Positions 1-64,000 of a stretch of 64,000 nucleotides of DNA are shown here, piece after piece. The number at the start of each line of letters is the position of its first letter. Within the stretch, counting starts at the first letter, position 1. A program made the position numbers and the translations under genes. Below the pieces are notes generated by a model, which was given only the letters and a program-made list of their open reading frames with translations, was not told the origin of the DNA and made no database searches. Source of the stretch: Promethearchaeota archaeon (lineage in GTDB: Archaea > Asgardarchaeota > Lokiarchaeia > Sigyniarchaeales > SOKP01); the NCBI GenBank assembly GCA_048940925.1, contig JBHLOC010000009.1, forward strand, positions 45,867-109,866, in the 5' to 3' direction.

Positions 1-1
1 G

Positions 2-685
2 AAATCCACATTAAAATTATATGATCAATTAGGTAAACGGATAAGGCAAGGTATCCTTGTCGTTCCTACGACAGCTGTTTTTAACTACTATCCATATAAA
101 TCTGAAATGAATTTTAACATGATGAATAATGTCGGCCATTGTGGAGATGGTTATGAAGAGATTGTTGAAAAATTTCAAAAAAAAATGATTTCAGTACCTA
201 TTATGATGGGATATGATTTTTTAATAGAAGAAGAAATTTCCTATGCTAAGGGTGTGATGGGGGGGAACTTATGGTTGTATTGTGATTCTGTGAAATCTGG
301 AATTAAAGTAGGCAGAGAAACTGTTAAAATTATTGCTGAAATTGATGATGTTTGCACACCTTTCGAAGTATGTTCAGCAGGTTCCAAACCGGAAACAAAA
401 TTTCCTGAAATAGGTCCATCGACCAATCATCCATTCTGTCCTACATTGAAATCTAAACTCGCACCAGAAGATTTTAAAGTCCCTGAAGGTGTTTTATCTA
501 TTCCAGAAATAGTATTCAATGCTTTAGATCTTAAAACAATTGAAAAAACGATGTTAAGAGTAATTGAGAGAATTATTGATTTAGAGGGTTTAATCAAAAT
601 ATCCTCTGGAAATTATGGAGGAAAATTAGGTAAATATAAAATATATTTGCGAGAACTAGGTTTAAAAGAAAATTATTTTTCTTAA
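2..685 (+). CDS. ftr: Formylmethanofuran--tetrahydromethanopterin N-formyltransferase (5'-partial)
   Basis: Frame is open from the window edge (KSTLKLYDQLGKRIRQGILVVPTTAVFN...). Ftr motifs: GVMGGNL, SAGSK, PSTNHPFCPTL, EIVFNA, ISSGNYGGKLGKY. Confidence 0.9.
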   Translation, partial: KSTLKLYDQLGKRIRQGILVVPTTAVFNYYPYKSEMNFNMMNNVGHCGDGYEEIVEKFQKKMISVPIMMGYDFLIEEEISYAKGVMGGNLWLYCDSVKSGIKVGRETVKIIAEIDDVCTPFEVCSAGSKPETKFPEIGPSTNHPFCPTLKSKLAPEDFKVPEGVLSIPEIVFNALDLKTIEKTMLRVIERIIDLEGLIKISSGNYGGKLGKYKIYLRELGLKENYFS

Positions 686-698
686 AATTAAATTTTTA

Positions 699-1358
699 TT
701 ACCTTTTTAATTTCTCTAGCTTTTGAAGTTGTTCTTTAGAATAGATTTTCCCATAATTTTTTGAAAAGATCTTTCTAATTTTTTCTAATGGTACGTCAGT
801 ATAGATACCCCAATCTTTAGCATACTCCACGAATAAATTCCCTTCATTATCATAAGGAGCTAAAAGGGCATCATTTTCTCCATCATATTCTACTAACGGA
901 ACATAACCTGCTTTAATTGCTGTTTCTTTATCAAAAACAGGAGTTAGCTTTTTCCATTTACCCTCAATATATAATTCACTATAACCATGACAATGAAATG
1001 TTCTAGTCCCCATTAATTCTTCGATCCAACTAGGAATTTTATGATTTATAATATCTATCATGTGGATTCTTGCAGGAATGCCAACTGCTCTAGAAAAAGT
1101 AGCTAATAATACAGCTTTTGACATACAGAAGCCATTACTTCTGCGTAAGGTAACAGAAGCTTTAAGATTTGCCCTATTACTTGGATTATATGTATACATA
1201 TTATACTTTATATTATCTCTAACCCAGTAAAAGAGTGCAATTGCTTTTTCTTTATCAGATTTCAATCCATTGATTATCTCCAAGGCTTTGTCTCTAACTG
1301 TTTTTTTATCAAAATCAAGGAATTCAGTTGGTTGGAGATATTCCTTCATTGAGTCCAT
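699..1358 (-). CDS. Transglutaminase-like cysteine protease family protein
   Basis: YLQPTEFLDF, ALFYWVRDNIKY, GFCMSKAVLLATFSRAVGIPARI, HGYSELYIEGKW. Confidence 0.85.
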   Translation of the reverse strand: MDSMKEYLQPTEFLDFDKKTVRDKALEIINGLKSDKEKAIALFYWVRDNIKYNMYTYNPSNRANLKASVTLRRSNGFCMSKAVLLATFSRAVGIPARIHMIDIINHKIPSWIEELMGTRTFHCHGYSELYIEGKWKKLTPVFDKETAIKAGYVPLVEYDGENDALLAPYDNEGNLFVEYAKDWGIYTDVPLEKIRKIFSKNYGKIYSKEQLQKLEKLKR

Positions 1359-1508
1359 AACTAAAAAAAAAATAGATCATTTTATAATATTTCTCTTAAA
1401 AAAAATTATTCAGATCTCTATTTTATTGTTTATAACATAAATATAAATTTTAATAATTCAATTATACCTTAAAATTGAGATTTAAATTATAATAAATCTG
1501 AGAATACT

Positions 1509-3167
1509 TTGGAAGCTTTAATACTTAGTCGATTTGACCCATTTTATGGTCCAAAAATCTTTTTGAAAGCACCTAAGTCATTAGAGGATGAAATTATAAA
1601 TGAAATCCCTTCATTAATGGAACTCCAAACAAAAGGAATTTTTATTCATATATTTAAAAAAATTAAGGCAGCAAATTTATTCTTTAAATTACCTAATGAG
1701 CATGCAAGGGGTGGAAATGAAAGTTTAATGATAAGTATTATAACTGACCTTAAAAGTAATATATCATTGATGTTAGCTCATGACCTTCTTGAAAGTTTTG
1801 CGCGAAATCTAACAAATTTAGAAGGAATTTATTTAGCTTTTGATAATAAAGTTAAAGATGTCCAGAGTGATCCTATAAAATTGAAAGAAATCGAAAAATA
1901 CTTCTTCTCATATTTTGAATCTATTAAACCTGCTCTTAGAACTATAAGAATGGCTGAAAATCGTTATCAAGCTCTATTTAAAGCTGCTAAAGATGCAATT
2001 GTTATTATAAATCGTAAAAATGGAATGATTGTTGATGCTAACTTAGAAACTGAAAAATTAATCGAACAATCTAGAGAAGAAATAATTGGACTCCATGCGC
2101 TTAAACTTGAATTATTTGATGAAGGTTTAATTGATCCATCTATGATTGATTATTTGATTGATAATCCACCTCCAATAATTTCAAGGATAAAAAAGTCAAC
2201 TGGTAAGAAGTTATATTTAGAAGTTAGTGTTAATGAAATTAAATTAGGAGATGAGCATTTTATTCAGTATATGTTTCATGATATTACTGATCTTCAAGTA
2301 ATAGAGGAGAAACTTAAGGATCAAGTTAAAAAAATGGATATATTAAATACAATCATCAGTATTGCGAACCATGCTAATAATTTACGAGAGTTATTAACTG
2401 ATATCCTTGATAATTCTATAGAATTATTTGATCTTAAAGGATGTTGTATATATTTGGTCGAAAAAGCTGGAAAGCTCGCTAGAGTAAAAGTTCACAAGGG
2501 ATTTCCTCCCTATTTTATCCAACAAAATAATAGATTAGATATAACAAAAAATCCTTATGAAATAGTCTTTAATAAAGGTGTTGTACTTAATAATAAAAAT
2601 TTTCCGGAATTATTAGACCAATTCTTTGAAGGAATTGAGTTTAGTTCGGCTGCTGTACTCCCTCTATTTTCAAAATTCGAAATTATTGGTGCTGTATTTA
2701 TGATTTTTAATGGTAACAAAATACTTAGCTCTGAAGAGATGGAATTAATTATTTCTTTGGGTATGGAATTAGGTACAGCGATAGAACGTATCCAAAATAA
2801 AGAAGAATTACGACGAAGTGAAATAAGGAATAATATTCTTCTTAATCATATTCCATTTTCGATTTTTAAAATTTCGAAAAATGGAATCTTTTTAGATATT
2901 AAATTAGATAAAAATATCAAACAAATTATTGAACAGACATTTACAACCACAGAATTTATAGGGAAAAATATAAATGATTTCCTACCAAAAGAAACCGCGG
3001 AGGAGACCCAAAACAATATTGAAAAAGCACTTAAAATAAATAAATCAATCGAAATGAAGTTTGTTTTGCCGATAAATGACAATCAAATTATTTTTAAATC
3101 TAATATCGTTCCCTTAGAAAATAAAGAAGTTTTGGTATTTCTACAAAATTTAACAAGAACCTGGTAA
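1509..3167 (+). CDS. uDENN/longin (NPRL2-like) + PAS + GAF + PAS sensor protein, no kinase domain
   Basis: N-terminal LILSRFDPFYGPKI resembles the uDENN/NPRL2 start motif. PAS (RYQALFKAAKDAIVII...HDITD), GAF (GCCIYLV...AVLPLFSKFEIIGAV), second PAS at the C-terminus. Confidence 0.75.
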   Translation: MEALILSRFDPFYGPKIFLKAPKSLEDEIINEIPSLMELQTKGIFIHIFKKIKAANLFFKLPNEHARGGNESLMISIITDLKSNISLMLAHDLLESFARNLTNLEGIYLAFDNKVKDVQSDPIKLKEIEKYFFSYFESIKPALRTIRMAENRYQALFKAAKDAIVIINRKNGMIVDANLETEKLIEQSREEIIGLHALKLELFDEGLIDPSMIDYLIDNPPPIISRIKKSTGKKLYLEVSVNEIKLGDEHFIQYMFHDITDLQVIEEKLKDQVKKMDILNTIISIANHANNLRELLTDILDNSIELFDLKGCCIYLVEKAGKLARVKVHKGFPPYFIQQNNRLDITKNPYEIVFNKGVVLNNKNFPELLDQFFEGIEFSSAAVLPLFSKFEIIGAVFMIFNGNKILSSEEMELIISLGMELGTAIERIQNKEELRRSEIRNNILLNHIPFSIFKISKNGIFLDIKLDKNIKQIIEQTFTTTEFIGKNINDFLPKETAEETQNNIEKALKINKSIEMKFVLPINDNQIIFKSNIVPLENKEVLVFLQNLTRTW

Positions 3168-3188
3168 GGTTACAAAGACATACTATTA

Positions 3189-4238
3189 CTAGTCACTAAG
3201 TTTTGTTAACATTTCCTGAATTTTTTTACTCTTATTTTGAAATTCAAACGCAAGAGAATCATCACCTAAATGAAGACACAAATTACTTATTTTTTCAAAT
3301 ATTTCAATAGTACTTTCAAAATCTCCTTGCTGTAATGCGTCTTCAAGTTTATCCATTAAAATATCTCTTTCAAATATAGGTTGTAATAATGGTGATACTC
3401 CAGCATCCATATCTAGGAGATCAGCTATAATACGTATCATTTTAGGGCGATTATTTGGATCAATAGCCACAAAAGAATATGTCTTATGCCCCAATAATCT
3501 TTCAATATCTTCAACTTTCATTGCATTAGGTAAATCTTGTTTATTCCCAATGACTGCTAAACGAGCAGTAGGAACAACTTTATTAACTAATTCAAAAAAA
3601 TACCTACTCTTCTCAAGATTTCCTAAAGAGGAATCTGTTATTAGTAATACAGCATCACTTCCTCTGATAAATTTCTCCCAGAGAAAATCGAATTGGTCTT
3701 GACCTGCGAAATCCCATAAAAAGAAGAAAAGTTTACCAATTTTAATAGTTGCAACCTCACCCGTTATTGTAGGAATATGTTGCATAGGAATTTCTTCAGA
3801 CTTTATTAATTTAGTGGTGGTGGTTTTTCCTACTCCTGAAAAGCCTACTAATGAAATTTTAGGTTTTAAATTTCTGTGAACGTTATCAACAATTGGATCC
3901 AATATATCACTTAATATTTCGAAATTATCATCTTTAATATTATCTCCATAAAACTCTAAAAATTCAGTTTTAAATTTTTTTAATTGTGGTTTTATATCAT
4001 CAAAATTGTCACCTAGGCCTGAAACAAAGAGTAAAATCATGTTTAAATTCTGATCAGCAATATATGAAAGCTTATATTTAAAAAACTCGTATGAGCCTGC
4101 CTCTTCTCCAAATTTCGAAAATGCTGCTTTTTTGATTATTTGATACACATTTGAAAAAAGATTACTGTCTAAACCCTTAGCATAACTCCTTTGATATGCT
4201 ATTGAATCATTTATAACTATAAAAATTTGTCGCAACAT
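3189..4238 (-). CDS. Longin-domain small GTPase (Arf/Rab-like) with C-terminal helical hairpin
   Basis: G1 GFSGVGKT, G2 IPTI, G3 WDFAGQ, G4 GNKQD. N-terminal longin-like MLRQIFIVIND...MILLFVSG. Confidence 0.85.
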   Translation of the reverse strand: MLRQIFIVINDSIAYQRSYAKGLDSNLFSNVYQIIKKAAFSKFGEEAGSYEFFKYKLSYIADQNLNMILLFVSGLGDNFDDIKPQLKKFKTEFLEFYGDNIKDDNFEILSDILDPIVDNVHRNLKPKISLVGFSGVGKTTTTKLIKSEEIPMQHIPTITGEVATIKIGKLFFFLWDFAGQDQFDFLWEKFIRGSDAVLLITDSSLGNLEKSRYFFELVNKVVPTARLAVIGNKQDLPNAMKVEDIERLLGHKTYSFVAIDPNNRPKMIRIIADLLDMDAGVSPLLQPIFERDILMDKLEDALQQGDFESTIEIFEKISNLCLHLGDDSLAFEFQNKSKKIQEMLTKLSD

Positions 4239-4265
4239 TTTGAATAATTTGTTATCATTTTAGTC

Positions 4266-5180
4266 TTATTGATAGTATTGACTTAATTCATTCTTTAATT
4301 TATCTAATATCTCTGTCATAACTTCTTGGTCTAAATTTTCAGATAATAAAATTAAATATTTAAAATTATTATGATATTTATTTATATCTTCTATTAACAT
4401 ATTTAAAATTTTAGAACCTGGGCTTATTATACTAGTTTTTGTTGTAGTAAACCCAGACGATTTGCTTAAATGATATACTTTTTCATATAAATAGAAAAGA
4501 ATACTAGTATCAAAATCGTTTGACATCTCTTGAATAATCAGATTATTTTCTTGATTAGAAACAAAACAACTTGTCTTAGACAAATTTTTGACAATGTTTT
4601 TGATAATTTCTTTTAGATTGGAAGTATCTTTTGAGAAACCACTTATAGTGGCTGACAATGCATTGTAAGTGGTATATATTAAATTTGGATGCAAACTTGT
4701 GAAATAAATTTGTATTTCTTCAGGAAGTTTTAATTGGGTAATTATTTGCCTTCGTATTAAAGCGAGCATACTTCCAATTTTCTTAGTGATTAATAGATCA
4801 ATTTTATGCAGAAATAAAACAATTTTAGCATCAAATCCCAGCTTTTTTCTAATTTCATAAATTTTCTTCACATCATCAATAATATCTTGTGAATCTTTGA
4901 TCCAGGTTGGATAATCAAAAAGATAAATGATTGCATTGGTATCTCCGAACGCTAATATTTGTTTCTGTTCATCTTCCAATATAATGGATAATGATTGACC
5001 AGGTGCATCAATTAGGCTAACTTTTGTATTCATAAAATCATGGACAGAATATTGCATTTTAATAGTTGCTTCAAGTGGAAAAAGTACTAATTCATTTGGA
5101 TCTTCTCCTTCGAAGATTACCTTTTGAATTGTGGTTTTTCCCATTTCTGGTTTTCCAATAAATGTGATTTTTGTAGCCAT
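4266..5180 (-). CDS. Rag/Gtr1-like GTPase with C-terminal roadblock-like domain
   Basis: GKPEMGKT, LEATI, DAPGQ, Rag-type HKID G4 and TSL G5, followed by a roughly 120-aa C-terminal alpha/beta domain. Confidence 0.8.
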   Translation of the reverse strand: MATKITFIGKPEMGKTTIQKVIFEGEDPNELVLFPLEATIKMQYSVHDFMNTKVSLIDAPGQSLSIILEDEQKQILAFGDTNAIIYLFDYPTWIKDSQDIIDDVKKIYEIRKKLGFDAKIVLFLHKIDLLITKKIGSMLALIRRQIITQLKLPEEIQIYFTSLHPNLIYTTYNALSATISGFSKDTSNLKEIIKNIVKNLSKTSCFVSNQENNLIIQEMSNDFDTSILFYLYEKVYHLSKSSGFTTTKTSIISPGSKILNMLIEDINKYHNNFKYLILLSENLDQEVMTEILDKLKNELSQYYQ

Positions 5181-5362
5181 GTTTTTACCTCATATTCTTA
5201 TCTAAAAGTTTATGATTTGCAAGAATTATTCAAGCTACTTTATAATCAAATAAAAGTAAATATATTTAAAGTTGATTAAATCTATAAAATCAATTTTTTT
5301 ATCTAATTGAGTTATATTTCTAGTGGAATTAAATAAGAAATAAATCAAATAAACATGATATA

Positions 5363-6598
5363 TTAAATTTTCGAAGCTATGAAATCGATAATATCTAGTA
5401 ATTTTATTTTTTCTTTAATCTCCGGTTCCACTTCTTCATATGCATCACTTAAATTTCCAATACAAAACGGGCAGCTGGTTGTTAATATATCTGCTCCTGA
5501 TTCTACGGCTTCTCTAATTCTCTCTTTTGAAATATCTTTTGCTAAATTCGGAAATTGACTCTTCATACCTCCACCTGCTCCACAACACCATGCATGTTTA
5601 CGATTTCTTTTCATTTCAAGCAATTCAACTCCTGGAATTTTTACAATCAGTTCTCTTGGGATCTCATATAAGTTCATATGACGCCCTAGGTGACAAGGAT
5701 CATGATATGTTACTTTTATCTGTTCCTCTTTAGCAGGATCGAAAGGAATTTTGTTATTGTTAATCAAATCAATTAAAACTTCAGTAATATGTTTCACTTC
5801 AAATGGTAATTCTTCTCCTAATAAATCTGGATAATCTTTCTTTAAAGTTCTATAACATCCTGCACAAGCAGTAAATATTGTTTTTGCTCCCATATTCTTA
5901 AAAGTTTCGATATTATGCTTTAAAAGTTCGTCTACCGATTTATAATCACCTATACGAGCTCCAATAGAGCCACAACACCATTCATTTTTCGATAATGCAA
6001 TCTCTATCTCAGATACTGATAATATTTTCATCATACTCTTCAATGTATCAGCTTGTCTTAAAGGCATCGTACACCCTGCAAAAAATACAAGTTCTCCTTT
6101 ATCTTTAATAGCTGGAAATTCTTGAGCCCACTCAAATTTTTTGGCTATATCTTCGCCATAAGGATTTTTAGTATTATCATTGTTCATATATTGAATCAAT
6201 TCTGCGTGTCTATCAAGTGGAGCAAAACCAGCTTCTACTAAGTCTTTCCTCAAGGCATCCCAAACCTTCACATGATCGATCCATTTACTTGTTGGTAATA
6301 TGATATTTTCATTATGTGTCATATGGCAAACTTCTGTACAGTTTCCACATTCAGAACATTTATATATCCACTCCGCGAGTTCTTTACTCAGTGGAATTTG
6401 TCCTTTCAAAATACTCTTTAGTACATTCATTCGACCTCGAGAAAAGTATATTTCAAAACCCTCTTCATCTTTTGCTTCTTTCACAGGACAAGTTAAATAT
6501 CTCCCAACAAAAGGTCTAATGGAAAATCCACAATCTCCGCAATTCATACAGGTAAATATAGCATCCCATTCTTTTTTCAAATTTTTTAATTCACTCAT
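5363..6598 (-). CDS. Fe-S oxidoreductase, GlcF/GlpC/HdrD family
   Basis: CMNCGDC and CSECGNCTEVC 4Fe-4S motifs, two CCG domains, YHDPCHLGR. Confidence 0.9.
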   Translation of the reverse strand: MSELKNLKKEWDAIFTCMNCGDCGFSIRPFVGRYLTCPVKEAKDEEGFEIYFSRGRMNVLKSILKGQIPLSKELAEWIYKCSECGNCTEVCHMTHNENIILPTSKWIDHVKVWDALRKDLVEAGFAPLDRHAELIQYMNNDNTKNPYGEDIAKKFEWAQEFPAIKDKGELVFFAGCTMPLRQADTLKSMMKILSVSEIEIALSKNEWCCGSIGARIGDYKSVDELLKHNIETFKNMGAKTIFTACAGCYRTLKKDYPDLLGEELPFEVKHITEVLIDLINNNKIPFDPAKEEQIKVTYHDPCHLGRHMNLYEIPRELIVKIPGVELLEMKRNRKHAWCCGAGGGMKSQFPNLAKDISKERIREAVESGADILTTSCPFCIGNLSDAYEEVEPEIKEKIKLLDIIDFIASKI

Positions 6599-6602
6599 AT
6601 TA

Positions 6603-8117
6603 TTAATCCCCCCAAAAATTAAATTTTCCTCTACTCAGAATCATATTAGGATCTAGTATTTTCTTGATTGACTTCATTAGATTATAATATTCCTCAGTGT
6701 ATGCACCAATATCAACCATTAAACGAGACATAAAATCTCCCATCATATACCATTGAACACCATGTTTTGTAACTCTTTCTAAAAGTGATTTCCATAATTT
6801 TAAATTCGTTTCTTGAATGACATCATAGTTCTCACCATTAAAATAACTCCAGAAGCTTGTAAAACCACATGTAATTTCTACATTATTACCATCTATTAAT
6901 AATATAGGACCACTTCCAGAAATAGGTCTCATTTTAGTAATATTAAAAATTTTTTGCATATTCTCATTATTTTCCATATCCCATTGATCAATATCGTTCA
7001 GAATTTCTGGATATTTATTTACTGGACAAAAAGATTCAGCTGTTAATGGTTGATTGGATGGTACCAATCCCCATAAATTGTGATAGAATTGCCAATGTCC
7101 TTGTTCAACATAATGCCACTTAGCAATATTACCATCCGAAATTTCTGAACCTACGTTTTCTGCTTTATTACTTATCATGATTTCATCTAATTGTTTTGCT
7201 TTCTCTTCCAATTCTCCTTCAGAATTGGCTTCTATAGTATAAAAAATTAAACCTCTTTTCCTTTTTAAATTCTCATACATGGGCATTAAGCCTTGATCAA
7301 CTCCAATTCTAACAAGTAAATCCATAATATACATTGCATCATAGACATCAATTCCTTTATGTCTAATTTCTGACAAAATTTTTGCTGATACCTCTCTTTC
7401 TTTTCGAGGTAATAAGAATGTTTTATACTCGGCATATTCTGGTTTAGGAAACACTTGTAAAGATACTTTAGTTTTAACACCAAAAATCCCATTATCCCCA
7501 CAGAATAGTCCTGCTAAGTCTGGACCATTACCAAATCGGTTGAATGGGAATTTTGAATATTTATTTGCTTGAGAACCTGTTTCTATAATATCTCCAGTCG
7601 GCAAGACTACTTCTAAAGATACTAATTGATTTGTACAGGCACCATATTTAGCACATCCTCCTCCACCAACTGAATGATGTGAAATACCCCCTCCTATTGA
7701 TGCGGACATGCCTGATCCTGGGCCCATACATCCAGTATAAAGATTAAAATGGCAAAGATATTCATTTAATTTTCCCCAAGATATTCCTGCTTCAACAGTC
7801 ACGATAAGATTTTCCTCATCCAAATTTAGAATATTATTCATTCTTTTCATATCTAATACAATTCCGTTATCTCCAATAGGTTTACTTCCCCCAAACTCAC
7901 ATATTCCTGCTCCACGAGGAATTACAGCAATATTTTCTTCATTAGCAATTTTAAGAATTTCTGAGATTTCTTGTGCATCTTTTGGTCGTATTACTATATC
8001 AGGTATTCCTTGTAAGACTATATCTACATTTCGCGAATAAGCATGACGAACATAAAGGTCATTCGAAAGATACTTTTTCGAGACAATTTTCTCTAATTTT
8101 TGATATAAATCAGACAT
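6603..8117 (-). CDS. FAD-binding oxidoreductase, GlcD/D-lactate dehydrogenase (VAO/PCMH) family
   Basis: PDIVIRP, VIPRGAG, VEAGI, SIGGGIS, LEVVLPTGD, GPDL, DPNMILSRGK. Operonic with the Fe-S subunit. Confidence 0.9.
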   Translation of the reverse strand: MSDLYQKLEKIVSKKYLSNDLYVRHAYSRNVDIVLQGIPDIVIRPKDAQEISEILKIANEENIAVIPRGAGICEFGGSKPIGDNGIVLDMKRMNNILNLDEENLIVTVEAGISWGKLNEYLCHFNLYTGCMGPGSGMSASIGGGISHHSVGGGGCAKYGACTNQLVSLEVVLPTGDIIETGSQANKYSKFPFNRFGNGPDLAGLFCGDNGIFGVKTKVSLQVFPKPEYAEYKTFLLPRKEREVSAKILSEIRHKGIDVYDAMYIMDLLVRIGVDQGLMPMYENLKRKRGLIFYTIEANSEGELEEKAKQLDEIMISNKAENVGSEISDGNIAKWHYVEQGHWQFYHNLWGLVPSNQPLTAESFCPVNKYPEILNDIDQWDMENNENMQKIFNITKMRPISGSGPILLIDGNNVEITCGFTSFWSYFNGENYDVIQETNLKLWKSLLERVTKHGVQWYMMGDFMSRLMVDIGAYTEEYYNLMKSIKKILDPNMILSRGKFNFWGD

Positions 8118-8257
8118 TTCTATATTAACTCATTAAATTTATATAAAGCAATTTATAATAGAAACATTAAATTACTTAAATATATTCCAAATTAAATTTA
8201 AGTTAAATCGAGATAGAGAAAGCAACCTAAACGATTAGGGAATCAAGGGTGTAATAA

Positions 8258-8542
8258 ATTTATTATCGAGGATATATATTAATACGTTTAAAAGCAATTG
8301 GTACTGAATGGAAGGTTGTTGAAAAATTGATTAATTTAAAATCTACTGATCTAGACGAAGATTGGAAAATCACATATGCAACTCCTATTTATGGGGGTTG
8401 GGATATAATGGTAGAATGTTCATTTACTAAAATGAGAGATTTAGATAAAATATCTACTTTTTGCAAGGTAGATAAAGATTTATCGCAGTGGATAGAAGAA
8501 ACAACCACATTAATAGGTTCAAAAAAAGATTATCCTAGATAA
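8258..8542 (+). CDS. Stand-alone Lrp/AsnC ligand-binding (RAM) domain protein, probable ATT start
   Basis: The frame extends upstream of the TTG at 8327 to ATT at 8258 (IYYRGYILIRLKAIGTEWKVVEKL...). YGGWDIMVE matches the RAM-domain GxYDII pattern. Confidence 0.65.
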   Translation: MYYRGYILIRLKAIGTEWKVVEKLINLKSTDLDEDWKITYATPIYGGWDIMVECSFTKMRDLDKISTFCKVDKDLSQWIEETTTLIGSKKDYPR

Positions 8543-8599
8543 TATAAGGTTGTAATATTTTGAATTAACTCATATTAGTAATTTAGATTTACTGTTATT

Positions 8600-9223
8600 T
8601 TGGGTTGGAAAACCTTGTATAAGATTAGAAAATATTCTATTATAACTATAATTTTTATTTTACTAACTATTCCTCTGTTTTTCGGAGTTTTTATAAAATT
8701 TTTCTTAATATTTAATATAAATCTAAAGGTGATTTTAGTTTTAATAACAGGATTTTGTGTCCTTATGATATTGAGTAAATTGACCGAAATATATGGTTAT
8801 AGCGATAGACACATTGAAATTATGAAAGATCATGATATTATAGAGGTGTTTATTAATAACCACAATCAGATAATTGTATGGGTTTTTTTTCCAATAATAA
8901 TGATAATTGAAGAATTAATCTTTAGATATTATTTGATTGGTTTCTTATTTTTTATTTTGGGATTAGAATCTTTTCTACTAATACTATCATCCAGCTTAAT
9001 TTTCTCGCTATATCATATACATACGTGGTTTGTTATTAAAAATCTAAGACTTAGGTTGATTAATCTTAGTAATCCCTTTTTATTAGGTTTATTCAATGGG
9101 TATTTATTTCTAAAATTAGGGATTATACCATGTATTTTGGTTCATTATTTTCTAGCTCTATTTTTATATTACAATTTATATAGAAGATATTTTAAAAGAG
9201 AAAATGAAGAAAATAAAAATTAA
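8600..9223 (+). CDS. CPBP/Abi (CAAX protease-like) intramembrane metalloprotease
   Basis: EELIFR, FSLYH and ILVH motifs; multiple TM helices. Confidence 0.85.
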   Translation: MGWKTLYKIRKYSIITIIFILLTIPLFFGVFIKFFLIFNINLKVILVLITGFCVLMILSKLTEIYGYSDRHIEIMKDHDIIEVFINNHNQIIVWVFFPIIMIIEELIFRYYLIGFLFFILGLESFLLILSSSLIFSLYHIHTWFVIKNLRLRLINLSNPFLLGLFNGYLFLKLGIIPCILVHYFLALFLYYNLYRRYFKRENEENKN

Positions 9224-9242
9224 AAAAGAAAAGTGCTAAAAA

Positions 9243-10973
9243 TCATTTTTCTCTCAATAATTTCTTATCTACTTTACCTATGGTAGTAAGAGGCATTTCT
9301 TCAATAAATTCAATGATTTTTGGAACTTTATATTTAGCTAAATTATCTTTTGCATGTTTTAGAATATCATTTTTCGTTTCTTCTGTAGCTTCATATCCTT
9401 TCTTTAGTAATACAAATAATTTGACAACCTCAGAGCCAGGACGCTCTGGATCGGGAATTCCAACAGATGAACAGAGTTCAATTGCTGGATGTTCATTCAT
9501 TTTATCATCAACTTCTACAGAAAATACTTTAAAACCACTTACATTTATCATGTCTTTCGTTCGGTCAACAATAGTAATATAACCTTCCTCATCCATGACC
9601 CCTATATCACCACTATAGAAAAATCCATTTTGAAGAGCATTATCTGTTTCTTTAGGTTTATTCCAATATCCTTTAAATATTTGGGGACCTCTAATAGCTA
9701 TCTCTCCAGGTTCTCCTAAAGGAACTTCTTTTTCGTGATCTGCAACATCTACAATTTTTACTTCAGTATTAGGGAAAGGAATACCAACAGTTCCTATTTT
9801 CTTCTTCCCTAAATAGGGATTCATTGTAACACCTGGAGATGCTTCAGTCATACCATAAGCTTCTACAACTTTTTCTTTACCAACAACATCTTCAAATTCA
9901 TATATACTTTCAGTTGGAAATGGGGCTGCACCAGAAATATATCCTATTACTGAGCTAAGATCTAGCTTTTTAAACCTTCGATTCTTTACGAGCATCATAT
10001 AAAGTGTTGGAACATTATACATTAGTGAAACTTTCCCTTCATAATCTTTCATTTTCCCCACCATATAGTTCGTATCTCTTGGATCTGGAACTAAAATTTG
10101 CATACACCCTTGTGCAACTGTTTGTAGACAAAATTGCAGACCAGCTAAGTGAAAAAAAGGAAAACCTGAGATGTAAACATCTTTTCCTGGTTTAAGGGCA
10201 GGTTCAAACCAATGATTTACTATTTGAATTATAGATATTAAATTTTGGTGGGTTAAAATAGCTCCTTTAGGAGGACCAGTTGTTCCACCAGTATATTGAA
10301 GTAATAAGACATCTTCTGGTTCAATTTTTATATCTGGAATTGTTTCACTTGGAGATTTTTCTAATATCTCTTTAAAGTTAGCAAATTCAATTCCTTCTAT
10401 AGGCTCTACTTTTCCAAATGGGACTTTTCCTATTTTAATTAATTGTTCTTTCATTTTAGGTTCTATATCTAAAAAATCAGCAACATTAGTTGTAATAACA
10501 ATCTTCACATCAGTTTCTCCACTTATAATTGCTTGTCTAACCTTTTCTTCATAAAAAGAATCAAGTGTTAAAATTGCAACTGCGCCAGAATCTTTTAATT
10601 GATATATTATTTCATTAGGTTGTAATAGGAAATTCATACCTGACGCTGCGCATCCAGCATAGAATATTCCAAACAATGATATAATAAACTGAGGAATATT
10701 TGGCAAGTTAATAATGACTCGATCTCCTTTTTTAACTCCATTATCAATAAGAAAGTTGGCAAAACTTATAATATAGTTCTCAGTTTCTTGATAAGTTGCA
10801 CGAGTTCCCTGAAAATCATAACAAAGGCTATCAGGGTATTTTTGAACCGTTCTTCTCATCATTTCTACTAAAGAATAGATTTTGATGTCGATTTCAGGTT
10901 TTACATGCCTGTCATATGATTTTAGCCATATTTTTTCAGAGTATGGGCTGCTCTTCATCATTTTTTCTGTCAT
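9243..10973 (-). CDS. Long-chain fatty acid--CoA ligase
   Basis: LQYTGGTTGPPKG, EAYGMTE, YSGDIG, DRTKDMI, GKVDKK. Confidence 0.92.
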   Translation of the reverse strand: MTEKMMKSSPYSEKIWLKSYDRHVKPEIDIKIYSLVEMMRRTVQKYPDSLCYDFQGTRATYQETENYIISFANFLIDNGVKKGDRVIINLPNIPQFIISLFGIFYAGCAASGMNFLLQPNEIIYQLKDSGAVAILTLDSFYEEKVRQAIISGETDVKIVITTNVADFLDIEPKMKEQLIKIGKVPFGKVEPIEGIEFANFKEILEKSPSETIPDIKIEPEDVLLLQYTGGTTGPPKGAILTHQNLISIIQIVNHWFEPALKPGKDVYISGFPFFHLAGLQFCLQTVAQGCMQILVPDPRDTNYMVGKMKDYEGKVSLMYNVPTLYMMLVKNRRFKKLDLSSVIGYISGAAPFPTESIYEFEDVVGKEKVVEAYGMTEASPGVTMNPYLGKKKIGTVGIPFPNTEVKIVDVADHEKEVPLGEPGEIAIRGPQIFKGYWNKPKETDNALQNGFFYSGDIGVMDEEGYITIVDRTKDMINVSGFKVFSVEVDDKMNEHPAIELCSSVGIPDPERPGSEVVKLFVLLKKGYEATEETKNDILKHAKDNLAKYKVPKIIEFIEEMPLTTIGKVDKKLLREK

Positions 10974-11061
10974 TTTTGATCAAGATTAAAAATTTTTTTA
11001 ATTAGATTTAACTTTTTTTATTAGTATTTTTATTGTCAGATATATATTTAAACCTATTTAT

Positions 11062-11943
11062 ATGATTAAAATGGATATTTACTTTAGAAAATTAGAATTT
11101 GAGGATATTCCCGCTATTAAAGATATTAGCAAAGATATTTGGGAAGGTTGGGATTATATTCCTGGGATCATTGAACAATGGCTTAAAGATGAAAATTGTT
11201 TAAACTATGGAGCATTTATAGATGAAAACAGATCTATGATGGTCGGTTTTGGACGTATAAAAATTATTAATAATTATTTAGCTTGGTTAGAAGGAGGAAG
11301 AGTAAAGTTAGAATATCAGCGACAAGGGATTGGAAGAGAGATGATAAAATATGCATTAGATTATGCTTATAAAGTAAATGCGAAAGTGGCTCAGTTTGAT
11401 ACCTCATCAACAAACTTAGGATCGCAATCATTAGCAAAACATTTTGGATTTAAAAGAAAAAAATCTATGAATGTCTTAAATGCTGAGAAAAAAGATATTC
11501 AAATAACAGATGATTCAAACCCTGAATTTACCAAAATCTCAGCTCATAGAGCTAAATCTTTTTATAAATCATTTGATATAAGCCTTGGAGATGAGATTTG
11601 TTTTGGGTGGTCTTATACACCATTAAATTATATAACAGATAATGATGGTGAATGGTATATACATGATTCTGATGCAATAGTACAAACAATTAAATATAAA
11701 AGAACTGTTCTTCAAGAATTTCCAGGAGAAAATGAAATTTGGTTAATTGCATATGGTACTCCAAAAATAGCATTTGGACTTCTTAAAGCTGTACTTCAAA
11801 AAGAACTTCAAAATGAAGGGAGTAATTATTTTGAAGTTTTTTGTCATCCCGATATTGCAAACCTCATTGAAACAATAGGTTTTTATTATTATGAGGGAAA
11901 ACCATTCGGAGTTGTATTATTTGAAAAAGATTTAAATAAATAA
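11062..11943 (+). CDS. GNAT family N-acetyltransferase
   Basis: WLEGGRVKLEYQRQGIG acetyl-CoA motif A; NLGSQSLAKHFGF. Confidence 0.85.
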   Translation: MIKMDIYFRKLEFEDIPAIKDISKDIWEGWDYIPGIIEQWLKDENCLNYGAFIDENRSMMVGFGRIKIINNYLAWLEGGRVKLEYQRQGIGREMIKYALDYAYKVNAKVAQFDTSSTNLGSQSLAKHFGFKRKKSMNVLNAEKKDIQITDDSNPEFTKISAHRAKSFYKSFDISLGDEICFGWSYTPLNYITDNDGEWYIHDSDAIVQTIKYKRTVLQEFPGENEIWLIAYGTPKIAFGLLKAVLQKELQNEGSNYFEVFCHPDIANLIETIGFYYYEGKPFGVVLFEKDLNK

Positions 11944-11979
11944 ATCATATTTACATTTATAAAAAACTATACATAGGAG

Positions 11980-13050
11980 ATGTTAATGTCTGACGATGCC
12001 TATTTGAAACTGAGAGAATTCTTAAATCAATTTCCTCTAGGGTTTCCTGAAACACCTTCTCAAGTTGAGTTAAAAATCTTAAAAAGACTATTTACTAAAG
12101 AAGAGGCTAAAATTACTGTATTATTAACCCCAACACCTAATACTGTTTCTCAGATTGCTAAAAAGTCTGAATTAGACGAAAAACAATTAGAGGAAAGACT
12201 AGAAATTATGGCTAAAAAAGGATTAATATTTCGCATTCGACGAGATAATAAAACGTTCTTCAATGCTATTCCTTTCATGATTGGATTATATGAATATTCT
12301 GTCAAAAAAATAGATAAAGAACTTGCTAAATATTATAAAGAATATTATGACACTGCATATCAAGAAGAAATGGGCTTAAGCAATGTTCCAGGATTTAAAG
12401 TGGTTCCAATTGAGGAGGCAATTGAATATAATACTGTTCTTTTCCCATATCATAAATTGAAAGAAAGTATAAAGAATGCGAGAGTAATTTCAGTAACAGA
12501 ATGTATCTGTCGTAAAGAAGCAGAATTAAACGGGGAGGGATGTGATAATCCAATAGAAACATGTCTCAGTTTTGGAGTAGCAGCAGAATATTATATTGAA
12601 AATGGTATAGGGCGTGAAATTTCTGCGGAAGAAGCAATTAAAATTATCAAACAAGCTGATAAAGCTGGTCTAGTTCATGCTGGTGCTAACTCTAAACACC
12701 TTTCTAATATATGTAATTGTTGTCCATGTTGTTGTGCATCAATGAAAGGAATAACACAGAAGGGGCTTGATAAACATAAGTTTATGAATGCTCTGTTCGA
12801 ATCTATCGTGAATGAAGAACTATGCACATCTTGTGGAACATGCGTCGACCGATGCCCTGTTGGAGCCATAATATTAGAAGATACTGCTGTAGTTTCAAGA
12901 GAAAAATGTCTTGGATGTGGTTTATGTGCTACCACTTGCCCTGAAGAAGCTATTGTTTTACATTTAAGGGAAGACCGTGAGGAACCTTTTAATAGAGTAA
13001 TGGAGATGTCAATGGCTATGTTAGAAGGCAAAAAAAGTCATACAAAATAA
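11980..13050 (+). CDS. HTH-containing 4Fe-4S dicluster protein
   Basis: N-terminal wHTH, CICR, ICNCCPCCC and two CxxCxxCxxxCP motifs. Confidence 0.85.
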   Translation: MLMSDDAYLKLREFLNQFPLGFPETPSQVELKILKRLFTKEEAKITVLLTPTPNTVSQIAKKSELDEKQLEERLEIMAKKGLIFRIRRDNKTFFNAIPFMIGLYEYSVKKIDKELAKYYKEYYDTAYQEEMGLSNVPGFKVVPIEEAIEYNTVLFPYHKLKESIKNARVISVTECICRKEAELNGEGCDNPIETCLSFGVAAEYYIENGIGREISAEEAIKIIKQADKAGLVHAGANSKHLSNICNCCPCCCASMKGITQKGLDKHKFMNALFESIVNEELCTSCGTCVDRCPVGAIILEDTAVVSREKCLGCGLCATTCPEEAIVLHLREDREEPFNRVMEMSMAMLEGKKSHTK

Positions 13051-13242
13051 AAAATTGTTTAATAAATAAACTTCTCTGATACTCGTTTAATATTTGATCT
13101 GAAGTATTAAATTGAATCAATTCAGGTTCAAAATTAATCAAAATAAGTACATTATTTATCAATTTTACTTTGTATTTTATATTTCCAAAAGCTGCAAAAC
13201 AAATTTTAGGAATTTTAATTTTGAAAGAAAGAAATTGAAGTT

Positions 13243-14574
13243 TTATTTAAAGTTAGGTAAATATTTTTTTTGAAGTTGACTCATTTCTTTAAAAATAATT
13301 TCTGCCATCTCAAAATTTTTGCAGTTAACATCCATAGCAAGACAAGCGATAGCGAGATCTTTTGATTCGTTTAAAATAGCTTCTACACACACGTCTTGAA
13401 TAGAGGCTTCAATCCGTAATAATGCAGCAACGCTTTTAGAGATATTTCCTAATTTAACTCCATGGATACCCTCTCTATTAACATATCCTGAACATTCTAT
13501 TACGAGATCTTGAGGAAGATTATCAATAATACCTTTGTTAGAAATATTAACTGCCATTTCATATGAATTACTATCCGTAATAATTGCCTTGATAATTGGT
13601 ATCCCTCTTTCTTCTGAATGAGCGTTTAGTATTATGCCTTTTTTGGGATATCTTCCCTTTTCAAGTCTTTTATGATATTTTTTTAACCATGTGTTTACTG
13701 CTTTGTTTTCAGATTCCATTTTATCCAACCAGTCTAAGATATCTTCGATTTTAGTATATTGAGATCCAATTTGTAAATACTCACAGACATGATTATCTCC
13801 AGCATAACAAAAACAACCAGTTCTATTATAGAGCTCAAATGTTAGATCAGCAAAATGAAATCTATCCCATTTATCTTGAAAATACTCCATACACTTTGCA
13901 TTAAACTCGGGCATTAAATTTTTTCCAGTTAATAAATCTTCTAATCTGAATAGAAACCCAAAGTGGTTTAAACCACCGAGAGTTAATTTCATTTCAGTTA
14001 TTTCCTTATTTAGCATATCCGATAGATGATATTTTGTTAATAATTCAATTTGATGACAAAGCCCAACAAATTTTAATCCCGGAATGGATCTTTTAAGTGC
14101 TAAACAAATTCTTGACACGGGATTTGAATACACGATTAGAAATGCATTAGGACAATAAGTCATAATATCTTGTCCAATTCTAATATGTTCAGGAATTTGA
14201 CGAGCCGAATGGAAAAATCCTCCAGGACCCCCATTTTCTGCCATCATCTCTGTTGAACCGTGTGTCCGAGGAATTAAATTGTCTTGCCGTCGTAATAAGA
14301 ACCTATCCCCATTTTCAATTGAACAAATGATAAAATCAGCATCTTTTAAAGCACTTTTTCGATCCAGAGTTTGTTCAATATTAAATCTATATTTACTGAT
14401 TTCATTTTCTTTAAGGACAATATCATAGACTCTCTCTAACTTTTCCTTATTAATGTCATGGAGAACTATCGTAGATCCAAATAATATTTCACTCGAAAAT
14501 ATATCCATTAAAGTGACTGGTCCAAATGCAGCACTTCCAGCACCAATCAATACTATTCTTTTAGTTCTTACCAT
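13243..14574 (-). CDS. Glycoside hydrolase family 4 (alpha-galactosidase/glucosidase)
   Basis: IGAGSAAF, ENGGPGG, YSNP, GLCH, GLNH. Confidence 0.9.
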   Translation of the reverse strand: MVRTKRIVLIGAGSAAFGPVTLMDIFSSEILFGSTIVLHDINKEKLERVYDIVLKENEISKYRFNIEQTLDRKSALKDADFIICSIENGDRFLLRRQDNLIPRTHGSTEMMAENGGPGGFFHSARQIPEHIRIGQDIMTYCPNAFLIVYSNPVSRICLALKRSIPGLKFVGLCHQIELLTKYHLSDMLNKEITEMKLTLGGLNHFGFLFRLEDLLTGKNLMPEFNAKCMEYFQDKWDRFHFADLTFELYNRTGCFCYAGDNHVCEYLQIGSQYTKIEDILDWLDKMESENKAVNTWLKKYHKRLEKGRYPKKGIILNAHSEERGIPIIKAIITDSNSYEMAVNISNKGIIDNLPQDLVIECSGYVNREGIHGVKLGNISKSVAALLRIEASIQDVCVEAILNESKDLAIACLAMDVNCKNFEMAEIIFKEMSQLQKKYLPNFK

Positions 14575-14684
14575 CTACTTGACCTACAAAAAAATACTGA
14601 AAAAATTAATAATCCAATGGTATCATTCATTTTAATACATAATATTAGATTATTTTTAATAGCTTAATGAATTTTGGATGAAGT

Positions 14685-15821
14685 TTGATGAGTAAAGTTG
14701 GTATTGCGACACTCCCATTACACAGTTCTAAAGCCCCCATGTGGTTATTAAAGCGAATGGCACTTCTCGGAAAGCCAATTTTCAAAATCTTATATGACAT
14801 GGAAGGTTCAGATGGTATATTAAGAAGATTATCTGACACATATTGGTTTCAAGGTTTGGGATGTATTTTAGGCTTCGATTGGCATTCGTCGGGAGTTACA
14901 ACAGTCTTAGGTGGTGTTCTAAAACAAATTATCAATCCTCGGGATCATGGCTTAATAATCGCTGGCGGAAAAGGTAAAAATTCTACAAAAGTAAAGGAAC
15001 ATCTTCAAGACAATGCAAGGGCTCTAAGTTTTAATGATAATGATATTGAAAAATTCTGTGATATTAGTCGATTGGTAGCTAAAATTGATAATGCTGCTGT
15101 CCAAGATGGCTTTAATTTATATCATCATTTAATGATTGTCTCTGAAAAAAATTGGGGGATAATCCAGCAAGGACTTGATGTAAATATTAGAAAAGCAAGG
15201 AGGTACCACTGGTTTTCTGAAAGCTTGACTAATTTTTTAGAAAATCCTCATAAAGATATTAGTACAGAAGTAGTGAAAGATAAAACCTTAAATATGGTAT
15301 CGAGTGAAAGTAGAAAGTGTAGGAAAGTATCAATTGATTTGATTGAAGAAGGATCGAATCGAATAAAGCAATATCTTAGTAAATTGAAAAATAGAAATCA
15401 AACATCTTTAGATGACTTTATTGAAACTGAACAGAAAATTAAGAAAAGACCGATTTCTCATTTAAATATGCCTATTCCTTTTTCACTTAAATGGGAAAGT
15501 ATTGATATTGCTAAAGAATTAACCGTGAAAGATTATACAGATTTATTGAGAATTCATGGTTTAGGATCTGGGATGATTAGGGCTTTAGCACTTATATCAG
15601 AATTTATTTGGGGAGAACCCCCAAGTTGGAGGGATCCTGCCAAATACTCTTATGCTGTTGGAGGTAAGGATGGAATTCCATACTCAGTGAACCTTAAAAG
15701 GATGGAAAGATGTGCAACGATACTGGAACAAGCAATTGATCAAGCCCGTTTAAATAATAAAGAAAAATTGGATGCATTTAAAAGATTATATAAATTTAAG
15801 AATATTCAGAAGATTTTTTAA
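14685..15821 (+). CDS. DUF763 domain protein
   Basis: LPLH...APMWL, GFDWHSSGVTT, GGKG, ARRYHW, DPAKYSYAVGGKDG. Confidence 0.9.
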   Translation: MMSKVGIATLPLHSSKAPMWLLKRMALLGKPIFKILYDMEGSDGILRRLSDTYWFQGLGCILGFDWHSSGVTTVLGGVLKQIINPRDHGLIIAGGKGKNSTKVKEHLQDNARALSFNDNDIEKFCDISRLVAKIDNAAVQDGFNLYHHLMIVSEKNWGIIQQGLDVNIRKARRYHWFSESLTNFLENPHKDISTEVVKDKTLNMVSSESRKCRKVSIDLIEEGSNRIKQYLSKLKNRNQTSLDDFIETEQKIKKRPISHLNMPIPFSLKWESIDIAKELTVKDYTDLLRIHGLGSGMIRALALISEFIWGEPPSWRDPAKYSYAVGGKDGIPYSVNLKRMERCATILEQAIDQARLNNKEKLDAFKRLYKFKNIQKIF

Positions 15822-15928
15822 ACTTTACTTGTTAATTCATCGCTTCCTGTTTATTCAATGAGAACTAATTTTAGTTTTCCTTTTGTTAAAGTTTAAAAGT
15901 GCTCAGTTAATTAAGGATTTGTAAGAAT

Positions 15929-16558
15929 ATGATTAATTCAGATCAGACGATATCAGTGAATTTCATTTGTCCTTATTGCAAAGAAAGTTTTAAAAAGCAA
16001 ATAGAGTATGAGAAGAAGTCTGGTCTTTTTAATTTATTAATAAAAAATCATCCTAAAGGAGAAAATTGTCCTCCCTTTATAGCGTTTATAGATAATAATG
16101 GAAGACATAGAGGATCTCAAAAGATTGATAATGTTGAGGTAGATAATTCACAAAATGAACAATTGCTCGAAGATGCTCAAAGTAAAATTGATGAATTAGA
16201 TAAGACTGTAAGATTTTACCATTTGAAGGTACCGAGGAGAGGAGGAAGAGGATTTGAACACAAAGTTTCAAACGTGCAGGATAGAGCATTCATGAGTTCA
16301 AAATTTTATTCTCAACTTATAGAATTTTTAACTGAAACTGAGAGTATCAATACTTTTGGAACAATTAACGTTAATACTGATACTTACTTTGAAGATGGTG
16401 TATTAATTTATGGAAAGTATCTCGGAATGGCTTACACTATCTATTGGAAAGATCAAAAAACGATACAAAGCAAAAATCTTGAAGAACTAAAGGCTCATGC
16501 TAATCTAACTGTAGAAAAATTGTTAGATATTTATGATTTAATAGATTTCTTTTTTTAA
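15929..16558 (+). CDS. Hypothetical protein with N-terminal zinc-ribbon-like domain
   Basis: CPYC...C..FIAFIDNNGRHRGSQKID, the same module as in 28360..28899. Confidence 0.6.
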   Translation: MINSDQTISVNFICPYCKESFKKQIEYEKKSGLFNLLIKNHPKGENCPPFIAFIDNNGRHRGSQKIDNVEVDNSQNEQLLEDAQSKIDELDKTVRFYHLKVPRRGGRGFEHKVSNVQDRAFMSSKFYSQLIEFLTETESINTFGTINVNTDTYFEDGVLIYGKYLGMAYTIYWKDQKTIQSKNLEELKAHANLTVEKLLDIYDLIDFFF

Positions 16559-16739
16559 GAAATTTTAATAAGCAAATAAATTCCCTTAAAAATCATAAAA
16601 AATAGAAAAAAAGAATTAGTCATTTATTTTAAGATTTCCCGATGAAATTCCTTAATAAATATTTTAAAAATAAATGGAAGAATAAAGAAGAAATAAAATA
16701 ATTATTTTAAAATTATAAAAAAAAGAGAATTGAAACAAA

Positions 16740-17258
16740 TTATTGACTTTCGACACTAACTTGGTATTCTTGAGTTTTTTTGTGTCCACAATGAATACAA
16801 TAGGCAACTCCTTTCTCTGATAAGCTTTCAAGCATCGAATTAGAAAATTTATTTCCACATTCACTACAATAGCTTACGTCAGGTTGTATAATTTGTACTG
16901 TCTTTTGAATGGGAATAATTGGTTCTTCTTCTTTTTGAACTATTATAACTTGAGGTGGTTCTTGTTGTAGAGCATCTTGATTTTTATTGGGTTTAGGTTT
17001 TCCTGAAATAGCATAATATAGTGCTTCAAAAATCTTATAAAAGAGAAGACCTAATCCTTTTAAAAGATAATAAACACCTTTTAGAACATAATATATTAAG
17101 TAAGCGACTCCTTTCAAAACGTAATAGACAATTACCACAGCTAACGCTAATAACGCGAAAATACCAATTAATATAAAAATCTGACCGTATACTGGTTGAG
17201 CTAAATACCAATCAAGAATTTCTTGCCAAGGGACACCAAACACATACACATTATCCAT
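16740..17258 (-). CDS. Membrane protein with C-terminal double zinc ribbon
   Basis: N-terminal TM, YYVLKGV repeats, CSECG and CIHCG. Confidence 0.7.
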   Translation of the reverse strand: MDNVYVFGVPWQEILDWYLAQPVYGQIFILIGIFALLALAVVIVYYVLKGVAYLIYYVLKGVYYLLKGLGLLFYKIFEALYYAISGKPKPNKNQDALQQEPPQVIIVQKEEEPIIPIQKTVQIIQPDVSYCSECGNKFSNSMLESLSEKGVAYCIHCGHKKTQEYQVSVESQ

Positions 17259-17416
17259 TTGTAATCACTCCAAATTTAATTTTTTTACTTAATTAAAAGG
17301 AGATTTTAATAGAATTAAAAAAATTTGGAGTCCAATTTTTAAAGTTTAAAGATTAGAGAGTTATATTAAAATCAAAAAAATCAAAGGTGAATAGATCGAA
17401 ATAATTATAATTTAAT

Positions 17417-18838
17417 TTATAAGGATAAACCATATTCATACATAAATTTGAAGGCTTTTATTGCTTGGTTTATGGTAGTCATGATGGGAATAATTAGTTT
17501 TGATTCAGATTGTGCGGCTGCTTTACTTATAAAATCAAAAACCCATCTTGAACCAAAACAAATAATAATACAAGGTTTATTAAATTTCTCAGCAATTTGT
17601 TTTAGTGCAGTAAATTGTTCTTTAATTCCCTCTAATGAATATGAAGCCATTCTTTGGAGTGGTACTCTTGGAACCGAAAAGATGTACAATATTCCGTCGG
17701 TATTACTATCTTGGAAAATTGCCTTAATAGAGGGGATAAGTGTCTGAAACATCGAAGGACCTAAATCAATGGTTCCACCAATTGATACCCAGTTTGGGAT
17801 AACGGATTTTATTTTTTCAATCGTGCTGGTCTCTAAATCTGCAAGTTGCAAACCATGCTTTTTAATTTCATCGCACGCTAAAGCCCCTAAACTTCCTGAG
17901 CCAGTAATAATAGTAATATTTTTTCCTCGTAATAAAGGTTGTGTAGCAAAAACATGGGCAATATTAAATAATTCATAAAAGTTATCAACTCTAAAGACAT
18001 AGGGATACTGGTTAAAAAGAGCATCATAAATTCTATCATTTCCAGCAATTGAACCGGTATGGCTATTTACTGCTCTTGTTCCGATATCACTTCTCCCGTT
18101 CTTAAGTATTAATATCGGTTTGGTCATTTTCCTAAGTGTTTCTTTAAGTGCCTTACCTCTTTTTGTTCCTTCCAAATAAAGGGTTATTATTTTTGTTTGA
18201 GGATCATCATTTAAATATTCTAAAAGATCAACCTCATCAACATCAACTTTATTTCCAATTGTTATTGCTTTTGAAAACCCAATCCCTTGACTATTAGCCC
18301 AATCAATAAATACATTTCCTAATACTCCCGATTGGGCAATAACAGCAATGTTACCCTTTATTGCTTGTTCAAAATCCATGTCTGATGTTGTAAATTCATT
18401 ATGAAAATTAGTTACTCCAATACAATTCGGACCTATAATTCGAATTTTTGATTCTTTAGCAATTTTTTCGATTTCACTTTGCATTTTAACATATTTTACT
18501 GTACCTGTTTCCGCAAATCCAGCTGATTCTATAATTATTCCTTTTACCTTTTTTTCAACACAATCTTTTATGGATTGAAGTACAAATTCATTGCTAACGA
18601 TTATTATGGCTAAATCAATGCTGTCTGGTATATCTTTAACATTTTTATAAGCTTTATGATTAAAAATTGTCTCACTGTTTATATTGACTGGGTAAGTCTT
18701 AAATTTAGAATTTAGAAGGTAGGTGGTTGTGCCAGTACCAAATTTTGGTTTTTCTGATGCTCCTATTATCGCTACTGTTTTAGGATTGAAAAATATTTCC
18801 ATATCTGACGTAAATGTCAACTTCTTTCCAGATTCCAT
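17417..18838 (-). CDS. ADP-forming acyl-CoA synthetase alpha-subunit-like CoA-binding protein
   Basis: FFNPKTVAIIGAS, ESAGFAE, IIGPNCIG, QSG, GNKVD, SHTGSIAG phospho-His motif. Start placed at MESGKK. Confidence 0.85.
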   Translation of the reverse strand: MESGKKLTFTSDMEIFFNPKTVAIIGASEKPKFGTGTTTYLLNSKFKTYPVNINSETIFNHKAYKNVKDIPDSIDLAIIIVSNEFVLQSIKDCVEKKVKGIIIESAGFAETGTVKYVKMQSEIEKIAKESKIRIIGPNCIGVTNFHNEFTTSDMDFEQAIKGNIAVIAQSGVLGNVFIDWANSQGIGFSKAITIGNKVDVDEVDLLEYLNDDPQTKIITLYLEGTKRGKALKETLRKMTKPILILKNGRSDIGTRAVNSHTGSIAGNDRIYDALFNQYPYVFRVDNFYELFNIAHVFATQPLLRGKNITIITGSGSLGALACDEIKKHGLQLADLETSTIEKIKSVIPNWVSIGGTIDLGPSMFQTLIPSIKAIFQDSNTDGILYIFSVPRVPLQRMASYSLEGIKEQFTALKQIAEKFNKPCIIICFGSRWVFDFISKAAAQSESKLIIPIMTTINQAIKAFKFMYEYGLSL

Positions 18839-19042
18839 TGAATAAGATATAATAATTAAAAAAATAATCGGCATAACTTAAAGATTTAGATTAATTAGCT
18901 AGGAGCGAGCAATTGATTTGAAAAAAATTAACTTTTTAAAAAAAAATAATGTAAATTGGATAATTTTGACGATAAATGTTTTTTATTAGAGCATCTTATT
19001 AACTTTTAAGATTAACAATATAGTTAATTTCAGCCTTATATA

Positions 19043-20197
19043 ATGTATCTAACTGGATTAATCAGAAAAGAATTTGGCAGAATCAAATCAGATAAAAGGA
19101 CGTTAATTCTATTATTCATTATCCCTGTAATTTTGATTCTTGTTTTCGGTTTAACTACAGGAGGGGGACCAACAAAATTTTTTGTAGGAGCTATTATAAC
19201 TCGTGATTCCATGCCAACTTATGATGATTTTCCATCTAATTCTTCTAAATACGATAGTACCTTCATTTCAATAATGCAAAATCAAACTTCAACATGGGAT
19301 CTATATACGTATTATAATTCAACTTCTTTAGAAGAATATAATACTGCATATCACAATTGTTATGAAATTTTAAGAAGGGGTGATATTGATGTAATCATTA
19401 TTTTACCAGAAAATTTCTCAGAATCAGTCGAAAATAAAACGAATCCCGTTTTAATTTATCATATCGATGGATCTGATTTCCAAGCTATATCAGCATTTGA
19501 AATAGCTATTCAAGAACCGATCGCTTTATTTAGAACTCAAACAGATATGATAGCTAATTTTACGATTATGGTTCCTTATTTAGAATTTGATGTACCTTTT
19601 TGGGAGTCAGCTATTCTGAATTATGCAATCCCGATCATCTTACCTATAATAATTATAGGAACTACTATGAATTTAACTTCACTCTCAATAGTTTCTGAAG
19701 CACCACTCCCTCGGATGCTAATAACTCCAACTGCTAAAAGAGAGATAATTTTAAGTAAATTAATTGCAAATTCGATAATTATGTTGCTTCAATCAACTGA
19801 AATTTTTGTAATGACCGCTTTTTTTGGATTATACAGTTTAGGTTCATTGTTTTATTTCTTTTTAGTATTAATTATGATAGGGTTTAGTGGTGTTTGCATT
19901 GGATTATTTATTTCAGCCTTAAGTCCTACAGAACAAAGTGCAAATCAAATGTATTTAATTATGTTCTTAGTAATACTTCTCTTTTCAGGAAGTCTCCTTC
20001 CATTGGGTAATCCTCAGGGAGCATTACTAATTTTTATGAATCTACTCCCATTATCTAATGCTATACCAATGATAACAGATATAACTCTAAAAGGATTATC
20101 ACCAAATTTGATAAGCCTGTTTTGGCTTAACTTTAGTTCTTTGATGTATGTCACCTTAGCTTATATTATCTATATGTTTAAGAAATTGGAGGTGTGA
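19043..20197 (+). CDS. ABC-2 type exporter permease
   Basis: KEFGRIKSDKR, TM, extracytoplasmic loop, then 5 TM; LITPTAKREIILSK. Confidence 0.88.
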   Translation: MYLTGLIRKEFGRIKSDKRTLILLFIIPVILILVFGLTTGGGPTKFFVGAIITRDSMPTYDDFPSNSSKYDSTFISIMQNQTSTWDLYTYYNSTSLEEYNTAYHNCYEILRRGDIDVIIILPENFSESVENKTNPVLIYHIDGSDFQAISAFEIAIQEPIALFRTQTDMIANFTIMVPYLEFDVPFWESAILNYAIPIILPIIIIGTTMNLTSLSIVSEAPLPRMLITPTAKREIILSKLIANSIIMLLQSTEIFVMTAFFGLYSLGSLFYFFLVLIMIGFSGVCIGLFISALSPTEQSANQMYLIMFLVILLFSGSLLPLGNPQGALLIFMNLLPLSNAIPMITDITLKGLSPNLISLFWLNFSSLMYVTLAYIIYMFKKLEV

Positions 20198-20198
20198 C

Positions 20199-21476
20199 AT
20201 GAAAAAATCGCAGAAAAGATCTTTAAAGCCTAATTTAAAAAAATTCAAAAATAAAATTCCAAGATTAAAACCTGATTCTAAAAAAATAGTTAGCAAAATA
20301 TCAGGCTTAAAAAATAATACTTATAGAATCTTAAAACAAATTAAGAAAGAGTTTAGGCTTTTATGGACAGATAAATTCAATTTATTTCTAGCAATTGTGA
20401 TGCCTCCTTTAATAATTATATTGTTAGGTTTTACAATGACAGATGTCCCTCAAGAAGCACATGCACTTCCCTGTATAGTAATATCTTATGATTCTAATAC
20501 ATTTATCAATCAAAATGACTTTACAGAATCAAAATTAGATAATTATACTATGCCTTACGTGGAAGCTGTGAATAAGTCAAAAATGCTTGATTTAGTTCGA
20601 TTTTATAATGCAACAGAAGAGATTTATGCTATGGAAGAGGCTAGAAATGAATTATTAGCAGGAACTATCAATGTTATCATATCATTACCTATTGATTTTA
20701 CTGAGTTCCTAGAATGGGGGTTACCTGGTTTGATTGATTGTGTTCCTGATTCCTCAAATATTCAATATATTCAACAAAACCTTAATTCAGTCTATGACTC
20801 AATCAAAATATTCATACATGACAATAATCTTACTCCACAATTTATAGTTCGAGGTTTTGAAGAATTTACCATACCTAAGAGATATAGCAGAAATTTCAAC
20901 ACTAGTATGATTATGGCTCTCTCTTTTATGGTTTTTGGTATTGCTTTAGTTTTATCTATTTTAGTAATTGTCCAAGAGAAACCAATAGCACGACTCTTAC
21001 TTACACCTATAAAGAGAACAGATATTTTGCTTTCTAAATATATAACTTATACTCTTGTATTGTTATTTCAGGTTACTCTTTTAATAATCAGTAGCTTATC
21101 TATGGGCTTATATATAGCTGGTACTGTTGCAGACTTATTTCTGGCTTTATTTATGATAGGATTTTCTGGATTAACTATGGGTGTCTTTATTAGTTCACAG
21201 AGTAAAACAAAAACTCAGGCTAACCAATTATTTCTTGCGATTTTTCTTGTTGCTGTTTTATTAAGTGGTATATTCATTCCTATTGAAAATATGCCTCCAT
21301 ATTTACAGGTTATTGCATACATTCTGCCATTATCTCATGGAGATCCGTTAATTCGTGGAATACTTCAAAAAGGTCAGTCTATATTAGGACTCCACTTCTT
21401 TTGGTTATTAGCAATTAGTGTAGTGTTAATAGGGTTTACATTTATAATATTTAAAAGAAGAAAATATGAGGTGTAG
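20199..21476 (+). CDS. ABC-2 type exporter permease
   Basis: KEFRLLWTDK, RLLLTPIKRTDILLSK, LSGIFIPIENMP. Confidence 0.88.
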   Translation: MKKSQKRSLKPNLKKFKNKIPRLKPDSKKIVSKISGLKNNTYRILKQIKKEFRLLWTDKFNLFLAIVMPPLIIILLGFTMTDVPQEAHALPCIVISYDSNTFINQNDFTESKLDNYTMPYVEAVNKSKMLDLVRFYNATEEIYAMEEARNELLAGTINVIISLPIDFTEFLEWGLPGLIDCVPDSSNIQYIQQNLNSVYDSIKIFIHDNNLTPQFIVRGFEEFTIPKRYSRNFNTSMIMALSFMVFGIALVLSILVIVQEKPIARLLLTPIKRTDILLSKYITYTLVLLFQVTLLIISSLSMGLYIAGTVADLFLALFMIGFSGLTMGVFISSQSKTKTQANQLFLAIFLVAVLLSGIFIPIENMPPYLQVIAYILPLSHGDPLIRGILQKGQSILGLHFFWLLAISVVLIGFTFIIFKRRKYEV

Positions 21477-21509
21477 AAAAAAATAAGTAAAATAAAATCA
21501 AAGAAAAGA

Positions 21510-22502
21510 ATGGTTGACGTAAATAATTTAAATGTAAAATTTGGTGAAAAACATGTTGTTCATGATGTTTCCTTTGTTGTCAATGAGGGAGAGATAATCG
21601 GACTTTTTGGAATCTCAGGAGCTGGAAAAACAACTATAGTAAGAGTCATGACTTGTCAAATCGAAAAAAAGAATTGGAATGGAATGGTTAAGGTAACCGG
21701 GTTATCTCCTGAAAAGAAAAGAAACCATGCTCAGATTCTTAGCAATATTGGATATGTTCCCCAACTCGAATTATTGAATTTATATTTTGAATTAGATCCA
21801 ATGGTAAATGTAGAAGTCTTTACCTCTACATATGGAATGAATAAACAAAAAGCAAAAGAAACTGCAGAAAGGTTATTTAAAATTCTTGACATCCCTGAAG
21901 ACACTTGGAATAAGAGTGTTAAACGGATGAGTGGGGGAGAAAAAAAGCGGTTATCAATGGCTATCGGACTAATTCATAACCCCGATGTTCTATTTCTTGA
22001 TGAGCCAACAACGGGGGTTGATGCTTCAAAACGCTATGACATTTTAAGTTATTTAAAGAAATTAAACCAGAAATTGAATACAACAATGTTTATAATTACT
22101 CATGATTTGGAAGCCGCTTTAATATGTGATAAAGCTGCTATTTTAAGGGAAGGAAGACTATTAGAGTTTGATACTCCCCAAAACTTAATTTCATCTTTGC
22201 CAAGTGAAGGATTAATAGCAAGATTTACTATTGAAAATTTAAATGAAAGGATAATCGAATTTATTAGAAACTTTCCACCGATTAGAAGAATTATTAGGGT
22301 TGGAAATGAAGCAATTGAAGTTCTTATGGGGGATTTTGAAGAAAATCTTCCAAAATTAATTCAATATATGATTGAAAATAATATAATAGTTAAATCAATG
22401 AGTAAAGATACTGCTACTTTTCGAAGATATTTTCAAATACGGATTCAGCAGGAAGAAGAAAAAGAAGAAAATGCGGAAAAAGTAAGGGTGATTAAAAAAT
22501 AA
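21510..22502 (+). CDS. ABC transporter ATP-binding protein
   Basis: Walker A GISGAGKTT, signature MSGGEKKR, Walker B LFLDEPT, H-loop ITHD. Confidence 0.93.
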   Translation: MVDVNNLNVKFGEKHVVHDVSFVVNEGEIIGLFGISGAGKTTIVRVMTCQIEKKNWNGMVKVTGLSPEKKRNHAQILSNIGYVPQLELLNLYFELDPMVNVEVFTSTYGMNKQKAKETAERLFKILDIPEDTWNKSVKRMSGGEKKRLSMAIGLIHNPDVLFLDEPTTGVDASKRYDILSYLKKLNQKLNTTMFIITHDLEAALICDKAAILREGRLLEFDTPQNLISSLPSEGLIARFTIENLNERIIEFIRNFPPIRRIIRVGNEAIEVLMGDFEENLPKLIQYMIENNIIVKSMSKDTATFRRYFQIRIQQEEEKEENAEKVRVIKK

Positions 22503-22528
22503 TAACACTGAGCCGTAAAAACAAACGA

Positions 22529-25500
22529 TTGCTGAAAATCATTTTAGTGCTGGTTATTATAGTTGGCATTCCTAGCCTTGCTTTAATTTTAGTGAATATT
22601 CGCTATATATCATATATAGATGAAGATGAGGTTCATTCTATAAAAGATAATGCTGCATTTTTTGCATGGAGCCATCAAAATGACGAGGGGTTATTTATTG
22701 AGCCTAAATTAGAACAAAATTTTAGAGCAATTGACTCGATAAACTTCTCTATTGCTGTGGAATATTTTTCCAATTTGGTAAATCCTAACAATATTTCAAA
22801 TGAATATGTAAGGAAATTAAGACCAAATATCTTTTTTGATTATATATTTGAAAAGCAAAACTATGATGGATCATATTCTGATTTTGGAGGACTTGGTAGT
22901 ATGATCTCTACGCATCAAGCAATAAAAACTATTGAAATTGCCAATAAATCATATTTGAATCGTAAGATTCAACAAAATAAAACAGAGAATATTGTAAATT
23001 ATTTAAATAATTCCTTGAAAGAAAATGGAGAAGGATTCAAGTCAATATCCTACTTGAATGAGTCTGATATAATTTCTACTTCTTGTGCAATTGAGTTAGC
23101 AAATACTTTGAATGCGGGTTTTGTTCTCAAGAATCCAAACATTTCTAAATATATTAATGCTACTTGGCTTAGTGGTAGCTATAAATTGACGGATGATGAT
23201 TTGAGTATAGCTACAACAGAAACCACATATTATGGAATAAAGGCATTCTTAGGTATGAATATGACATATACAACTTTAGAGCGAACAGCAATTCAGATAT
23301 ATTTTAGCTCACTTTATAACATTATAGAAGGGGGATTTTCGAATATTCCTGGTGGGAGTTCTACAGTAGAATCAACATATTATGTATTATCCTCATTAAA
23401 CTCATTAAATCTATCATTTCCTTTCTTTGATGAAAATAAAACCTTAGAATTTATTATTAATTGTTCTAACTCAGATGGAGGTTTTGGTTCACGTCCGGGA
23501 TCAGAATATGCTTCAGATTTTACGCCTGGATGGGCTGCAATAAAATCAATTGAGATCCTTAATAAAGAAAACTTAATAAATAATTTTGACACAATTAAGA
23601 AGATATTAAGATATTATGAATGGCTTCATATGTTTCAAGGGAAAAATGCTTTATTTGGTCGTACTACAATTGAAGCTAATTTTTATGGAGTATCAGCTCT
23701 TTACAAGTATAATAAGGTATATATTGACGAAGATTTTATTACAAAAGATACCTTAGAGCATATTTTGCTCTTTGTTGACCAATGTTATAATCAATATGAA
23801 GGTGGTTTTGCATCCACTCCAGGAGAAAACGCAACTCTATATGCAACCTATTGTGGGGTGAATATTTACAATATGCTTTATCCCTCTACTAACAAAATGT
23901 TGGATGAATTTAAAATTGGGAATATAACAAATTATTTGGTTGAGCTCCAGAATTCTGATGGTGGTTTTAAGATCGGGGGTGACGTGGATGTATTATTATC
24001 AATGTATGGTCCATTTCATCAAGTTTTCTTGTATTTTATTAATTCCAACATTTCTACTATGGAAAGCACATATTGGGGGTTATATTCTCTTAATATTCTT
24101 GATGGATTAGCTTTAATTGATAATGTTAATCTGACTCATTGGTTGAGATCATGTCAGAATCCTGATGGAGGATTTTCGATATTTGTGGGATTTCATAGTG
24201 ATGTGATTTCAACTTATTTTGCATTAGAGATATTTTCAAAATTATTAAATTCTGAACCAATGTCAAAAATAGATTCAATCAAATTTCTGAAAAACGCACA
24301 GACTTCTGATGGCTCATTTTCAGTTTTACCTGCCCTTGGAGCCTATTTAGGATTGCCCTCAACATTTTTAGTAACTTATTTTGGTTCAAAAGGTCTTTAT
24401 GATTATAGATTTCAACCAGAAAATATTAGAAATACTTTGAATTGGTTTACTGAATGTATAAGTTCAAATACAGGAGGGGTTGGAGACAATCCAGGATTTG
24501 GAGGAGATCTAAGAAATACTGCTAACGGCATTATTATCATAGATGAATTACAATATGATCGGAGTTTTGATTCTAAACCATGGACTCAGTTATTAATCTA
24601 TATTTTATTTATAGAAGCTGCGGGAATTGCTTTATTTATCATCTTCAAATTGTACCAAAGACTTTCAATTCCTCAGAGAATTAAATTTTTATTAGGAATT
24701 GGTGGAAAACTTAATAGAGCTTATTTAGAAAAATATCCAGCTATTAATTGTGAAAATCTAAGTGTCTTTGCAGGGGGGAAATTAATAGTGGATTCAGTTT
24801 CTATGAATGTAGAGCATGGAAAAATATTAGGAATTTTAGGAGAGAGTGGAGCTGGTAAATCCACTTTCATTAAAGGTTTACTGGGTATGAGAAAAATTAT
24901 AGGTTTTTGTCAAATTTATGGAATGGATATGAATAGAAGAATATCAAGAAGAATCAGACCTATCTATGGTTACGTTCCTCAGGATTTAGGTAAAATATAT
25001 CACAATTTTACTACGCTGGAAAACTTATTATACTTTGGAAATCAATATGGGCTTACCGAGAAAGAAATAATAAGTAAATCTAAAAGAATTTTGCGTAGCT
25101 TAGAAATTGAAGATAAAATGAATGAATTAGTCAAAAATTTATCAGGAGGACAAAAAAGACGTGTTAGTATCGCTATTGGGTTAATTCATTCACCAATGTT
25201 CTTGATATGTGACGAGCCGACCTCGGGTCTTGATCCTGTGGTCAGGGAACATCTATGGCTAGTATTAACAAAGATTAATGAACAGTTTAACACCACATTA
25301 GTAGTTATAACACATTATCCGGAAGAATCAAGATTTTGTAATCTTGTTGCAATATTTGGTCGAAAACGCGGAATGATAGATTTTGGAGAGCCCAAAATGC
25401 TTTTAGGTAATTTACCAGGAAAAGGCAGATCAATTGAAATAGTATTTACCGATATACAAGAGAATATGATAGAAAGACTTGAGGCGATTGATGGAATCGA

Positions 25501-25690
25501 TAAAGTTTTAGAAAACAAAGCAGGTACAGATTTTTCAATATTTACTAATTTAAATATTGATAATCTGGTTGATAAAATTGAAGAAGAGATAGGGAAAGGT
25601 TTAATTAAAGAAATAAATCAAATTGATTCTAAAATGGAACAATATTTCCGCTATAAAGCAATGGAGGTGCCTAAAGTTGAAGAACTCTAG
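22529..25690 (+). CDS. Fusion: TM + prenyltransferase/squalene-cyclase repeat barrel + TM + ABC ATPase
   Basis: Repeated QNxDGGF-type motifs (QNYDGSY, CSNSDGGF, QNSDGGF, CQNPDGGF, QTSDGSF) between two TM helices. Intact GESGAGKST, LSGGQ, DEPTSGLD and ITH. Confidence 0.85.
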   Translation: MLKIILVLVIIVGIPSLALILVNIRYISYIDEDEVHSIKDNAAFFAWSHQNDEGLFIEPKLEQNFRAIDSINFSIAVEYFSNLVNPNNISNEYVRKLRPNIFFDYIFEKQNYDGSYSDFGGLGSMISTHQAIKTIEIANKSYLNRKIQQNKTENIVNYLNNSLKENGEGFKSISYLNESDIISTSCAIELANTLNAGFVLKNPNISKYINATWLSGSYKLTDDDLSIATTETTYYGIKAFLGMNMTYTTLERTAIQIYFSSLYNIIEGGFSNIPGGSSTVESTYYVLSSLNSLNLSFPFFDENKTLEFIINCSNSDGGFGSRPGSEYASDFTPGWAAIKSIEILNKENLINNFDTIKKILRYYEWLHMFQGKNALFGRTTIEANFYGVSALYKYNKVYIDEDFITKDTLEHILLFVDQCYNQYEGGFASTPGENATLYATYCGVNIYNMLYPSTNKMLDEFKIGNITNYLVELQNSDGGFKIGGDVDVLLSMYGPFHQVFLYFINSNISTMESTYWGLYSLNILDGLALIDNVNLTHWLRSCQNPDGGFSIFVGFHSDVISTYFALEIFSKLLNSEPMSKIDSIKFLKNAQTSDGSFSVLPALGAYLGLPSTFLVTYFGSKGLYDYRFQPENIRNTLNWFTECISSNTGGVGDNPGFGGDLRNTANGIIIIDELQYDRSFDSKPWTQLLIYILFIEAAGIALFIIFKLYQRLSIPQRIKFLLGIGGKLNRAYLEKYPAINCENLSVFAGGKLIVDSVSMNVEHGKILGILGESGAGKSTFIKGLLGMRKIIGFCQIYGMDMNRRISRRIRPIYGYVPQDLGKIYHNFTTLENLLYFGNQYGLTEKEIISKSKRILRSLEIEDKMNELVKNLSGGQKRRVSIAIGLIHSPMFLICDEPTSGLDPVVREHLWLVLTKINEQFNTTLVVITHYPEESRFCNLVAIFGRKRGMIDFGEPKMLLGNLPGKGRSIEIVFTDIQENMIERLEAIDGIDKVLENKAGTDFSIFTNLNIDNLVDKIEEEIGKGLIKEINQIDSKMEQYFRYKAMEVPKVEEL

Positions 25691-27422
25691 TGCTTTAAAA
25701 AGAGCTAAATTATTAAAAGAACATCGCAATATTGAATTGGAGCGCCTAAGATTAAAAATTTTAGACGCGATTAGGTTTTCCAGACGTTTTTGGATGACGT
25801 ATAGAGAAAATACTTTTGGTATCGCATCAATTTTGAACTTGATTTATAAAAAATCATTTTTTGAAGTATTATTTTTTACCAATAAAGATGTTATGGAAAA
25901 AGGGGTGCCACTATTAAAAATCTATACCCCAATAGAAGATGAAATTGATTTTAATGAACTTATTGTAGAACCTGATTTTGATGATGATGGTCTCGTTAGT
26001 CCAAGTAAAATTATCGGCCGTATGAGGAAATTAATTCGAAGAGAATTTCAAAAACATCTAGCTCTTCTAGACAATGAGGCGAATTTAATTGATGAAAGAT
26101 TTGAAAATTATATTATCGATAATAATCCCTATCATAGAGAGATAAGAATATCTTATCCCTATTTTGTTATAGAACTAAAGGTAAATTTTGAAAATTATCC
26201 CCTTGTCCCGTCATTGACATTTTCAAAAACCCTTTTAAAAGTTTTAAAAGAAAGAGAATTAAACGAAGAAGAAATTATTAAAAGTTGGAATGAAGTAAAT
26301 CCACCCCATATTTATCAATTAATCGAAAAATTATGTGAACTTGTATCAAGACGTCTTAAAATTGATCAACTAAATGAAGATTCTCAATATTTAGTCATAA
26401 ACAACCTATCTATTGATGAAAGTATTAAGAATGTTTCATTTAAAATCCATAAAGGCAAATCAATAGGGATCATTTTTGAAGATGAACACTTGAAGAATGT
26501 CAGTCATGATTATGATATTTTAAATTTGTTTCAAGTTATTTCTGGTAGTTATTCTGATTTCTCTGGAACTGTTGAAATATTTGGAATACCTATTCAATCA
26601 TTAGGTAAAAAGGAAAAAAAGAGTATTTTTATTTTACCTCAAGCATATGAATCGAAAATCCTAAATATGAAAATTAAGAAGGCAATCCATTATGGTATAG
26701 ATATTAAAGAAATTATTAAACAGAAAAAATCTATTATAAACCAAATTTTAAAACAAGCAGGAATTACACCTAAATTAGATGAAGTTATGAGTGATTTATT
26801 TGCAAAAGCAGTGATGAGAATGATTTTCAAAAAAAGAGCTTTTATTAATAGTGCTTTAGAAGATACAGGATTATTAAATAAAAAAAATAAAAAATTTTCA
26901 AGAGTAACACAATTAGAATTTCTCTTATTTTCAATTGGAAGAGCTTTACTTCAATCACCCTCCATAATTATGTTTTTAATACCATTAATAATTTTAGATC
27001 GACTTGAATATGAAAAATTTAATAATTATATAGAGAAAATTAAAAAAGAATTCCGTGTGATCCTATTATTTCATGGTCCTGAAGGAATAGTATCCAATTG
27101 TGATCAGATATTGACTATTAGGAAAGATGAATCTAAAATTGGAACATATAATAGATTAATAGAAGAATTACCTCAATCAGGAGAGATAATAACAATTGAA
27201 TTGAATAACCCTGATCGAAATTTGATAAAAAAACTTTTTAAATTTGAGGAAATAGCTAAAATCAAAGAAGAAAGAAAGAATGAAAAATATAAATTATTTT
27301 TAAAGTCTGACCCAAATAAGATGGTAATTCGAATAATAGAATTATTTGGGCAATATCTCTATAGTTTTAAAAGACATAAAGCCTCTTTGGGGGATTATTT
27401 GGAATTTTTTGAAGGTACATAA
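25677..27422 (+). CDS. UBC/RWD-like domain fused to a degenerate ABC ATPase-like domain
   Basis: TTG start after GGAGGTG. ELKVNFENYPLVPSLTF...SWNEVNPPHIYQLIEKL is UBC/RWD-like. The ABC scaffold remains (NVSFKIHKGKSIGI, IGRALLQSPSII) but Walker A, signature and Walker B are lost. Confidence 0.6.
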   Translation: MKNSSALKRAKLLKEHRNIELERLRLKILDAIRFSRRFWMTYRENTFGIASILNLIYKKSFFEVLFFTNKDVMEKGVPLLKIYTPIEDEIDFNELIVEPDFDDDGLVSPSKIIGRMRKLIRREFQKHLALLDNEANLIDERFENYIIDNNPYHREIRISYPYFVIELKVNFENYPLVPSLTFSKTLLKVLKERELNEEEIIKSWNEVNPPHIYQLIEKLCELVSRRLKIDQLNEDSQYLVINNLSIDESIKNVSFKIHKGKSIGIIFEDEHLKNVSHDYDILNLFQVISGSYSDFSGTVEIFGIPIQSLGKKEKKSIFILPQAYESKILNMKIKKAIHYGIDIKEIIKQKKSIINQILKQAGITPKLDEVMSDLFAKAVMRMIFKKRAFINSALEDTGLLNKKNKKFSRVTQLEFLLFSIGRALLQSPSIIMFLIPLIILDRLEYEKFNNYIEKIKKEFRVILLFHGPEGIVSNCDQILTIRKDESKIGTYNRLIEELPQSGEIITIELNNPDRNLIKKLFKFEEIAKIKEERKNEKYKLFLKSDPNKMVIRIIELFGQYLYSFKRHKASLGDYLEFFEGT

Positions 27423-27459
27423 AAATTAAATAGAAATTATATAAAAAAAGTTATGAATT

Positions 27460-28263
27460 ATGATAAAAAGTTTATATATCTTGGATGAGAATGGAATCTT
27501 ACTATATTCCAAAAATTACATGGAAAAAAATTATGATCAAAATATATTAATTGGTTTTTTCTCATCAATATCTAATTTTAGTAGAGAAGCATTGGGGACT
27601 ATAGTAAGAAATGTTGATCTAGGGGAGAATAATAAACTTATTTTAGTACCAAATATAGAAGAGAGAATTCTGGGAGCCGCTATAGTAAGTGCTAATGATA
27701 ATAACGCACTTGTTAGACTCATACTTACTAATATTTTGCAAGATTTTATCGATACATTTTCACCTGATTATGATCCGGATCTAATTTTCCCTGAAGATAT
27801 GGATACGATTATTAATAATAATTTGAAAAGGAAAACCATGCTATCCCCAAGGATAAGATTAATATTATCTTGGTCGATCGCAGGGCCTTTATCTTACTTT
27901 TTGATTTTATTAAGTATAAATGTAACCTATTTTATTTACGATCTTTTTCGATTAAATAGATTCATTAATCCTGACCAATTGTTTACAAGATTTATGCCCT
28001 ATTTAATATTATTATCTACAGCAAATATAATTATTTTATTTTTGCTACCAAATTTAATTTTAGGATTTTTAGCTTCAACTTGGAGAATTGCTCTTTTAAA
28101 CTCTTTCATCTACTTTGCTATAACTATTACGCTATATTTTTATTCAGTAGCACCTAATTTCGCATACATTATTGTTGGGCATTTACCACTAACCTTAATA
28201 TTTTCCCTGTTTTTTCTTTTTGTTGGTATGAGGTATTCATCGAAGAAATTCTTAAAGGACTAA
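27460..28263 (+). CDS. Longin-domain membrane protein (about 4 TM)
   Basis: MIKSLYILDENGILLYSKNY...LIGFFSSISNFSRE is an Asgard longin pattern, followed by hydrophobic helices. Confidence 0.75.
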   Translation: MIKSLYILDENGILLYSKNYMEKNYDQNILIGFFSSISNFSREALGTIVRNVDLGENNKLILVPNIEERILGAAIVSANDNNALVRLILTNILQDFIDTFSPDYDPDLIFPEDMDTIINNNLKRKTMLSPRIRLILSWSIAGPLSYFLILLSINVTYFIYDLFRLNRFINPDQLFTRFMPYLILLSTANIIILFLLPNLILGFLASTWRIALLNSFIYFAITITLYFYSVAPNFAYIIVGHLPLTLIFSLFFLFVGMRYSSKKFLKD

Positions 28264-28359
28264 TTGTTTAATAGTTCTTTTTATTTTATTATAAGTTTAA
28301 ATAATACAATTTAGAAGTACTACTAATACTTAATTTAAGCCTATTAATTCAGAATTATA

Positions 28360-28899
28360 ATGGTTGTTTATTGTAAAACCAATAAAGTCCAGATAGTTTG
28401 TCCAATCTGCAATACAAGAGATATTATTGGTATTCCAGAAAGAGAAATAAAAAAGAATAACCATTTAACCACGGTTTCAATCCATAAAGGATTATTATGT
28501 CCTCATCATTTTCAAGTCTTTGTAGATAAGAATTTTCAAATTCGTGGATACCAAAAAGTAGATTTTGAACTAAATCAAGAAAATTCAATAAAATTAAGAA
28601 ATGGCGTAAAAGCTTTCAATAATAAAGAAAAAGATAATTCAAATTCATTTGAAGAAATATCTCTTGAAGGTAATAATATTAACTATTATCCCCTAAATAA
28701 CATTAATAGTAGAGAGGATAATGATTTAGACCAAAAAACTAAAAATAGCAATAAGCAAATGAGTTTAAGAGAAATTTATGAAGAATTCTGGGAATTTATT
28801 GATGATGATAATAAAATATTTCGAAAGTTTATTATAAAAGATAAAAAACGAAGAGAAACTTCAAAATATCTTGATTTCCACAAATTATTAATCGCTTAG
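28360..28899 (+). CDS. Hypothetical protein with zinc-ribbon-like domain
   Basis: CPIC...CPHHFQVFVDKNFQIRGYQKVD. Confidence 0.65.
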   Translation: MVVYCKTNKVQIVCPICNTRDIIGIPEREIKKNNHLTTVSIHKGLLCPHHFQVFVDKNFQIRGYQKVDFELNQENSIKLRNGVKAFNNKEKDNSNSFEEISLEGNNINYYPLNNINSREDNDLDQKTKNSNKQMSLREIYEEFWEFIDDDNKIFRKFIIKDKKRRETSKYLDFHKLLIA

Positions 28900-29074
28900 A
28901 AATAAAGCAATAAATTTGATTTAATATATATTAAATCTGCTTCTTTTAGCTGAGTCGTTATTGTAAAAATTTAGTCCTAAACCTTTTAAATATGATCTAT
29001 AATTATAGTTTTATTGAGTATTTATGTATATTTTGCATAAATAAAAAGAAATCTATAAAAATGAGTGAAACTGT

Positions 29075-30436
29075 ATGAAAAAGATAATTAAAACAGAAAA
29101 TATAACTTTAACAACTATTCTTCTTCTTTGTATATGTTTATTTACACTAAATAGATTTATTAAGGTTAATCCTACTGAAACTTCAATTCAAGAGGATAGA
29201 TTAAAGATTAGCGCTTTGCCTTTAGAAAATTATAGTATGACTCCAGGAACTCCATATAATTGGATAGACGCTTCGGGTGGAACAGAGTTAGTTTTAGCTG
29301 ATGATGGTTATGCTACAATATTATTACCCTTTACTTTTACTTTTTATAATCAAACGTTTTCAACAGTATATTTAAGTGCAAATGGATATCTTAGTTTTAC
29401 AGATACTACACCTGATTATTTTGATAATATTCCATTTCCCACAGATTATCCATACTTTACATATATGGTTGCCCCATTTTGGGATGATATATACCCCCCA
29501 GATGGAGGTCATATCTATGTTCAATCATTTGGTACTTATTGGGTGGCTGAATGGTTAGATATTTATCATATTGACGGACCCATACTAGGATCATTTGAAG
29601 TAGTTTTATATGAAACAGGTCAAATCCAGTTTAACTATGATTATATTGATTATATTGAACCCTATAGTGGTTATACATGTGGTTTAAATTTAGGAGAGAA
29701 CATAGATTATTATAATACATATCTTGGTTTAGACAATTCAACTGATGATTTTTCAATTCTTTTCAATCCTGAAAGTATAAACGTTATTACTCCTGATAAA
29801 TCTAGTGTATGGGAAGTCTTCACTGTAGAGCAAATCATTTGGAGCTCAACAAGCAATGTTTCAAATGTAAAAATTGAACTTTATAAAAAAGGTGTATTTG
29901 AAAGGGAAATTGCTGCAAATATAGCTAGTATTGGTGTATATTCTTGGAATATATCCTCCGGTTTGAATGATTCTGACCAATATCAAATAAAAATCTCTGA
30001 CGCTTCTAACCCTTTAACTTATGATTATTCCCCAAATTTCGAAATATTCAATCCAACTTTCACAATTATTACTCCTAACAGTTCCAGTCTTTGGGTAACC
30101 GATAAACCTCAAGAGATTAATTGGACATCAAGAGGTACTATTCCAAAAGTAAAAATCGAGCTTTATAAAGAAGATATTTTTGAAATGGAAATAGCTCGAG
30201 GTCTAACTAACAACGGTAAGCTTATTTGGGTAGTTCCTAAAGGGCTTCAAACATCTGAAAAATATCAGGTAAAAATCATAGATGATTCCAATCCTTCTGT
30301 TTTCAGTTTTAGTGATTATTTCAAGATAAAGAAAGCTACAAGTGCAATTCCAGGATACTCAGTGTTTGTATTGATAGGCTTAGTTGGCATAATCTCAGTA
30401 ATACTGTTTAAAAAAAGATTAAAATTAATAAAATAA
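29075..30436 (+). CDS. Cell-surface protein: nidogen-like domain + two Ig-like repeats + Loki-CTERM tail
   Basis: Signal/TM; LPFTFTFY...SANGYLSF...APFWDD; two ITP..W....I.W.S...VKIELYK repeats; AIPGY + TM + KKR. Confidence 0.8.
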   Translation: MKKIIKTENITLTTILLLCICLFTLNRFIKVNPTETSIQEDRLKISALPLENYSMTPGTPYNWIDASGGTELVLADDGYATILLPFTFTFYNQTFSTVYLSANGYLSFTDTTPDYFDNIPFPTDYPYFTYMVAPFWDDIYPPDGGHIYVQSFGTYWVAEWLDIYHIDGPILGSFEVVLYETGQIQFNYDYIDYIEPYSGYTCGLNLGENIDYYNTYLGLDNSTDDFSILFNPESINVITPDKSSVWEVFTVEQIIWSSTSNVSNVKIELYKKGVFEREIAANIASIGVYSWNISSGLNDSDQYQIKISDASNPLTYDYSPNFEIFNPTFTIITPNSSSLWVTDKPQEINWTSRGTIPKVKIELYKEDIFEMEIARGLTNNGKLIWVVPKGLQTSEKYQVKIIDDSNPSVFSFSDYFKIKKATSAIPGYSVFVLIGLVGIISVILFKKRLKLIK

Positions 30437-30440
30437 ATCC

Positions 30441-30451
30441 CTTTTTTTTTT
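30441..30451 (+). terminator. Poly-T archaeal terminator
   Basis: Long T run immediately after the stop codon of 29075..30436. Confidence 0.5.
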
Positions 30452-30676
30452 ATTTCTATATATAATATACCTATTTCAGAAGTAGAGTTCCTTTATATTG
30501 ATATTTTGAGAAAAACTAAAGTTATATTTTTATATTGCAGTATTTTTCAAAATTGTTTTAACTCTTATCTTTTATTCAGTAACCACATATTTGTTATAAG
30601 AAAAATTCATCTCACGTTTGAATAAAATATGAGAAAATTTAATATTCTGTACTTAATTTTCCCAAATATCAAATAT

Positions 30677-30684
30677 TTTATATA
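30677..30684 (+). promoter_or_regulatory. Candidate TATA box for the oxidoreductase operon
   Basis: TTTATATA about 40 nt upstream of ATG 30724; the AT-rich background weakens the call. Confidence 0.35.
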
Positions 30685-30723
30685 AAATCAAACATAGAAA
30701 GATAAACTAAAAGGTTGGAAATA

Positions 30724-32240
30724 ATGAGCTATAAATTACCGGATGAAAAAGATCTGGAAGCCATGATAGGCATTGTTGGTAAGGAATACGCTTCAAATAA
30801 CAAAGCAATTACAGCATCGTACCTGGCGAAATCAGTGATGGGTTTAGAAATCAATTATCCCAAAGCGGGTAATGACTAAATAGCCAAATCCCTGATATCG
30901 TCGTTCGACCAAAATACGTTGAAGAAATTCGTAAAATTCTTGTATACTGTTCTCAAGAAAAAATAGCAGTAAGCCCTGTTTCTGGTGGATTATCTGGCGG
31001 ATTCTCGTGCCCAACAATAAAACCTGGTGGAGTTCTTCTTGATTTAGGAAGAATGAAAAGAATAATTGAAATTGATGAAGAAAATCGATTTGCAATTGTA
31101 GAACCTGGAGTAACTATTGGAGAACTGTGGGCATATATGCATAAGAATACTCCTGACTGGGCACCACCAATACCAGATGGAGCTCCACCAGCATCTACAG
31201 TTATGGGAGATGCCATTGATAGGGGGTTTTCATTATACACATCTAGTGTAGGGCCCCAGGGAGACAACTTTATGTGCGCTGAAGTTGTGTTTGCAAATGG
31301 TGACGTTTTAAGGACTGGCTCATGGGCATTACCAACTGCGAAACCATTCTATAAATATGGACTTGGTCCTGATTTATGGTCTTTTTTGATGGGTAGTCAA
31401 GGAACTATGGGCGTAATCACAAAAGTAGCTGTAAAGATTTATCCACATCCCGAATTTAAAACAGTAGTTGTGTGGGGCATGTCAAATCCTTATGATATGC
31501 AGAATCTAACATTGGAAATCCAAAAACAGGAATTTGGAATAGCACATAATGCAGTTATGGTACAAGGCGGGAATTATCCTTTAGTAATGACTCGATGGCC
31601 AAAGGATAAGGTTCCTCATGATTATAAGTTTTATGAAGAGATGGGAATCAGCCAATGGTGGATGAATTTTGAATGCTGGGCTCAAACACAAGAAGAATTA
31701 GACTATGTAATAAAAAGAATTGATGAGATGGGAAATGATTATAAAAAGAATAGAGCTAAAGACCCTGACTCAATAGTACCTCAGAAACTTCATCCAAAAC
31801 AAATAGCAAGCAGATTAAAAAAGCCAAATAAAATTGCTGTTCCGTATGGTCTATGGGATGCGGGATTTTTATTTATTACATGGTATACTCCCTGGCCAGA
31901 ATGTGCCCATTTTTGTGAAATGTATTGTGCCGCAATGGAGAAATATGGTTTTCCTCCTACGATGTGGGTTGCTTCAATTGAACGTGGTCGACAAGCAATT
32001 TGTATGCCGATTGTGTGTTTCGATAGCACAAAGCCTGAAGAATTAGAAAGAGTTCAAGAATTGAATAGAGAAACTACTGAATATGGTCTAAAGCAAGGAT
32101 GGCTTAACTACAGACCTGATCCATACATTCATATTAAAGCCTATTACCAATCAGGAATGTATTGGAAATACTTGCGAGCAATTAAAAAAATATTAGATCC
32201 AAATGGAATATTGCATCCAGGAAGACTTGCTCTTCCATAA
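30724..32240 (+). CDS. FAD-binding oxidoreductase (GlcD/VAO family), split: exon1 30724-30849 + exon2 30882-32240, 494 aa joined
   Basis: Exon1 is MSYKLPDEKDLEAMIGIVGKEYASNNKAITASYLAKSVMGLE. Exon2 is SQIPDIVVRPK...GGVLLDLGRM, running in frame into ORF 31053..32240 (VEPGVT, GPDL, GSQGTMG, DPNGILHPG). Confidence 0.88.
30850..30881 (+). other. Putative 32-nt bulge-helix-bulge mRNA intron
   Basis: Central helix TTAG(30844-47)/CTAA(30876-79); 3-nt bulges AAA(30848-50) and ATA(30880-82); stems on both sides; removal restores the frame. Confidence 0.82.
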
Positions 32241-32260
32241 TTAAAGGAGGTTGATAAATA

Positions 32261-33682
32261 TTGGCTAAAACAGGAATGGAAAGATTGGAAGAATTAAAAA
32301 AAGATATATTTAAATGTATCCATTGTAAAGCTTGTAAATTTGCCTATTCCAATGAACCTAACAGGGAAGGTATTGGAGAATATACTGGAAAGCAAGGTAC
32401 AGTTCTTTATGAAGGGATGGTAGACGCATGTCCAGCAGGAATTGAATATGGTTGGGAAGCCTTCTGGAATGCGGGTAAAATGTGGATTGCACGTTCGATT
32501 TTAAATGGAGATTTAGAATTTAGTGAAGAAGTTCGAGATGTCATTTTACCATGTATTACATGTGGTCAATGTTCCGCTCAATGTGAAAATAAAGTTCGTA
32601 CCGTTGATATAATTGAATCTTTAAGAGCAGCGTGTATAGAATCTGGGGTACCTATGATTGAGAAGCATCAATTAGTAGATAGATTGGTTAAAGAATTGAA
32701 CAATCCCTATGGAGGAAAAGCCGAGGAACGATTTAAATGGGCTAAAGATGCAGGTTTAGAAAAATACATTGATAACAAAGATGCAAAAATTGCTTATTAT
32801 GTAGGCTGTACTGCCAGTTATCGTCAAGTAGAAGTTGCTATTGCAACTGCTAAACTTTTTGAGCAATTAGGAATGAATTTTACTATTATAACTGATGAGG
32901 TATGTTGTGGAAGTCCTTTTTTTAGAATAGGGGCGGTTGAAACTGCACAGGAATTAATGAAGAAAAATCTTGAATCATTTAAAAATATAAAAATGATATA
33001 TTTTTCTTGTGCTGGGTGTTATCGAACGTTTACCATCGATTACCCTAAATGGATGGTTGAAGGAGAAAAGCTTCCTTTTAAAACACAGCACGCATTTGAA
33101 CTTGTTGCGAGACTAATCCAGCAAGAAAAAATAAAATTCAAACCAAACAAGGAATTGAAAGGAAAGGTCGTTACATATCATGATCCTTGTCACACTGGAA
33201 GACATTTCGCAGTGGACATGGAACAAGATATAATCGAAAAATCGGAGAATCTTTTGATGGACCATCGAAAAATAAGGGAGGCAATTGAAGCTTGGTATGA
33301 AGTTCCACGGATTATTCTTAGAAAACTTGAAGAAGATGTAGGAATTATTTTCAAAGAGATGTATCGTATAAAATTGGATAGTATGTGTTGTGGAGCTGGT
33401 GGAGGTGTTCGCGCGGGATATCCCGATTTTTCACTACGCACCGCAAGTCTTCGGTGCGATGAAGCAAATGCGGTTGGTGCGGATATCTTAACGACTGAGT
33501 GCCCATTTTGTTGGAGAAATTTATCAGATGCGAATGATCTGTATAATCACGGCATGATTGTTATGGGAGTTCTTCAGATGATTACAGAATATAATCTGTT
33601 GGATATTGTAGTAAAGCCTACAGAAAAAGATTTTATGATTCCATCTATTCGAGAAGAGATGGAAGAAAAACCAAAAAAATGA
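32261..33682 (+). CDS. Fe-S oxidoreductase, GlcF/GlpC/HdrD family
   Basis: CIHCKAC, CITCGQCSAQC, two CCG domains, YHDPCH; GGAGG RBS upstream. Confidence 0.9.
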   Translation: MAKTGMERLEELKKDIFKCIHCKACKFAYSNEPNREGIGEYTGKQGTVLYEGMVDACPAGIEYGWEAFWNAGKMWIARSILNGDLEFSEEVRDVILPCITCGQCSAQCENKVRTVDIIESLRAACIESGVPMIEKHQLVDRLVKELNNPYGGKAEERFKWAKDAGLEKYIDNKDAKIAYYVGCTASYRQVEVAIATAKLFEQLGMNFTIITDEVCCGSPFFRIGAVETAQELMKKNLESFKNIKMIYFSCAGCYRTFTIDYPKWMVEGEKLPFKTQHAFELVARLIQQEKIKFKPNKELKGKVVTYHDPCHTGRHFAVDMEQDIIEKSENLLMDHRKIREAIEAWYEVPRIILRKLEEDVGIIFKEMYRIKLDSMCCGAGGGVRAGYPDFSLRTASLRCDEANAVGADILTTECPFCWRNLSDANDLYNHGMIVMGVLQMITEYNLLDIVVKPTEKDFMIPSIREEMEEKPKK

Positions 33683-33913
33683 GTGAACAGCTCATCTAAT
33701 TTTTATTTCTTTTTTTATATTTATATTTTTACATATACATTAATTTATTGACTAAATTGTTACAATAAATTAAGTTAATTTAGTAGCATTTATGAAACTT
33801 TATTAAAAATTTAATTTTTTATTAAATTCCTTTTAATTATAATTGATATTTTTAAAAATTTGATTACCTTAAATAAAATTTAGTTTAAAAATTTTCTACT
33901 TTAATGTGATTTT

Positions 33914-35410
33914 ATGAAAAAAAAAAAAGTAATTCCAATTATAGCGTTAGTGATTATTGCTGCCTTAGTTATTACTTTAGTCATACTTTTTATTCCATTT
34001 GGAGGACCCCCTACACCAAGTGCTAGAAAAGCAATTATAGTCAGTAGTGCGAACGATTTTCAAAAAAGTGAGGGGGAAGATGATTTCAATGATAGTGATG
34101 ATGCAAATTTTAGTGCTGAATCAGGAAGATGGATTGAGAATGCCACTAATGGATATATAGGACAGGATAATGATCTTGGTCCTGATGGTAATCCAGGTAT
34201 TGTAAAATTAATTGCTAATGTTTTCCCAGATCCAACTGGTTATACCCACATTGAATATGTATATAATTGGACAAAATATTATCCAATTTACACATATGCT
34301 ATATACAATCTTTCTGCTTGGGTGAAAATATTAAATCAAACGGGAAATGCAACCTATATAGGTTCACCAGGAGCTAGAATAGGATTACGATGGTTAAATT
34401 CCAATAATAGTATAATAAGAACGGATTGGTCTAAAGGAATAATTGATACGGAAGGAACATGGGTATATTTAAATATTACAGGTATATGTGATGGTTCTAC
34501 TATCAATAAAATAACTCAGCTGCATTTAGTTTTAGCTTTTGAGGGTAATGTAAGTCAAGGTGATATGGTGTGGTATGATGATGTGAGAGTTGAGCGATGG
34601 ATTTCGGTTAATGTAACAAATCCTATAAATCCGATTCCTCCTCCAGGTAGCATAGATTCAGATGGATTTCCTGCACAAGCCCTCCAAGTTTATTGGATCT
34701 TGAAGCATCACGGGTATTCCGATAAGAATATATTTTTAATGTTGTATCATAAAAATGATAATATAATTGATATAAATGCGAAAGATGGTATAACAAACGA
34801 TTTAACAGGGGCTATTATTGATGTGGAGAATGACGATGTTAAAGCTAGTAGATTCAAACAAGAATTAAATGTTTCAATCAAGGGGTCATTTGCTTCCAGT
34901 ATCAAGGCAAAAGATCAATTGATAATTTATGTGGTAGATCATGGATCGAATAAGATAGCTGGTGAGGGTAATGCTACCTTTCATTTTGAAGCAGATGATA
35001 GTTACATCACTGAAACAGAATTTTATAATTTAGTCAAAGAAATTGATTGTGAACGTATGCTGATTAATATTGATATCTGTTTCAGTGGTAATTTTTTAAA
35101 TATAAATTCAAACATAGGACAAAGTTGGTATGATATACCTAATTCAATTCTCATCACTTCAACTACAGATATTTTCTCTTGGTATTGGCGTGATAATAGT
35201 AATCCTGATGGTTTTGCAGGTTCTTGGTTCTTTCATACATTTTGGGATCAATTAAATCAGAGTGAATCGATACAGGAGGCATTTGATTATGCTAAGAATT
35301 ATATTCCCGCAAGACAAAAGATTCCTATTATTCAAATACAAAGCCCTTTAATAAAAGATAATTTAGGAATTAAAGACTCTTGGAGTTTTAGTAGCATTCC
35401 TCAATTGTAG
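33914..35410 (+). CDS. Membrane-anchored clan CD (C13 legumain/GPI8-like) cysteine peptidase with inserted CBM-like domain
   Basis: N-terminal TM; YWILKHHGYSDKNIFLM; catalytic-type VVDHG and IDICFSG; jelly-roll insert (YNLSAWVK...VWYDDVRV). Confidence 0.72.
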   Translation: MKKKKVIPIIALVIIAALVITLVILFIPFGGPPTPSARKAIIVSSANDFQKSEGEDDFNDSDDANFSAESGRWIENATNGYIGQDNDLGPDGNPGIVKLIANVFPDPTGYTHIEYVYNWTKYYPIYTYAIYNLSAWVKILNQTGNATYIGSPGARIGLRWLNSNNSIIRTDWSKGIIDTEGTWVYLNITGICDGSTINKITQLHLVLAFEGNVSQGDMVWYDDVRVERWISVNVTNPINPIPPPGSIDSDGFPAQALQVYWILKHHGYSDKNIFLMLYHKNDNIIDINAKDGITNDLTGAIIDVENDDVKASRFKQELNVSIKGSFASSIKAKDQLIIYVVDHGSNKIAGEGNATFHFEADDSYITETEFYNLVKEIDCERMLINIDICFSGNFLNINSNIGQSWYDIPNSILITSTTDIFSWYWRDNSNPDGFAGSWFFHTFWDQLNQSESIQEAFDYAKNYIPARQKIPIIQIQSPLIKDNLGIKDSWSFSSIPQL

Positions 35411-35589
35411 ATCTAAATTTCATAATTATATATATTTATTATATATTTTTTATGAGATCTGAGAGATCAACGGGAAAATCAAATTAGATATTTTTTTGGT
35501 TTTTTAATAATTCTCATTTTTCTGTAACTTAAGTTTAAATTATACTTAGAATTAATTTTTAATTAAGTCTATACGATTAACGGATAAAA

Positions 35590-36207
35590 TTGAAGATAGT
35601 GCTTGAAAAGAATAAATTCTTCATATTTTCATTAATTTTCTTTTTAATAGCTCTTAATAGCTTATTTCTAATAGAGCAAAAACCATTTATATCAATTTCA
35701 AACACTAAAATCGAACATAAAAATATTCAAAAAATAAAAAATTCTGCTAATAATGATTCAGTTGCCCCTGTAATTACATTTATTCAACCTTCAGAAAATG
35801 AGTCGATAATTAAGAAAAATTTCATCGAGATCGTCGTCAATATATCCGATGACAATCCACCTGAATCTGGTAATGTTATTGTTCAAATTTCGAACATAAC
35901 TACCCCATTATTTAATGCAACTATGGCTATAGAAGGAGACGGAATTTGGTTTTTTAATTGGAATAATATTTCTTCTTATCCTAATTACGAGGTCTACAAA
36001 ATAGAAGTTTGGGCTAAGGATTCATCACTTAATAGTAATACTAATTGGACTAAAGCATATTATGTTATTATGAATCGACCCGAAAAATTAACTCCAAATA
36101 TATTAAGTGTAGCAATCTATATTTTTTTTGTTTGCATAATTTTCGCTCTCATTTTTGTTTACTTTAGAAGAAAAAGTGCCTTTATCAGAACTACAGAAAA
36201 AAAATAA
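35590..36207 (+). CDS. Ig-like domain surface protein with N- and C-terminal TM
   Basis: DSVAPVITFIQP...YKIEVWAKDSSLN; C-terminal TM followed by RRK. Confidence 0.7.
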   Translation: MKIVLEKNKFFIFSLIFFLIALNSLFLIEQKPFISISNTKIEHKNIQKIKNSANNDSVAPVITFIQPSENESIIKKNFIEIVVNISDDNPPESGNVIVQISNITTPLFNATMAIEGDGIWFFNWNNISSYPNYEVYKIEVWAKDSSLNSNTNWTKAYYVIMNRPEKLTPNILSVAIYIFFVCIIFALIFVYFRRKSAFIRTTEKK

Positions 36208-36418
36208 TTCTTTAACTCATACTTTTATTGAAGAAATTGAATCTTAATTTAAAAGATAATGTTCATAAAGAGATTTAAAAGTTAAGTAGAAAATAAAGAA
36301 ATTTTAATTTCGACAAAATAGTTTGATCTTTTTATTTTTTATCCAAAAAAAATATATGTTAAAATTTTCATTATTTACAAAATAATAAAAAATCACTGCT
36401 TCTGGGGTTTAGAATAGA

Positions 36419-39400
36419 TTGGCTAATGTGCAACAGAAATCTGCTTATCCATATATTACTGAATTCAAAAAAGAACCTTTCATTTCTTTTATTTTTATCA
36501 AACAAAAAGATATTGGGAACATTTATTTAAGTAACTATAATGAACTAATTAAGTTCTACGAATTTTTTAAGGATAACTTATTAAGTGCTTCAAATTTAAC
36601 ACTAGAAAATATTTTTTGGTTTTTATTATTAAAAAAATATCTCAAAAATAAAAAGAAGATAAAGAAGGATGCAATTTTTAATTTCATTAAGAAATGCGAA
36701 ATTCATCAAAATGAAAGATTAGGCTTTAAACTATCTTCTAATATACAAAAAATCCCTGATATCTACTCAACATATTTAGCATTAGCGTGTTTGAAAAATT
36801 TGGGATTTTTAGAAGAGTATTTGTCCTCTGAAAATATTAAGTCAGATATTAAAAACTTTATTTTATCACATGAAAAGAAAAATGCTTTTAAGCACTGTCA
36901 TAATGAGCAATGTGCTATATGTAAAAAAATCTCGCCTGCAAGAACCTTATTTTTTGTACTTGAAATTTTCACACTTATAGGAATTGATGTGCGTTTAAAA
37001 AGAGATCAATTTATGGCGTTTTTTAATGATAATAGTAAAAAAGGTTATGGTTTGATTTTTAAATTACTTTGCCAAAAATATTTAGATTTAGATTCTGAGG
37101 TTAAGGAAAAGGAAGTCCAATATCTTTATCAATTTCAAAATGAAAGTGGTGGTTTTAGTTTAAATCATCTTGGAGTTATTAATGACACTTTTTGGATTGT
37201 ATATGTTCTTAACTTATATTCATGGTTTTTGGATTATAATCCTGCTGGAATATTTCCCTTTATCAATAATAAATTAAATGAGATTCTGATGAGTCAACCA
37301 AATTGGAATGCTTTCAAATTAAATGATGTATCAAAGTTAATAATTCTTTTATCATTTATTTGGAAAAAGTTTATTGACTCCGTAGAAAGAACATTATTTA
37401 AGCAAATTGAGAAGGATAAATATATTGATTTAATTCAATTAAAAACTACTTTTGGTTTATTTAACGATGTTGAAGATATTTTATCATATATTAATCTTAA
37501 CTATAATTTTAAATTAAGAATTTTAGATAATAAAATCGAATTTAATAATTTTCTAAGAAATTTAAGTCAAGGAAGACAAGAATTCATTAAAGAATTTTAT
37601 GATCAAATTAATAAAAATAGTGTTGTTTCTCTTTCTGCGCTTCATAAGAAATATAAAACTTTAAACTATGAACCATTAAAACTGAGAGAAAATATCTTTC
37701 CTATTATTAAAGAAATGGTCAGGAGAAATTTTTTCAAAGGAAATATTAAAGCTAAGAAAAAATTTTTATCAAAAACAAGATTTCTTTTTTATTTGGATTA
37801 TATGTTAAAAAAAATAATCGTTTGTGACTCTGAGATTAATACTGAGAGAATTTTAGATGAAAAAGAGAAATTAACTGATATTAAGAATGATATCTACAAT
37901 ATGACTTTAAAATTGAAAAAAATTGATCTTCAAATAAAAGAAGAAATTGAGAGTTATCTTTTGATTAATGAATTTGACTACTCTAAACAAAGATTAAAAT
38001 TTATTATAAGAGATGCTTTAATGGAAGCTGATTTTTTAAATGAAAATATTGAAAATTCTTTTAATGAAATTTTATATTATATCAACTTTCAAGCAGTATT
38101 AAAGTCAGAGATTGCAGAATGGGAGCAGATTTATTCTATCTTACCAAAGAAGTTAGGAGAAATTGAAGCATATCTAAAAGGGAAAATACAAGAAAAAGAA
38201 GAGCTAAGAAATTTAAGTGTTGTTTTAGATAACTTAAAGGAAAAAATTATAATATTAGAAGAAGATTTAAATAAAAAGTTTGATATTTTTAGAAACATCT
38301 TTAGGGAAGTCTTAGAAAAAGAGTATAGTGATAAGAATTTTAATCTTATTATTAAAGAATTAGAAATATTAACTCAAAAAGTTAGAAAATATGATAGCTT
38401 AATTTATAAAGTCTCTCAACAAATAAAATCAAAAGAAAGGAAAATTGTTAAAAAACATAAGAAAGTAATTAATAACTGGATAAAAGTTAAAGAAAAATTC
38501 GAAAATGAGTTCAATTTTTACACAGATGGTTTTCAATTTTTTAATAAAAAATTAAATGAAATTAAAGATATAAAAGAAAGAGTTAATACTCATATTTCTG
38601 AAATTGGTGAAAATGCTAAAGTTAAAATTGATTCAAATCAATTTCAAGAAGCGTTTGGTTTTATTAAAAAAGAATCTGATTTATTATTAACTGAAAAAAT
38701 AAATGAAATTAAAGATCTTCATGGTATAATTAAAAATGAGATAAAGCAAAATCAAAAGCTCTTTATATTATATAAGCATTTACATGAAAAACTCAATGAT
38801 TTAGAGTCTTATATAATTGATTTGATTGCAAAACAGGTTCAAACCCTTAAGAATAAAGTCATAGAGGAGAGAAATAGAACTAAAATAGAGGTTTTTGATA
38901 ATTTAGCAAAACAAGAAATTCTCAAATTTAAATCCAAATTGACAGAGATCAGAAATTATTTTAACCAAATAGATGATTTAAAGATTGAGATTGTAATAAA
39001 AGAATGTGACTCTTTAAATTCAGATTTTGAAAAAGCTAGTAAATTATATTTGAAAAAATTAAGTGAATGTCAAAAAGAAATCGAAGATTTTGACGAGAAA
39101 TCAAAATTAACTATTATGCAATGGGAAAAATTTACTATTTTTTTTAATAATGAAATTTTGGTCTTGAAAGAAGATTTTATAAATAATATCATTGCAAACA
39201 AAGTTAGTTCCATGGTAATTGAGAAAAAAACGGATTGTATTGATCTTCTTGACCTTAAGAAGGAGTTAAAACTTTCATGTAAAGTATTGATTAATAAATT
39301 AAAAGATATTATTGATATTTCAAAAATAAATGCAAAACTTGATGAAGACGATAAATCACTCTTGGTTTTTACTGATTTCTATTACTCAAATAAAGAACTT

Positions 39401-40819
39401 AGGAATTACATTGATAATAATTTATTGAAGTTAAATAGAGAAAGAATTGGGAAGATTTTAGCGCTTTATGATTCAAGTATTAGAAATAGAACATTAAATA
39501 CAAACATGCTTGAACTTCAAAATCGAATTAAAGATTTACAGATATTTAAAGAAATTATTCCGAAACAATTTTATGATAAATTGGAAGAATTAGGAATAGA
39601 TAAAGAAAGAAAAGAATTTATTGATACAAAAAAATACTTTGATTTTACTTTAGAAAATGATGAATTAGCGATTAAATCCATAAAAAACAACTTAGATCTT
39701 TTTAATAATATGCAAAATTACATCGAAAAAAAATATAATTCGCTTAGAGTTGAATTAAAAGAATTCTTAAACAAATTTCAAAAGGAATCTGAAAGAACAG
39801 ATTCCTTTTTTGAGGTGGAAAAGAAACTTAAAAATAGGAAAGAATATTTTAAAGAGAAATTAAACCAATCAAAAGGTGTTATTGAGGAGGAAATTAAAAA
39901 GTTATCCAATAAGACTAATGAATCAGAAAAATTAATTCCTGAAATTAGAGAATTTTTTGTTAAAAGAAAAAACACTTTCTTAAATGAATATAACAATAAA
40001 ATTGAAAATGTTAATGAGCAATTTGAGCTTTTAAGAAATGAATCTTTCCGTGAGAAATTATTAGTATTTATTAATAATAAAAAAATTCATTTAAGCCAAT
40101 TACTCGGTAATTTAGAAAGAAAAGTTGAAGATAACATCGAAATTAAGGAATTTAAAAAAATCAATGTGATAATTCAAAATAGAGCAAAAAACATTGAAAT
40201 GGAGATAAAAGAAATAAATAGATCTGCGAAGGATAAGATTAAAGAATTTAACAGACAATCTAAAAACTTTAGTCAAATCTCTAAATTTATTTTAGAAGAT
40301 TTTGATAAATTTGTAAATGAATATACAGAAATTCTAAATGAAAAAGTTAAATCATTGGAAAGATTGTTTCTAAAAGCCTATATTGAAATGGCAATCAAAG
40401 CAGTAGCAAATGAATACTTAACTATTGGATTTCTAAATAATGAATTAAAGATTAAGAAGCAAAATATCCAAGATCATTTATTGTATTTAATAAGTGAAGG
40501 AGATTTGAATGGAAAATATGATCCTCGATTTGGGATTTATTATGAAAATCCAGAAGTTCTAAGTGATTTAGATGAAAAAGAACTTGAAGTGATTAAAAAT
40601 ACCAATTTTAAAGTCTATATGGCTCTTAATCGCTTAAAGAACTTCACCAGCCAATATTACACCATAATTGCATTTTTCACTTCTATAATAACAATAGCAT
40701 ATTATCTATTCCTTTTAAGTGGAGGAAATCCTGCTGTACTTGCCTTTCCAATAATATTGACAATTTTTGTAGTAGGTTATTACTTATTTAAAAAAAGAAA
40801 AGAAGAGAAAGTAAAGTAA
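36419..40819 (+). CDS. Large protein: prenyltransferase-like barrel, coiled coils, PCI/winged-helix domains, two C-terminal TM
   Basis: PDIYSTYLALACL and FQNESGGF repeats; PCI-like YLTIGFLNNELKI...LISEGDLNGKYDPRFGIYY; long K/E-rich heptads. Confidence 0.7.
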   Translation: MANVQQKSAYPYITEFKKEPFISFIFIKQKDIGNIYLSNYNELIKFYEFFKDNLLSASNLTLENIFWFLLLKKYLKNKKKIKKDAIFNFIKKCEIHQNERLGFKLSSNIQKIPDIYSTYLALACLKNLGFLEEYLSSENIKSDIKNFILSHEKKNAFKHCHNEQCAICKKISPARTLFFVLEIFTLIGIDVRLKRDQFMAFFNDNSKKGYGLIFKLLCQKYLDLDSEVKEKEVQYLYQFQNESGGFSLNHLGVINDTFWIVYVLNLYSWFLDYNPAGIFPFINNKLNEILMSQPNWNAFKLNDVSKLIILLSFIWKKFIDSVERTLFKQIEKDKYIDLIQLKTTFGLFNDVEDILSYINLNYNFKLRILDNKIEFNNFLRNLSQGRQEFIKEFYDQINKNSVVSLSALHKKYKTLNYEPLKLRENIFPIIKEMVRRNFFKGNIKAKKKFLSKTRFLFYLDYMLKKIIVCDSEINTERILDEKEKLTDIKNDIYNMTLKLKKIDLQIKEEIESYLLINEFDYSKQRLKFIIRDALMEADFLNENIENSFNEILYYINFQAVLKSEIAEWEQIYSILPKKLGEIEAYLKGKIQEKEELRNLSVVLDNLKEKIIILEEDLNKKFDIFRNIFREVLEKEYSDKNFNLIIKELEILTQKVRKYDSLIYKVSQQIKSKERKIVKKHKKVINNWIKVKEKFENEFNFYTDGFQFFNKKLNEIKDIKERVNTHISEIGENAKVKIDSNQFQEAFGFIKKESDLLLTEKINEIKDLHGIIKNEIKQNQKLFILYKHLHEKLNDLESYIIDLIAKQVQTLKNKVIEERNRTKIEVFDNLAKQEILKFKSKLTEIRNYFNQIDDLKIEIVIKECDSLNSDFEKASKLYLKKLSECQKEIEDFDEKSKLTIMQWEKFTIFFNNEILVLKEDFINNIIANKVSSMVIEKKTDCIDLLDLKKELKLSCKVLINKLKDIIDISKINAKLDEDDKSLLVFTDFYYSNKELRNYIDNNLLKLNRERIGKILALYDSSIRNRTLNTNMLELQNRIKDLQIFKEIIPKQFYDKLEELGIDKERKEFIDTKKYFDFTLENDELAIKSIKNNLDLFNNMQNYIEKKYNSLRVELKEFLNKFQKESERTDSFFEVEKKLKNRKEYFKEKLNQSKGVIEEEIKKLSNKTNESEKLIPEIREFFVKRKNTFLNEYNNKIENVNEQFELLRNESFREKLLVFINNKKIHLSQLLGNLERKVEDNIEIKEFKKINVIIQNRAKNIEMEIKEINRSAKDKIKEFNRQSKNFSQISKFILEDFDKFVNEYTEILNEKVKSLERLFLKAYIEMAIKAVANEYLTIGFLNNELKIKKQNIQDHLLYLISEGDLNGKYDPRFGIYYENPEVLSDLDEKELEVIKNTNFKVYMALNRLKNFTSQYYTIIAFFTSIITIAYYLFLLSGGNPAVLAFPIILTIFVVGYYLFKKRKEEKVK

Positions 40820-40826
40820 ACTCATA

Positions 40827-42980
40827 TTATTCATAATCCATGAGAAAATATACTAAATTATCTTGCTTTTTAAGATAACCTAAATTACATGCTTGATTAA
40901 AATGAACATAAAACTTACGATCGATTATTTCTTCTATACATGCAAGATCTTGGAATTTTTTAAACTCTAATTTTCCATTTTCACTATAAGTTTTAGCGAT
41001 TTTTATTAAAGTTCTTAAATTTTTATTTAAATAAGTCTTTTTAATTTGATGTAATTTAGATTTTTTACTTTTTAATTTAAGTACTTTATCTTTTAATGAG
41101 GGTAATTCCATTTTTATCAAATCTGAATAAAAAGTCACACCACATTTTTTAAGATTTTGAAATTCTTTGCTATTACAAAATTTATCTAATTGAGTAATTA
41201 TATCCTCAATTGAACGATTTGCTAAAAATTCCTTTTCCTTTTCTTTTCTATCTTTAAAATTAGTAATAATATCTAATTCTGAACTTTCAGAGTGTAGTTT
41301 AGGAAAAGTAATTCTTTTGCGATCAAGATTTTCTATTAGATTAATTTGTTCAGGAGAGGATAATACTGATTTCATAAATCCTTCTTTTCTTCTTGCAACA
41401 ATATGAAACGGAACATCAACCGTGTTTTCAGTTACAAGTATATAACATCTTCCTGGAGCAAATCTTCCAGTCCTTCCTCTTCTTTGAATTAACCGGATTT
41501 CAGAGGGAACAGGTTCATAAAAAATTATTGCATCTACATTAGGTATATCCAAACCCTCTTCTGCTACACTTGTAGCAATCAGGATATTAATTTTTCCCTC
41601 TCTGAATTTTTTTAGAATTTCAATTTGTTTATGTTGAGAAAATCCATTATCATCAATCTTATTTGTCTGGCCTATGAATTTTTCAACTTTTAATTGATTA
41701 TTAAATACATTGGCTAGTTTTCTTTTTAAATATTTAGCCATATCTCGATATTGAGTAAAAATTAAAAGTTTTTTATTATTAAATTCATTTTTTTCTTCTT
41801 TTATAATTGAAATTATCTTATTCATTTTAGGATGAGTTAATTTTGTTTGATCTTCCTTTTCTAATTCTGCTTTTATATGTTTAAAATGTTCTGAATTTAT
41901 AATTCTTTTAGCAGATAAGAAATTATCACTAGCCTTATCTTCAATTTTCTCTATAAATAATTTAAATACTGAAATATCTTGAGTTTCTAGTAAATCTTTA
42001 GCATGGAGGAGAGAAATACAGCTTGAACAATATGAGAAAATTGATTCTACATTAAGGTTTTTTTTTTTGACAACATCAATAATTTTTGGAGATTTATAAT
42101 AAAGATATTCCAAGAATTCTTCATCAGAAATTTCTAAGTTGTCACCTTTTTCATATCGCAGTGATAATGTTAAATCACGACTTATTCCTAGGAAATCTAA
42201 TTTTGAGTAGTATGGTTTATTAGGAGGTAATAATTTGCTCTTAATGAAAAATCTTAAGAATTTCTCAAAGAGATTTTGCCAAATTTCACTTAATTCCACT
42301 ATTTTTATAGGAAGGCTAATAAAATTTATATAAGTATCAATCTCGTATATATAATTTTTTACATCTTCATCTTCATAGTTTTTAAAGATAATATTTTCAA
42401 TATATAAATTATCACATATTTCTTGTATACGTTCATAATTCTTACCGGGTGAAGCAGTTAAACCGAGAATCAATGGATCATTACAAGTATCAATGTATTC
42501 TTTTGATAGGAAATTATATGCATAATTACCTTTAGTTTTATGAGCCTCATCAAAAACTATTAAGGATACTTGAGTTAAATCATATCGTCCTCTCATCAAA
42601 TCATTTTTTATGACTTGTGGAGTAGAAATAATAATTTTTGAATTTTTAAATTGAATAATTCGTTTTTCAGGAGTAATTTTTCCTGTAAGTAATGCGATTT
42701 CTTTTAAGTTAATATTAAGGAATTGTTCACAAGAATCCTTATGTTGTGAAACTAAGGGTCTTGTAGGTGCAAGAATTATTACTTTTGAATGTAAATATTT
42801 TTTAAGAGTATAATTAATTAATAGAATAGCGATTATTGTTTTACCTAAACCCGTTGGTAAGACTACCAATGAATTTTTATTCTTACAGGTACTTACAATA
42901 TTATTTTGATATTGTCGATAAAGAATGCGATTTTTTTTTAAAAATGGTCCATTGAAATAGTTCTGATGTTCTTTTTGCAT
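40827..42980 (-). CDS. Hef/FANCM/Mph1-like DEAH helicase (no ERCC4 nuclease domain seen)
   Basis: LPTGLGKT, APTRPLVSQH, FDEAHK, GLTASPG, ATSVAEEGLDIP, IQRRGRTGR. Confidence 0.9.
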   Translation of the reverse strand: MQKEHQNYFNGPFLKKNRILYRQYQNNIVSTCKNKNSLVVLPTGLGKTIIAILLINYTLKKYLHSKVIILAPTRPLVSQHKDSCEQFLNINLKEIALLTGKITPEKRIIQFKNSKIIISTPQVIKNDLMRGRYDLTQVSLIVFDEAHKTKGNYAYNFLSKEYIDTCNDPLILGLTASPGKNYERIQEICDNLYIENIIFKNYEDEDVKNYIYEIDTYINFISLPIKIVELSEIWQNLFEKFLRFFIKSKLLPPNKPYYSKLDFLGISRDLTLSLRYEKGDNLEISDEEFLEYLYYKSPKIIDVVKKKNLNVESIFSYCSSCISLLHAKDLLETQDISVFKLFIEKIEDKASDNFLSAKRIINSEHFKHIKAELEKEDQTKLTHPKMNKIISIIKEEKNEFNNKKLLIFTQYRDMAKYLKRKLANVFNNQLKVEKFIGQTNKIDDNGFSQHKQIEILKKFREGKINILIATSVAEEGLDIPNVDAIIFYEPVPSEIRLIQRRGRTGRFAPGRCYILVTENTVDVPFHIVARRKEGFMKSVLSSPEQINLIENLDRKRITFPKLHSESSELDIITNFKDRKEKEKEFLANRSIEDIITQLDKFCNSKEFQNLKKCGVTFYSDLIKMELPSLKDKVLKLKSKKSKLHQIKKTYLNKNLRTLIKIAKTYSENGKLEFKKFQDLACIEEIIDRKFYVHFNQACNLGYLKKQDNLVYFLMDYE

Positions 42981-43158
42981 ATTTAAAATACATTGAGATT
43001 AATTCTTTATAAAAATGATGTCGCTATAAGATTTTTATTATATTAATTCGAAGATTAACTTATAGAATTTGTTTATTAATTTAGAAATAATTTAATAAAT
43101 TCCAAGTAAAATGAGGATGATTTATTCCATCAGGAGTTATTCTTAAATTTAAGTTTAT

Positions 43159-44154
43159 TTAAAAGGGAAAAAACAATATTTTCTTTTTTAAGACTTTTCT
43201 TTTAATTTTATTTTGTTTTTCTAACATTTTTAGTATTAAAACCACCCAACTACGTGCTATCATTCGTTTAATTTTATTTTCAGAAAAATAAATAATTTTA
43301 ACGATATCATCTGGTGATAATCCTTTTTGTGGGTGTTTATAAATTACATTTAATACTTGTTTTTCTCTATCATGCATGCGTTCTAATATTGCAGTTAGAA
43401 TATCTTTTGGATTTTTAATAATTTCACCATGTGCCGGCAGAATTAATTTTAAATTTGGTAAATTTTTTAAATTTCGAATAGTTTCTAAGTATTCAGCTAT
43501 ATTTGATTCTGGTGGACCTAACCACGTTGATCTCATATTCAAAACGTTATCTCCCGAAAAGAGAATTCCTTTTTCTTTATTATAAAGGGAAATATGGTCT
43601 GGGCAATGACCTGGAGAAGAAAAAATTTTCCATATCTCACCATTAATCGAAATATCAGCATTTTCATTAATAATTTCGTCTGGATTATCAAAATAAGAAA
43701 GTCCAAATATCTTTTTATAAAATGTCTTCTCTCCGAAATTACGAAGATAATTCCGGATTTTACTCATGTATTTTTTTCTAATTTTTAAATAATCTTCATA
43801 GTCATCAGCTTGATAGCTATTATTGAAACTAATTCTATCCTTTATTACTCTAGCTATTTTTTCGGTTAATACAACTTTTATGTTTAATCTAGTACTTATC
43901 GCTTTTAAACCACTAAAATGGTCTGAATGCGCGTGAGACACGATTATACGAGTTATTTGGAACTCTATGTGTCGATCTTTATAATGAGTCTCAATTTCTT
44001 CAAAAGATTTAAAGAATTGTTTTAATGCTTTTTTATCTCCATACCCTGCATCATAGATTATACCGTCATTCCCTGCTAAAATATAGATATTATCTGAAGG
44101 TCTGAATCTACCCTTTTCCTCAATTAAAAAAATTCCAGGATATACTTCGTTCAT
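43159..44154 (-). CDS. MBL-fold metallohydrolase with C-terminal winged helix
   Basis: SHAHSDH, PGHCPDH, FSGD, PAHG. Confidence 0.88.
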   Translation of the reverse strand: MNEVYPGIFLIEEKGRFRPSDNIYILAGNDGIIYDAGYGDKKALKQFFKSFEEIETHYKDRHIEFQITRIIVSHAHSDHFSGLKAISTRLNIKVVLTEKIARVIKDRISFNNSYQADDYEDYLKIRKKYMSKIRNYLRNFGEKTFYKKIFGLSYFDNPDEIINENADISINGEIWKIFSSPGHCPDHISLYNKEKGILFSGDNVLNMRSTWLGPPESNIAEYLETIRNLKNLPNLKLILPAHGEIIKNPKDILTAILERMHDREKQVLNVIYKHPQKGLSPDDIVKIIYFSENKIKRMIARSWVVLILKMLEKQNKIKRKVLKKKILFFPF

Positions 44155-44208
44155 AATCTCATAAAGGAAAAAAAGTGAAATTGTTAAATTTTTATTTAAT
44201 ATTAATAA

Positions 44209-45414
44209 TTAAAAAAAGGTAGGCTCTCCTTCAAACTCTATTTTTTTTGGCTGCATTTCAGCTGTTTCTTCAGGAGATAAAATCTCAATCAATTCATAAT
44301 TGGAGTTTCCTACACCCATTTTCTCTAGAAATCTTACACTCTCATATGGATCCTTATATGGACCATGTAATCTCGTAAATGGATGGATATCATCTTTAGG
44401 ATCAAGATTAACATCTTTAAAATAGGGAGGTATGTTTTTTTCAATTATTCCCTCCTTTTTTATTAAATCAAGCGTTGCGGTTTCAATTGCAATAATATCT
44501 TTTGAACCTAATAGTCCTATATCATTGATAATAGAAGGTTGCCCCATACCCATACAATCACAGAAAGTTGTTATTTGAATTAAGAAATTTAAGTAAAATA
44601 CTTTTTCGGGTTTAAAGGTTTCAAGCACTTTTTGTGTAGAGATAGCCATCATTTCTTGAAATGCTGTATAGCTTTCTCTTGGAAGTCTAACCGCTCCTAT
44701 GTCGTGATCAATTTCTAAACATGTTAAACATTGGCGACAATTATGATAATTGCGTATCAAATCACCCTTTCCTTCGTTATATGTAAGAGCTCCATACGGA
44801 CAAGCATCAACAAGTTTTTTTGCATGTTCAGGTGATCCTTTCTCTTTATCCCAATATTTATCAATTTGTGCCACACCATGAATTTTCCTCCATCGTGTCG
44901 GTCCTGAATATCCTCCAAGAGCTAAATTCTTAATAGCTCCCCCATAACCAGAAGCACCATGTCCTTTAGCATGAGATAAATCAACCAATACATCTGCATC
45001 CTTTAACACACCTCCCATTTCGAGAGAATCAAACCCTCTAAAGCTGATTTCTACAGGAGTTGTATAACCGTCTTTCACGCCAGCAATTGGAATCAGTGGA
45101 CATCCGCAAGTTTCTTGAGTGTAGCCCCTATTTACTGCATTATATACCGCAGTTGGATTATCTGTAATGAAAGGATACCCTCCTGTTTTTTTCAAGGCTT
45201 CAACAATACGCCGTACAAAGAAAACAGGAATAGTTTGATACCCATCATAATAACCTAAATGCATTTTTACGGCTATTTTATCTTTCTCTTCAATTTCAAT
45301 CTGATTTATTAGCATTTCAGTGATCTTGTCTACTTTTGCTGCAAATGAAGCAAATAATGCGATTTTACCATGTTGGACTGAGCCAAAATAGACTTTAGAT
45401 TTTTCAGCATGCAT
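44209..45414 (-). CDS. DUF362 Fe-S protein
   Basis: AVKMHLG, LSHAKGH...GGAIKNLALG, CDC, DIIAIETA. Confidence 0.85.
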   Translation of the reverse strand: MHAEKSKVYFGSVQHGKIALFASFAAKVDKITEMLINQIEIEEKDKIAVKMHLGYYDGYQTIPVFFVRRIVEALKKTGGYPFITDNPTAVYNAVNRGYTQETCGCPLIPIAGVKDGYTTPVEISFRGFDSLEMGGVLKDADVLVDLSHAKGHGASGYGGAIKNLALGGYSGPTRWRKIHGVAQIDKYWDKEKGSPEHAKKLVDACPYGALTYNEGKGDLIRNYHNCRQCLTCLEIDHDIGAVRLPRESYTAFQEMMAISTQKVLETFKPEKVFYLNFLIQITTFCDCMGMGQPSIINDIGLLGSKDIIAIETATLDLIKKEGIIEKNIPPYFKDVNLDPKDDIHPFTRLHGPYKDPYESVRFLEKMGVGNSNYELIEILSPEETAEMQPKKIEFEGEPTFF

Positions 45415-45489
45415 TATAATCTAATTTAATTCTATCTGCTATTTTTATTACTTAAGACTATAAGAAAAGGATAAAAAAAGTTTATGATT

Positions 45490-45910
45490 CTAAATTTTAA
45501 GTATTTGTTTTGCATTTTCATAAAAGATTTGCTTCTTAAATCCTTCTGAAATCGGTAAATCGTTTACCGCAGGAAGAGTTTCATTCCAATTTAGCAATGG
45601 ATGGTTACTTGCATATAATACCTTATGTTCAAGGTTATTAACAATAATGGCATCCCATGGAAAATATTTATAAACAAAGGGTCTATTAGAAACATCTATA
45701 TAAACATTGGGATGTCTAGAAATTACTGAAAAAGCTTCCCAAAACTAGGAAAACCCAGGTGATCCGTTATTATTTTTAATTCATGATGCCTTGTTGCCAT
45801 ATCATTTACTAATAAGGGGTGACCGAATTTCGTTTGAGCTAGAATTACTGATTTTTGATCAGCGATATGAATTTATAAAAGTACATTTAAATCAATCATT
45901 TTCTTCCAAA
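45490..45910 (-). pseudogene. Decayed C-terminal half of an amidohydrolase paralog
   Basis: WKKMIDLNVLL*IH...GHPLLVNDMATRHHELKII..HLGF, then a frameshift, then WEAFSVISRHPNVYIDVS...FPWDA...ENAKQILKI*. Colinear with the C-terminal half of 45911..46768. Confidence 0.8.
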
Positions 45911-46768
45911 TTAGATAAGTTTTAATAATTTAGTAGCATTTTTCTCTAAAATTGCGTTTTTCAAGGAATCAGAAATTTGAATTTTATCAAAAGCATTGAA
46001 AATTTCACTATAGTGTTTTAAAGGATAATCTGAAGCAAAAAGTATTTTATGCGATAGATTTTCTGTAATAAATGCATCCCAAGGGAACCAATTGTAAAGG
46101 TTAGGATAAGCAGATATGTCAATATAAACGTTTTCATGTCTCATTACTACAGACCAAGCATCCCACATCCATGGAACCCCCATATGACCTATAATAATTT
46201 TCAATTCTTTGTGTCTTAGAGCAATGTCATCTATTAATAAAGGATGACCGTATCGAGCAATAGATCCATAAAATGAACCCTGATGACCTCCATGAGTCCA
46301 TAATGGAATATCTAGGTCAACCATTTTCTTCCACAATATATCATATTTTCTTTCAGAAATGTCAAATTTTTGAGCTGGTGGAACTAACTTAATACCTTTA
46401 AGGTTTAGAGAATTAATAGCATATTCAAGTTGCTCTAATGCATCTGCTGCAGGAACATCAATACAAGCAAATCCAATAAATTTATCAGGAAATCTTTTTA
46501 CAAAATCTGCTACATCTTCATTTGATACCATGATAAATCCGTAAGCAGAAGAAACATTGAGTGATACGATGACTGCTTTTTTGATATTAAATTTATCCAT
46601 TATTGCTACATAATCTTCTAATGTATAAACTTCCATTATAGCTTTTAACATACGATTTATTCTTTTTAACTTAATAGGATTGAGACCGCTCATCGCATCA
46701 GCAATCTTTCTCTTATCACCATAGTGAGCTTCTTTGCAGAAGGGGTGAACATGCATATCTATAACCAT
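45911..46768 (-). CDS. Amidohydrolase_2 family protein
   Basis: IDMHVH, KGIKL, GHMG, NVYIDIS, KILFASDYP. Confidence 0.9.
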   Translation of the reverse strand: MVIDMHVHPFCKEAHYGDKRKIADAMSGLNPIKLKRINRMLKAIMEVYTLEDYVAIMDKFNIKKAVIVSLNVSSAYGFIMVSNEDVADFVKRFPDKFIGFACIDVPAADALEQLEYAINSLNLKGIKLVPPAQKFDISERKYDILWKKMVDLDIPLWTHGGHQGSFYGSIARYGHPLLIDDIALRHKELKIIIGHMGVPWMWDAWSVVMRHENVYIDISAYPNLYNWFPWDAFITENLSHKILFASDYPLKHYSEIFNAFDKIQISDSLKNAILEKNATKLLKLI

Positions 46769-46923
46769 AATAAATTCACTCCCAAATATTTACTCAAGAA
46801 TAATCAATAATTATCTAAAAAAGTAAGAGAACATATAAAAAAATTGATATCCAATAGTTATATATAATATTTGCATCCTCTATTTCCTATTTACATACAA
46901 ATTCTAATCCATAGAAAAAAAAA

Positions 46924-47664
46924 ATGAAACTTGTTAATATAAAGAAAATTGCTGTTATAGCAGATATCCATGCAAATAAATATGCTTTAACAACATTTAT
47001 TAATTATATTGAGAGTGAATTAAAGGTTGATTACATATTAAATTTAGGAGATTTTCTTCAGATTGGTCCTCATCCTAAAGTTATAACAGAGGTTATCCTT
47101 TCAGATGATAGATTTATTAATATTTTAGGAAATAATGAAATTGTCATAACTGAAAAGGCGAATATTGAAACACGTGAAGAAGAATTGAAGCATCGAAAAT
47201 GGATTGAAAACCTATTGAATTCTGATTTATTAGAGAAGGTTCGAAACTTACCAACATCAAGAAATCTGGAAATTAATAATATGAAGTTGTTTATGGTTCA
47301 TTCCAGAAAAATTGATAATCAATTTCAAAATACATGGAAGTTACCCCTATTATATCAAGGGAAATCTTTAGATGATTTTATAAAAGATTATCCAGATAAA
47401 GCTGAAATAATCTTATTCGGACATACTCACGAACAACTTTTTTTAAATAGAAAGAATAAAATTTTTGTCAATCCTGGTTCTTTATGATGTTCAGTATTTC
47501 CCTCTACGATATCCTTTTGTATAATTGAGCCAAATATAAATGGATGGAATTTTCTCTTTAAGAACTTAAAATATGATGAATCTAAATTAAAAAGTGATTA
47601 TATCAGACTTAAAGTTCCAGATAGAAAGTTTATTCTGAAAAATTTTTACGGAATTGATATTTAA
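46924..47664 (+). pseudogene. YfcE-like metallophosphoesterase with internal TGA at 47485-47487
   Basis: ADIHAN, LGD, GNNE, GHTH, NPGSL*. The frame continues for 58 more codons to TAA at 47662-47664. Confidence 0.7.
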
Positions 47665-47774
47665 TAATATATTTCTCCTTTTTTCCTAATGTTTGTTAAT
47701 TATTTAAATTGGATAGTTACTTCTTTTACCTTATAATATTAAAATGAAATACAATAAAAAAATCATGATTTAAA

Positions 47775-48224
47775 ATGTATTGCCCTAATTGTGGTTCAGA
47801 AAATCCTGATAATGCTCAATTTTGTACATATTGTGGATCAAAATTGGATCAACCAGTAACTCCACAGAGTCAACCAACACAACCTATGCCGCCAACACAA
47901 CCATATCAAGGAACTCCCGTGACTCAACCAGCACCATCAAGACCGACAGGCGGCGCAATAGCTGCTGTTATTATTGTAGTAATAGTTGGAATTGTACTAA
48001 TATATTTTGGAGCATCCTACCTTTATATCTTCCCTACTTTTGGAATTTCAATGCTTGTAATAGCCTCTATTATTATTCTTTGTATATTATGTAGTTGTTG
48101 TAGTATGGGGGGTCGTCGTCGTCGTAGAGGTATTGGATATTATGGTGGTGGTTGTGATGGTGGTGGTGGTGATTGTGATGGAGGTTGTTGTGATTGTGGT
48201 GACTGTGATTGTGCTGGTTCCTAA
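47775..48224 (+). CDS. Zinc-ribbon membrane protein with Cys/Gly/Asp-rich tail
   Basis: CPNCG...FCTYCG, P/Q linker, 2 TM, RRRRR, then GCDGGGGDCDGGCCDCGDCDCAGS. Confidence 0.8.
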   Translation: MYCPNCGSENPDNAQFCTYCGSKLDQPVTPQSQPTQPMPPTQPYQGTPVTQPAPSRPTGGAIAAVIIVVIVGIVLIYFGASYLYIFPTFGISMLVIASIIILCILCSCCSMGGRRRRRGIGYYGGGCDGGGGDCDGGCCDCGDCDCAGS

Positions 48225-48288
48225 ATAAATATAAAGATTCAACACTCTCAAATAAACATTTAAATAACCAAATTTTCTATTTTATGTT

Positions 48289-48780
48289 TTGAACAGGAAG
48301 ATGAATCCTTTGAAAGATGACCTTCGAAAAGACAAAAGAATTATTATCAAATGGCTAGCACATCATAATCCAAACCGTGATGATTTCAATGACCATGTTT
48401 TTTATATATTCAACTATGCTGTATGCATAGGTTGTTTTTCTTTTTTTTTGGGCGTCATTATAGCATTACTTTTAGGTAATATTTTTTATTATTATATCAT
48501 AAATTTTGTTAACTTTCCAATAGCTCTTACTTTTTTCATCTTCTGCTGGCTTCCTTCAATTTCTCAATACTCAATTCAAATAATAAAAAACAAGCCACTT
48601 AAAAATCGAAAATTGAAATTTCTTTTTCGGTTTTTGTATCCAGTTGGAAGCATCCTATTTATATTTAAATCCCCACTATGGGGTTTTACCCTTTCGATTC
48701 CCGCAGGATTATTAATAGTAGTAGTTCGAAAGAAATATTATAAAATTAAAATAAAAAAAAGAAAAGAAATGAATGTTTAA
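48289..48780 (+). CDS. DUF2085-like membrane protein
   Basis: AHH...FYIFNYAVCIGC followed by TM helices. Confidence 0.55.
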   Translation: MNRKMNPLKDDLRKDKRIIIKWLAHHNPNRDDFNDHVFYIFNYAVCIGCFSFFLGVIIALLLGNIFYYYIINFVNFPIALTFFIFCWLPSISQYSIQIIKNKPLKNRKLKFLFRFLYPVGSILFIFKSPLWGFTLSIPAGLLIVVVRKKYYKIKIKKRKEMNV

Positions 48781-48805
48781 TTATATGAATAATAAGATTC
48801 TTTTC

Positions 48806-50671
48806 TCAAAATTGATATTTTCCTGCAGTTATTCCTTGAAAAATATCTTCTGTTAGAGGAATATACTCAGAACTGTTTGGTAAAAGTACATATAATGGAT
48901 CATTTATCTCTTTAATATTATATCCTTCTTTTTTTAGTGTAATTTTCTTAATCTTAAAAGTAGCAGTGAAACTAAATTCATTAACAATTCGTACAAACTT
49001 AGGAATAGCATAATGTGGTATATTTTTTTGTAAAAAGTTCAATAATGCATTCAAATCAATTTCCCTATCAGTGCTTTTATGTACAGATACCATACCTGCA
49101 CGACCCTCAGTATGTGGAATTATGACTCCATACACAGAGCACATATCAATTTGTTCAAAAGTGTTAATTATCGATTCAACTTCTTCCGTAGATACATTTT
49201 CACCCTTCCATCTAAATGTATCACCTAATCGGTCTACGAATTGAACATGGCGATACCCAATATCTCTTAAAATATCTCCTGTATTGATATACATATCCCC
49301 ATTTCTAAATACATTGCGAAATACTTTTTTCTCAGTTGCTTTTTCATCTTTATACATATAAAAATTATCGGGGTCTCTTATTTGACCAAGTAATAATCCA
49401 ATCTCACCTATTTTTATTCTTTTCATGCGTCCTTTCTCATTTCTGATTGGCTTATCTGATTTAAAATCATATTTTACTATCGCATAAGGGGTTAAACATA
49501 CTCCACAAGTCATATCAATATTATGCATATTAGCAAAATTCGGAGTAAAATCTTCTGTTGCTCCATAAAACTCTCTTATTTCTTCAATATTAAATCTTTT
49601 TTTAAAATTTAACCAAATATCGGATTTAAGCCCATTCCCAACTATCTTTACAACAGGATTGTCCGCATCATTTGATTTTGGAGGTTGGTTATACAAATAC
49701 CTACATATTTCTCCTACATAATTAAAACATGTAGCATTGTATTTTCGAATTTCATCCCAAAATTTACTTACACTAAATTTTCTGGCTAAAACCATTGCAG
49801 ATCCATTATAAAGCGCTGCAGCAAAAGCTACTTTTATCCCATGACTATGAAATAATGGTGTTGTGATGTATATTATATCATCAGTATCCATTCCAATTAT
49901 CATTCCTCCAAACCACCTCATTGCAGTTAAAATCGATCTATTTTTTAATATCGCAGCCTTTGGAAGTCCTGTCGTTCCTGATGTAAAAATATAAACAAAT
50001 GGATCTGTCATTAAAATCTCTGAGGTTGTAGGAGGATTATTAGTATTAGAATTTTTAATACAATCTTTAAGATTGATGTATCCTTTTGGTATGTTATATT
50101 CACCTTTATCAGGCAGAAAAAAGAGATTTTTTCTTTGTTCTTCAGATAACCTTAGTTTAGGTTTAACATCATCAAACACTTGAATAACCTCTTCTCCAAT
50201 AATATATACTCTTCCGGGAGTATGTGTTATACTGTGAATAAGTGAACTTTTACGTAGATTGGTATTAATTAATGAAGAAATGACCCCTAATTTACCCAAT
50301 GCTAAAATTATAAACAAATATTCTGGACGATTTTCCACGAATATAACAGCTACATCTCCACGTTTTAAACCGAAGTTAATAAAGAAATTAGTATAACGAT
50401 TAATCCATTCATTAAACTCTTTATGAGTATATTTTTCATCTTCATATAGTAGAGCTAATTTATCAGAATATTCAATTGCATTTTCTTCAATTCGAAGCCC
50501 TATAGAACGTTTTGGATCAAATCGATATTCACCCATGGTTTCCATAGCTTCCCTTATCAGAGCAATCTTAGCAAACCTCGATGGTTGGATTTTGGTTTTA
50601 TATATTTCTTCAGATATGATATATTGTTGCGTTTTTTCTTCTTTTTGATTTGTTTTGTCTGAATCCGACAT
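48806..50671 (-). CDS. Long-chain acyl-CoA synthetase, FATP/FadD6-like
   Basis: YIFTSGTTGLPKAA, EFYGATE, DRLGDTFRWKGENVST. Confidence 0.92.
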   Translation of the reverse strand: MSDSDKTNQKEEKTQQYIISEEIYKTKIQPSRFAKIALIREAMETMGEYRFDPKRSIGLRIEENAIEYSDKLALLYEDEKYTHKEFNEWINRYTNFFINFGLKRGDVAVIFVENRPEYLFIILALGKLGVISSLINTNLRKSSLIHSITHTPGRVYIIGEEVIQVFDDVKPKLRLSEEQRKNLFFLPDKGEYNIPKGYINLKDCIKNSNTNNPPTTSEILMTDPFVYIFTSGTTGLPKAAILKNRSILTAMRWFGGMIIGMDTDDIIYITTPLFHSHGIKVAFAAALYNGSAMVLARKFSVSKFWDEIRKYNATCFNYVGEICRYLYNQPPKSNDADNPVVKIVGNGLKSDIWLNFKKRFNIEEIREFYGATEDFTPNFANMHNIDMTCGVCLTPYAIVKYDFKSDKPIRNEKGRMKRIKIGEIGLLLGQIRDPDNFYMYKDEKATEKKVFRNVFRNGDMYINTGDILRDIGYRHVQFVDRLGDTFRWKGENVSTEEVESIINTFEQIDMCSVYGVIIPHTEGRAGMVSVHKSTDREIDLNALLNFLQKNIPHYAIPKFVRIVNEFSFTATFKIKKITLKKEGYNIKEINDPLYVLLPNSSEYIPLTEDIFQGITAGKYQF

Positions 50672-50899
50672 TTCTAAAGTTAACCCATTGATTAATTTTA
50701 TGTTATGTTTGATATTTTTAATATTTTAGATGAGCAAAATATCTCGTTATATCTTACTATTCCTATTTTAATATAAAAATTTATTTTAATTATTTAATAA
50801 AAAAAGATGGTTTTTAAATACTGAATTGGGATCAATATATTCAACAATTCTAAAAATTTAGATTTATTGCTTCAATGAAGATTTATAAAGAAAAATGGG

Positions 50900-51802
50900 T
50901 TGTTCCACATTTCTGAAGAAAAAATTGATATACTTTTACTTATCCCTTGTTTTAATGAAGAAGAAAACATTGAACATATATTAGAACATCTCCGTTATGT
51001 AAAACAAAATCTGAAAAAAAGAGGTGAATTTAATCTGGAAATCCTTATCATAAATGATGGATCTACTGACAGAACCATGCAAGTCTTGGAGAAAAACAAT
51101 CAAGATTCCTTTTTTAATATTATGAACTTTAATGAAAACAAAGGATATGGTTATACGCTTTTGAGTGGTTTTAAATATGCTAAAACAATGAATTTTTCTT
51201 GGATAATATCATTCGATATGGATGGCCAACATGAACCAAAATGTTTAAATAAATTTATTGAATTAATCCTAGAAAATCCACTAGAGCAAATTATTTCTGG
51301 TTCACGATATAAAAATTCAGATCTATTCTGGCAAAACCCGTGGAAAGATAGATTTCTTGTTAATACAATTATCACAGGAATTCTCAATACTGTCGGACTT
51401 TCTATTACAGATGCATTTTGTGGATTGAAAGCATATAATTGCGACGCAATTAATGACTTGGAATTAAAAGTAAACGGTTATGAAATACCCATCGAAATCT
51501 GGATTAAGTCAATGAAAAAGGGATATTTGTTTATTGAAATAGGAGTTCCAGTCATCTATAAAGATAGAGATGCAATTTTAAAAAACGCAAAAGATTATTT
51601 TTTGCTTCAAAAAGGAGAAGAAAGAATTGAAAATTATATTCATTTAATTGAATCACTTTTGGATACTTCTCTAAAAACAAAAATTAATGTTTATAAATCA
51701 ATTTTTTCAAATTATTTCAATAATGTGGATGAAATAAATAAAAACAATTTTAAAAAAATACAAGAAACAATATTTACACAAATTAGAGAATTAGAAACTT
51801 AG
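50900..51802 (+). CDS. Glycosyltransferase family 2 (DPM1-like)
   Basis: IPCFNEE, INDGSTD, NKGYG, DMDGQH, SGSRY, ITDAFCGLKAY. Confidence 0.88.
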   Translation: MFHISEEKIDILLLIPCFNEEENIEHILEHLRYVKQNLKKRGEFNLEILIINDGSTDRTMQVLEKNNQDSFFNIMNFNENKGYGYTLLSGFKYAKTMNFSWIISFDMDGQHEPKCLNKFIELILENPLEQIISGSRYKNSDLFWQNPWKDRFLVNTIITGILNTVGLSITDAFCGLKAYNCDAINDLELKVNGYEIPIEIWIKSMKKGYLFIEIGVPVIYKDRDAILKNAKDYFLLQKGEERIENYIHLIESLLDTSLKTKINVYKSIFSNYFNNVDEINKNNFKKIQETIFTQIRELET

Positions 51803-51811
51803 TAGATTAAT

Positions 51812-52507
51812 ATGACCATTAAACTTGATATATTAGTAATTGGAGCTCATCCAGATGATGCAGAAATCGGATGTGGAGGAATTATTGCCCATTATAAGAA
51901 AAGAGGTAAAAAAATAGGAATTTTAGATTTATCAAACGGAGAACCTACTCCATTCGGTACTGTTGAAAAAAGATTAGCTGAGGCTAAAGCCGCTTCTGAA
52001 ACTTTGCATTTAGATATAAGAATTACTCTAGAAATGACTAATAGATATATTGAAAATACAATAGAGAACAGAAAAAAAGTTTCTGAAGTGATTAGAAAAT
52101 ACAAACCAGATATTCTTATTACCCATCCCTCTAATGATTGGCATCCAGACCACATAGCTTGTCATCAGATTGTAAACGCGGCCAAATTTCAAGCAAAATT
52201 AACAAAAACCAAATCCAAATATCCTGAACATTACCCAAAATATGTCTTTTATTTTGATCATTCACATTTAAAGGATAAGAATCGAAAATTGGACTTTTTA
52301 ATCGACATTTCTGATTCTATCGAAGAAAAAGTAAATGCTCTGAGAGTTTATAAATCACAATTTGTTGATACCGAAAAGTATTTAAGGATCTTTGATTATA
52401 TAAGAGAACGTGCTGCTTATTTGGGATATCAAGTTGGCGTCAAATACGCTGAAGGATTCATTAATTCTGAATATTTATTAGTGGATTTTGAAAATTTTAA
52501 ATTTTAG
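51812..52507 (+). CDS. bshB1: BshB1/PIG-L family N-acetylglucosaminyl deacetylase
   Basis: GAHPDDAEIGCGG, HPDH, YKSQF, GVKYAEGF. Confidence 0.82.
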   Translation: MTIKLDILVIGAHPDDAEIGCGGIIAHYKKRGKKIGILDLSNGEPTPFGTVEKRLAEAKAASETLHLDIRITLEMTNRYIENTIENRKKVSEVIRKYKPDILITHPSNDWHPDHIACHQIVNAAKFQAKLTKTKSKYPEHYPKYVFYFDHSHLKDKNRKLDFLIDISDSIEEKVNALRVYKSQFVDTEKYLRIFDYIRERAAYLGYQVGVKYAEGFINSEYLLVDFENFKF

Positions 52508-52516
52508 GAAAAAAAG

Positions 52517-54226
52517 ATGTCAAACGATAAATTCGAAGATCCATTAAAGTTTTACTTGTTATATGCTTTAGAAGGACAAGAATCTTGGATTTCTAGAGGT
52601 ATGAAAGATCTTATACCCCAATCAATCAGTGATGCCATTTTACTTGCCAAAAAAATAAATAGTGAAATAAGAAAAGATACAGATCACAATGAAACAAAAT
52701 TAGCACTGGGTAAAATTTTCAAAAACACAAATAGTAAATATAATCTACTGACTGATAAAGCTAAGAGACATTTGGAAGATTTTATTACTAATGATAATAG
52801 TTTGAGTTTAGAAGTTTCACATCAACCTAAATTTTTAGGCGGAGAAAGATTTCTTTTTAATAAAATCGCATTAGGAGCAGTTTTTACTAATCTAGATAAT
52901 TCTATAGTTCCAATTTTTTACGTTGCTGATTATGATAAAGTCCATTCCGAATTAATAAAAGCTAAATTTTCTCAAAGTGACTCATCCAAAGGATTTTCAA
53001 TTTCAATAAAGCCTGAAATAGAAAAGAAATTTCTTGGTATGAGAATAAAAAATCTTCCATTACCATCTATGTCCTATCTTTTGGAAAAATTTCAAGAAAT
53101 TAGAAAAAAATACCTCAATTCTATTAATAACTGTTTAGATGATAATTGGCATAAAAAACTCTTAGAAGAACGGTTAGAGGAAGCACTTCGGTTAATTAAA
53201 ACTGCTCACAATAATGCTGATAACTATACAGATTGGTTTATAAATATAATAGGGACAATTTCCAATATTATTTTTGATCAAGGATATCTTTTCATATCTG
53301 CTTCAGATTTAGAATACAAGAAACTATTAACACCCTTCTATGAGACTTTGTTAGAGAACCAACCTAGATATGTTAAGACTTATTTAGATTTAAGCAAACA
53401 GTTTATAGGACGCAATATTCACCCTCCTTTAAGAGACATTAGACATGATTTTGTTCCTTTTTTCTATGAATGTAATAATGAACTGTGTTCCTGCAATAGA
53501 ATGGAATTATCTTGTGAAGATTACACATCCATGATTTATGTGAAATGTAAATGTAATCATTGCGGAAATTTAGTTGATTTTAGCCTTGAAAAGGATAATC
53601 CAGATCTTTCTGAGCATGTACCTTTTCTGACCCCCAGGGTTGAATCCCGACAATATTTGGTTTCAAAAACTATCCTACCAGTGATACATATTGCGGGTAC
53701 AGGCGAAACTAGATACTATACGATGGGAATCCCATTGATTAGGCATTTTGATAAGAATATCTCTCTACCTGTTATTTATTTTTATAATAAAATAACAATG
53801 AATACATTTATCACTAGGAAGTTAGAACAAGATATCATCAAATTAAGCATTCCTCATTTTTTAGAAAATATCAAAGGTTTAATGAATAATCTTGGGAAGT
53901 TTAATAAGTTAGTCAATAAATTCAAGGAATCTGTTCCAGAAAGGGCAAAATTGTTAGAAATTTTAAATAATTTTCAATCATACATGAGGCAAATTGAAAA
54001 TATCTTAGTAAAAATCCAATCAATTGATATAGCTCCTGAGGATAAAAATATCATTTCAAGTTATTTAAGTAATATGTTCGGCAAAATCTCAAAGGAAAAA
54101 TATGGACAAGAGGTAATTTTTCATTGGGTGGATTTATGTTTGAAAAATGGATTATCAAATTTCTTTAATGATTACTTTCGAATTTACAAGCCATGGCTCC
54201 CTCCTGGATTAGAAATCTTTCTGTAA
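52517..54226 (+). CDS. bshC: BshC-like cysteine-adding enzyme
   Basis: SHQPKFLGG..FLFNKI, VPIFYVADYD, VPFFY, IAGTGETRYY correspond to BshC motifs; directly downstream of bshB1. Confidence 0.65.
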   Translation: MSNDKFEDPLKFYLLYALEGQESWISRGMKDLIPQSISDAILLAKKINSEIRKDTDHNETKLALGKIFKNTNSKYNLLTDKAKRHLEDFITNDNSLSLEVSHQPKFLGGERFLFNKIALGAVFTNLDNSIVPIFYVADYDKVHSELIKAKFSQSDSSKGFSISIKPEIEKKFLGMRIKNLPLPSMSYLLEKFQEIRKKYLNSINNCLDDNWHKKLLEERLEEALRLIKTAHNNADNYTDWFINIIGTISNIIFDQGYLFISASDLEYKKLLTPFYETLLENQPRYVKTYLDLSKQFIGRNIHPPLRDIRHDFVPFFYECNNELCSCNRMELSCEDYTSMIYVKCKCNHCGNLVDFSLEKDNPDLSEHVPFLTPRVESRQYLVSKTILPVIHIAGTGETRYYTMGIPLIRHFDKNISLPVIYFYNKITMNTFITRKLEQDIIKLSIPHFLENIKGLMNNLGKFNKLVNKFKESVPERAKLLEILNNFQSYMRQIENILVKIQSIDIAPEDKNIISSYLSNMFGKISKEKYGQEVIFHWVDLCLKNGLSNFFNDYFRIYKPWLPPGLEIFL

Positions 54227-54234
54227 TGTATAAG

Positions 54235-55218
54235 TCATTTTAATTTGAAGAATTTATTCGCATTTTCCCAATAAATCTTCTTTAAGACATCAAGAGGAAG
54301 ATCCAAGCCATTGATCTTGGTATTATTATCATTCTCTGGATCTGGAAAAGGTAATGGTATATTCCGACAAGGGGTTTCTAAAATTGCTTGGAAGGTAAAA
54401 TAACGAGTCCGATAATATTCTGAAATAGGTTTGTTTCGATCTTGCACAATATCTGTCCCAAAAAGAATTCTATCTGAATATTTAATAAAAAACTCTCTGG
54501 CTTTTTTTGGGTACCTTCCAAGCTCACGTGCCATCCACCTTGCTGAAGAAGTATCAATATGATAATTTGGATATGATTCAAACCATCTCGCAAGGTTTTC
54601 TAGATTTTCTGGTTGACTTCCAAAGTGTGCTTGTTGTACCTTCAAATTAGGAAAACTAGATAAAACCTCCTCAAAATCATCTAAGTGTTCTCTCTTAGTG
54701 CCATACCGACTAACTGGTTGATACACTTTCTCATACCAAAGATCTGGATCACTAACATGAATTAATAAAATTAGTCCTAATTCTTCTATCTTGGCAAATA
54801 TTGACTTGAAAAAGGGATCAGATAATCTAATTTTTGGTGGATCAATTTTAAATTGTTCTCTTACAAAGTCTCTCACTCTCGGACCAAACCAAAATTTTAT
54901 AACAGGAAAGCCTTGTTGATAAATCTTTTCAATTGAATCTAATATTATTTTAAGGTTTGGCTTTATTTTAAAAAGCTGCCTACTTCTAAAATACTTAGCA
55001 AACACAAAATTATCAGGAAATTTTGTCTCTAATTCGTCATAATCATTCCCCCAGACAATGCCTACAGATTTTTTGATGTTAAACTCTTCTCTAAATTTAA
55101 TCAAATTATGAATGCCATCGATACTCCCTAAATGAACATGAGCATCAAATTTTGGAGCATCAAATTTCGATTTAATCGAGGTATCATCATTATTGTACTC
55201 TGAAATATATTTTTGCAC
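54235..55218 (-). CDS. Amidohydrolase_2 family protein
   Basis: FDAHVH, IHVSDP, AHFG, DTSSA, RILFGTD, KIYWENA. Confidence 0.88.
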   Translation of the reverse strand: MQKYISEYNNDDTSIKSKFDAPKFDAHVHLGSIDGIHNLIKFREEFNIKKSVGIVWGNDYDELETKFPDNFVFAKYFRSRQLFKIKPNLKIILDSIEKIYQQGFPVIKFWFGPRVRDFVREQFKIDPPKIRLSDPFFKSIFAKIEELGLILLIHVSDPDLWYEKVYQPVSRYGTKREHLDDFEEVLSSFPNLKVQQAHFGSQPENLENLARWFESYPNYHIDTSSARWMARELGRYPKKAREFFIKYSDRILFGTDIVQDRNKPISEYYRTRYFTFQAILETPCRNIPLPFPDPENDNNTKINGLDLPLDVLKKIYWENANKFFKLK

Positions 55219-55332
55219 TTGTAATTCACACTTAGAATTTTTTTTTTTAGGAACAGGTTACTTTTTAAAAAGATCTATTTTTTGATTAATTGATCAGATG
55301 AAGCTTAAGCTAATTATTTTTTGAAAAGTTTA

Positions 55333-56307
55333 CTAGAGATTTTGAATGGCTATTACTGCCGTTGCTATTATATCATCATTTACAAATTGTGGAATGACAC
55401 AACCAGGTGCGATTACTAATCCTAGCCCTTTAAAATTTGTGTAGACGGATGAAATCATTGATGAAACTTCCGTGGGATCTGATATATCCTTCCATAATTC
55501 TGCATTTAATCCCCCGAGAAGTCCTCCTTTAAATATTTGCCTCGCTTCAGAAAGGCTTGGTGGTGTTTGCTGATCATGCCAATTAATCGCATCTATAGGT
55601 AGTTTAGTTGCTAAATTGTAATCAGGGTTGTCACCATGAAGATGAAGGACTAAAAAATTATTTTTTTTTAATGAATTTTTTATGAGGGATTTCATAGGTT
55701 TAAACGCAAATTCTAATCTCTCTTCTTCAGTTAGTCTATTGTTAAAATGTTGTGTGGCTAAAAATATACCATTAGCACCCGCTTCTAATGAAGCTTTTGT
55801 AAAATCTCTCATTGTCGAAATAATTACCTTAAAATGTTCTTTAATTTGTTGAGGATCCTTTCTGAAATGTATAATTATATTGGGATCAATTTGGGAGGCT
55901 ACCATTAAAGGAGAAAAAACTGTCATCATGATTGGTACTTTCCCGTCAACTTTCTCGTGAAGAAGTTTCAATGCTTTAATTTGATTTCCAAATTCACCAC
56001 TGTCTATCTCAATGTTCTTAATTTTCCCCCAATCTTCTATTTCTTCTATTGGATATTTTACACAAATTCTTGAACCTGATACTGGATCATATCCTCCCAA
56101 TTCCGCTCCAAAATCAGAAGCAAAAGCACGACCTGAGATTGAGATTTTCATAATATCGGAATCGTATTTTTTTTGAAAATCCATCTGTGCCTTTAAAAGT
56201 CCTTCAGGAGTTTTATCGAATTCAGGGAAATGTTTCCAAATTGCATAGGGAACTCTCTCGGTGGGTTCAACTTTAAAAGCTTTTTTAATTAGTTCGAATT
56301 TATCCAT
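55333..56307 (-). CDS. Uroporphyrinogen decarboxylase-like family protein
   Basis: ERVPYAIWKHF, TVFSP, LHLHG, AINWHD, IAPGCVIP. Confidence 0.8.
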   Translation of the reverse strand: MDKFELIKKAFKVEPTERVPYAIWKHFPEFDKTPEGLLKAQMDFQKKYDSDIMKISISGRAFASDFGAELGGYDPVSGSRICVKYPIEEIEDWGKIKNIEIDSGEFGNQIKALKLLHEKVDGKVPIMMTVFSPLMVASQIDPNIIIHFRKDPQQIKEHFKVIISTMRDFTKASLEAGANGIFLATQHFNNRLTEEERLEFAFKPMKSLIKNSLKKNNFLVLHLHGDNPDYNLATKLPIDAINWHDQQTPPSLSEARQIFKGGLLGGLNAELWKDISDPTEVSSMISSVYTNFKGLGLVIAPGCVIPQFVNDDIIATAVIAIQNL

Positions 56308-56428
56308 TGTGTTGTCCTTTTTCCTAGTAATTTTAGTACTCGATGCTTTAATATAGTAAATGATCTCAATAGAATCTTTAAAAATCTTTTCTAAAAATTT
56401 TTAAATTAAACTTCCTATATTAAAAATT

Positions 56429-56890
56429 ATGCCAGTAAGTATCAAAGCATTGAAATTTGTATATGATTATGTTAAGGAATTGTTTGAAAAACGAAAGGAG
56501 AATCATTTTGAGGAATCTTTGAAAAATCCACTATTTGAAAAAGAGCAAACGGCTATCGATCTGTTTATTCATGCTGTTAGCCTACTTAATTGGGCATCAA
56601 GAAAAACCATTAATCCTAATGTGGATAATAAGGAGATAGCAATAAAATTAGACCCAGAATCCACTGCACCTTTACAAGACCAATTATTAGACTTGTTTAA
56701 TACGGCAATTGAAGCGTATGTAGAGGCAAGATCTAAATATAAAGAAGAAGATCTGCAAAGTAAATTTAAATCCCCTTTTGGGAGAGAAATGACCTATGAA
56801 GATTGGTTTGGATTCATTATACATCACACTATCGGTCATATTTATCAAGTCCTAAGACTCCAAGCAATTTATCTAAGACAAAAAGTTTAG
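56429..56890 (+). CDS. DinB/YfiT superfamily protein
   Basis: DLFIH...IIHHTIGHIYQ His triad. Confidence 0.7.
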   Translation: MPVSIKALKFVYDYVKELFEKRKENHFEESLKNPLFEKEQTAIDLFIHAVSLLNWASRKTINPNVDNKEIAIKLDPESTAPLQDQLLDLFNTAIEAYVEARSKYKEEDLQSKFKSPFGREMTYEDWFGFIIHHTIGHIYQVLRLQAIYLRQKV

Positions 56891-56955
56891 GCGGAGTATT
56901 AACTGTAATAAGATTGAAATTATTTTTAATGAATTAAAAATTTTTTTTTAATATT

Positions 56956-57456
56956 ATGACATCTAAAATACTCTCAGATGCAATTTTCGAGCAATATGGT
57001 GCTGCCATTGGAATGTTGGAGAAAAATCTAAATAGTTGCCCTAAAGAATTATGGGATGATAAAACCATCGGACCTCCTTTTTGGCAAGTAGCTTATCACG
57101 CCATGTGGTTCTTAGATTGGTATCTTTCGGATTCAAAAAAAGCACGTGAAAATTTCAAATCGAAATTTGGTGAAGAGGTATCGCGAGATTTAAATATATC
57201 GCCAGAAATTACATTAACTCGTAAACAATTACTCGAATACCTATCAAACCTTAAAGAAAAAACTAAAAATCGGTTTGAAGATCTAACTACAGATGATTTA
57301 ATAAAACCTTCTGTGTTTGAATGGCACGGAAATAGCGTTTTAAGTTCATTACTTTATAACCTTCGTCACTTAATGCTCCACATAGGAGCTCTTAATTTGA
57401 GGCTTCATAGAAAAGGAGTGAAATTAGATAACTGGATTTCGAATCAACGAATTTGA
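56956..57456 (+). CDS. DinB superfamily protein
   Basis: CPKELW, FWQVAYHAMWFLDWYLS, YNLRHLMLHIGAL. Confidence 0.8.
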   Translation: MTSKILSDAIFEQYGAAIGMLEKNLNSCPKELWDDKTIGPPFWQVAYHAMWFLDWYLSDSKKARENFKSKFGEEVSRDLNISPEITLTRKQLLEYLSNLKEKTKNRFEDLTTDDLIKPSVFEWHGNSVLSSLLYNLRHLMLHIGALNLRLHRKGVKLDNWISNQRI

Positions 57457-57462
57457 TTTCAG

Positions 57463-57494
57463 GTTTTCTCTTTCAAATTAGTTTAAGATATAGA
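57463..57494 (+). repeat. 32-bp direct repeat, copy 1
   Basis: GTTTTCTCTTTCAAATTAGTTTAAGATATAGA; 30/32 identical to 60379-60410. Confidence 0.8.
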
Positions 57495-58101
57495 TCCTCT
57501 ATATGTATGTGATTTCCTCGCCACTAGGAGTTGAATCATTGTCCATATTTTCTTTTTTAAGAAATTTGTTAAATTTATTCAATCCAAAAATTAAAACAGC
57601 TCTTTTTTCTTGAGAGATATTATTTTTTAAAAGATATTTCCAGAAAATCTTTTCTTCCAAAATATATCACTCTCTCAATTTTAATGATTTAGAAGGTTAA
57701 TTCCTCTATTAATCTTAAACAATTAATTAAGATACATTTTGTTGAACAATTACATTCTTTTCTATCATTTGACTTATTAATTCAGATAGTTTGAATTAAA
57801 TATGAGCTATTCAATTTTTTTAAGGATTCAAACTCTTGAATCTAATTAATTTATCTAATCCTTGAAAACTTTTATTTCTTATCCTACAGATCGTCACACG
57901 ATGTAGAATTCCGAGATTTTTGCACAATCAAGAAAATTTATATTTCTTTTATTCGTAGTTATCATCTTTAACCCATATACCGTTCCAACAATTCCATATT
58001 CCTTAATATTATCAACATAAGTAACCAGAGACTCCATTATAATCTCAGTAAAAAGCTTTTTAAGTAAAATAAGAAAAAAAAAAAGGGGATTTAAAAAAAA
58101 A

Positions 58102-60048
58102 TTATTTATATTTTTTTTTTAAGTATATTACTGTTATCACACCAAGGGTACTAATAAATATTAACAACATATAACCAGGAATTGCAGGGCTAGGGCTTGG
58201 TTTCGCTTTTCCTACGTCAACTTCACTAAATCCAATATTTCCAATAGTATCATTTGCATAAATCCTGATTGTTATAGTACCAAATAGGGCAGCATCCCAT
58301 GCCTCCTGATTAATTGTATTTATGTATGACTCTAAGTGACTAATCCATCCTTCGGGAGGAGTTATTGTATAGTTGTTAACACCCCCATCAATAGTATACC
58401 ATATTGAATCTAAATTTGGCTCTTCGATAGTAATACTATAAGAAGGAACCTGATCTTTAAACACTTGACCCTGATCAGGACTTCTTATAGTAATTCTTGG
58501 TTCAGTAATATCTTTCTCAACTGAAACTTCAGCAACCCCTACTCTAGCTTCCATATCCTTCGCGTAGAATTTAATAGTTACCACACCACTATATTCTTTT
58601 TTATCCCATTCTCCTTGATCAATTTTTCCTGTAAAATTGTCAAAATATATATTTGTATATCCTCCATCTATTGTATACCACATGGAATGTAAATTCGGCT
58701 CTAGAACAGAAATATTGAAACTTGGGGTTATATATCCAAACAATTCATTTTGACTCGGAGAGATAATTTCAATTTCTGGAACTTTAAGATGTTGCACCAG
58801 GACCATATGAGGATTCCCCCCCGTAGTACCAGATATCCATCCCCCAAGATAATGGTTGTCTAACGAATCCACTGCTATTCCTCTACATTGATCAAAACCC
58901 TCTCCGCCCCATGTGTGATTCCATTGCGGCACACCAGAATTATCATATTTAACCACAACCATATCATATCTTCCCACTTCGAACCTTTCTGTGTATCCTA
59001 CAAGGTATAGATTATCTAACGAATCTACTGCTAATCCATAGCCCTCATCATCATCACTCCCTCTCCATATATGGCTCCATTGTTCTGTACCAGAACTGTC
59101 ATATTTCACCAGAACCATATCAATAAGGCTATCCACGAAATAATCTGTGGATCCTGCTATGTACACATTTTCTGACGAATCTAATGCCACTCCCTGACCT
59201 TTATCGTTTTCTATCCAGCCCCACGTGCGATTCCATTGTTCTGTACCAGAACTGTCATATTTCACCAGAACCATATCAGAATTTCCCGCTCCCAAACTAT
59301 ATGTGTATCCTACAATGTACGTATTATTTAACGAATCCACTGTCACTCCATTGGCAACATCTACCTCACTCCCACCCCACGTGCAATTCCATTGTTCCGC
59401 ACCAGAACTGTTGTATTTCACAAGAACCATATCAGGATTTACCGTTCCCCCTCCCGCTCCCCCAATATCTCTGTATCCAGTAATATAAACATTGTCTGAC
59501 GAGTCTACTGCTACTCCATAGCCCTCATCGTCATCATTTTCCCCACCCCACGTACAATTCCATTGTTCCACACCAGAACTGTTATATTTCACAAGGGCCA
59601 TATCAAGATCTCCCGTCTCGTGATTATATGTTGATCCCACAAGATAGACATTATCTGATGAATCTATTGCAATCCCATAACAGAATGCAACTCCATATTC
59701 GTAAATGGTAACAATCCCTTCCCATGTACGACTCCATTGTTCCTCACCAGAACTGTCGTATTTAACTAAAATCATATCAGGATCTGCTTCCCCAAAAATA
59801 TTTTTGCATCCTGCAATGTACACATTATCTAACGAATCTACTGCTACTCCATAGCCTTTGTGAGTATAGCTCCCACTCCATGTGCGAGACCACCCAAAAG
59901 CATGCGAATCGCTAGCAGATAAATAGACTATTCTCTCTCTGTTGAGATTGTCATCTTGTTCATTAGACAGCAGGTTAAAGCTTGATAATACGCAGCAAGA
60001 GTACAAGATTAAAATAAATACTATAAAAAAGCATTTTTTATTTTTCAT
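58102..60048 (-). CDS. SBBP-repeat beta-propeller surface protein with two Ig-like domains and Loki-CTERM tail
   Basis: Seven GVAVDSxDNVYxxG...DMVLVKYDSSGxEQWxxTWG repeats, also visible at DNA level; AIPGY + TM + KKK. Confidence 0.88.
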   Translation of the reverse strand: MKNKKCFFIVFILILYSCCVLSSFNLLSNEQDDNLNRERIVYLSASDSHAFGWSRTWSGSYTHKGYGVAVDSLDNVYIAGCKNIFGEADPDMILVKYDSSGEEQWSRTWEGIVTIYEYGVAFCYGIAIDSSDNVYLVGSTYNHETGDLDMALVKYNSSGVEQWNCTWGGENDDDEGYGVAVDSSDNVYITGYRDIGGAGGGTVNPDMVLVKYNSSGAEQWNCTWGGSEVDVANGVTVDSLNNTYIVGYTYSLGAGNSDMVLVKYDSSGTEQWNRTWGWIENDKGQGVALDSSENVYIAGSTDYFVDSLIDMVLVKYDSSGTEQWSHIWRGSDDDEGYGLAVDSLDNLYLVGYTERFEVGRYDMVVVKYDNSGVPQWNHTWGGEGFDQCRGIAVDSLDNHYLGGWISGTTGGNPHMVLVQHLKVPEIEIISPSQNELFGYITPSFNISVLEPNLHSMWYTIDGGYTNIYFDNFTGKIDQGEWDKKEYSGVVTIKFYAKDMEARVGVAEVSVEKDITEPRITIRSPDQGQVFKDQVPSYSITIEEPNLDSIWYTIDGGVNNYTITPPEGWISHLESYINTINQEAWDAALFGTITIRIYANDTIGNIGFSEVDVGKAKPSPSPAIPGYMLLIFISTLGVITVIYLKKKYK

Positions 60049-60259
60049 TTTTTCAGATTATTTATAATTATTGGATTAATGACAATCTAGTCTAATTTAA
60101 TATATAAATATTACATTTTACAAATAATGAATGACAAGTAAACTTTTTAGATACTTACTCAAATGTAAAATTTCTAATTGCCAATTCATTGCTTAAATAA
60201 GTAATAAAATAAAGAGAAAAAAAAGAAATTAGAAATTTTAAAAGCTTATTTAATTCCTT

Positions 60260-60378
60260 TTAGAAGTATTTGATTGCAAGTAAAATGTCGTCCCGAGTAA
60301 CTTTCTTTCTCTTCGCGTGTTTGTTTAAAGTTAACGCAGTTTGTGTAATTTTTTCAGCTGATTGACCCATCCAATCAA
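60260..60378 (-). pseudogene. Histone 3' fragment
   Basis: DWMGQSAEKITQTALTLNKHAKRKKVTRDDILLAIKYF*. The N-terminal half is absent and there is an in-frame TGA just upstream. Confidence 0.85.
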
Positions 60379-60410
60379 GTTTTCTCTTTCAAATTAGGTT
60401 AAGAAATAGA
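60379..60410 (+). repeat. 32-bp direct repeat, copy 2, abutting the histone fragment
   Basis: GTTTTCTCTTTCAAATTAGGTTAAGAAATAGA. Confidence 0.8.
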
Positions 60411-60433
60411 AAAAATAAATAAAAAAATAAATT

Positions 60434-61351
60434 TTATACTCTAAGATCCATTTCTCCAGCACTCCAAGGTTTTAGCTGAGGCAAATTCCAACGCTCTACC
60501 AAGAATTTTATTAAGTAAATCGAAAATAATCCTGCAATTATTGCTCCACCTCCAGCGATTATATAAGCAGTACTAGTGTCTTCTCCAGATGTCGCAATAA
60601 ACAATATAACGTTTAGAGTAGAATTCCAAAGATAGTGGGATATTAAAGGACCGATTAAGCTAGCAGTTTTAAAGAACATGTATCCCCATATTAAAGCAAT
60701 AAGAAAGGGGGAAAGAGTTTGAATAATTGATTGCAAAATGAAACCTCCAAAAGAGGTTTCACCATCAATGAAGTCTTTAATTGGCCAAGTTATATGCCAA
60801 ATTCCGAATAAAAATGCTTGTAGAATATTAGTTCTCCAGAATGACATTTTATCCAAAAACTTACGAGTCATCAAACCTCTAAATAATCCTTCTTCCATCA
60901 ATACATTCACGATATTTCCAAAAAGTAACCATAGAGCAAAATAATAATCTCCTCGTAACCCCGTTTTTGGATCTGTTGGGGCAAATTCAAGACCTCCTTC
61001 TATACCAGAAATGCTGTTTACGACTAACGTCAGTATATAATAAACACCTAACATTATTGCTGCTAATAAGAAACCGATTGCAAAAGATTGACCAAGATTA
61101 CTTCTATGAATGCCTATAGCTTTTGGCTTACGATTTATTGACCATAAATAGAAAACAATAAGAATTAAACCTAATGATTTGGAAAAGATTAATTCTCCTA
61201 CTAATTCAGTTATTGGAAGCACAAATGTATCTAAAAGCCGGAAAATTAAACATAAAAGCGTAATTATCATTAAAACCGTAATTGGATATCGAGTAGCAAA
61301 TTCATACCATTTATTTTGAAAGCTTTTTATTTCTTTTTCATTTTCTGACAT
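60434..61351 (-). CDS. CPBP/Abi intramembrane metalloprotease
   Basis: MEEGLFRG, FGIWH, ISHYLWN. Confidence 0.9.
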   Translation of the reverse strand: MSENEKEIKSFQNKWYEFATRYPITVLMIITLLCLIFRLLDTFVLPITELVGELIFSKSLGLILIVFYLWSINRKPKAIGIHRSNLGQSFAIGFLLAAIMLGVYYILTLVVNSISGIEGGLEFAPTDPKTGLRGDYYFALWLLFGNIVNVLMEEGLFRGLMTRKFLDKMSFWRTNILQAFLFGIWHITWPIKDFIDGETSFGGFILQSIIQTLSPFLIALIWGYMFFKTASLIGPLISHYLWNSTLNVILFIATSGEDTSTAYIIAGGGAIIAGLFSIYLIKFLVERWNLPQLKPWSAGEMDLRV

Positions 61352-61581
61352 TTATTCTCACTTATTGTAGATTCCCTTAATATTCAATTAATAACATTTA
61401 GAGATATAATATGATAAAAACAAATTTAAATCTTAATATTTGAACCATTCTTTCTATAAGATCACCGCTATCCAATAAATCTATAAGATTCATGTAAATT
61501 ATCAATATTTTACTAAAAATATTCAATAAAACAGAATGAAAAAAAAAGAAATAAGAAATTTTAAAAACTGATTTAATTCCT

Positions 61582-61791
61582 TTAAAAGTATTTAATAGCT
61601 AAAAGAATGTCGTCCCTTGTAACCTTCTTCCTTTTTGCGTGTTTGGTTAAGGTTAACGCAGTTTTTGTAATTTTTTCAGCTGATTGACCCATCCAATCAA
61701 CTAGTTCATCTACTGCATCACGAGCTACAATAATGGCACCATTATGTTTCATTAATCTTCGAATAGGACTCCAACTAATATATTCTGACAT
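61582..61791 (-). CDS. Archaeal histone (HMf family)
   Basis: PIRRLMK..GA..VARDAV...AKRKKVTRDDI histone fold; GGAGG RBS upstream. Confidence 0.93.
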   Translation of the reverse strand: MSEYISWSPIRRLMKHNGAIIVARDAVDELVDWMGQSAEKITKTALTLTKHAKRKKVTRDDILLAIKYF

Positions 61792-62310
61792 TTTTTATTC
61801 CTCCACTTTTATATAATTTATAATTTTTTAGTATTGAAATTTGTTATTTTTTAAGAGTTTGTTATATAGATATATATCTTTCAGATATTTAAAGATTTTT
61901 ATTCATGCATAGTTTTATGAAGAATAAAATAGAAAAAATTGAACGACAAAATTCGAACTTGTGAAGAAGATCAATCTCGTGAAAGTTAGATTCTTTTTAT
62001 TGAATTATTATTTCTGCTTGAAATTGAAGGTATAAATGATATTATCTTCTTAGAATCCAGCCAATTGTTCAAAAAGGCTATACTTTAAAAAAAGAAAGAA
62101 AAAACAATCAAATTCTGAAATGTAATCATATAAGTTTTTCTAAAACCTGAGACATAAAAAACATCATTTTCTTATTAAAAATTAGAGAGATAATGTCATT
62201 AACATTAAGAATTTTAATTATAAAGAAAAAATTTGAGAAGAAAATAAATTTAACCTTAATAAATTAATTAAATTCTAATGTAGAAGAAAAATACAATTAA
62301 TAGGCTTTAA

Positions 62311-62754
62311 CTAATATCTTGGTAAATTCTTAGTCTCTTGATAATATGCTTCTACTCCAATGACTTTCATTCTTTTATTCATTTGAATCCATCTTTGCTT
62401 AAGATGGGAATCAAAATTAGTTTTTTCGCAAGGGAATTCATCACATTGGAAACAGAAATCAATTTTTTTGTCTTTATAACAATCTTTTACTCCACAGTCT
62501 GGATATATACAAGTACCTTTCCTACATCTTTCACAATTCTCTTCTGTTAAATAGGTCAGTAGTGCTTTGAATGAAGGATATTTTTTAAAAATCGGTTGAA
62601 AGGAGGAAAATCTTTCAGCGTAAATATCGAATGATCCGAGTAAATTTTTAAGTTTTATGCCAGTTTTTCGTATTGCACCCTCAGAGTTAGCAAAACATTT
62701 ATAACAATTAAGTCCACATGGAGCAAGAATATTTAAAATATCTTTGTATTCCAT
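62311..62754 (-). CDS. DUF3795 Cys-rich protein
   Basis: APCGLNCYKC, CERCR, CGVKDC, FCFQCDEFPC. Confidence 0.85.
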   Translation of the reverse strand: MEYKDILNILAPCGLNCYKCFANSEGAIRKTGIKLKNLLGSFDIYAERFSSFQPIFKKYPSFKALLTYLTEENCERCRKGTCIYPDCGVKDCYKDKKIDFCFQCDEFPCEKTNFDSHLKQRWIQMNKRMKVIGVEAYYQETKNLPRY

Positions 62755-62764
62755 TTTGTTAATC

Positions 62765-64000
62765 CTATTTTGTATTTTTTCTTATTTTATTCCGTTCTTT
62801 CTTACTTAAAACCTGAGCTCTTAACTCATGAGCTGTATGATTCTTTAAATCATTAATAATCCGGATAACAGCTCGAGTGATAGGTTCATAACTTTCTTCA
62901 TGGATTTTATCTAGTGTATCCGCTATATCAAATAAGTAGGGCGGTGCCGTTAAAAAAGATATAAAAGGGATTCCTCCAAGATGATAGAAAGCAGCATCTG
63001 TAGGAGGTTTATCACTTCCAGGGGGAAAACCATCTGGAGGCAATATAATTGAGCGTTGTAAATCTTCCTTTATGATGGCGTTTTCAACAATTTCTTCAAG
63101 AGGTAATATACGACTCACAAACCACCAACGAATTGTGGGCTCATCTAAAGTAATCATATTTCCATTTTGAGATTTTACATCACGAGCAACGTGTTCCAAA
63201 TGAATAGCAACAATAGTTTTATTTAAAAGCTCTTTATTTCTTTGTACAAAAGTTAAGGCGCCTTTTCCTCCCGCCATATGAGCGCAATTCATTAAAAACA
63301 TTAGATTGAATGGACGCTGTTCTTTAGGAATTTGAGTCCAGTATTTAATTTGTGCAAGAACTAAAGCCATTCCTGAAGCATCTTCTACTGCTGAATTCCA
63401 AGGTCCATCATGGTGAGTACCAATTACAATCCATTCATCAGATATTCCTGGTAATGTACCTGTGATATTGTGAGAAATAATCTCAGAGATCTTAGCATTA
63501 TATGAAATATTACCTCTTACTATCCCTTTTTCAAGTAATTTTGAAATTTTTTTTCCATTATTTCGACTAACATATACACCAGATATATTTCTCTCAATAG
63601 CGTCATAAGGTACATAATATTTATCCGTTTCCCAGGGATACCCTGAAAGAATTCCAATAAAGCCAAATATATTATTTTCTAATGGAGGATCTATAAAAGC
63701 TCGCATTTTAAAATCAAAAGGCACCATTTGATTTAAATCATCAAATTCTTCCTTGGGATCATAATATCGATCTGCACCTGGTAAAGACTTAAGTAATTTT
63801 GCAGGTAACTCAAATAAATTTAAATCCATGACTCCAATCTTTCCTAATAAAGGAGAATTATCTGAAATCATGCATAATTCTCCTTCAAGGTTAGATTTAG
63901 GTTTAGTATAAGGAATTGGAAAACAAGGGATGTCAATTTCTTCCTTGGGATTATCAACCAACCAAATCCTAAGTTTAGCATCAAAATTTTCCCACTTCTT
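62765..64000 (-). CDS. M28 family peptidase (5'-partial)
   Basis: NITGTLPG, IVIGTHHDG, AVEDASG, PTDA, DTLDKI. The frame is open to the window edge. Confidence 0.85.
   Translation of the reverse strand, partial: KKWENFDAKLRIWLVDNPKEEIDIPCFPIPYTKPKSNLEGELCMISDNSPLLGKIGVMDLNLFELPAKLLKSLPGADRYYDPKEEFDDLNQMVPFDFKMRAFIDPPLENNIFGFIGILSGYPWETDKYYVPYDAIERNISGVYVSRNNGKKISKLLEKGIVRGNISYNAKISEIISHNITGTLPGISDEWIVIGTHHDGPWNSAVEDASGMALVLAQIKYWTQIPKEQRPFNLMFLMNCAHMAGGKGALTFVQRNKELLNKTIVAIHLEHVARDVKSQNGNMITLDEPTIRWWFVSRILPLEEIVENAIIKEDLQRSIILPPDGFPPGSDKPPTDAAFYHLGGIPFISFLTAPPYLFDIADTLDKIHEESYEPITRAVIRIINDLKNHTAHELRAQVLSKKERNKIRKNTK

Follow-up and report, generated by a model that had tools for sequence, protein, structure and literature searches.

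A six-gene cassette in a Lokiarchaeia genome apparently built on a type V ABC transporter and carrying prenyltransferase-fold, UBC/RWD-like and longin-like modules

The window analyzed here, a 64,000-nucleotide stretch of contig JBHLOC010000009.1 from a Promethearchaeota archaeon, carries six abutting open reading frames (g1 to g6) on its forward strand at positions 19043 to 28263 (Table 1). Their location, tight packing, and shared orientation were as described in an initial annotation of this DNA, with successive intergenic gaps of 1, 33, 26, −14, and 37 nt. The length given for g5 is counted from the ATG of the protein record. A seventh gene, g7, lies either 3′ of g6 or 5′ of g1 in relatives from the same family; it was left out of the core because it was not seen at distant loci. 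A gene downstream of the cassette carries a Loki-CTERM motif, which, with the provenance of the related loci given below, places the host among Lokiarchaeia-type Asgard archaea. Scanning the window for promoters and terminators gave chance-level results with a sigma-70 model, which is unsuited to archaea.

Table 1. Features of the cassette and its surroundings (window coordinates; residue numbers where indicated)
Feature	Position	Strand	Length	Description
g1	19043..20197	+	384 aa	ABC-2 (type V) permease A; extracellular loop after TM1; PF12698, E 4.5e-26
g2	20199..21476	+	425 aa	ABC-2 (type V) permease B; PF12698, E 1.8e-25
g3	21510..22502	+	330 aa	Soluble DrrA-like ABC ATPase, motifs intact; regulatory (R) domain at the C terminus
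Empty intron site in g3	22012..22013	+		Within the codon that follows Walker B DEPT; intronless in the window
g4	22529..25690	+	1053 aa	TM1 (residues 4-22), extracytoplasmic double alpha6/alpha6 barrel (about 30-680), TM2 (688-706), intact ABC ATPase (738-957), then R domain
g4 ectodomain	22616..24568	+		12 prenyltransferase-type repeats in two barrels; squalene-hopene-cyclase-like layout
g5	25677..27422	+	581 aa	Two tandem noncatalytic UBC/RWD-like domains (residues about 14-125 and 126-232), followed by a degenerate ABC ATPase domain and an R domain
g6	27460..28263	+	267 aa	Longin-like domain (residues 1-122), likely assignment, then 3-4 TM helices
g7	28360..28899	+		Small Cys/His-motif protein of a multicopy family
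Predicted BHB intron	30850-30881		32 nt	Splits an FAD-oxidoreductase gene downstream of the cassette

Both g1 and g2 passed the Pfam cutoffs for ABC2_membrane_3, ABC2_membrane, and ABC2_membrane_2, and hydropathy analysis returned five and six segments in the two permeases. A search of the PDB with the g2 sequence matched only 8yzp and 9ju6 (E 3e-10), both entered as "ABC transporter G family member 23-like"; this insect protein, the only solved structure matched by a cassette permease, is one that we take to be an ABCH lipid exporter. At 33% identity, g1 and g2 are each other's closest paralogues in the genome. This paralogy and the type V architecture (as defined in PMC8386196) suggest that the two products form a heterodimeric membrane channel.

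The Pfam model ABC_tran was passed by g3 and by the C-terminal part of g4. The Walker A, Q-loop, signature, Walker B, and H-loop motifs are essentially invariant in both (32 copies of g3 and 47 of g4), and relatives share a mean identity to the window of 82% over the nucleotide-binding domain (NBD) of g3 and 84% over that of g4, versus 54% over that of g5. Judged by these motifs, the g3 and g4 ATPase domains are two intact motors under strong constraint, and they may pair as a heterodimer. The two ABC-2 permeases and the active ATPase that had been annotated were thus borne out. The best solved-structure sequence matches of a cassette ATPase were ABCA3 and ABCA1, but DrrA-like ATPases match ABCA proteins in general. 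Against TIGR01188 (drrA), g3 gave an E value of 7e-56 with a score of 189.7, below the cutoff of 312.45; the NCBIfam scores for RbbA and NodI were far below cutoff, and no NCBIfam equivalog cutoff was reached. The C-terminal R domains of g3, g4, and g5 are mutually homologous; such domains are described for type V exporters of Bacillus subtilis and for ABCA (PMC11466899).

An insert of 31 to 34 nt interrupts 10 of 45 distinct g3 copies at a single site just after Walker B, the counterpart of the empty site in the window. The inserts fold as a bulge-helix-bulge (BHB), with a 4-bp helix between 3-nt bulges; all four central pairs form in 9 of the 10, and the helix varies in sequence while its pairing is kept. 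Excision at the predicted cut sites restores the DEPTTG frame. On these structural features, the inserts are predicted to be BHB (EndA-type) mRNA introns. The exons of intron-bearing copies have dN/dS values of 0.08 to 0.13, indicating purifying selection, and at least six gains or losses are needed to place the intron on the tree. Two EndA homologues are encoded in the genome, and removal of the predicted intron from the downstream FAD-oxidoreductase gene yields the sequence of intronless relatives. In the literature searched, cbf5 provides documented splicing within an archaeal coding sequence (PMC2738675). A further candidate at 44210-44239 was rejected, as it joins two unrelated genes, and a genome-wide scan for the BHB motif alone found no excess (817 versus 830 in a mirrored control). 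Because most g3 copies lack the intron, we regard it as lying outside the design of the operon.

The body of g4 passed Pfam Prenyltrans (PF00432; E 1e-36; 127 bits against a cutoff of 26.5). For the predicted model of its ectodomain (pLDDT 91.6), the best fold matches were the isoprenoid-binding beta subunits of geranylgeranyltransferases (GGTase-I/II/III) and farnesyltransferase (Z 25.5 to 27.7), with glycosidases and TED domains well below them (Z about 15 to 18). Squalene-hopene cyclase (SHC) aligned over 476 residues with a Z of 19.5 and an rmsd of 8.2. Since the single-barrel matches cover model residues 8 to 651 and so reach both ends, the second barrel appears to follow the first helix as an insertion, an arrangement shared with SHC. 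Two TM segments are clear, and the values for lysine and arginine after and before TM2 are 3.9 and 1.6. The NBD must be cytoplasmic and follows TM2; thus, the double barrel, some 650 residues, is predicted to lie outside the cell. N-glycosylation sequons were discarded as evidence of topology, their frequency in the ectodomain (2.3 versus 1.1 per 100 aa) giving an observed/expected ratio not above that of the NBD. Because the genome also holds an outward-facing single-barrel paralogue of g4, which is signal- and tail-anchored and matches PF05817 (ribophorin II) below cutoff (E 2e-4), outward-facing barrels of this type form a wider Asgard theme. The same model (ribophorin II, Swp1, N-terminal domain) matched 1 of 10 g4 homologues (E 0.05), and the 50 best fold matches of the ectodomain model did not include RPN2.

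In g5, the Walker A, Q-loop, signature, Walker B, and H-loop motifs are lost, in distant copies as well, while the predicted model, which matches ABC ATPases at a Z of about 20, keeps the NBD fold and the C-terminal domain. The dead ATPase of the initial annotation therefore stood; its UBC/RWD-like partner was not recovered by direct Pfam or PDB sequence searches with the window protein, which gave no UBC, RWD, or UEV match, and holds instead, at the level of sequence, by transitive homology. A profile of the second repeat matches an in-genome multirepeat protein (E 1.9e-20) that itself passes the UQ_con and RWD cutoffs; the two repeats of a distant g5 can each be aligned to this protein as well. 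The g5 model has an alpha-beta4-alpha domain at about residues 107 to 230 and, at low confidence, a similar strand pattern before it; repeat 1 has a low pLDDT. A YPxxP-type motif is also present. HHalign comparison of the g5 repeats with Asgard E2s performed no better than shuffled columns, fold searches with the whole g5 model were filled by the NBD, and the ESM Atlas returned only unnamed clusters. Activity as a ubiquitin-conjugating E2 was rejected, as residues 1 to 235 contain no HPN motif or conserved cysteine; true E2s with HPN and a catalytic cysteine are encoded elsewhere in the genome. The mean identity to the window is 77% for the first UBC/RWD-like domain, compared with the 54% of the g5 NBD, marking the N-terminal domain as the most constrained part of the protein as far as sequence identity goes.

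Direct Pfam and PDB sequence searches with g6 from the window likewise returned no longin match. A profile of its N-terminal domain found about 19 in-genome proteins, some of which match Fuz_longin_1 or Sybindin below cutoff, and a distant g6 orthologue matches Fuz_longin_1 with an E of 9.5e-4. These transitive and subthreshold matches make g6 a likely longin, a call weaker than that of UBC/RWD in g5. The annotated TM helices were recovered by a TM scan as a bundle of three or four, which has no in-genome paralogue. Taken together, profile searches upheld the permease, ATPase, and prenyltransferase calls but not, on the window proteins themselves, the UBC/RWD and longin calls.

We surveyed 301 genomes of the phylum, including 68 others of the same family; the related loci lie in metagenome-assembled genomes of Promethearchaeota (Lokiarchaeia). 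Within the family, g5 is present in 36/68 genomes and the g4 ectodomain profile in 34/68. Outside it, g5 turns up in one genome from each of two sister families, and 2/21 genomes from one family of another class have it in the form of a dead ATPase lacking the N-terminal domain; the ectodomain was found in 1/1 and 1/1 genomes of the sister families and in 1/21 of the other-class family. Neither was found in the other families searched. The order g1 to g6 is kept in 34 loci, for the genes that each contig covers. Three loci lack permeases directly upstream, with permeases elsewhere in two of those genomes; inserted genes separate cassette members in some genera, in one sister family g6 is missing and the genes are rearranged, and some distant loci (L065, L066, and L147) lack g6 or the g5 N-terminal domain. 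On three distant contigs, the six-gene order is intact at identities of only 24 to 30% for g4, g5, and g6. The neighborhood conservation across Asgard genomes that had been proposed as a check was therefore found, and gene order is kept far beyond chance. Orthologues of g2, g4, g5, and g6 are jointly absent from four genomes of the same genus with 97 to 100% completeness. On the kept order and this joint absence, the cassette behaves as one old, dispensable unit. Its presence is patchy, in roughly half the genomes of one family and rarely outside it, and so does not establish it as the ancestor of any eukaryotic complex.

Our leading interpretation, held tentatively and at somewhat less than even confidence, is that the cassette encodes a type V exporter of lipid or lipid-linked cargo. 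The g1/g2 heterodimer would form the channel in the membrane, driven by soluble g3 paired with the ATPase domain of g4. Outside, beside the exit, the double barrel of g4 would serve as a noncatalytic acceptor for hydrophobic cargo flopped across or lifted out of the membrane; the probable cargo would be an isoprenoid, either an archaeal lipid or a lipid-linked molecule. The product of g5 would be a pseudo-ATPase adaptor, using the R domain and the preserved NBD fold for docking and the first UBC/RWD-like domain to recruit a partner, and g6 would be a membrane-anchored longin that localizes or tunes the complex. We infer the lipid nature of the cargo and the roles of barrel, adaptor, and anchor from these assignments. 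A more doubtful proposition is that all six products assemble into a single complex, with the pseudo-ATPase as the adaptor by which lipid export or sensing at the cell surface is localized or signaled via ubiquitin-fold and longin trafficking modules of eukaryotic type. Lipid handling, as implied by the export role first suggested, is plausible in light of the ABCA3/ABCA1 and ABCG23-like relatives, but importers, ABCA4 among them, also belong to type V (PMC8386196).

An importer or inward flippase, in which the barrel takes isoprenoid or other lipids from outside and passes them to the permeases for scavenging, is accordingly one alternative, although we consider it unlikely. A binding domain on the outside fits uptake. 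The genes adjoining the cassette encode an acyl-CoA ligase and GlcD-like FAD/Fe-S oxidoreductases, joined in some genera by a glycerol-3-phosphate dehydrogenase; these neighbors are not kept at distant loci and may reflect plain synteny. Moreover, most prokaryotic ABC-2 systems are exporters.

Of similarly low standing is a sensor or mechanotransducer with little or no net transport, in which a ligand of the barrel would act on the ATPase cycle and a cytoplasmic output would run through the UBC/RWD-like domains of the pseudo-ATPase and the longin. The receptor-like order of g4 (ectodomain, TM, ATPase) is consistent with this, as is a third, dead NBD that carries a strongly conserved interaction domain, and there is precedent for ABC proteins in signaling and mechanical work in Bce-type and FtsEX-type systems (PMC11466899). 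Those precedents are, however, type VII rather than type V, and in the loci read, no GTPase, ubiquitin, E3, or kinase gene is a conserved neighbor. The longin- and ubiquitin-fold regulatory inputs put forward in the initial annotation thus gain no direct support from these neighborhoods, nor from the UBC/RWD-like domains, which lack a catalytic cysteine.

The barrel could also be a noncanonical enzyme that modifies an exported substrate or transfers isoprenoid onto it. The SHC-like two-barrel layout speaks for such a role. The C-terminal barrel also keeps near-invariant D, R, N, and Y residues, and the conserved polar positions near its SDxIST and DLRN motifs could serve noncanonical catalysis. 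The known catalytic residues are nevertheless missing. The Asp/Cys/His zinc ligands of prenyltransferases (DxC in repeat 5 and His in repeat 6) are absent, with no DxC at the start of any inner helix; repeats 5/6 read STVESTYY/SDFTPGWA and STFLVTYF/GDLRNTAN, in a repeat register set from sequence and alignment ranges rather than from coordinates. DxDD is absent at all 12 repeats, the equivalent one reading [AS]TL[FY][AS]TYC. By these motifs, the g4 barrel is a member of neither the canonical prenyltransferase nor the class II cyclase family; as modeled, it may still bind a ligand similar to theirs, although a shared fold does not by itself demonstrate binding. The cassette also lacks an alpha subunit, and prenyl diphosphate donors are cytoplasmic, whereas the barrel is predicted to be outside. 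The annotated prenyltransferase-barrel/ATPase fusion thus survives as a fold, with its Prenyltrans and ABC_tran matches, but not as a canonical activity; the surface-modification role proposed with it is weakened, and we judge an export-and-modify machine a shade less probable than uptake or sensing.

Least probable is an arrangement of two modules sharing only regulation, one a conventional exporter made of g1-g2-g3 and the other an independent complex of g4-g5-g6. In at least two genomes the permeases have been relocated as a pair away from g3 to g6, and foreign genes intervene in some genera, but g3 stays with g4 to g6 when the permeases move, the permeases are retained elsewhere, the cassette offers no other permease to the intact NBD of g4, and all tested genes are lost together.

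Most "eukaryotic signature" domains of Asgard archaea have no known job. The cassette attaches a probable longin, a pair of UBC/RWD-like domains, and a barrel of prenyltransferase fold to a single defined and ancient membrane machine, one that can be expressed and solved; the archaeal role of such domains thereby becomes testable. Under the exporter interpretation, the barrel would be a prenyltransferase fold in noncatalytic, outward-facing use.

Compared with known systems, the combination is apparently undescribed. In agreement with the initial annotation, which did not recognize a characterized system, a literature search whose scope took in few subscription journals found no paper on the cassette. 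With longins (those of Asgard archaea, Mon1/Ccz1/Fuz, TRAPP sybindin, and longin SNAREs), g6 shares an N-terminal longin-like profile; it differs in its bundle of three or four TM helices, and no SNARE motif or GTPase partner was identified. With UEV, RWD, and double-RWD proteins, g5 shares the modeled alpha-beta4-alpha topology and the YPxxP-type motif, but it is fused to a dead ABC ATPase and passes no Pfam UBC, RWD, or UEV model. The g4 ectodomain has the alpha6/alpha6 barrel of prenyltransferase beta subunits and SHC, and the two-barrel layout of the latter; unlike them, it is extracytoplasmic and ATPase fused, without zinc ligands, DxDD, or an alpha subunit in the cassette. The teichoic acid exporter TagGH of B. 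subtilis offers a precedent: a fused TM helix links its type V NBD to an extracellular domain (PMC11466899). In g4, by contrast, the ectodomain precedes the NBD, two TM helices are present, and the extracellular part is a 650-aa double barrel; the cassette further encodes two other ATPase-type subunits, one free and one dead. The core of the cassette is apparently a type V ABC transporter, sharing with type V exporters (the DrrAB, LnrLMN, NatAB, and YbhFSR/RbbA type and the eukaryotic ABCA, ABCG, and ABCH) an ABC-2 pair with an extracellular loop and a DrrA-like NBD with an R domain (PMC11466899, PMC8386196). To this core it adds the barrel, UBC/RWD-like, and longin accessories and, if the assignment is true, a new ABC layout of three different NBD-type subunits per permease pair, one tethered to the membrane with its barrel and one dead.

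In ten of the 45 copies of the intact ABC ATPase gene g3, a predicted bulge-helix-bulge (BHB) intron of 31 to 34 nt lies directly 3' of the Walker B motif. Carriers of this intron (L042, L043, L047, L053, L060, L061, L071, L074, L077, and L129) are scattered across the tree, and the exons of the intron-bearing copies are under purifying selection. A predicted BHB intron also occurs within the window, in an FAD oxidoreductase gene (see the table); removal of the insert yields a 495-aa frame matching that of intronless relatives. An insert is present at this site in 5 related loci and missing from approximately 19. Separately, Asgard E2 frames at three loci (L091, L092, and L100) diverge and reach a stop at one common point, after "MMHVE", which is possibly a further intron site.

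The cassette itself varies among relatives through inserted genes, a duplicated g3 5' end, and insertions in or an extension of g5, the fusion of two UBC/RWD-like domains to a dead ATPase. By eye, the small soluble gene inserted between g4 and g5 in one genus appears longin-like. The small Cys/His-motif protein g7 is found either 3' of g6 or 5' of g1 in relatives, and its family has 8 matches in the genome under study.

Features in and beyond the cassette. L-numbers denote loci in related genomes or elsewhere in this genome (G000; contigs C18 and C38).
Feature	Location	Strand	Remark
GlcD-like FAD oxidoreductase	window 30724-32240	+	32-nt BHB intron, 30850-30881
Small Cys/His-motif proteins	window 28360-28899 (g7), 15929-16558	+	multicopy family
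Peptidase C13 (legumain/Gpi8 family)	window 33914-35410	+	5.6 kb downstream of cassette
1,466-aa protein	window 36419-40819	+	N-terminal Prenyltrans match, besides g4
Single prenyltransferase-like barrel	L111:3206-4297 (C18)	-	signal peptide, C-terminal TM
Multi-TM plus small soluble gene	L072:7689-9068, L075:11477-12940, L077:7753-9073		between g4 and g5, one genus
Second ATPase plus probable permease	L047:6495-8620		between g2 and g3
Duplicated g3 5' end	L053:6784-8936		plus 2-kb insert
g5, in-frame insertions	L069:9415-11271, L070:9447-11309, L071:7362-9113		second UBC/RWD-like repeat
Distant g5	L144:3514-5760		N-terminal 200-aa Lys/Pro/Ala-rich repeat extension
Several tandem UBC/RWD-like repeats (Asgard)	L109:1508-3130 (C38)	-	above UQ_con and RWD cutoffs
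Several tandem UBC/RWD-like repeats (Asgard)	L108:94-1845	-	above UQ_con and RWD cutoffs

The single-barrel protein shows a weak match to Ribophorin_II (E 2e-4); its gene adjoins an actin-like gene, with a longin-like gene two genes away. The closest relative of the g5 N-terminal domains is the multirepeat UBC/RWD-like Asgard protein (L109 and L108).

What the first reader, a model, noticed from the sequence alone, without database searches (positions are those of the whole stretch)
30831..30896. Canonical bulge-helix-bulge intron inside a protein-coding gene of an Asgard archaeon
Seen in sequence: the GlcD-family gene starts at ATG 30724 and hits TAA at 30877-79 after 51 aa. The conserved PDIVVRP region resumes in another frame at 30882. 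The 32 nt in between (ATCAATTATCCCAAAGCGGGTAATGACTAAAT) fold with the flanks into an hBHBh' motif. The exon stem is T30843.G30883, G30842-C30884 and G30841-C30885, extended by GAT30837-39/ATC30888-90 and ATCAG30831-35/CTGAT30892-96. The central 4-bp helix is TTAG30844-47/CTAA30876-79, with 3-nt bulges AAA30848-50 and ATA30880-82. The inner stem is TCA/TGA plus TTATCC/GGGTAA. Established: archaeal EndA cuts after the second nucleotide of each bulge and RtcB ligates. Here that gives cuts at 30849|30850 and 30881|30882, removing exactly 32 nt. The join GAA|AGC yields ...SVMGLE-SQIPDIVVRPK and a 494-aa protein, close in length and spacing to the intact in-window paralog (504 aa, ...DIVLQGIPDIVIRPK). 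The archaeal mRNA BHB introns I know of are mainly in crenarchaeal cbf5. Inference: this Asgard lineage splices a metabolic mRNA with its tRNA-splicing machinery, reminiscent of non-spliceosomal splicing such as IRE1/RtcB in eukaryotes.
Basis: partly seen in the sequence, partly recalled or inferred. Interest (0 to 1): 0.95.

Follow-up and report, generated by a model that had tools for sequence, protein, structure and literature searches.

The report
tRNA-type mini-intron in Asgard enzyme gene
A 32-base insert that breaks an FAD-dependent oxidoreductase gene of an Asgard (Promethearchaeota) archaeon has exactly the RNA shape that the tRNA-splicing enzymes cut. Relatives without the insert read exactly the predicted spliced sequence, so the mRNA is very probably spliced, which papers confirm inside an archaeal coding sequence for only one gene (cbf5).

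Summary
A 32-nt insert (30850-30881) with an in-frame TAA splits a 494-codon VAO/PCMH-type flavoprotein gene. With its flanks it forms a strict hBHBh' motif.

In the two sets searched (they share some genomes), 14 related loci carry the insert at this site. All other orthologs (25 of 30, and 55 of 66) lack it and read ...MGLE|SQIPD..., which is exactly the predicted ligation product.

Both exons are under strong purifying selection in intron-bearing genomes (omega 0.05-0.11). The insert itself does not evolve like coding sequence. Synonymous sites inside the exon-exon helix are frozen (1 of 14 variable, against 64% elsewhere).

The genome encodes a catalytic and a beta-like EndA subunit plus RtcB. 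Its only aIF2-gamma gene is broken by a similar 30-nt insert.

New here: four mosaic tracts of 100-270 nt centred on the site show the intron was gained and lost by recombination. One relative has a different 32-nt BHB insert 15 nt downstream.

No RNA data exist for this locus, so splicing is inferred, not seen. This scan had already found this intron in orthologs and similar introns in other genes. I found no paper on them in Asgard archaea.

The parts
30724..30849 (+). Exon 1: 42 codons, MSYK...SVMGLE
   Evidence: The same 42-aa N-terminus is found in all intronless congeners. Among intron-bearing genomes dN is 0-0.06 against dS 0.3-1.9.
30850..30881 (+). 32-nt BHB intron. It carries TGA (30873-75, exon-2 frame) and TAA (30877-79, exon-1 frame).
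   Evidence: It is absent from 25 of 30 and 55 of 66 orthologs, which join exactly at this point. Ten sequence variants keep the shape, and their changes are not codon-like.
30882..32240 (+). Exon 2: 452 codons plus stop, with an FAD_binding_4 domain starting at residue 4 and a VAO/PCMH-type C-terminal part
   Evidence: Omega is 0.05-0.11 among intron-bearing genomes. The first ATG/GTG/TTG in this frame is at 31053, which is 57 codons into the domain.
30844..30847 (+). Central 4-bp helix H, 5' strand (UUAG, exonic); pairs with 30876-30879
   Evidence: Read from the sequence. Invariant in all 10 variants.
30876..30879 (+). Central helix H, 3' strand (CUAA, intronic; contains the TAA stop)
30848..30850 (+). 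Bulge 1 (AA|A); predicted 5' cut between 30849 and 30850
   Evidence: The rule of cutting after the second bulge nucleotide is stated for cbf5 in PMC2738675. The cut agrees with the intronless orthologs.
30880..30882 (+). Bulge 2 (AU|A, or AG|A in relatives); predicted 3' cut between 30881 and 30882
30851..30875 (+). Inner hairpin h': 30851-53 with 30873-75, 30855-60 with 30867-72, loop 30861-66
   Evidence: MFE fold. One-sided changes U.G to U-A and C-G to U.G keep the pairing, and most variable columns lie in the loop.
30826..30843 (+). Exonic 5' strand of the outer helix h and its extension (GCGA, AUCAG, GAU, GGU)
   Evidence: Synonymous sites here are almost invariant in intron-bearing genomes and variable in intronless ones.
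30883..30901 (+). Exonic 3' strand of the outer helix h and its extension (GCC, AUC, CUGAU, UCGU). The Ser codon is AGC/AGU in intron bearers and mostly UCN in intronless congeners (AGC/AGU also occurs there).
32261..33682 (+). Partner gene 21 nt downstream: an HdrD/GlcF-like Fe-S protein with two 4Fe-4S motifs and two CCG domains
5363..8117 (-). Intronless paralogous pair in the window: a 504-aa flavoprotein (6603-8117) and a CCG Fe-S protein (5363-6598)

Best explanation
The 32 nt at 30850-30881 are a genuine archaeal bulge-helix-bulge intron inside the coding sequence of a VAO/PCMH-type FAD oxidoreductase.

Proposed mechanism:
1. In the primary transcript the two exon edges pair with each other. 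This outer helix extends to about 15 bp over 30826-43 and 30883-901.
2. The last four exon-1 bases before the bulge pair with the intron's CUAA.
3. The rest of the intron folds into a hairpin.
4. This presents two 3-nt bulges to the heteromeric (alpha-beta)2 splicing endonuclease, which cuts after the second base of each bulge.
5. RtcB joins GAA to AGC. That restores ...SVMGLE-SQIPDIVVRPK... and a 494-aa enzyme. The intron is released, probably as a 32-nt circle.

Without splicing, only a 51-aa peptide can be made from the first start. No start codon exists before codon 58 of exon 2.

Shown here: the motif, its exact register, the intronless orthologs, selection on both exons, and the presence of the enzymes. 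Inferred: the cleavage and ligation themselves.

The intron spread and was removed between lineages by homologous recombination of short patches around the site.
For: 1. The geometry is strict hBHBh', and the BHB conformer lies within 0.7 kcal/mol of the MFE. The chance of such a motif at one of the two admissible placements is about 2e-4.
2. All intronless orthologs read ...MGLE|SQIPD..., which is exactly the predicted product. They are 25 of 30 loci from related genomes and 55 of 66 further loci.
3. The insert sits at the identical site in 14 loci, with 10 distinct sequences.
4. Among intron bearers, exon 2 has omega 0.05-0.11 at dS 0.2-2.2, and exon 1 has dN 0-0.06 against dS 0.3-1.9. Both frames are therefore maintained across the break.
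5. The 10 variable intron columns fall 4/4/2 on codon positions 1/2/3, and the hypothetical peptide changes at 6 of 9 residues. The stop-containing central helix is invariant.
6. In the 44 exonic nt of the outer helix, 1 of 14 third codon positions varies. The figures are 305 of 479 in the rest of the gene and 12 of 14 in intronless congeners (Fisher p = 2e-5).
7. The genome encodes an EndA with the Tyr/His/Lys catalytic residues, a second paralog lacking the Tyr and His, and RtcB. PMC5829648 reports (alpha-beta)2 EndA with the broad-specificity loop in Asgard archaea.
8. The same genome's only aIF2-gamma gene is split by a 30-nt stop-containing insert inside GHVDHG-K-TTL. An AIR-synthase-like gene carries a textbook 30-nt BHB insert.
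9. One relative (L115) has a different 32-nt BHB insert 15 nt downstream. Its removal gives the same protein.
Against: - No spliced RNA, circular intron or junction peptide has been seen for this gene.
- Covariation is statistically uninformative. The variants are 96% identical, and 271 of 500 shuffles reach the observed score.
- The frozen exon flanks could partly reflect recent co-transfer of the patch rather than selection for pairing.
- The contiguous outer helix next to the bulge is only 3 bp, one of them G.U.
- RNAfold's MFE opens the A/U-rich central helix.
- One outer-helix pair (G30837-C30890) is broken in 4 of 10 variants.
Confidence: 0.85

Rival explanations
1. Translational recoding. 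The ribosome either bypasses the 32 nt (as in T4 gene 60 or the mitochondrial byp elements) or shifts frame near 30876, so that one protein is made from unspliced mRNA.
For: A stable hairpin and a stop codon lie in the gap, as in known bypass sites. PMC2738675 notes that cbf5 introns were once mistaken for frameshift sites.
Against: - There is no matching take-off and landing codon. GAA at 30847-49 is followed by AUC, and the codon before AGC is AAU or AAG.
- A frameshift would have to occur in the single base between the TGA at 30873-75 and the TAA at 30877-79. It would add about 11 residues that orthologs lack and that evolve without coding constraint.
- The exact BHB register, the frozen exon-exon helix and the second BHB insert in L115 have no role in this model.
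Confidence: 0.04
2. Inactivated gene. The insert is a disruptive insertion, and the two halves are a decaying pseudogene or make two separate, partly functional products.
For: The reading frame is formally broken. Ten further distant paralogous loci of the family exist in the genome, so loss could be tolerated.
Against: - Omega is 0.05-0.11 for exon 2, and exon 1 is conserved, across intron-bearing species with saturated synonymous divergence.
- There are no secondary lesions in 14 loci.
- No start codon exists in the exon-2 frame before codon 58, inside the FAD-binding domain.
- The nearest paralog is only 38% identical, so this is the only copy of the ortholog.
Confidence: 0.03
3. A real RNA-level intron, but its removal is conditional. 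Splicing would gate the expression of this flavoprotein/Fe-S module. An alternative version has it processed by machinery other than EndA/RtcB.
For: The long exon-exon helix (about 15 bp) exceeds what the endonuclease needs and could act as a switch. An intronless paralogous module lies in the same window. A 5'UTR BHB intron in Haloferax seems important for efficient expression of its gene (PMC7714728).
Against: Nothing here bears on regulation. Intron-less and intron-bearing alleles replace each other freely among close relatives. That argues against an indispensable regulatory role.
Confidence: 0.07
4. Assembly or sequencing artefact.
For: The genomes are metagenome-assembled.
Against: The insert is present in 14 loci drawn from several assemblies and studies, with 10 sequence variants; two loci come from one co-assembly study. 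It is also bridged by unitigs in three variants in a public run, with no joint lacking it.
Confidence: 0.005

Closest known systems
BHB intron in the cbf5 (aCBF5 pseudouridine synthase) pre-mRNA of Crenarchaeota (Watanabe 2002; Yoshinari 2006; Yokobori 2009, PMC2738675)
   Same: A short intron inside a coding sequence, with BHB-type exon-intron boundaries and cuts after the second bulge base. The host has a heteromeric (alpha-beta)2 endonuclease. The distribution among relatives is patchy, with inferred gains and losses.
   Different: The host gene differs (a metabolic flavoprotein, not an RNA-modification enzyme) and so does the phylum (Promethearchaeota/Asgard). The motif here is the strict canonical hBHBh', whereas PMC2738675 describes most cbf5 motifs as unconventional. 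Here the gains and losses can be traced to recombination tracts of 100-270 nt. cbf5 splicing has cDNA and in vitro support; this intron has none yet.
BHB intron in the 5' UTR of Haloferax volcanii HVO_1309 (PMC7714728)
   Same: An mRNA substrate of the tRNA splicing endonuclease, outside tRNA and rRNA.
   Different: That intron lies in an untranslated leader and breaks no reading frame. The Haloferax case was confirmed in vivo and in vitro.
Archaeal pre-tRNA introns at 37/38 and other positions
   Same: The same motif, the same predicted enzymes and a similar size. ARAGORN calls an intron in 22 of 34 tRNA genes of this genome; the calls were not checked. Asgard tRNA genes are reported as heavily interrupted (PMC11291895; bioRxiv 10.64898/2026.10.13.758758).
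   Different: The exons encode protein, so the cut sites must also keep the reading frame. The outer helix is built from codons, which constrains synonymous sites.
IRE1/RtcB splicing of HAC1/XBP1 mRNA in eukaryotes
   Same: Non-spliceosomal, protein-catalysed mRNA splicing. A small frame-changing intron (26 nt in XBP1) is removed, and the ends are joined by an RtcB-type ligase in animals.
   Different: The endonuclease is unrelated (IRE1 cuts two stem-loops, not a BHB), and that system is a regulated stress switch. This is an analogy only; nothing here shows descent or regulation.

Membership tests
Archaeal bulge-helix-bulge (BHB) intron spliced by EndA/RtcB | Two 3-nt bulges on opposite strands, separated by a 4-bp helix | tested here: met
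   UUAG 30844-47 pairs with CUAA 30876-79; the bulges are 30848-50 and 30880-82. The helix is invariant in 10 variants. The BHB conformer is at -21.7 against an MFE of -22.4 kcal/mol.
Archaeal bulge-helix-bulge (BHB) intron spliced by EndA/RtcB | Flanking outer (h) and inner (h') helices, i.e. the strict hBHBh' form | tested here: met
   The outer helix is 3 bp next to the bulge, extended to about 15 bp. The inner helix is 3+6 bp.
Archaeal bulge-helix-bulge (BHB) intron spliced by EndA/RtcB | Cutting after the second base of each bulge gives the functional mature sequence | tested here: met
   The predicted join GAA|AGC gives MGLE-SQIPD. All intronless orthologs read this.
Archaeal bulge-helix-bulge (BHB) intron spliced by EndA/RtcB | The host encodes a splicing endonuclease and an RtcB ligase | tested here: met
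   There are two EndA paralogs over the TIGR00324 cut-off, one with the catalytic Tyr/His/Lys residues and one lacking Tyr and His. RtcB scores 556 bits.
Archaeal bulge-helix-bulge (BHB) intron spliced by EndA/RtcB | A spliced junction or circular intron is seen in RNA, or the endonuclease cleaves in vitro | not testable with these tools
   No RNA holder is listed for the locus.
cbf5-type pre-mRNA intron of Crenarchaeota | The host gene is cbf5 and the intron sits at the catalytic Asp codon | tested here: not met
   The host is an FAD_binding_4 flavoprotein. It works like the cbf5 intron but is not a member of that orthologous intron.
Programmed translational bypass (T4 gene 60 / byp type) | Matching take-off and landing codons flank the gap, with a stop directly after take-off | tested here: not met
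   GAA is followed by AUC. The codon before the resumed frame is AAU/AAG, not GAA.
Group I / group II intron or IS/MITE insertion | A ribozyme core or transposase/RT, or terminal inverted repeats with a target-site duplication | tested here: not met
   The insert is 32 nt. There is no Rfam family in the window at gathering score, no direct repeat at the borders and no second copy in the genome.
GlcD (glycolate oxidase subunit D) equivalog | A score over the NCBIfam TIGR00387 cut-off | tested here: not met
   The score is 99 bits against a cut-off of 568. Full-length matches are to p-cresol methylhydroxylase flavoprotein (1wve, 1dii), and N-terminal-domain matches are to vanillyl-alcohol oxidases. 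The superfamily (FAD_binding_4, VAO/PCMH) is met.

The most novel reading that the evidence does not exclude
Promethearchaeota (Asgard archaea) routinely splice protein-coding mRNAs, essential ones included, with the tRNA-splicing endonuclease and RtcB. Their roughly 30-nt mini-introns behave as a dynamic population that is gained, lost and passed between lineages by short recombination tracts. This would give the closest archaeal relatives of eukaryotes an intron-exon gene structure and an intron presence/absence polymorphism that owe nothing to group II introns or a spliceosome.
Probability: 0.75. Interest if true: 0.85.

Novelty: new member of a known kind. Interest (0 to 1): 0.72.

Why it matters
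Papers I could search confirm endonuclease-mediated splicing inside an archaeal coding sequence only for cbf5 of Crenarchaeota. One further case lies in a 5' UTR, in Haloferax (PMC7714728, PMC2738675). None describes it in Asgard archaea.

If this intron is spliced, gene prediction for these genomes is systematically wrong at such sites, because genes are called as fragments or pseudogenes. The lineage nearest to eukaryotes would then depend on protein-catalysed mRNA splicing, even for a translation initiation factor.

The locus is also a good natural experiment. Closely related genomes differ only by a 100-270-nt patch with or without the intron. That shows how such introns spread and disappear, and it offers matched alleles for testing splicing and its cost.

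Tried and rejected
- **RNA evidence.** No RNA holder is listed for window 30300-32300, so expression and splicing could not be examined. Only DNA contigs could be laid.
- **Covariation.** Counts on 5 and on 10 variants do not exceed the shuffles (307/500 and 271/500). The sequences are too alike, so this test says nothing either way.
- **Covariance model.** A model of the intron plus flanks found only the locus itself in the genome; the next hit has E = 6.7. The intron is not a repeated sequence family.
- **Genome-wide scan.** I scanned for the strict motif and tested whether removal merges two ORFs. This gave 1252 passes, against 1150 and 1249 for decoy cuts shifted by one base. Gene-to-gene junctions in A/T-rich spacers swamp the signal. 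The scan recovered this intron and the C30 case, and it missed relaxed ones such as aIF2-gamma. It therefore cannot count introns.
- **Relaxed scan of the window.** It found no second convincing intron.
- **Other RNA genes.** There are no tRNA genes or Rfam families in the window.
- **Literature.** PMC3064391 (Tocchini-Valentini 2011) is not held, so its statements on BHB motifs in mRNAs could not be checked.
- **Readings considered and rejected.** Assembly artefact, pseudogene, bypass or frameshift, and mobile-element insertion; see the rival explanations and the membership test.
Full report
**What is in the sequence**

The gene starts at ATG 30724. After 42 codons (…SVMGLE, GAA at 30847-49) the frame runs into 32 nt that end the reading with TAA at 30877-79. 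The conserved sequence SQIPDIVVRPK… resumes at 30882 in another frame and runs 452 codons to the stop at 32238-40.

The exon-2 frame is closed by TGA at 30873-75. Its first ATG/GTG/TTG is at 31053, which is 57 codons into the FAD-binding domain; that domain begins at residue 4 of exon 2. Unspliced, the gene can therefore give only a 51-aa peptide or a protein without the start of its cofactor domain.

RNAfold of 30826-30901 gives -22.4 kcal/mol (z = -3.7). It returns the long exon-exon helix, including a further GCGA/UCGU extension, and the intron hairpin. The complete BHB conformer costs only 0.7 kcal/mol more.

The arrangement matches archaeal pre-tRNA: outer helix, 4-bp helix, bulge and inner helix on the 5' strand; inner helix, 4-bp helix, bulge and outer helix on the 3' strand. 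Cuts after the second bulge base remove exactly 30850-30881. The cutting rule is stated in PMC2738675.

**Is it more than chance?**

A strict motif (3+4+3 contiguous pairs) occurs 114,918 times over 9.6 million positions and 107 lengths in this genome, or 1.1e-4 per position and length. Comparison with intronless orthologs fixes the insert to two equivalent placements. One of them is the BHB prediction, so the coincidence has a chance of about 2e-4.

**Comparative evidence**

- **Related genomes.** The exon-2 protein matched in 33 of 40 relatives searched. Thirty orthologous loci, the window's own included, were examined. Five congeneric genomes (G000, G005, G014, G018, G003) carry a 32-nt insert at the identical site. 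The other 25 have no insert and read …ATGGG-TTAGA-|-TC/AG-CA-AT…, that is MGLE|SQIPD, exactly the predicted ligation product.
- **Species-representative genomes.** A scan of these genomes gave nine further intron-bearing loci, some from the same genomes, and 55 intronless ones. The record titles name them Promethearchaeota, including Loki_b32. This supports the Asgard assignment.
- **DNA reads.** Unitigs of a public sediment run bridge the insert in three variants, and none lacks it. It is therefore genomic and not an assembly error.

**The gene is alive in intron-bearing genomes**

Among the five, exon 2 has omega 0.05-0.11 at dS 0.2-2.2. Exon 1 has dN 0-0.06 at dS 0.3-1.9. Both frames have been kept through long divergence although the DNA frame is broken. 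The nearest paralog in the genome is 38% identical, so no intact spare copy exists.

The insert does not evolve like codons. Its ten variable columns fall 4/4/2 on codon positions 1/2/3 of the exon-1 frame. The hypothetical peptide changes at six of nine residues. The 4-bp helix, which contains the stop, and bulge 1 never vary. This argues against read-through by frameshifting. A bypass is unlikely because there is no matching take-off and landing codon.

**RNA-structure signal**

Covariation proper is uninformative. The ten distinct variants are 96% identical, and shuffles reach the observed score in 271 of 500 trials. The changes that do occur in stems mostly keep the pairing: U.G to U-A, C-G to U.G twice, G-C to G.U, and one A-U to U-A. 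One outer pair is broken in four variants.

A stronger signal comes from synonymous sites in the 44 exonic bases that form the outer helix:

| Comparison | Third codon positions that vary |
|---|---|
| Outer-helix bases, five intron bearers | 1 of 14 |
| Rest of the gene, same genomes | 305 of 479 (Fisher p = 2e-5) |
| Adjacent 120 nt, same genomes | 25 of 40 |
| Same columns, intronless congeners | 12 of 14 (random sets of five: mean 10.5, minimum 7) |

The serine codon after the junction is AGC, or AGU once, in intron bearers. This codon pairs with GGU of exon 1. In intronless congeners it is mostly UCN, although AGC/AGU also occurs.

**Gain and loss by recombination (new here)**

On the gene tree the intron needs at least five changes, four of them forced by well-supported branches. 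Pairwise profiles show why.

- **Two losses.** Two intronless genes (L050, which is G021, and L054) sit inside the main intron-bearing clade. Each is almost identical to an intron-bearing neighbour, with 0-2 differences per 30 nt. The exception is a tract of about 135-240 nt around the site with 5-13 differences per 30 nt.
- **Two gains.** Two intron-bearing genes in otherwise intronless clades (L063, which is G003, and L067) show the opposite. They match the main intron clade for about 270 and about 100 nt around the site (0-4 differences per 30 nt). Elsewhere they match their own neighbours.

That makes four independent mosaic tracts, two importing the intron and two replacing it with an intronless patch. 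Precise deletion from a spliced copy is not the route, because the intronless patches differ at many synonymous sites, including AGC versus UCA.

Two caveats apply. The frozen flanks may partly reflect this co-transfer rather than selection for pairing. And strain-chimeric metagenome assembly cannot be fully excluded, although it would have to occur four times in different studies.

**A second, independent intron**

Locus L115 lacks the insert at this site. It has a different 32-nt insert 15 nt downstream, with central helix CCCG/CGGG and bulges AUA and AAA. Removing it at the predicted cuts again gives …MGLESQIPDIVVRPK….

**Machinery and genomic context**

The genome encodes two EndA-family proteins, both over the TIGR00324 cut-off, and RtcB. 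One EndA protein (197 aa) has the Tyr/His/Lys catalytic residues. The other (200 aa) lacks the Tyr and the His. I read this as an (alpha-beta)2 enzyme. That is the type with broad substrate range reported for Asgard archaea (PMC5829648) and linked to cbf5 splicing (PMC2738675).

Following leads from earlier notes of this scan, I checked two other genes myself.

- The only aIF2-gamma gene over the family cut-off (C68) is interrupted inside GHVDHG-K-TTLVKAL by a 30-nt stop-containing insert with a relaxed BHB.
- An AIR-synthase-like gene (C30:66095-66124) has a textbook BHB with an 11-bp outer and a 9-bp inner helix.

An organism whose initiation factor needs such an excision must splice mRNA.

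**What the enzyme is**

Pfam finds FAD_binding_4 plus a weak FAD-oxidase_C match. The GlcD models score far below their cut-offs. The best solved relatives, aligned over the full length, are p-cresol methylhydroxylase flavoproteins; vanillyl-alcohol oxidases match over the N-terminal FAD-binding part only. The gene 21 nt downstream encodes an HdrD/GlcF-like Fe-S protein with CCG domains. An intronless paralogous pair lies at 5363-8117.

**Comparison with what is known**

PMC7714728 (2020) states that only one BHB intron in an mRNA, cbf5, had been reported, and it adds a 5' UTR case in Haloferax. PMC2738675 says introns in other protein genes were predicted but not confirmed. Five full-text searches found no paper on BHB introns in Asgard protein genes. 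Recent work treats only their tRNA introns.

This locus works like the cbf5 intron but is not that intron. The host gene and the phylum differ, the motif is the strict form, and the route of gain and loss can be traced.

This scan has already reported the same intron in orthologs from other genomes, and similar introns in many genes of this and other Asgard genomes. One of those notes reports spliced environmental RNA for another gene. I could not test that.

**Verdict**

Confidence that this is an RNA-level BHB intron removed by EndA and RtcB is about 0.85. The missing piece is direct RNA or biochemical evidence.

Noticed in passing
L115:571-602 (uncultured archaeon SRP239594_co1_176, contig CAYZTE010000007.1): The ortholog lacks the intron at the window's site. 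It carries a different 32-nt BHB-like insert 15 nt downstream (central helix CCCG/CGGG, bulges AUA and AAA). Removing it restores MGLESQIPDIVVRPK.
   Followed up: partly
G000:C68:44680-45936 (minus strand), outside the window: The only aIF2-gamma gene over the TIGR03680 cut-off is interrupted inside the GHVDHG-K-TTLVKAL P-loop. The 30-nt insert carries stops and has a relaxed BHB (3 of 4 central pairs).
   Followed up: partly
G000:C30:66095-66124 (plus strand), outside the window: A textbook 30-nt BHB insert (11-bp outer helix, 9-bp inner helix) lies in an AIR-synthase-like gene. Removal merges 157 and 301 codons into one 470-codon open frame.
   Followed up: partly
L050, L054, L063, L067 (orthologous loci), CDS nt about 30-315 around the intron site: There are four mosaic tracts of 100-270 nt centred on the intron site. 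Two bring the intron into intronless lineages and two replace it with an intronless patch. This is recombination-mediated intron gain and loss.
   Followed up: yes
window 22529-25690 (+) and 25623-27422 (+): A 1053-aa ORF combines prenyltransferase alpha-alpha toroid repeats with an ABC-transporter ATPase domain. It overlaps the next same-strand ORF by 68 nt; that ORF is 599 aa and has no Pfam family. A 1466-aa ORF at 36419-40819 also has a prenyltransferase-toroid match.
   Followed up: no
window 33914-35410 (+): A 498-aa ORF with a peptidase C13 (legumain-like) domain lies directly downstream of the flavoprotein/Fe-S pair.
   Followed up: no
window 29075-30436 (+): The upstream neighbour is a 453-aa predicted surface protein with Kre9/KNH-like Ig domains, a NIDO-like region and a C-terminal hydrophobic anchor.
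   Followed up: no
whole genome G000: ARAGORN finds only 34 tRNA genes and calls an intron in 22 of them. The low count suggests that many tRNA genes are too interrupted to be detected. The intron calls were not checked.
   Followed up: no
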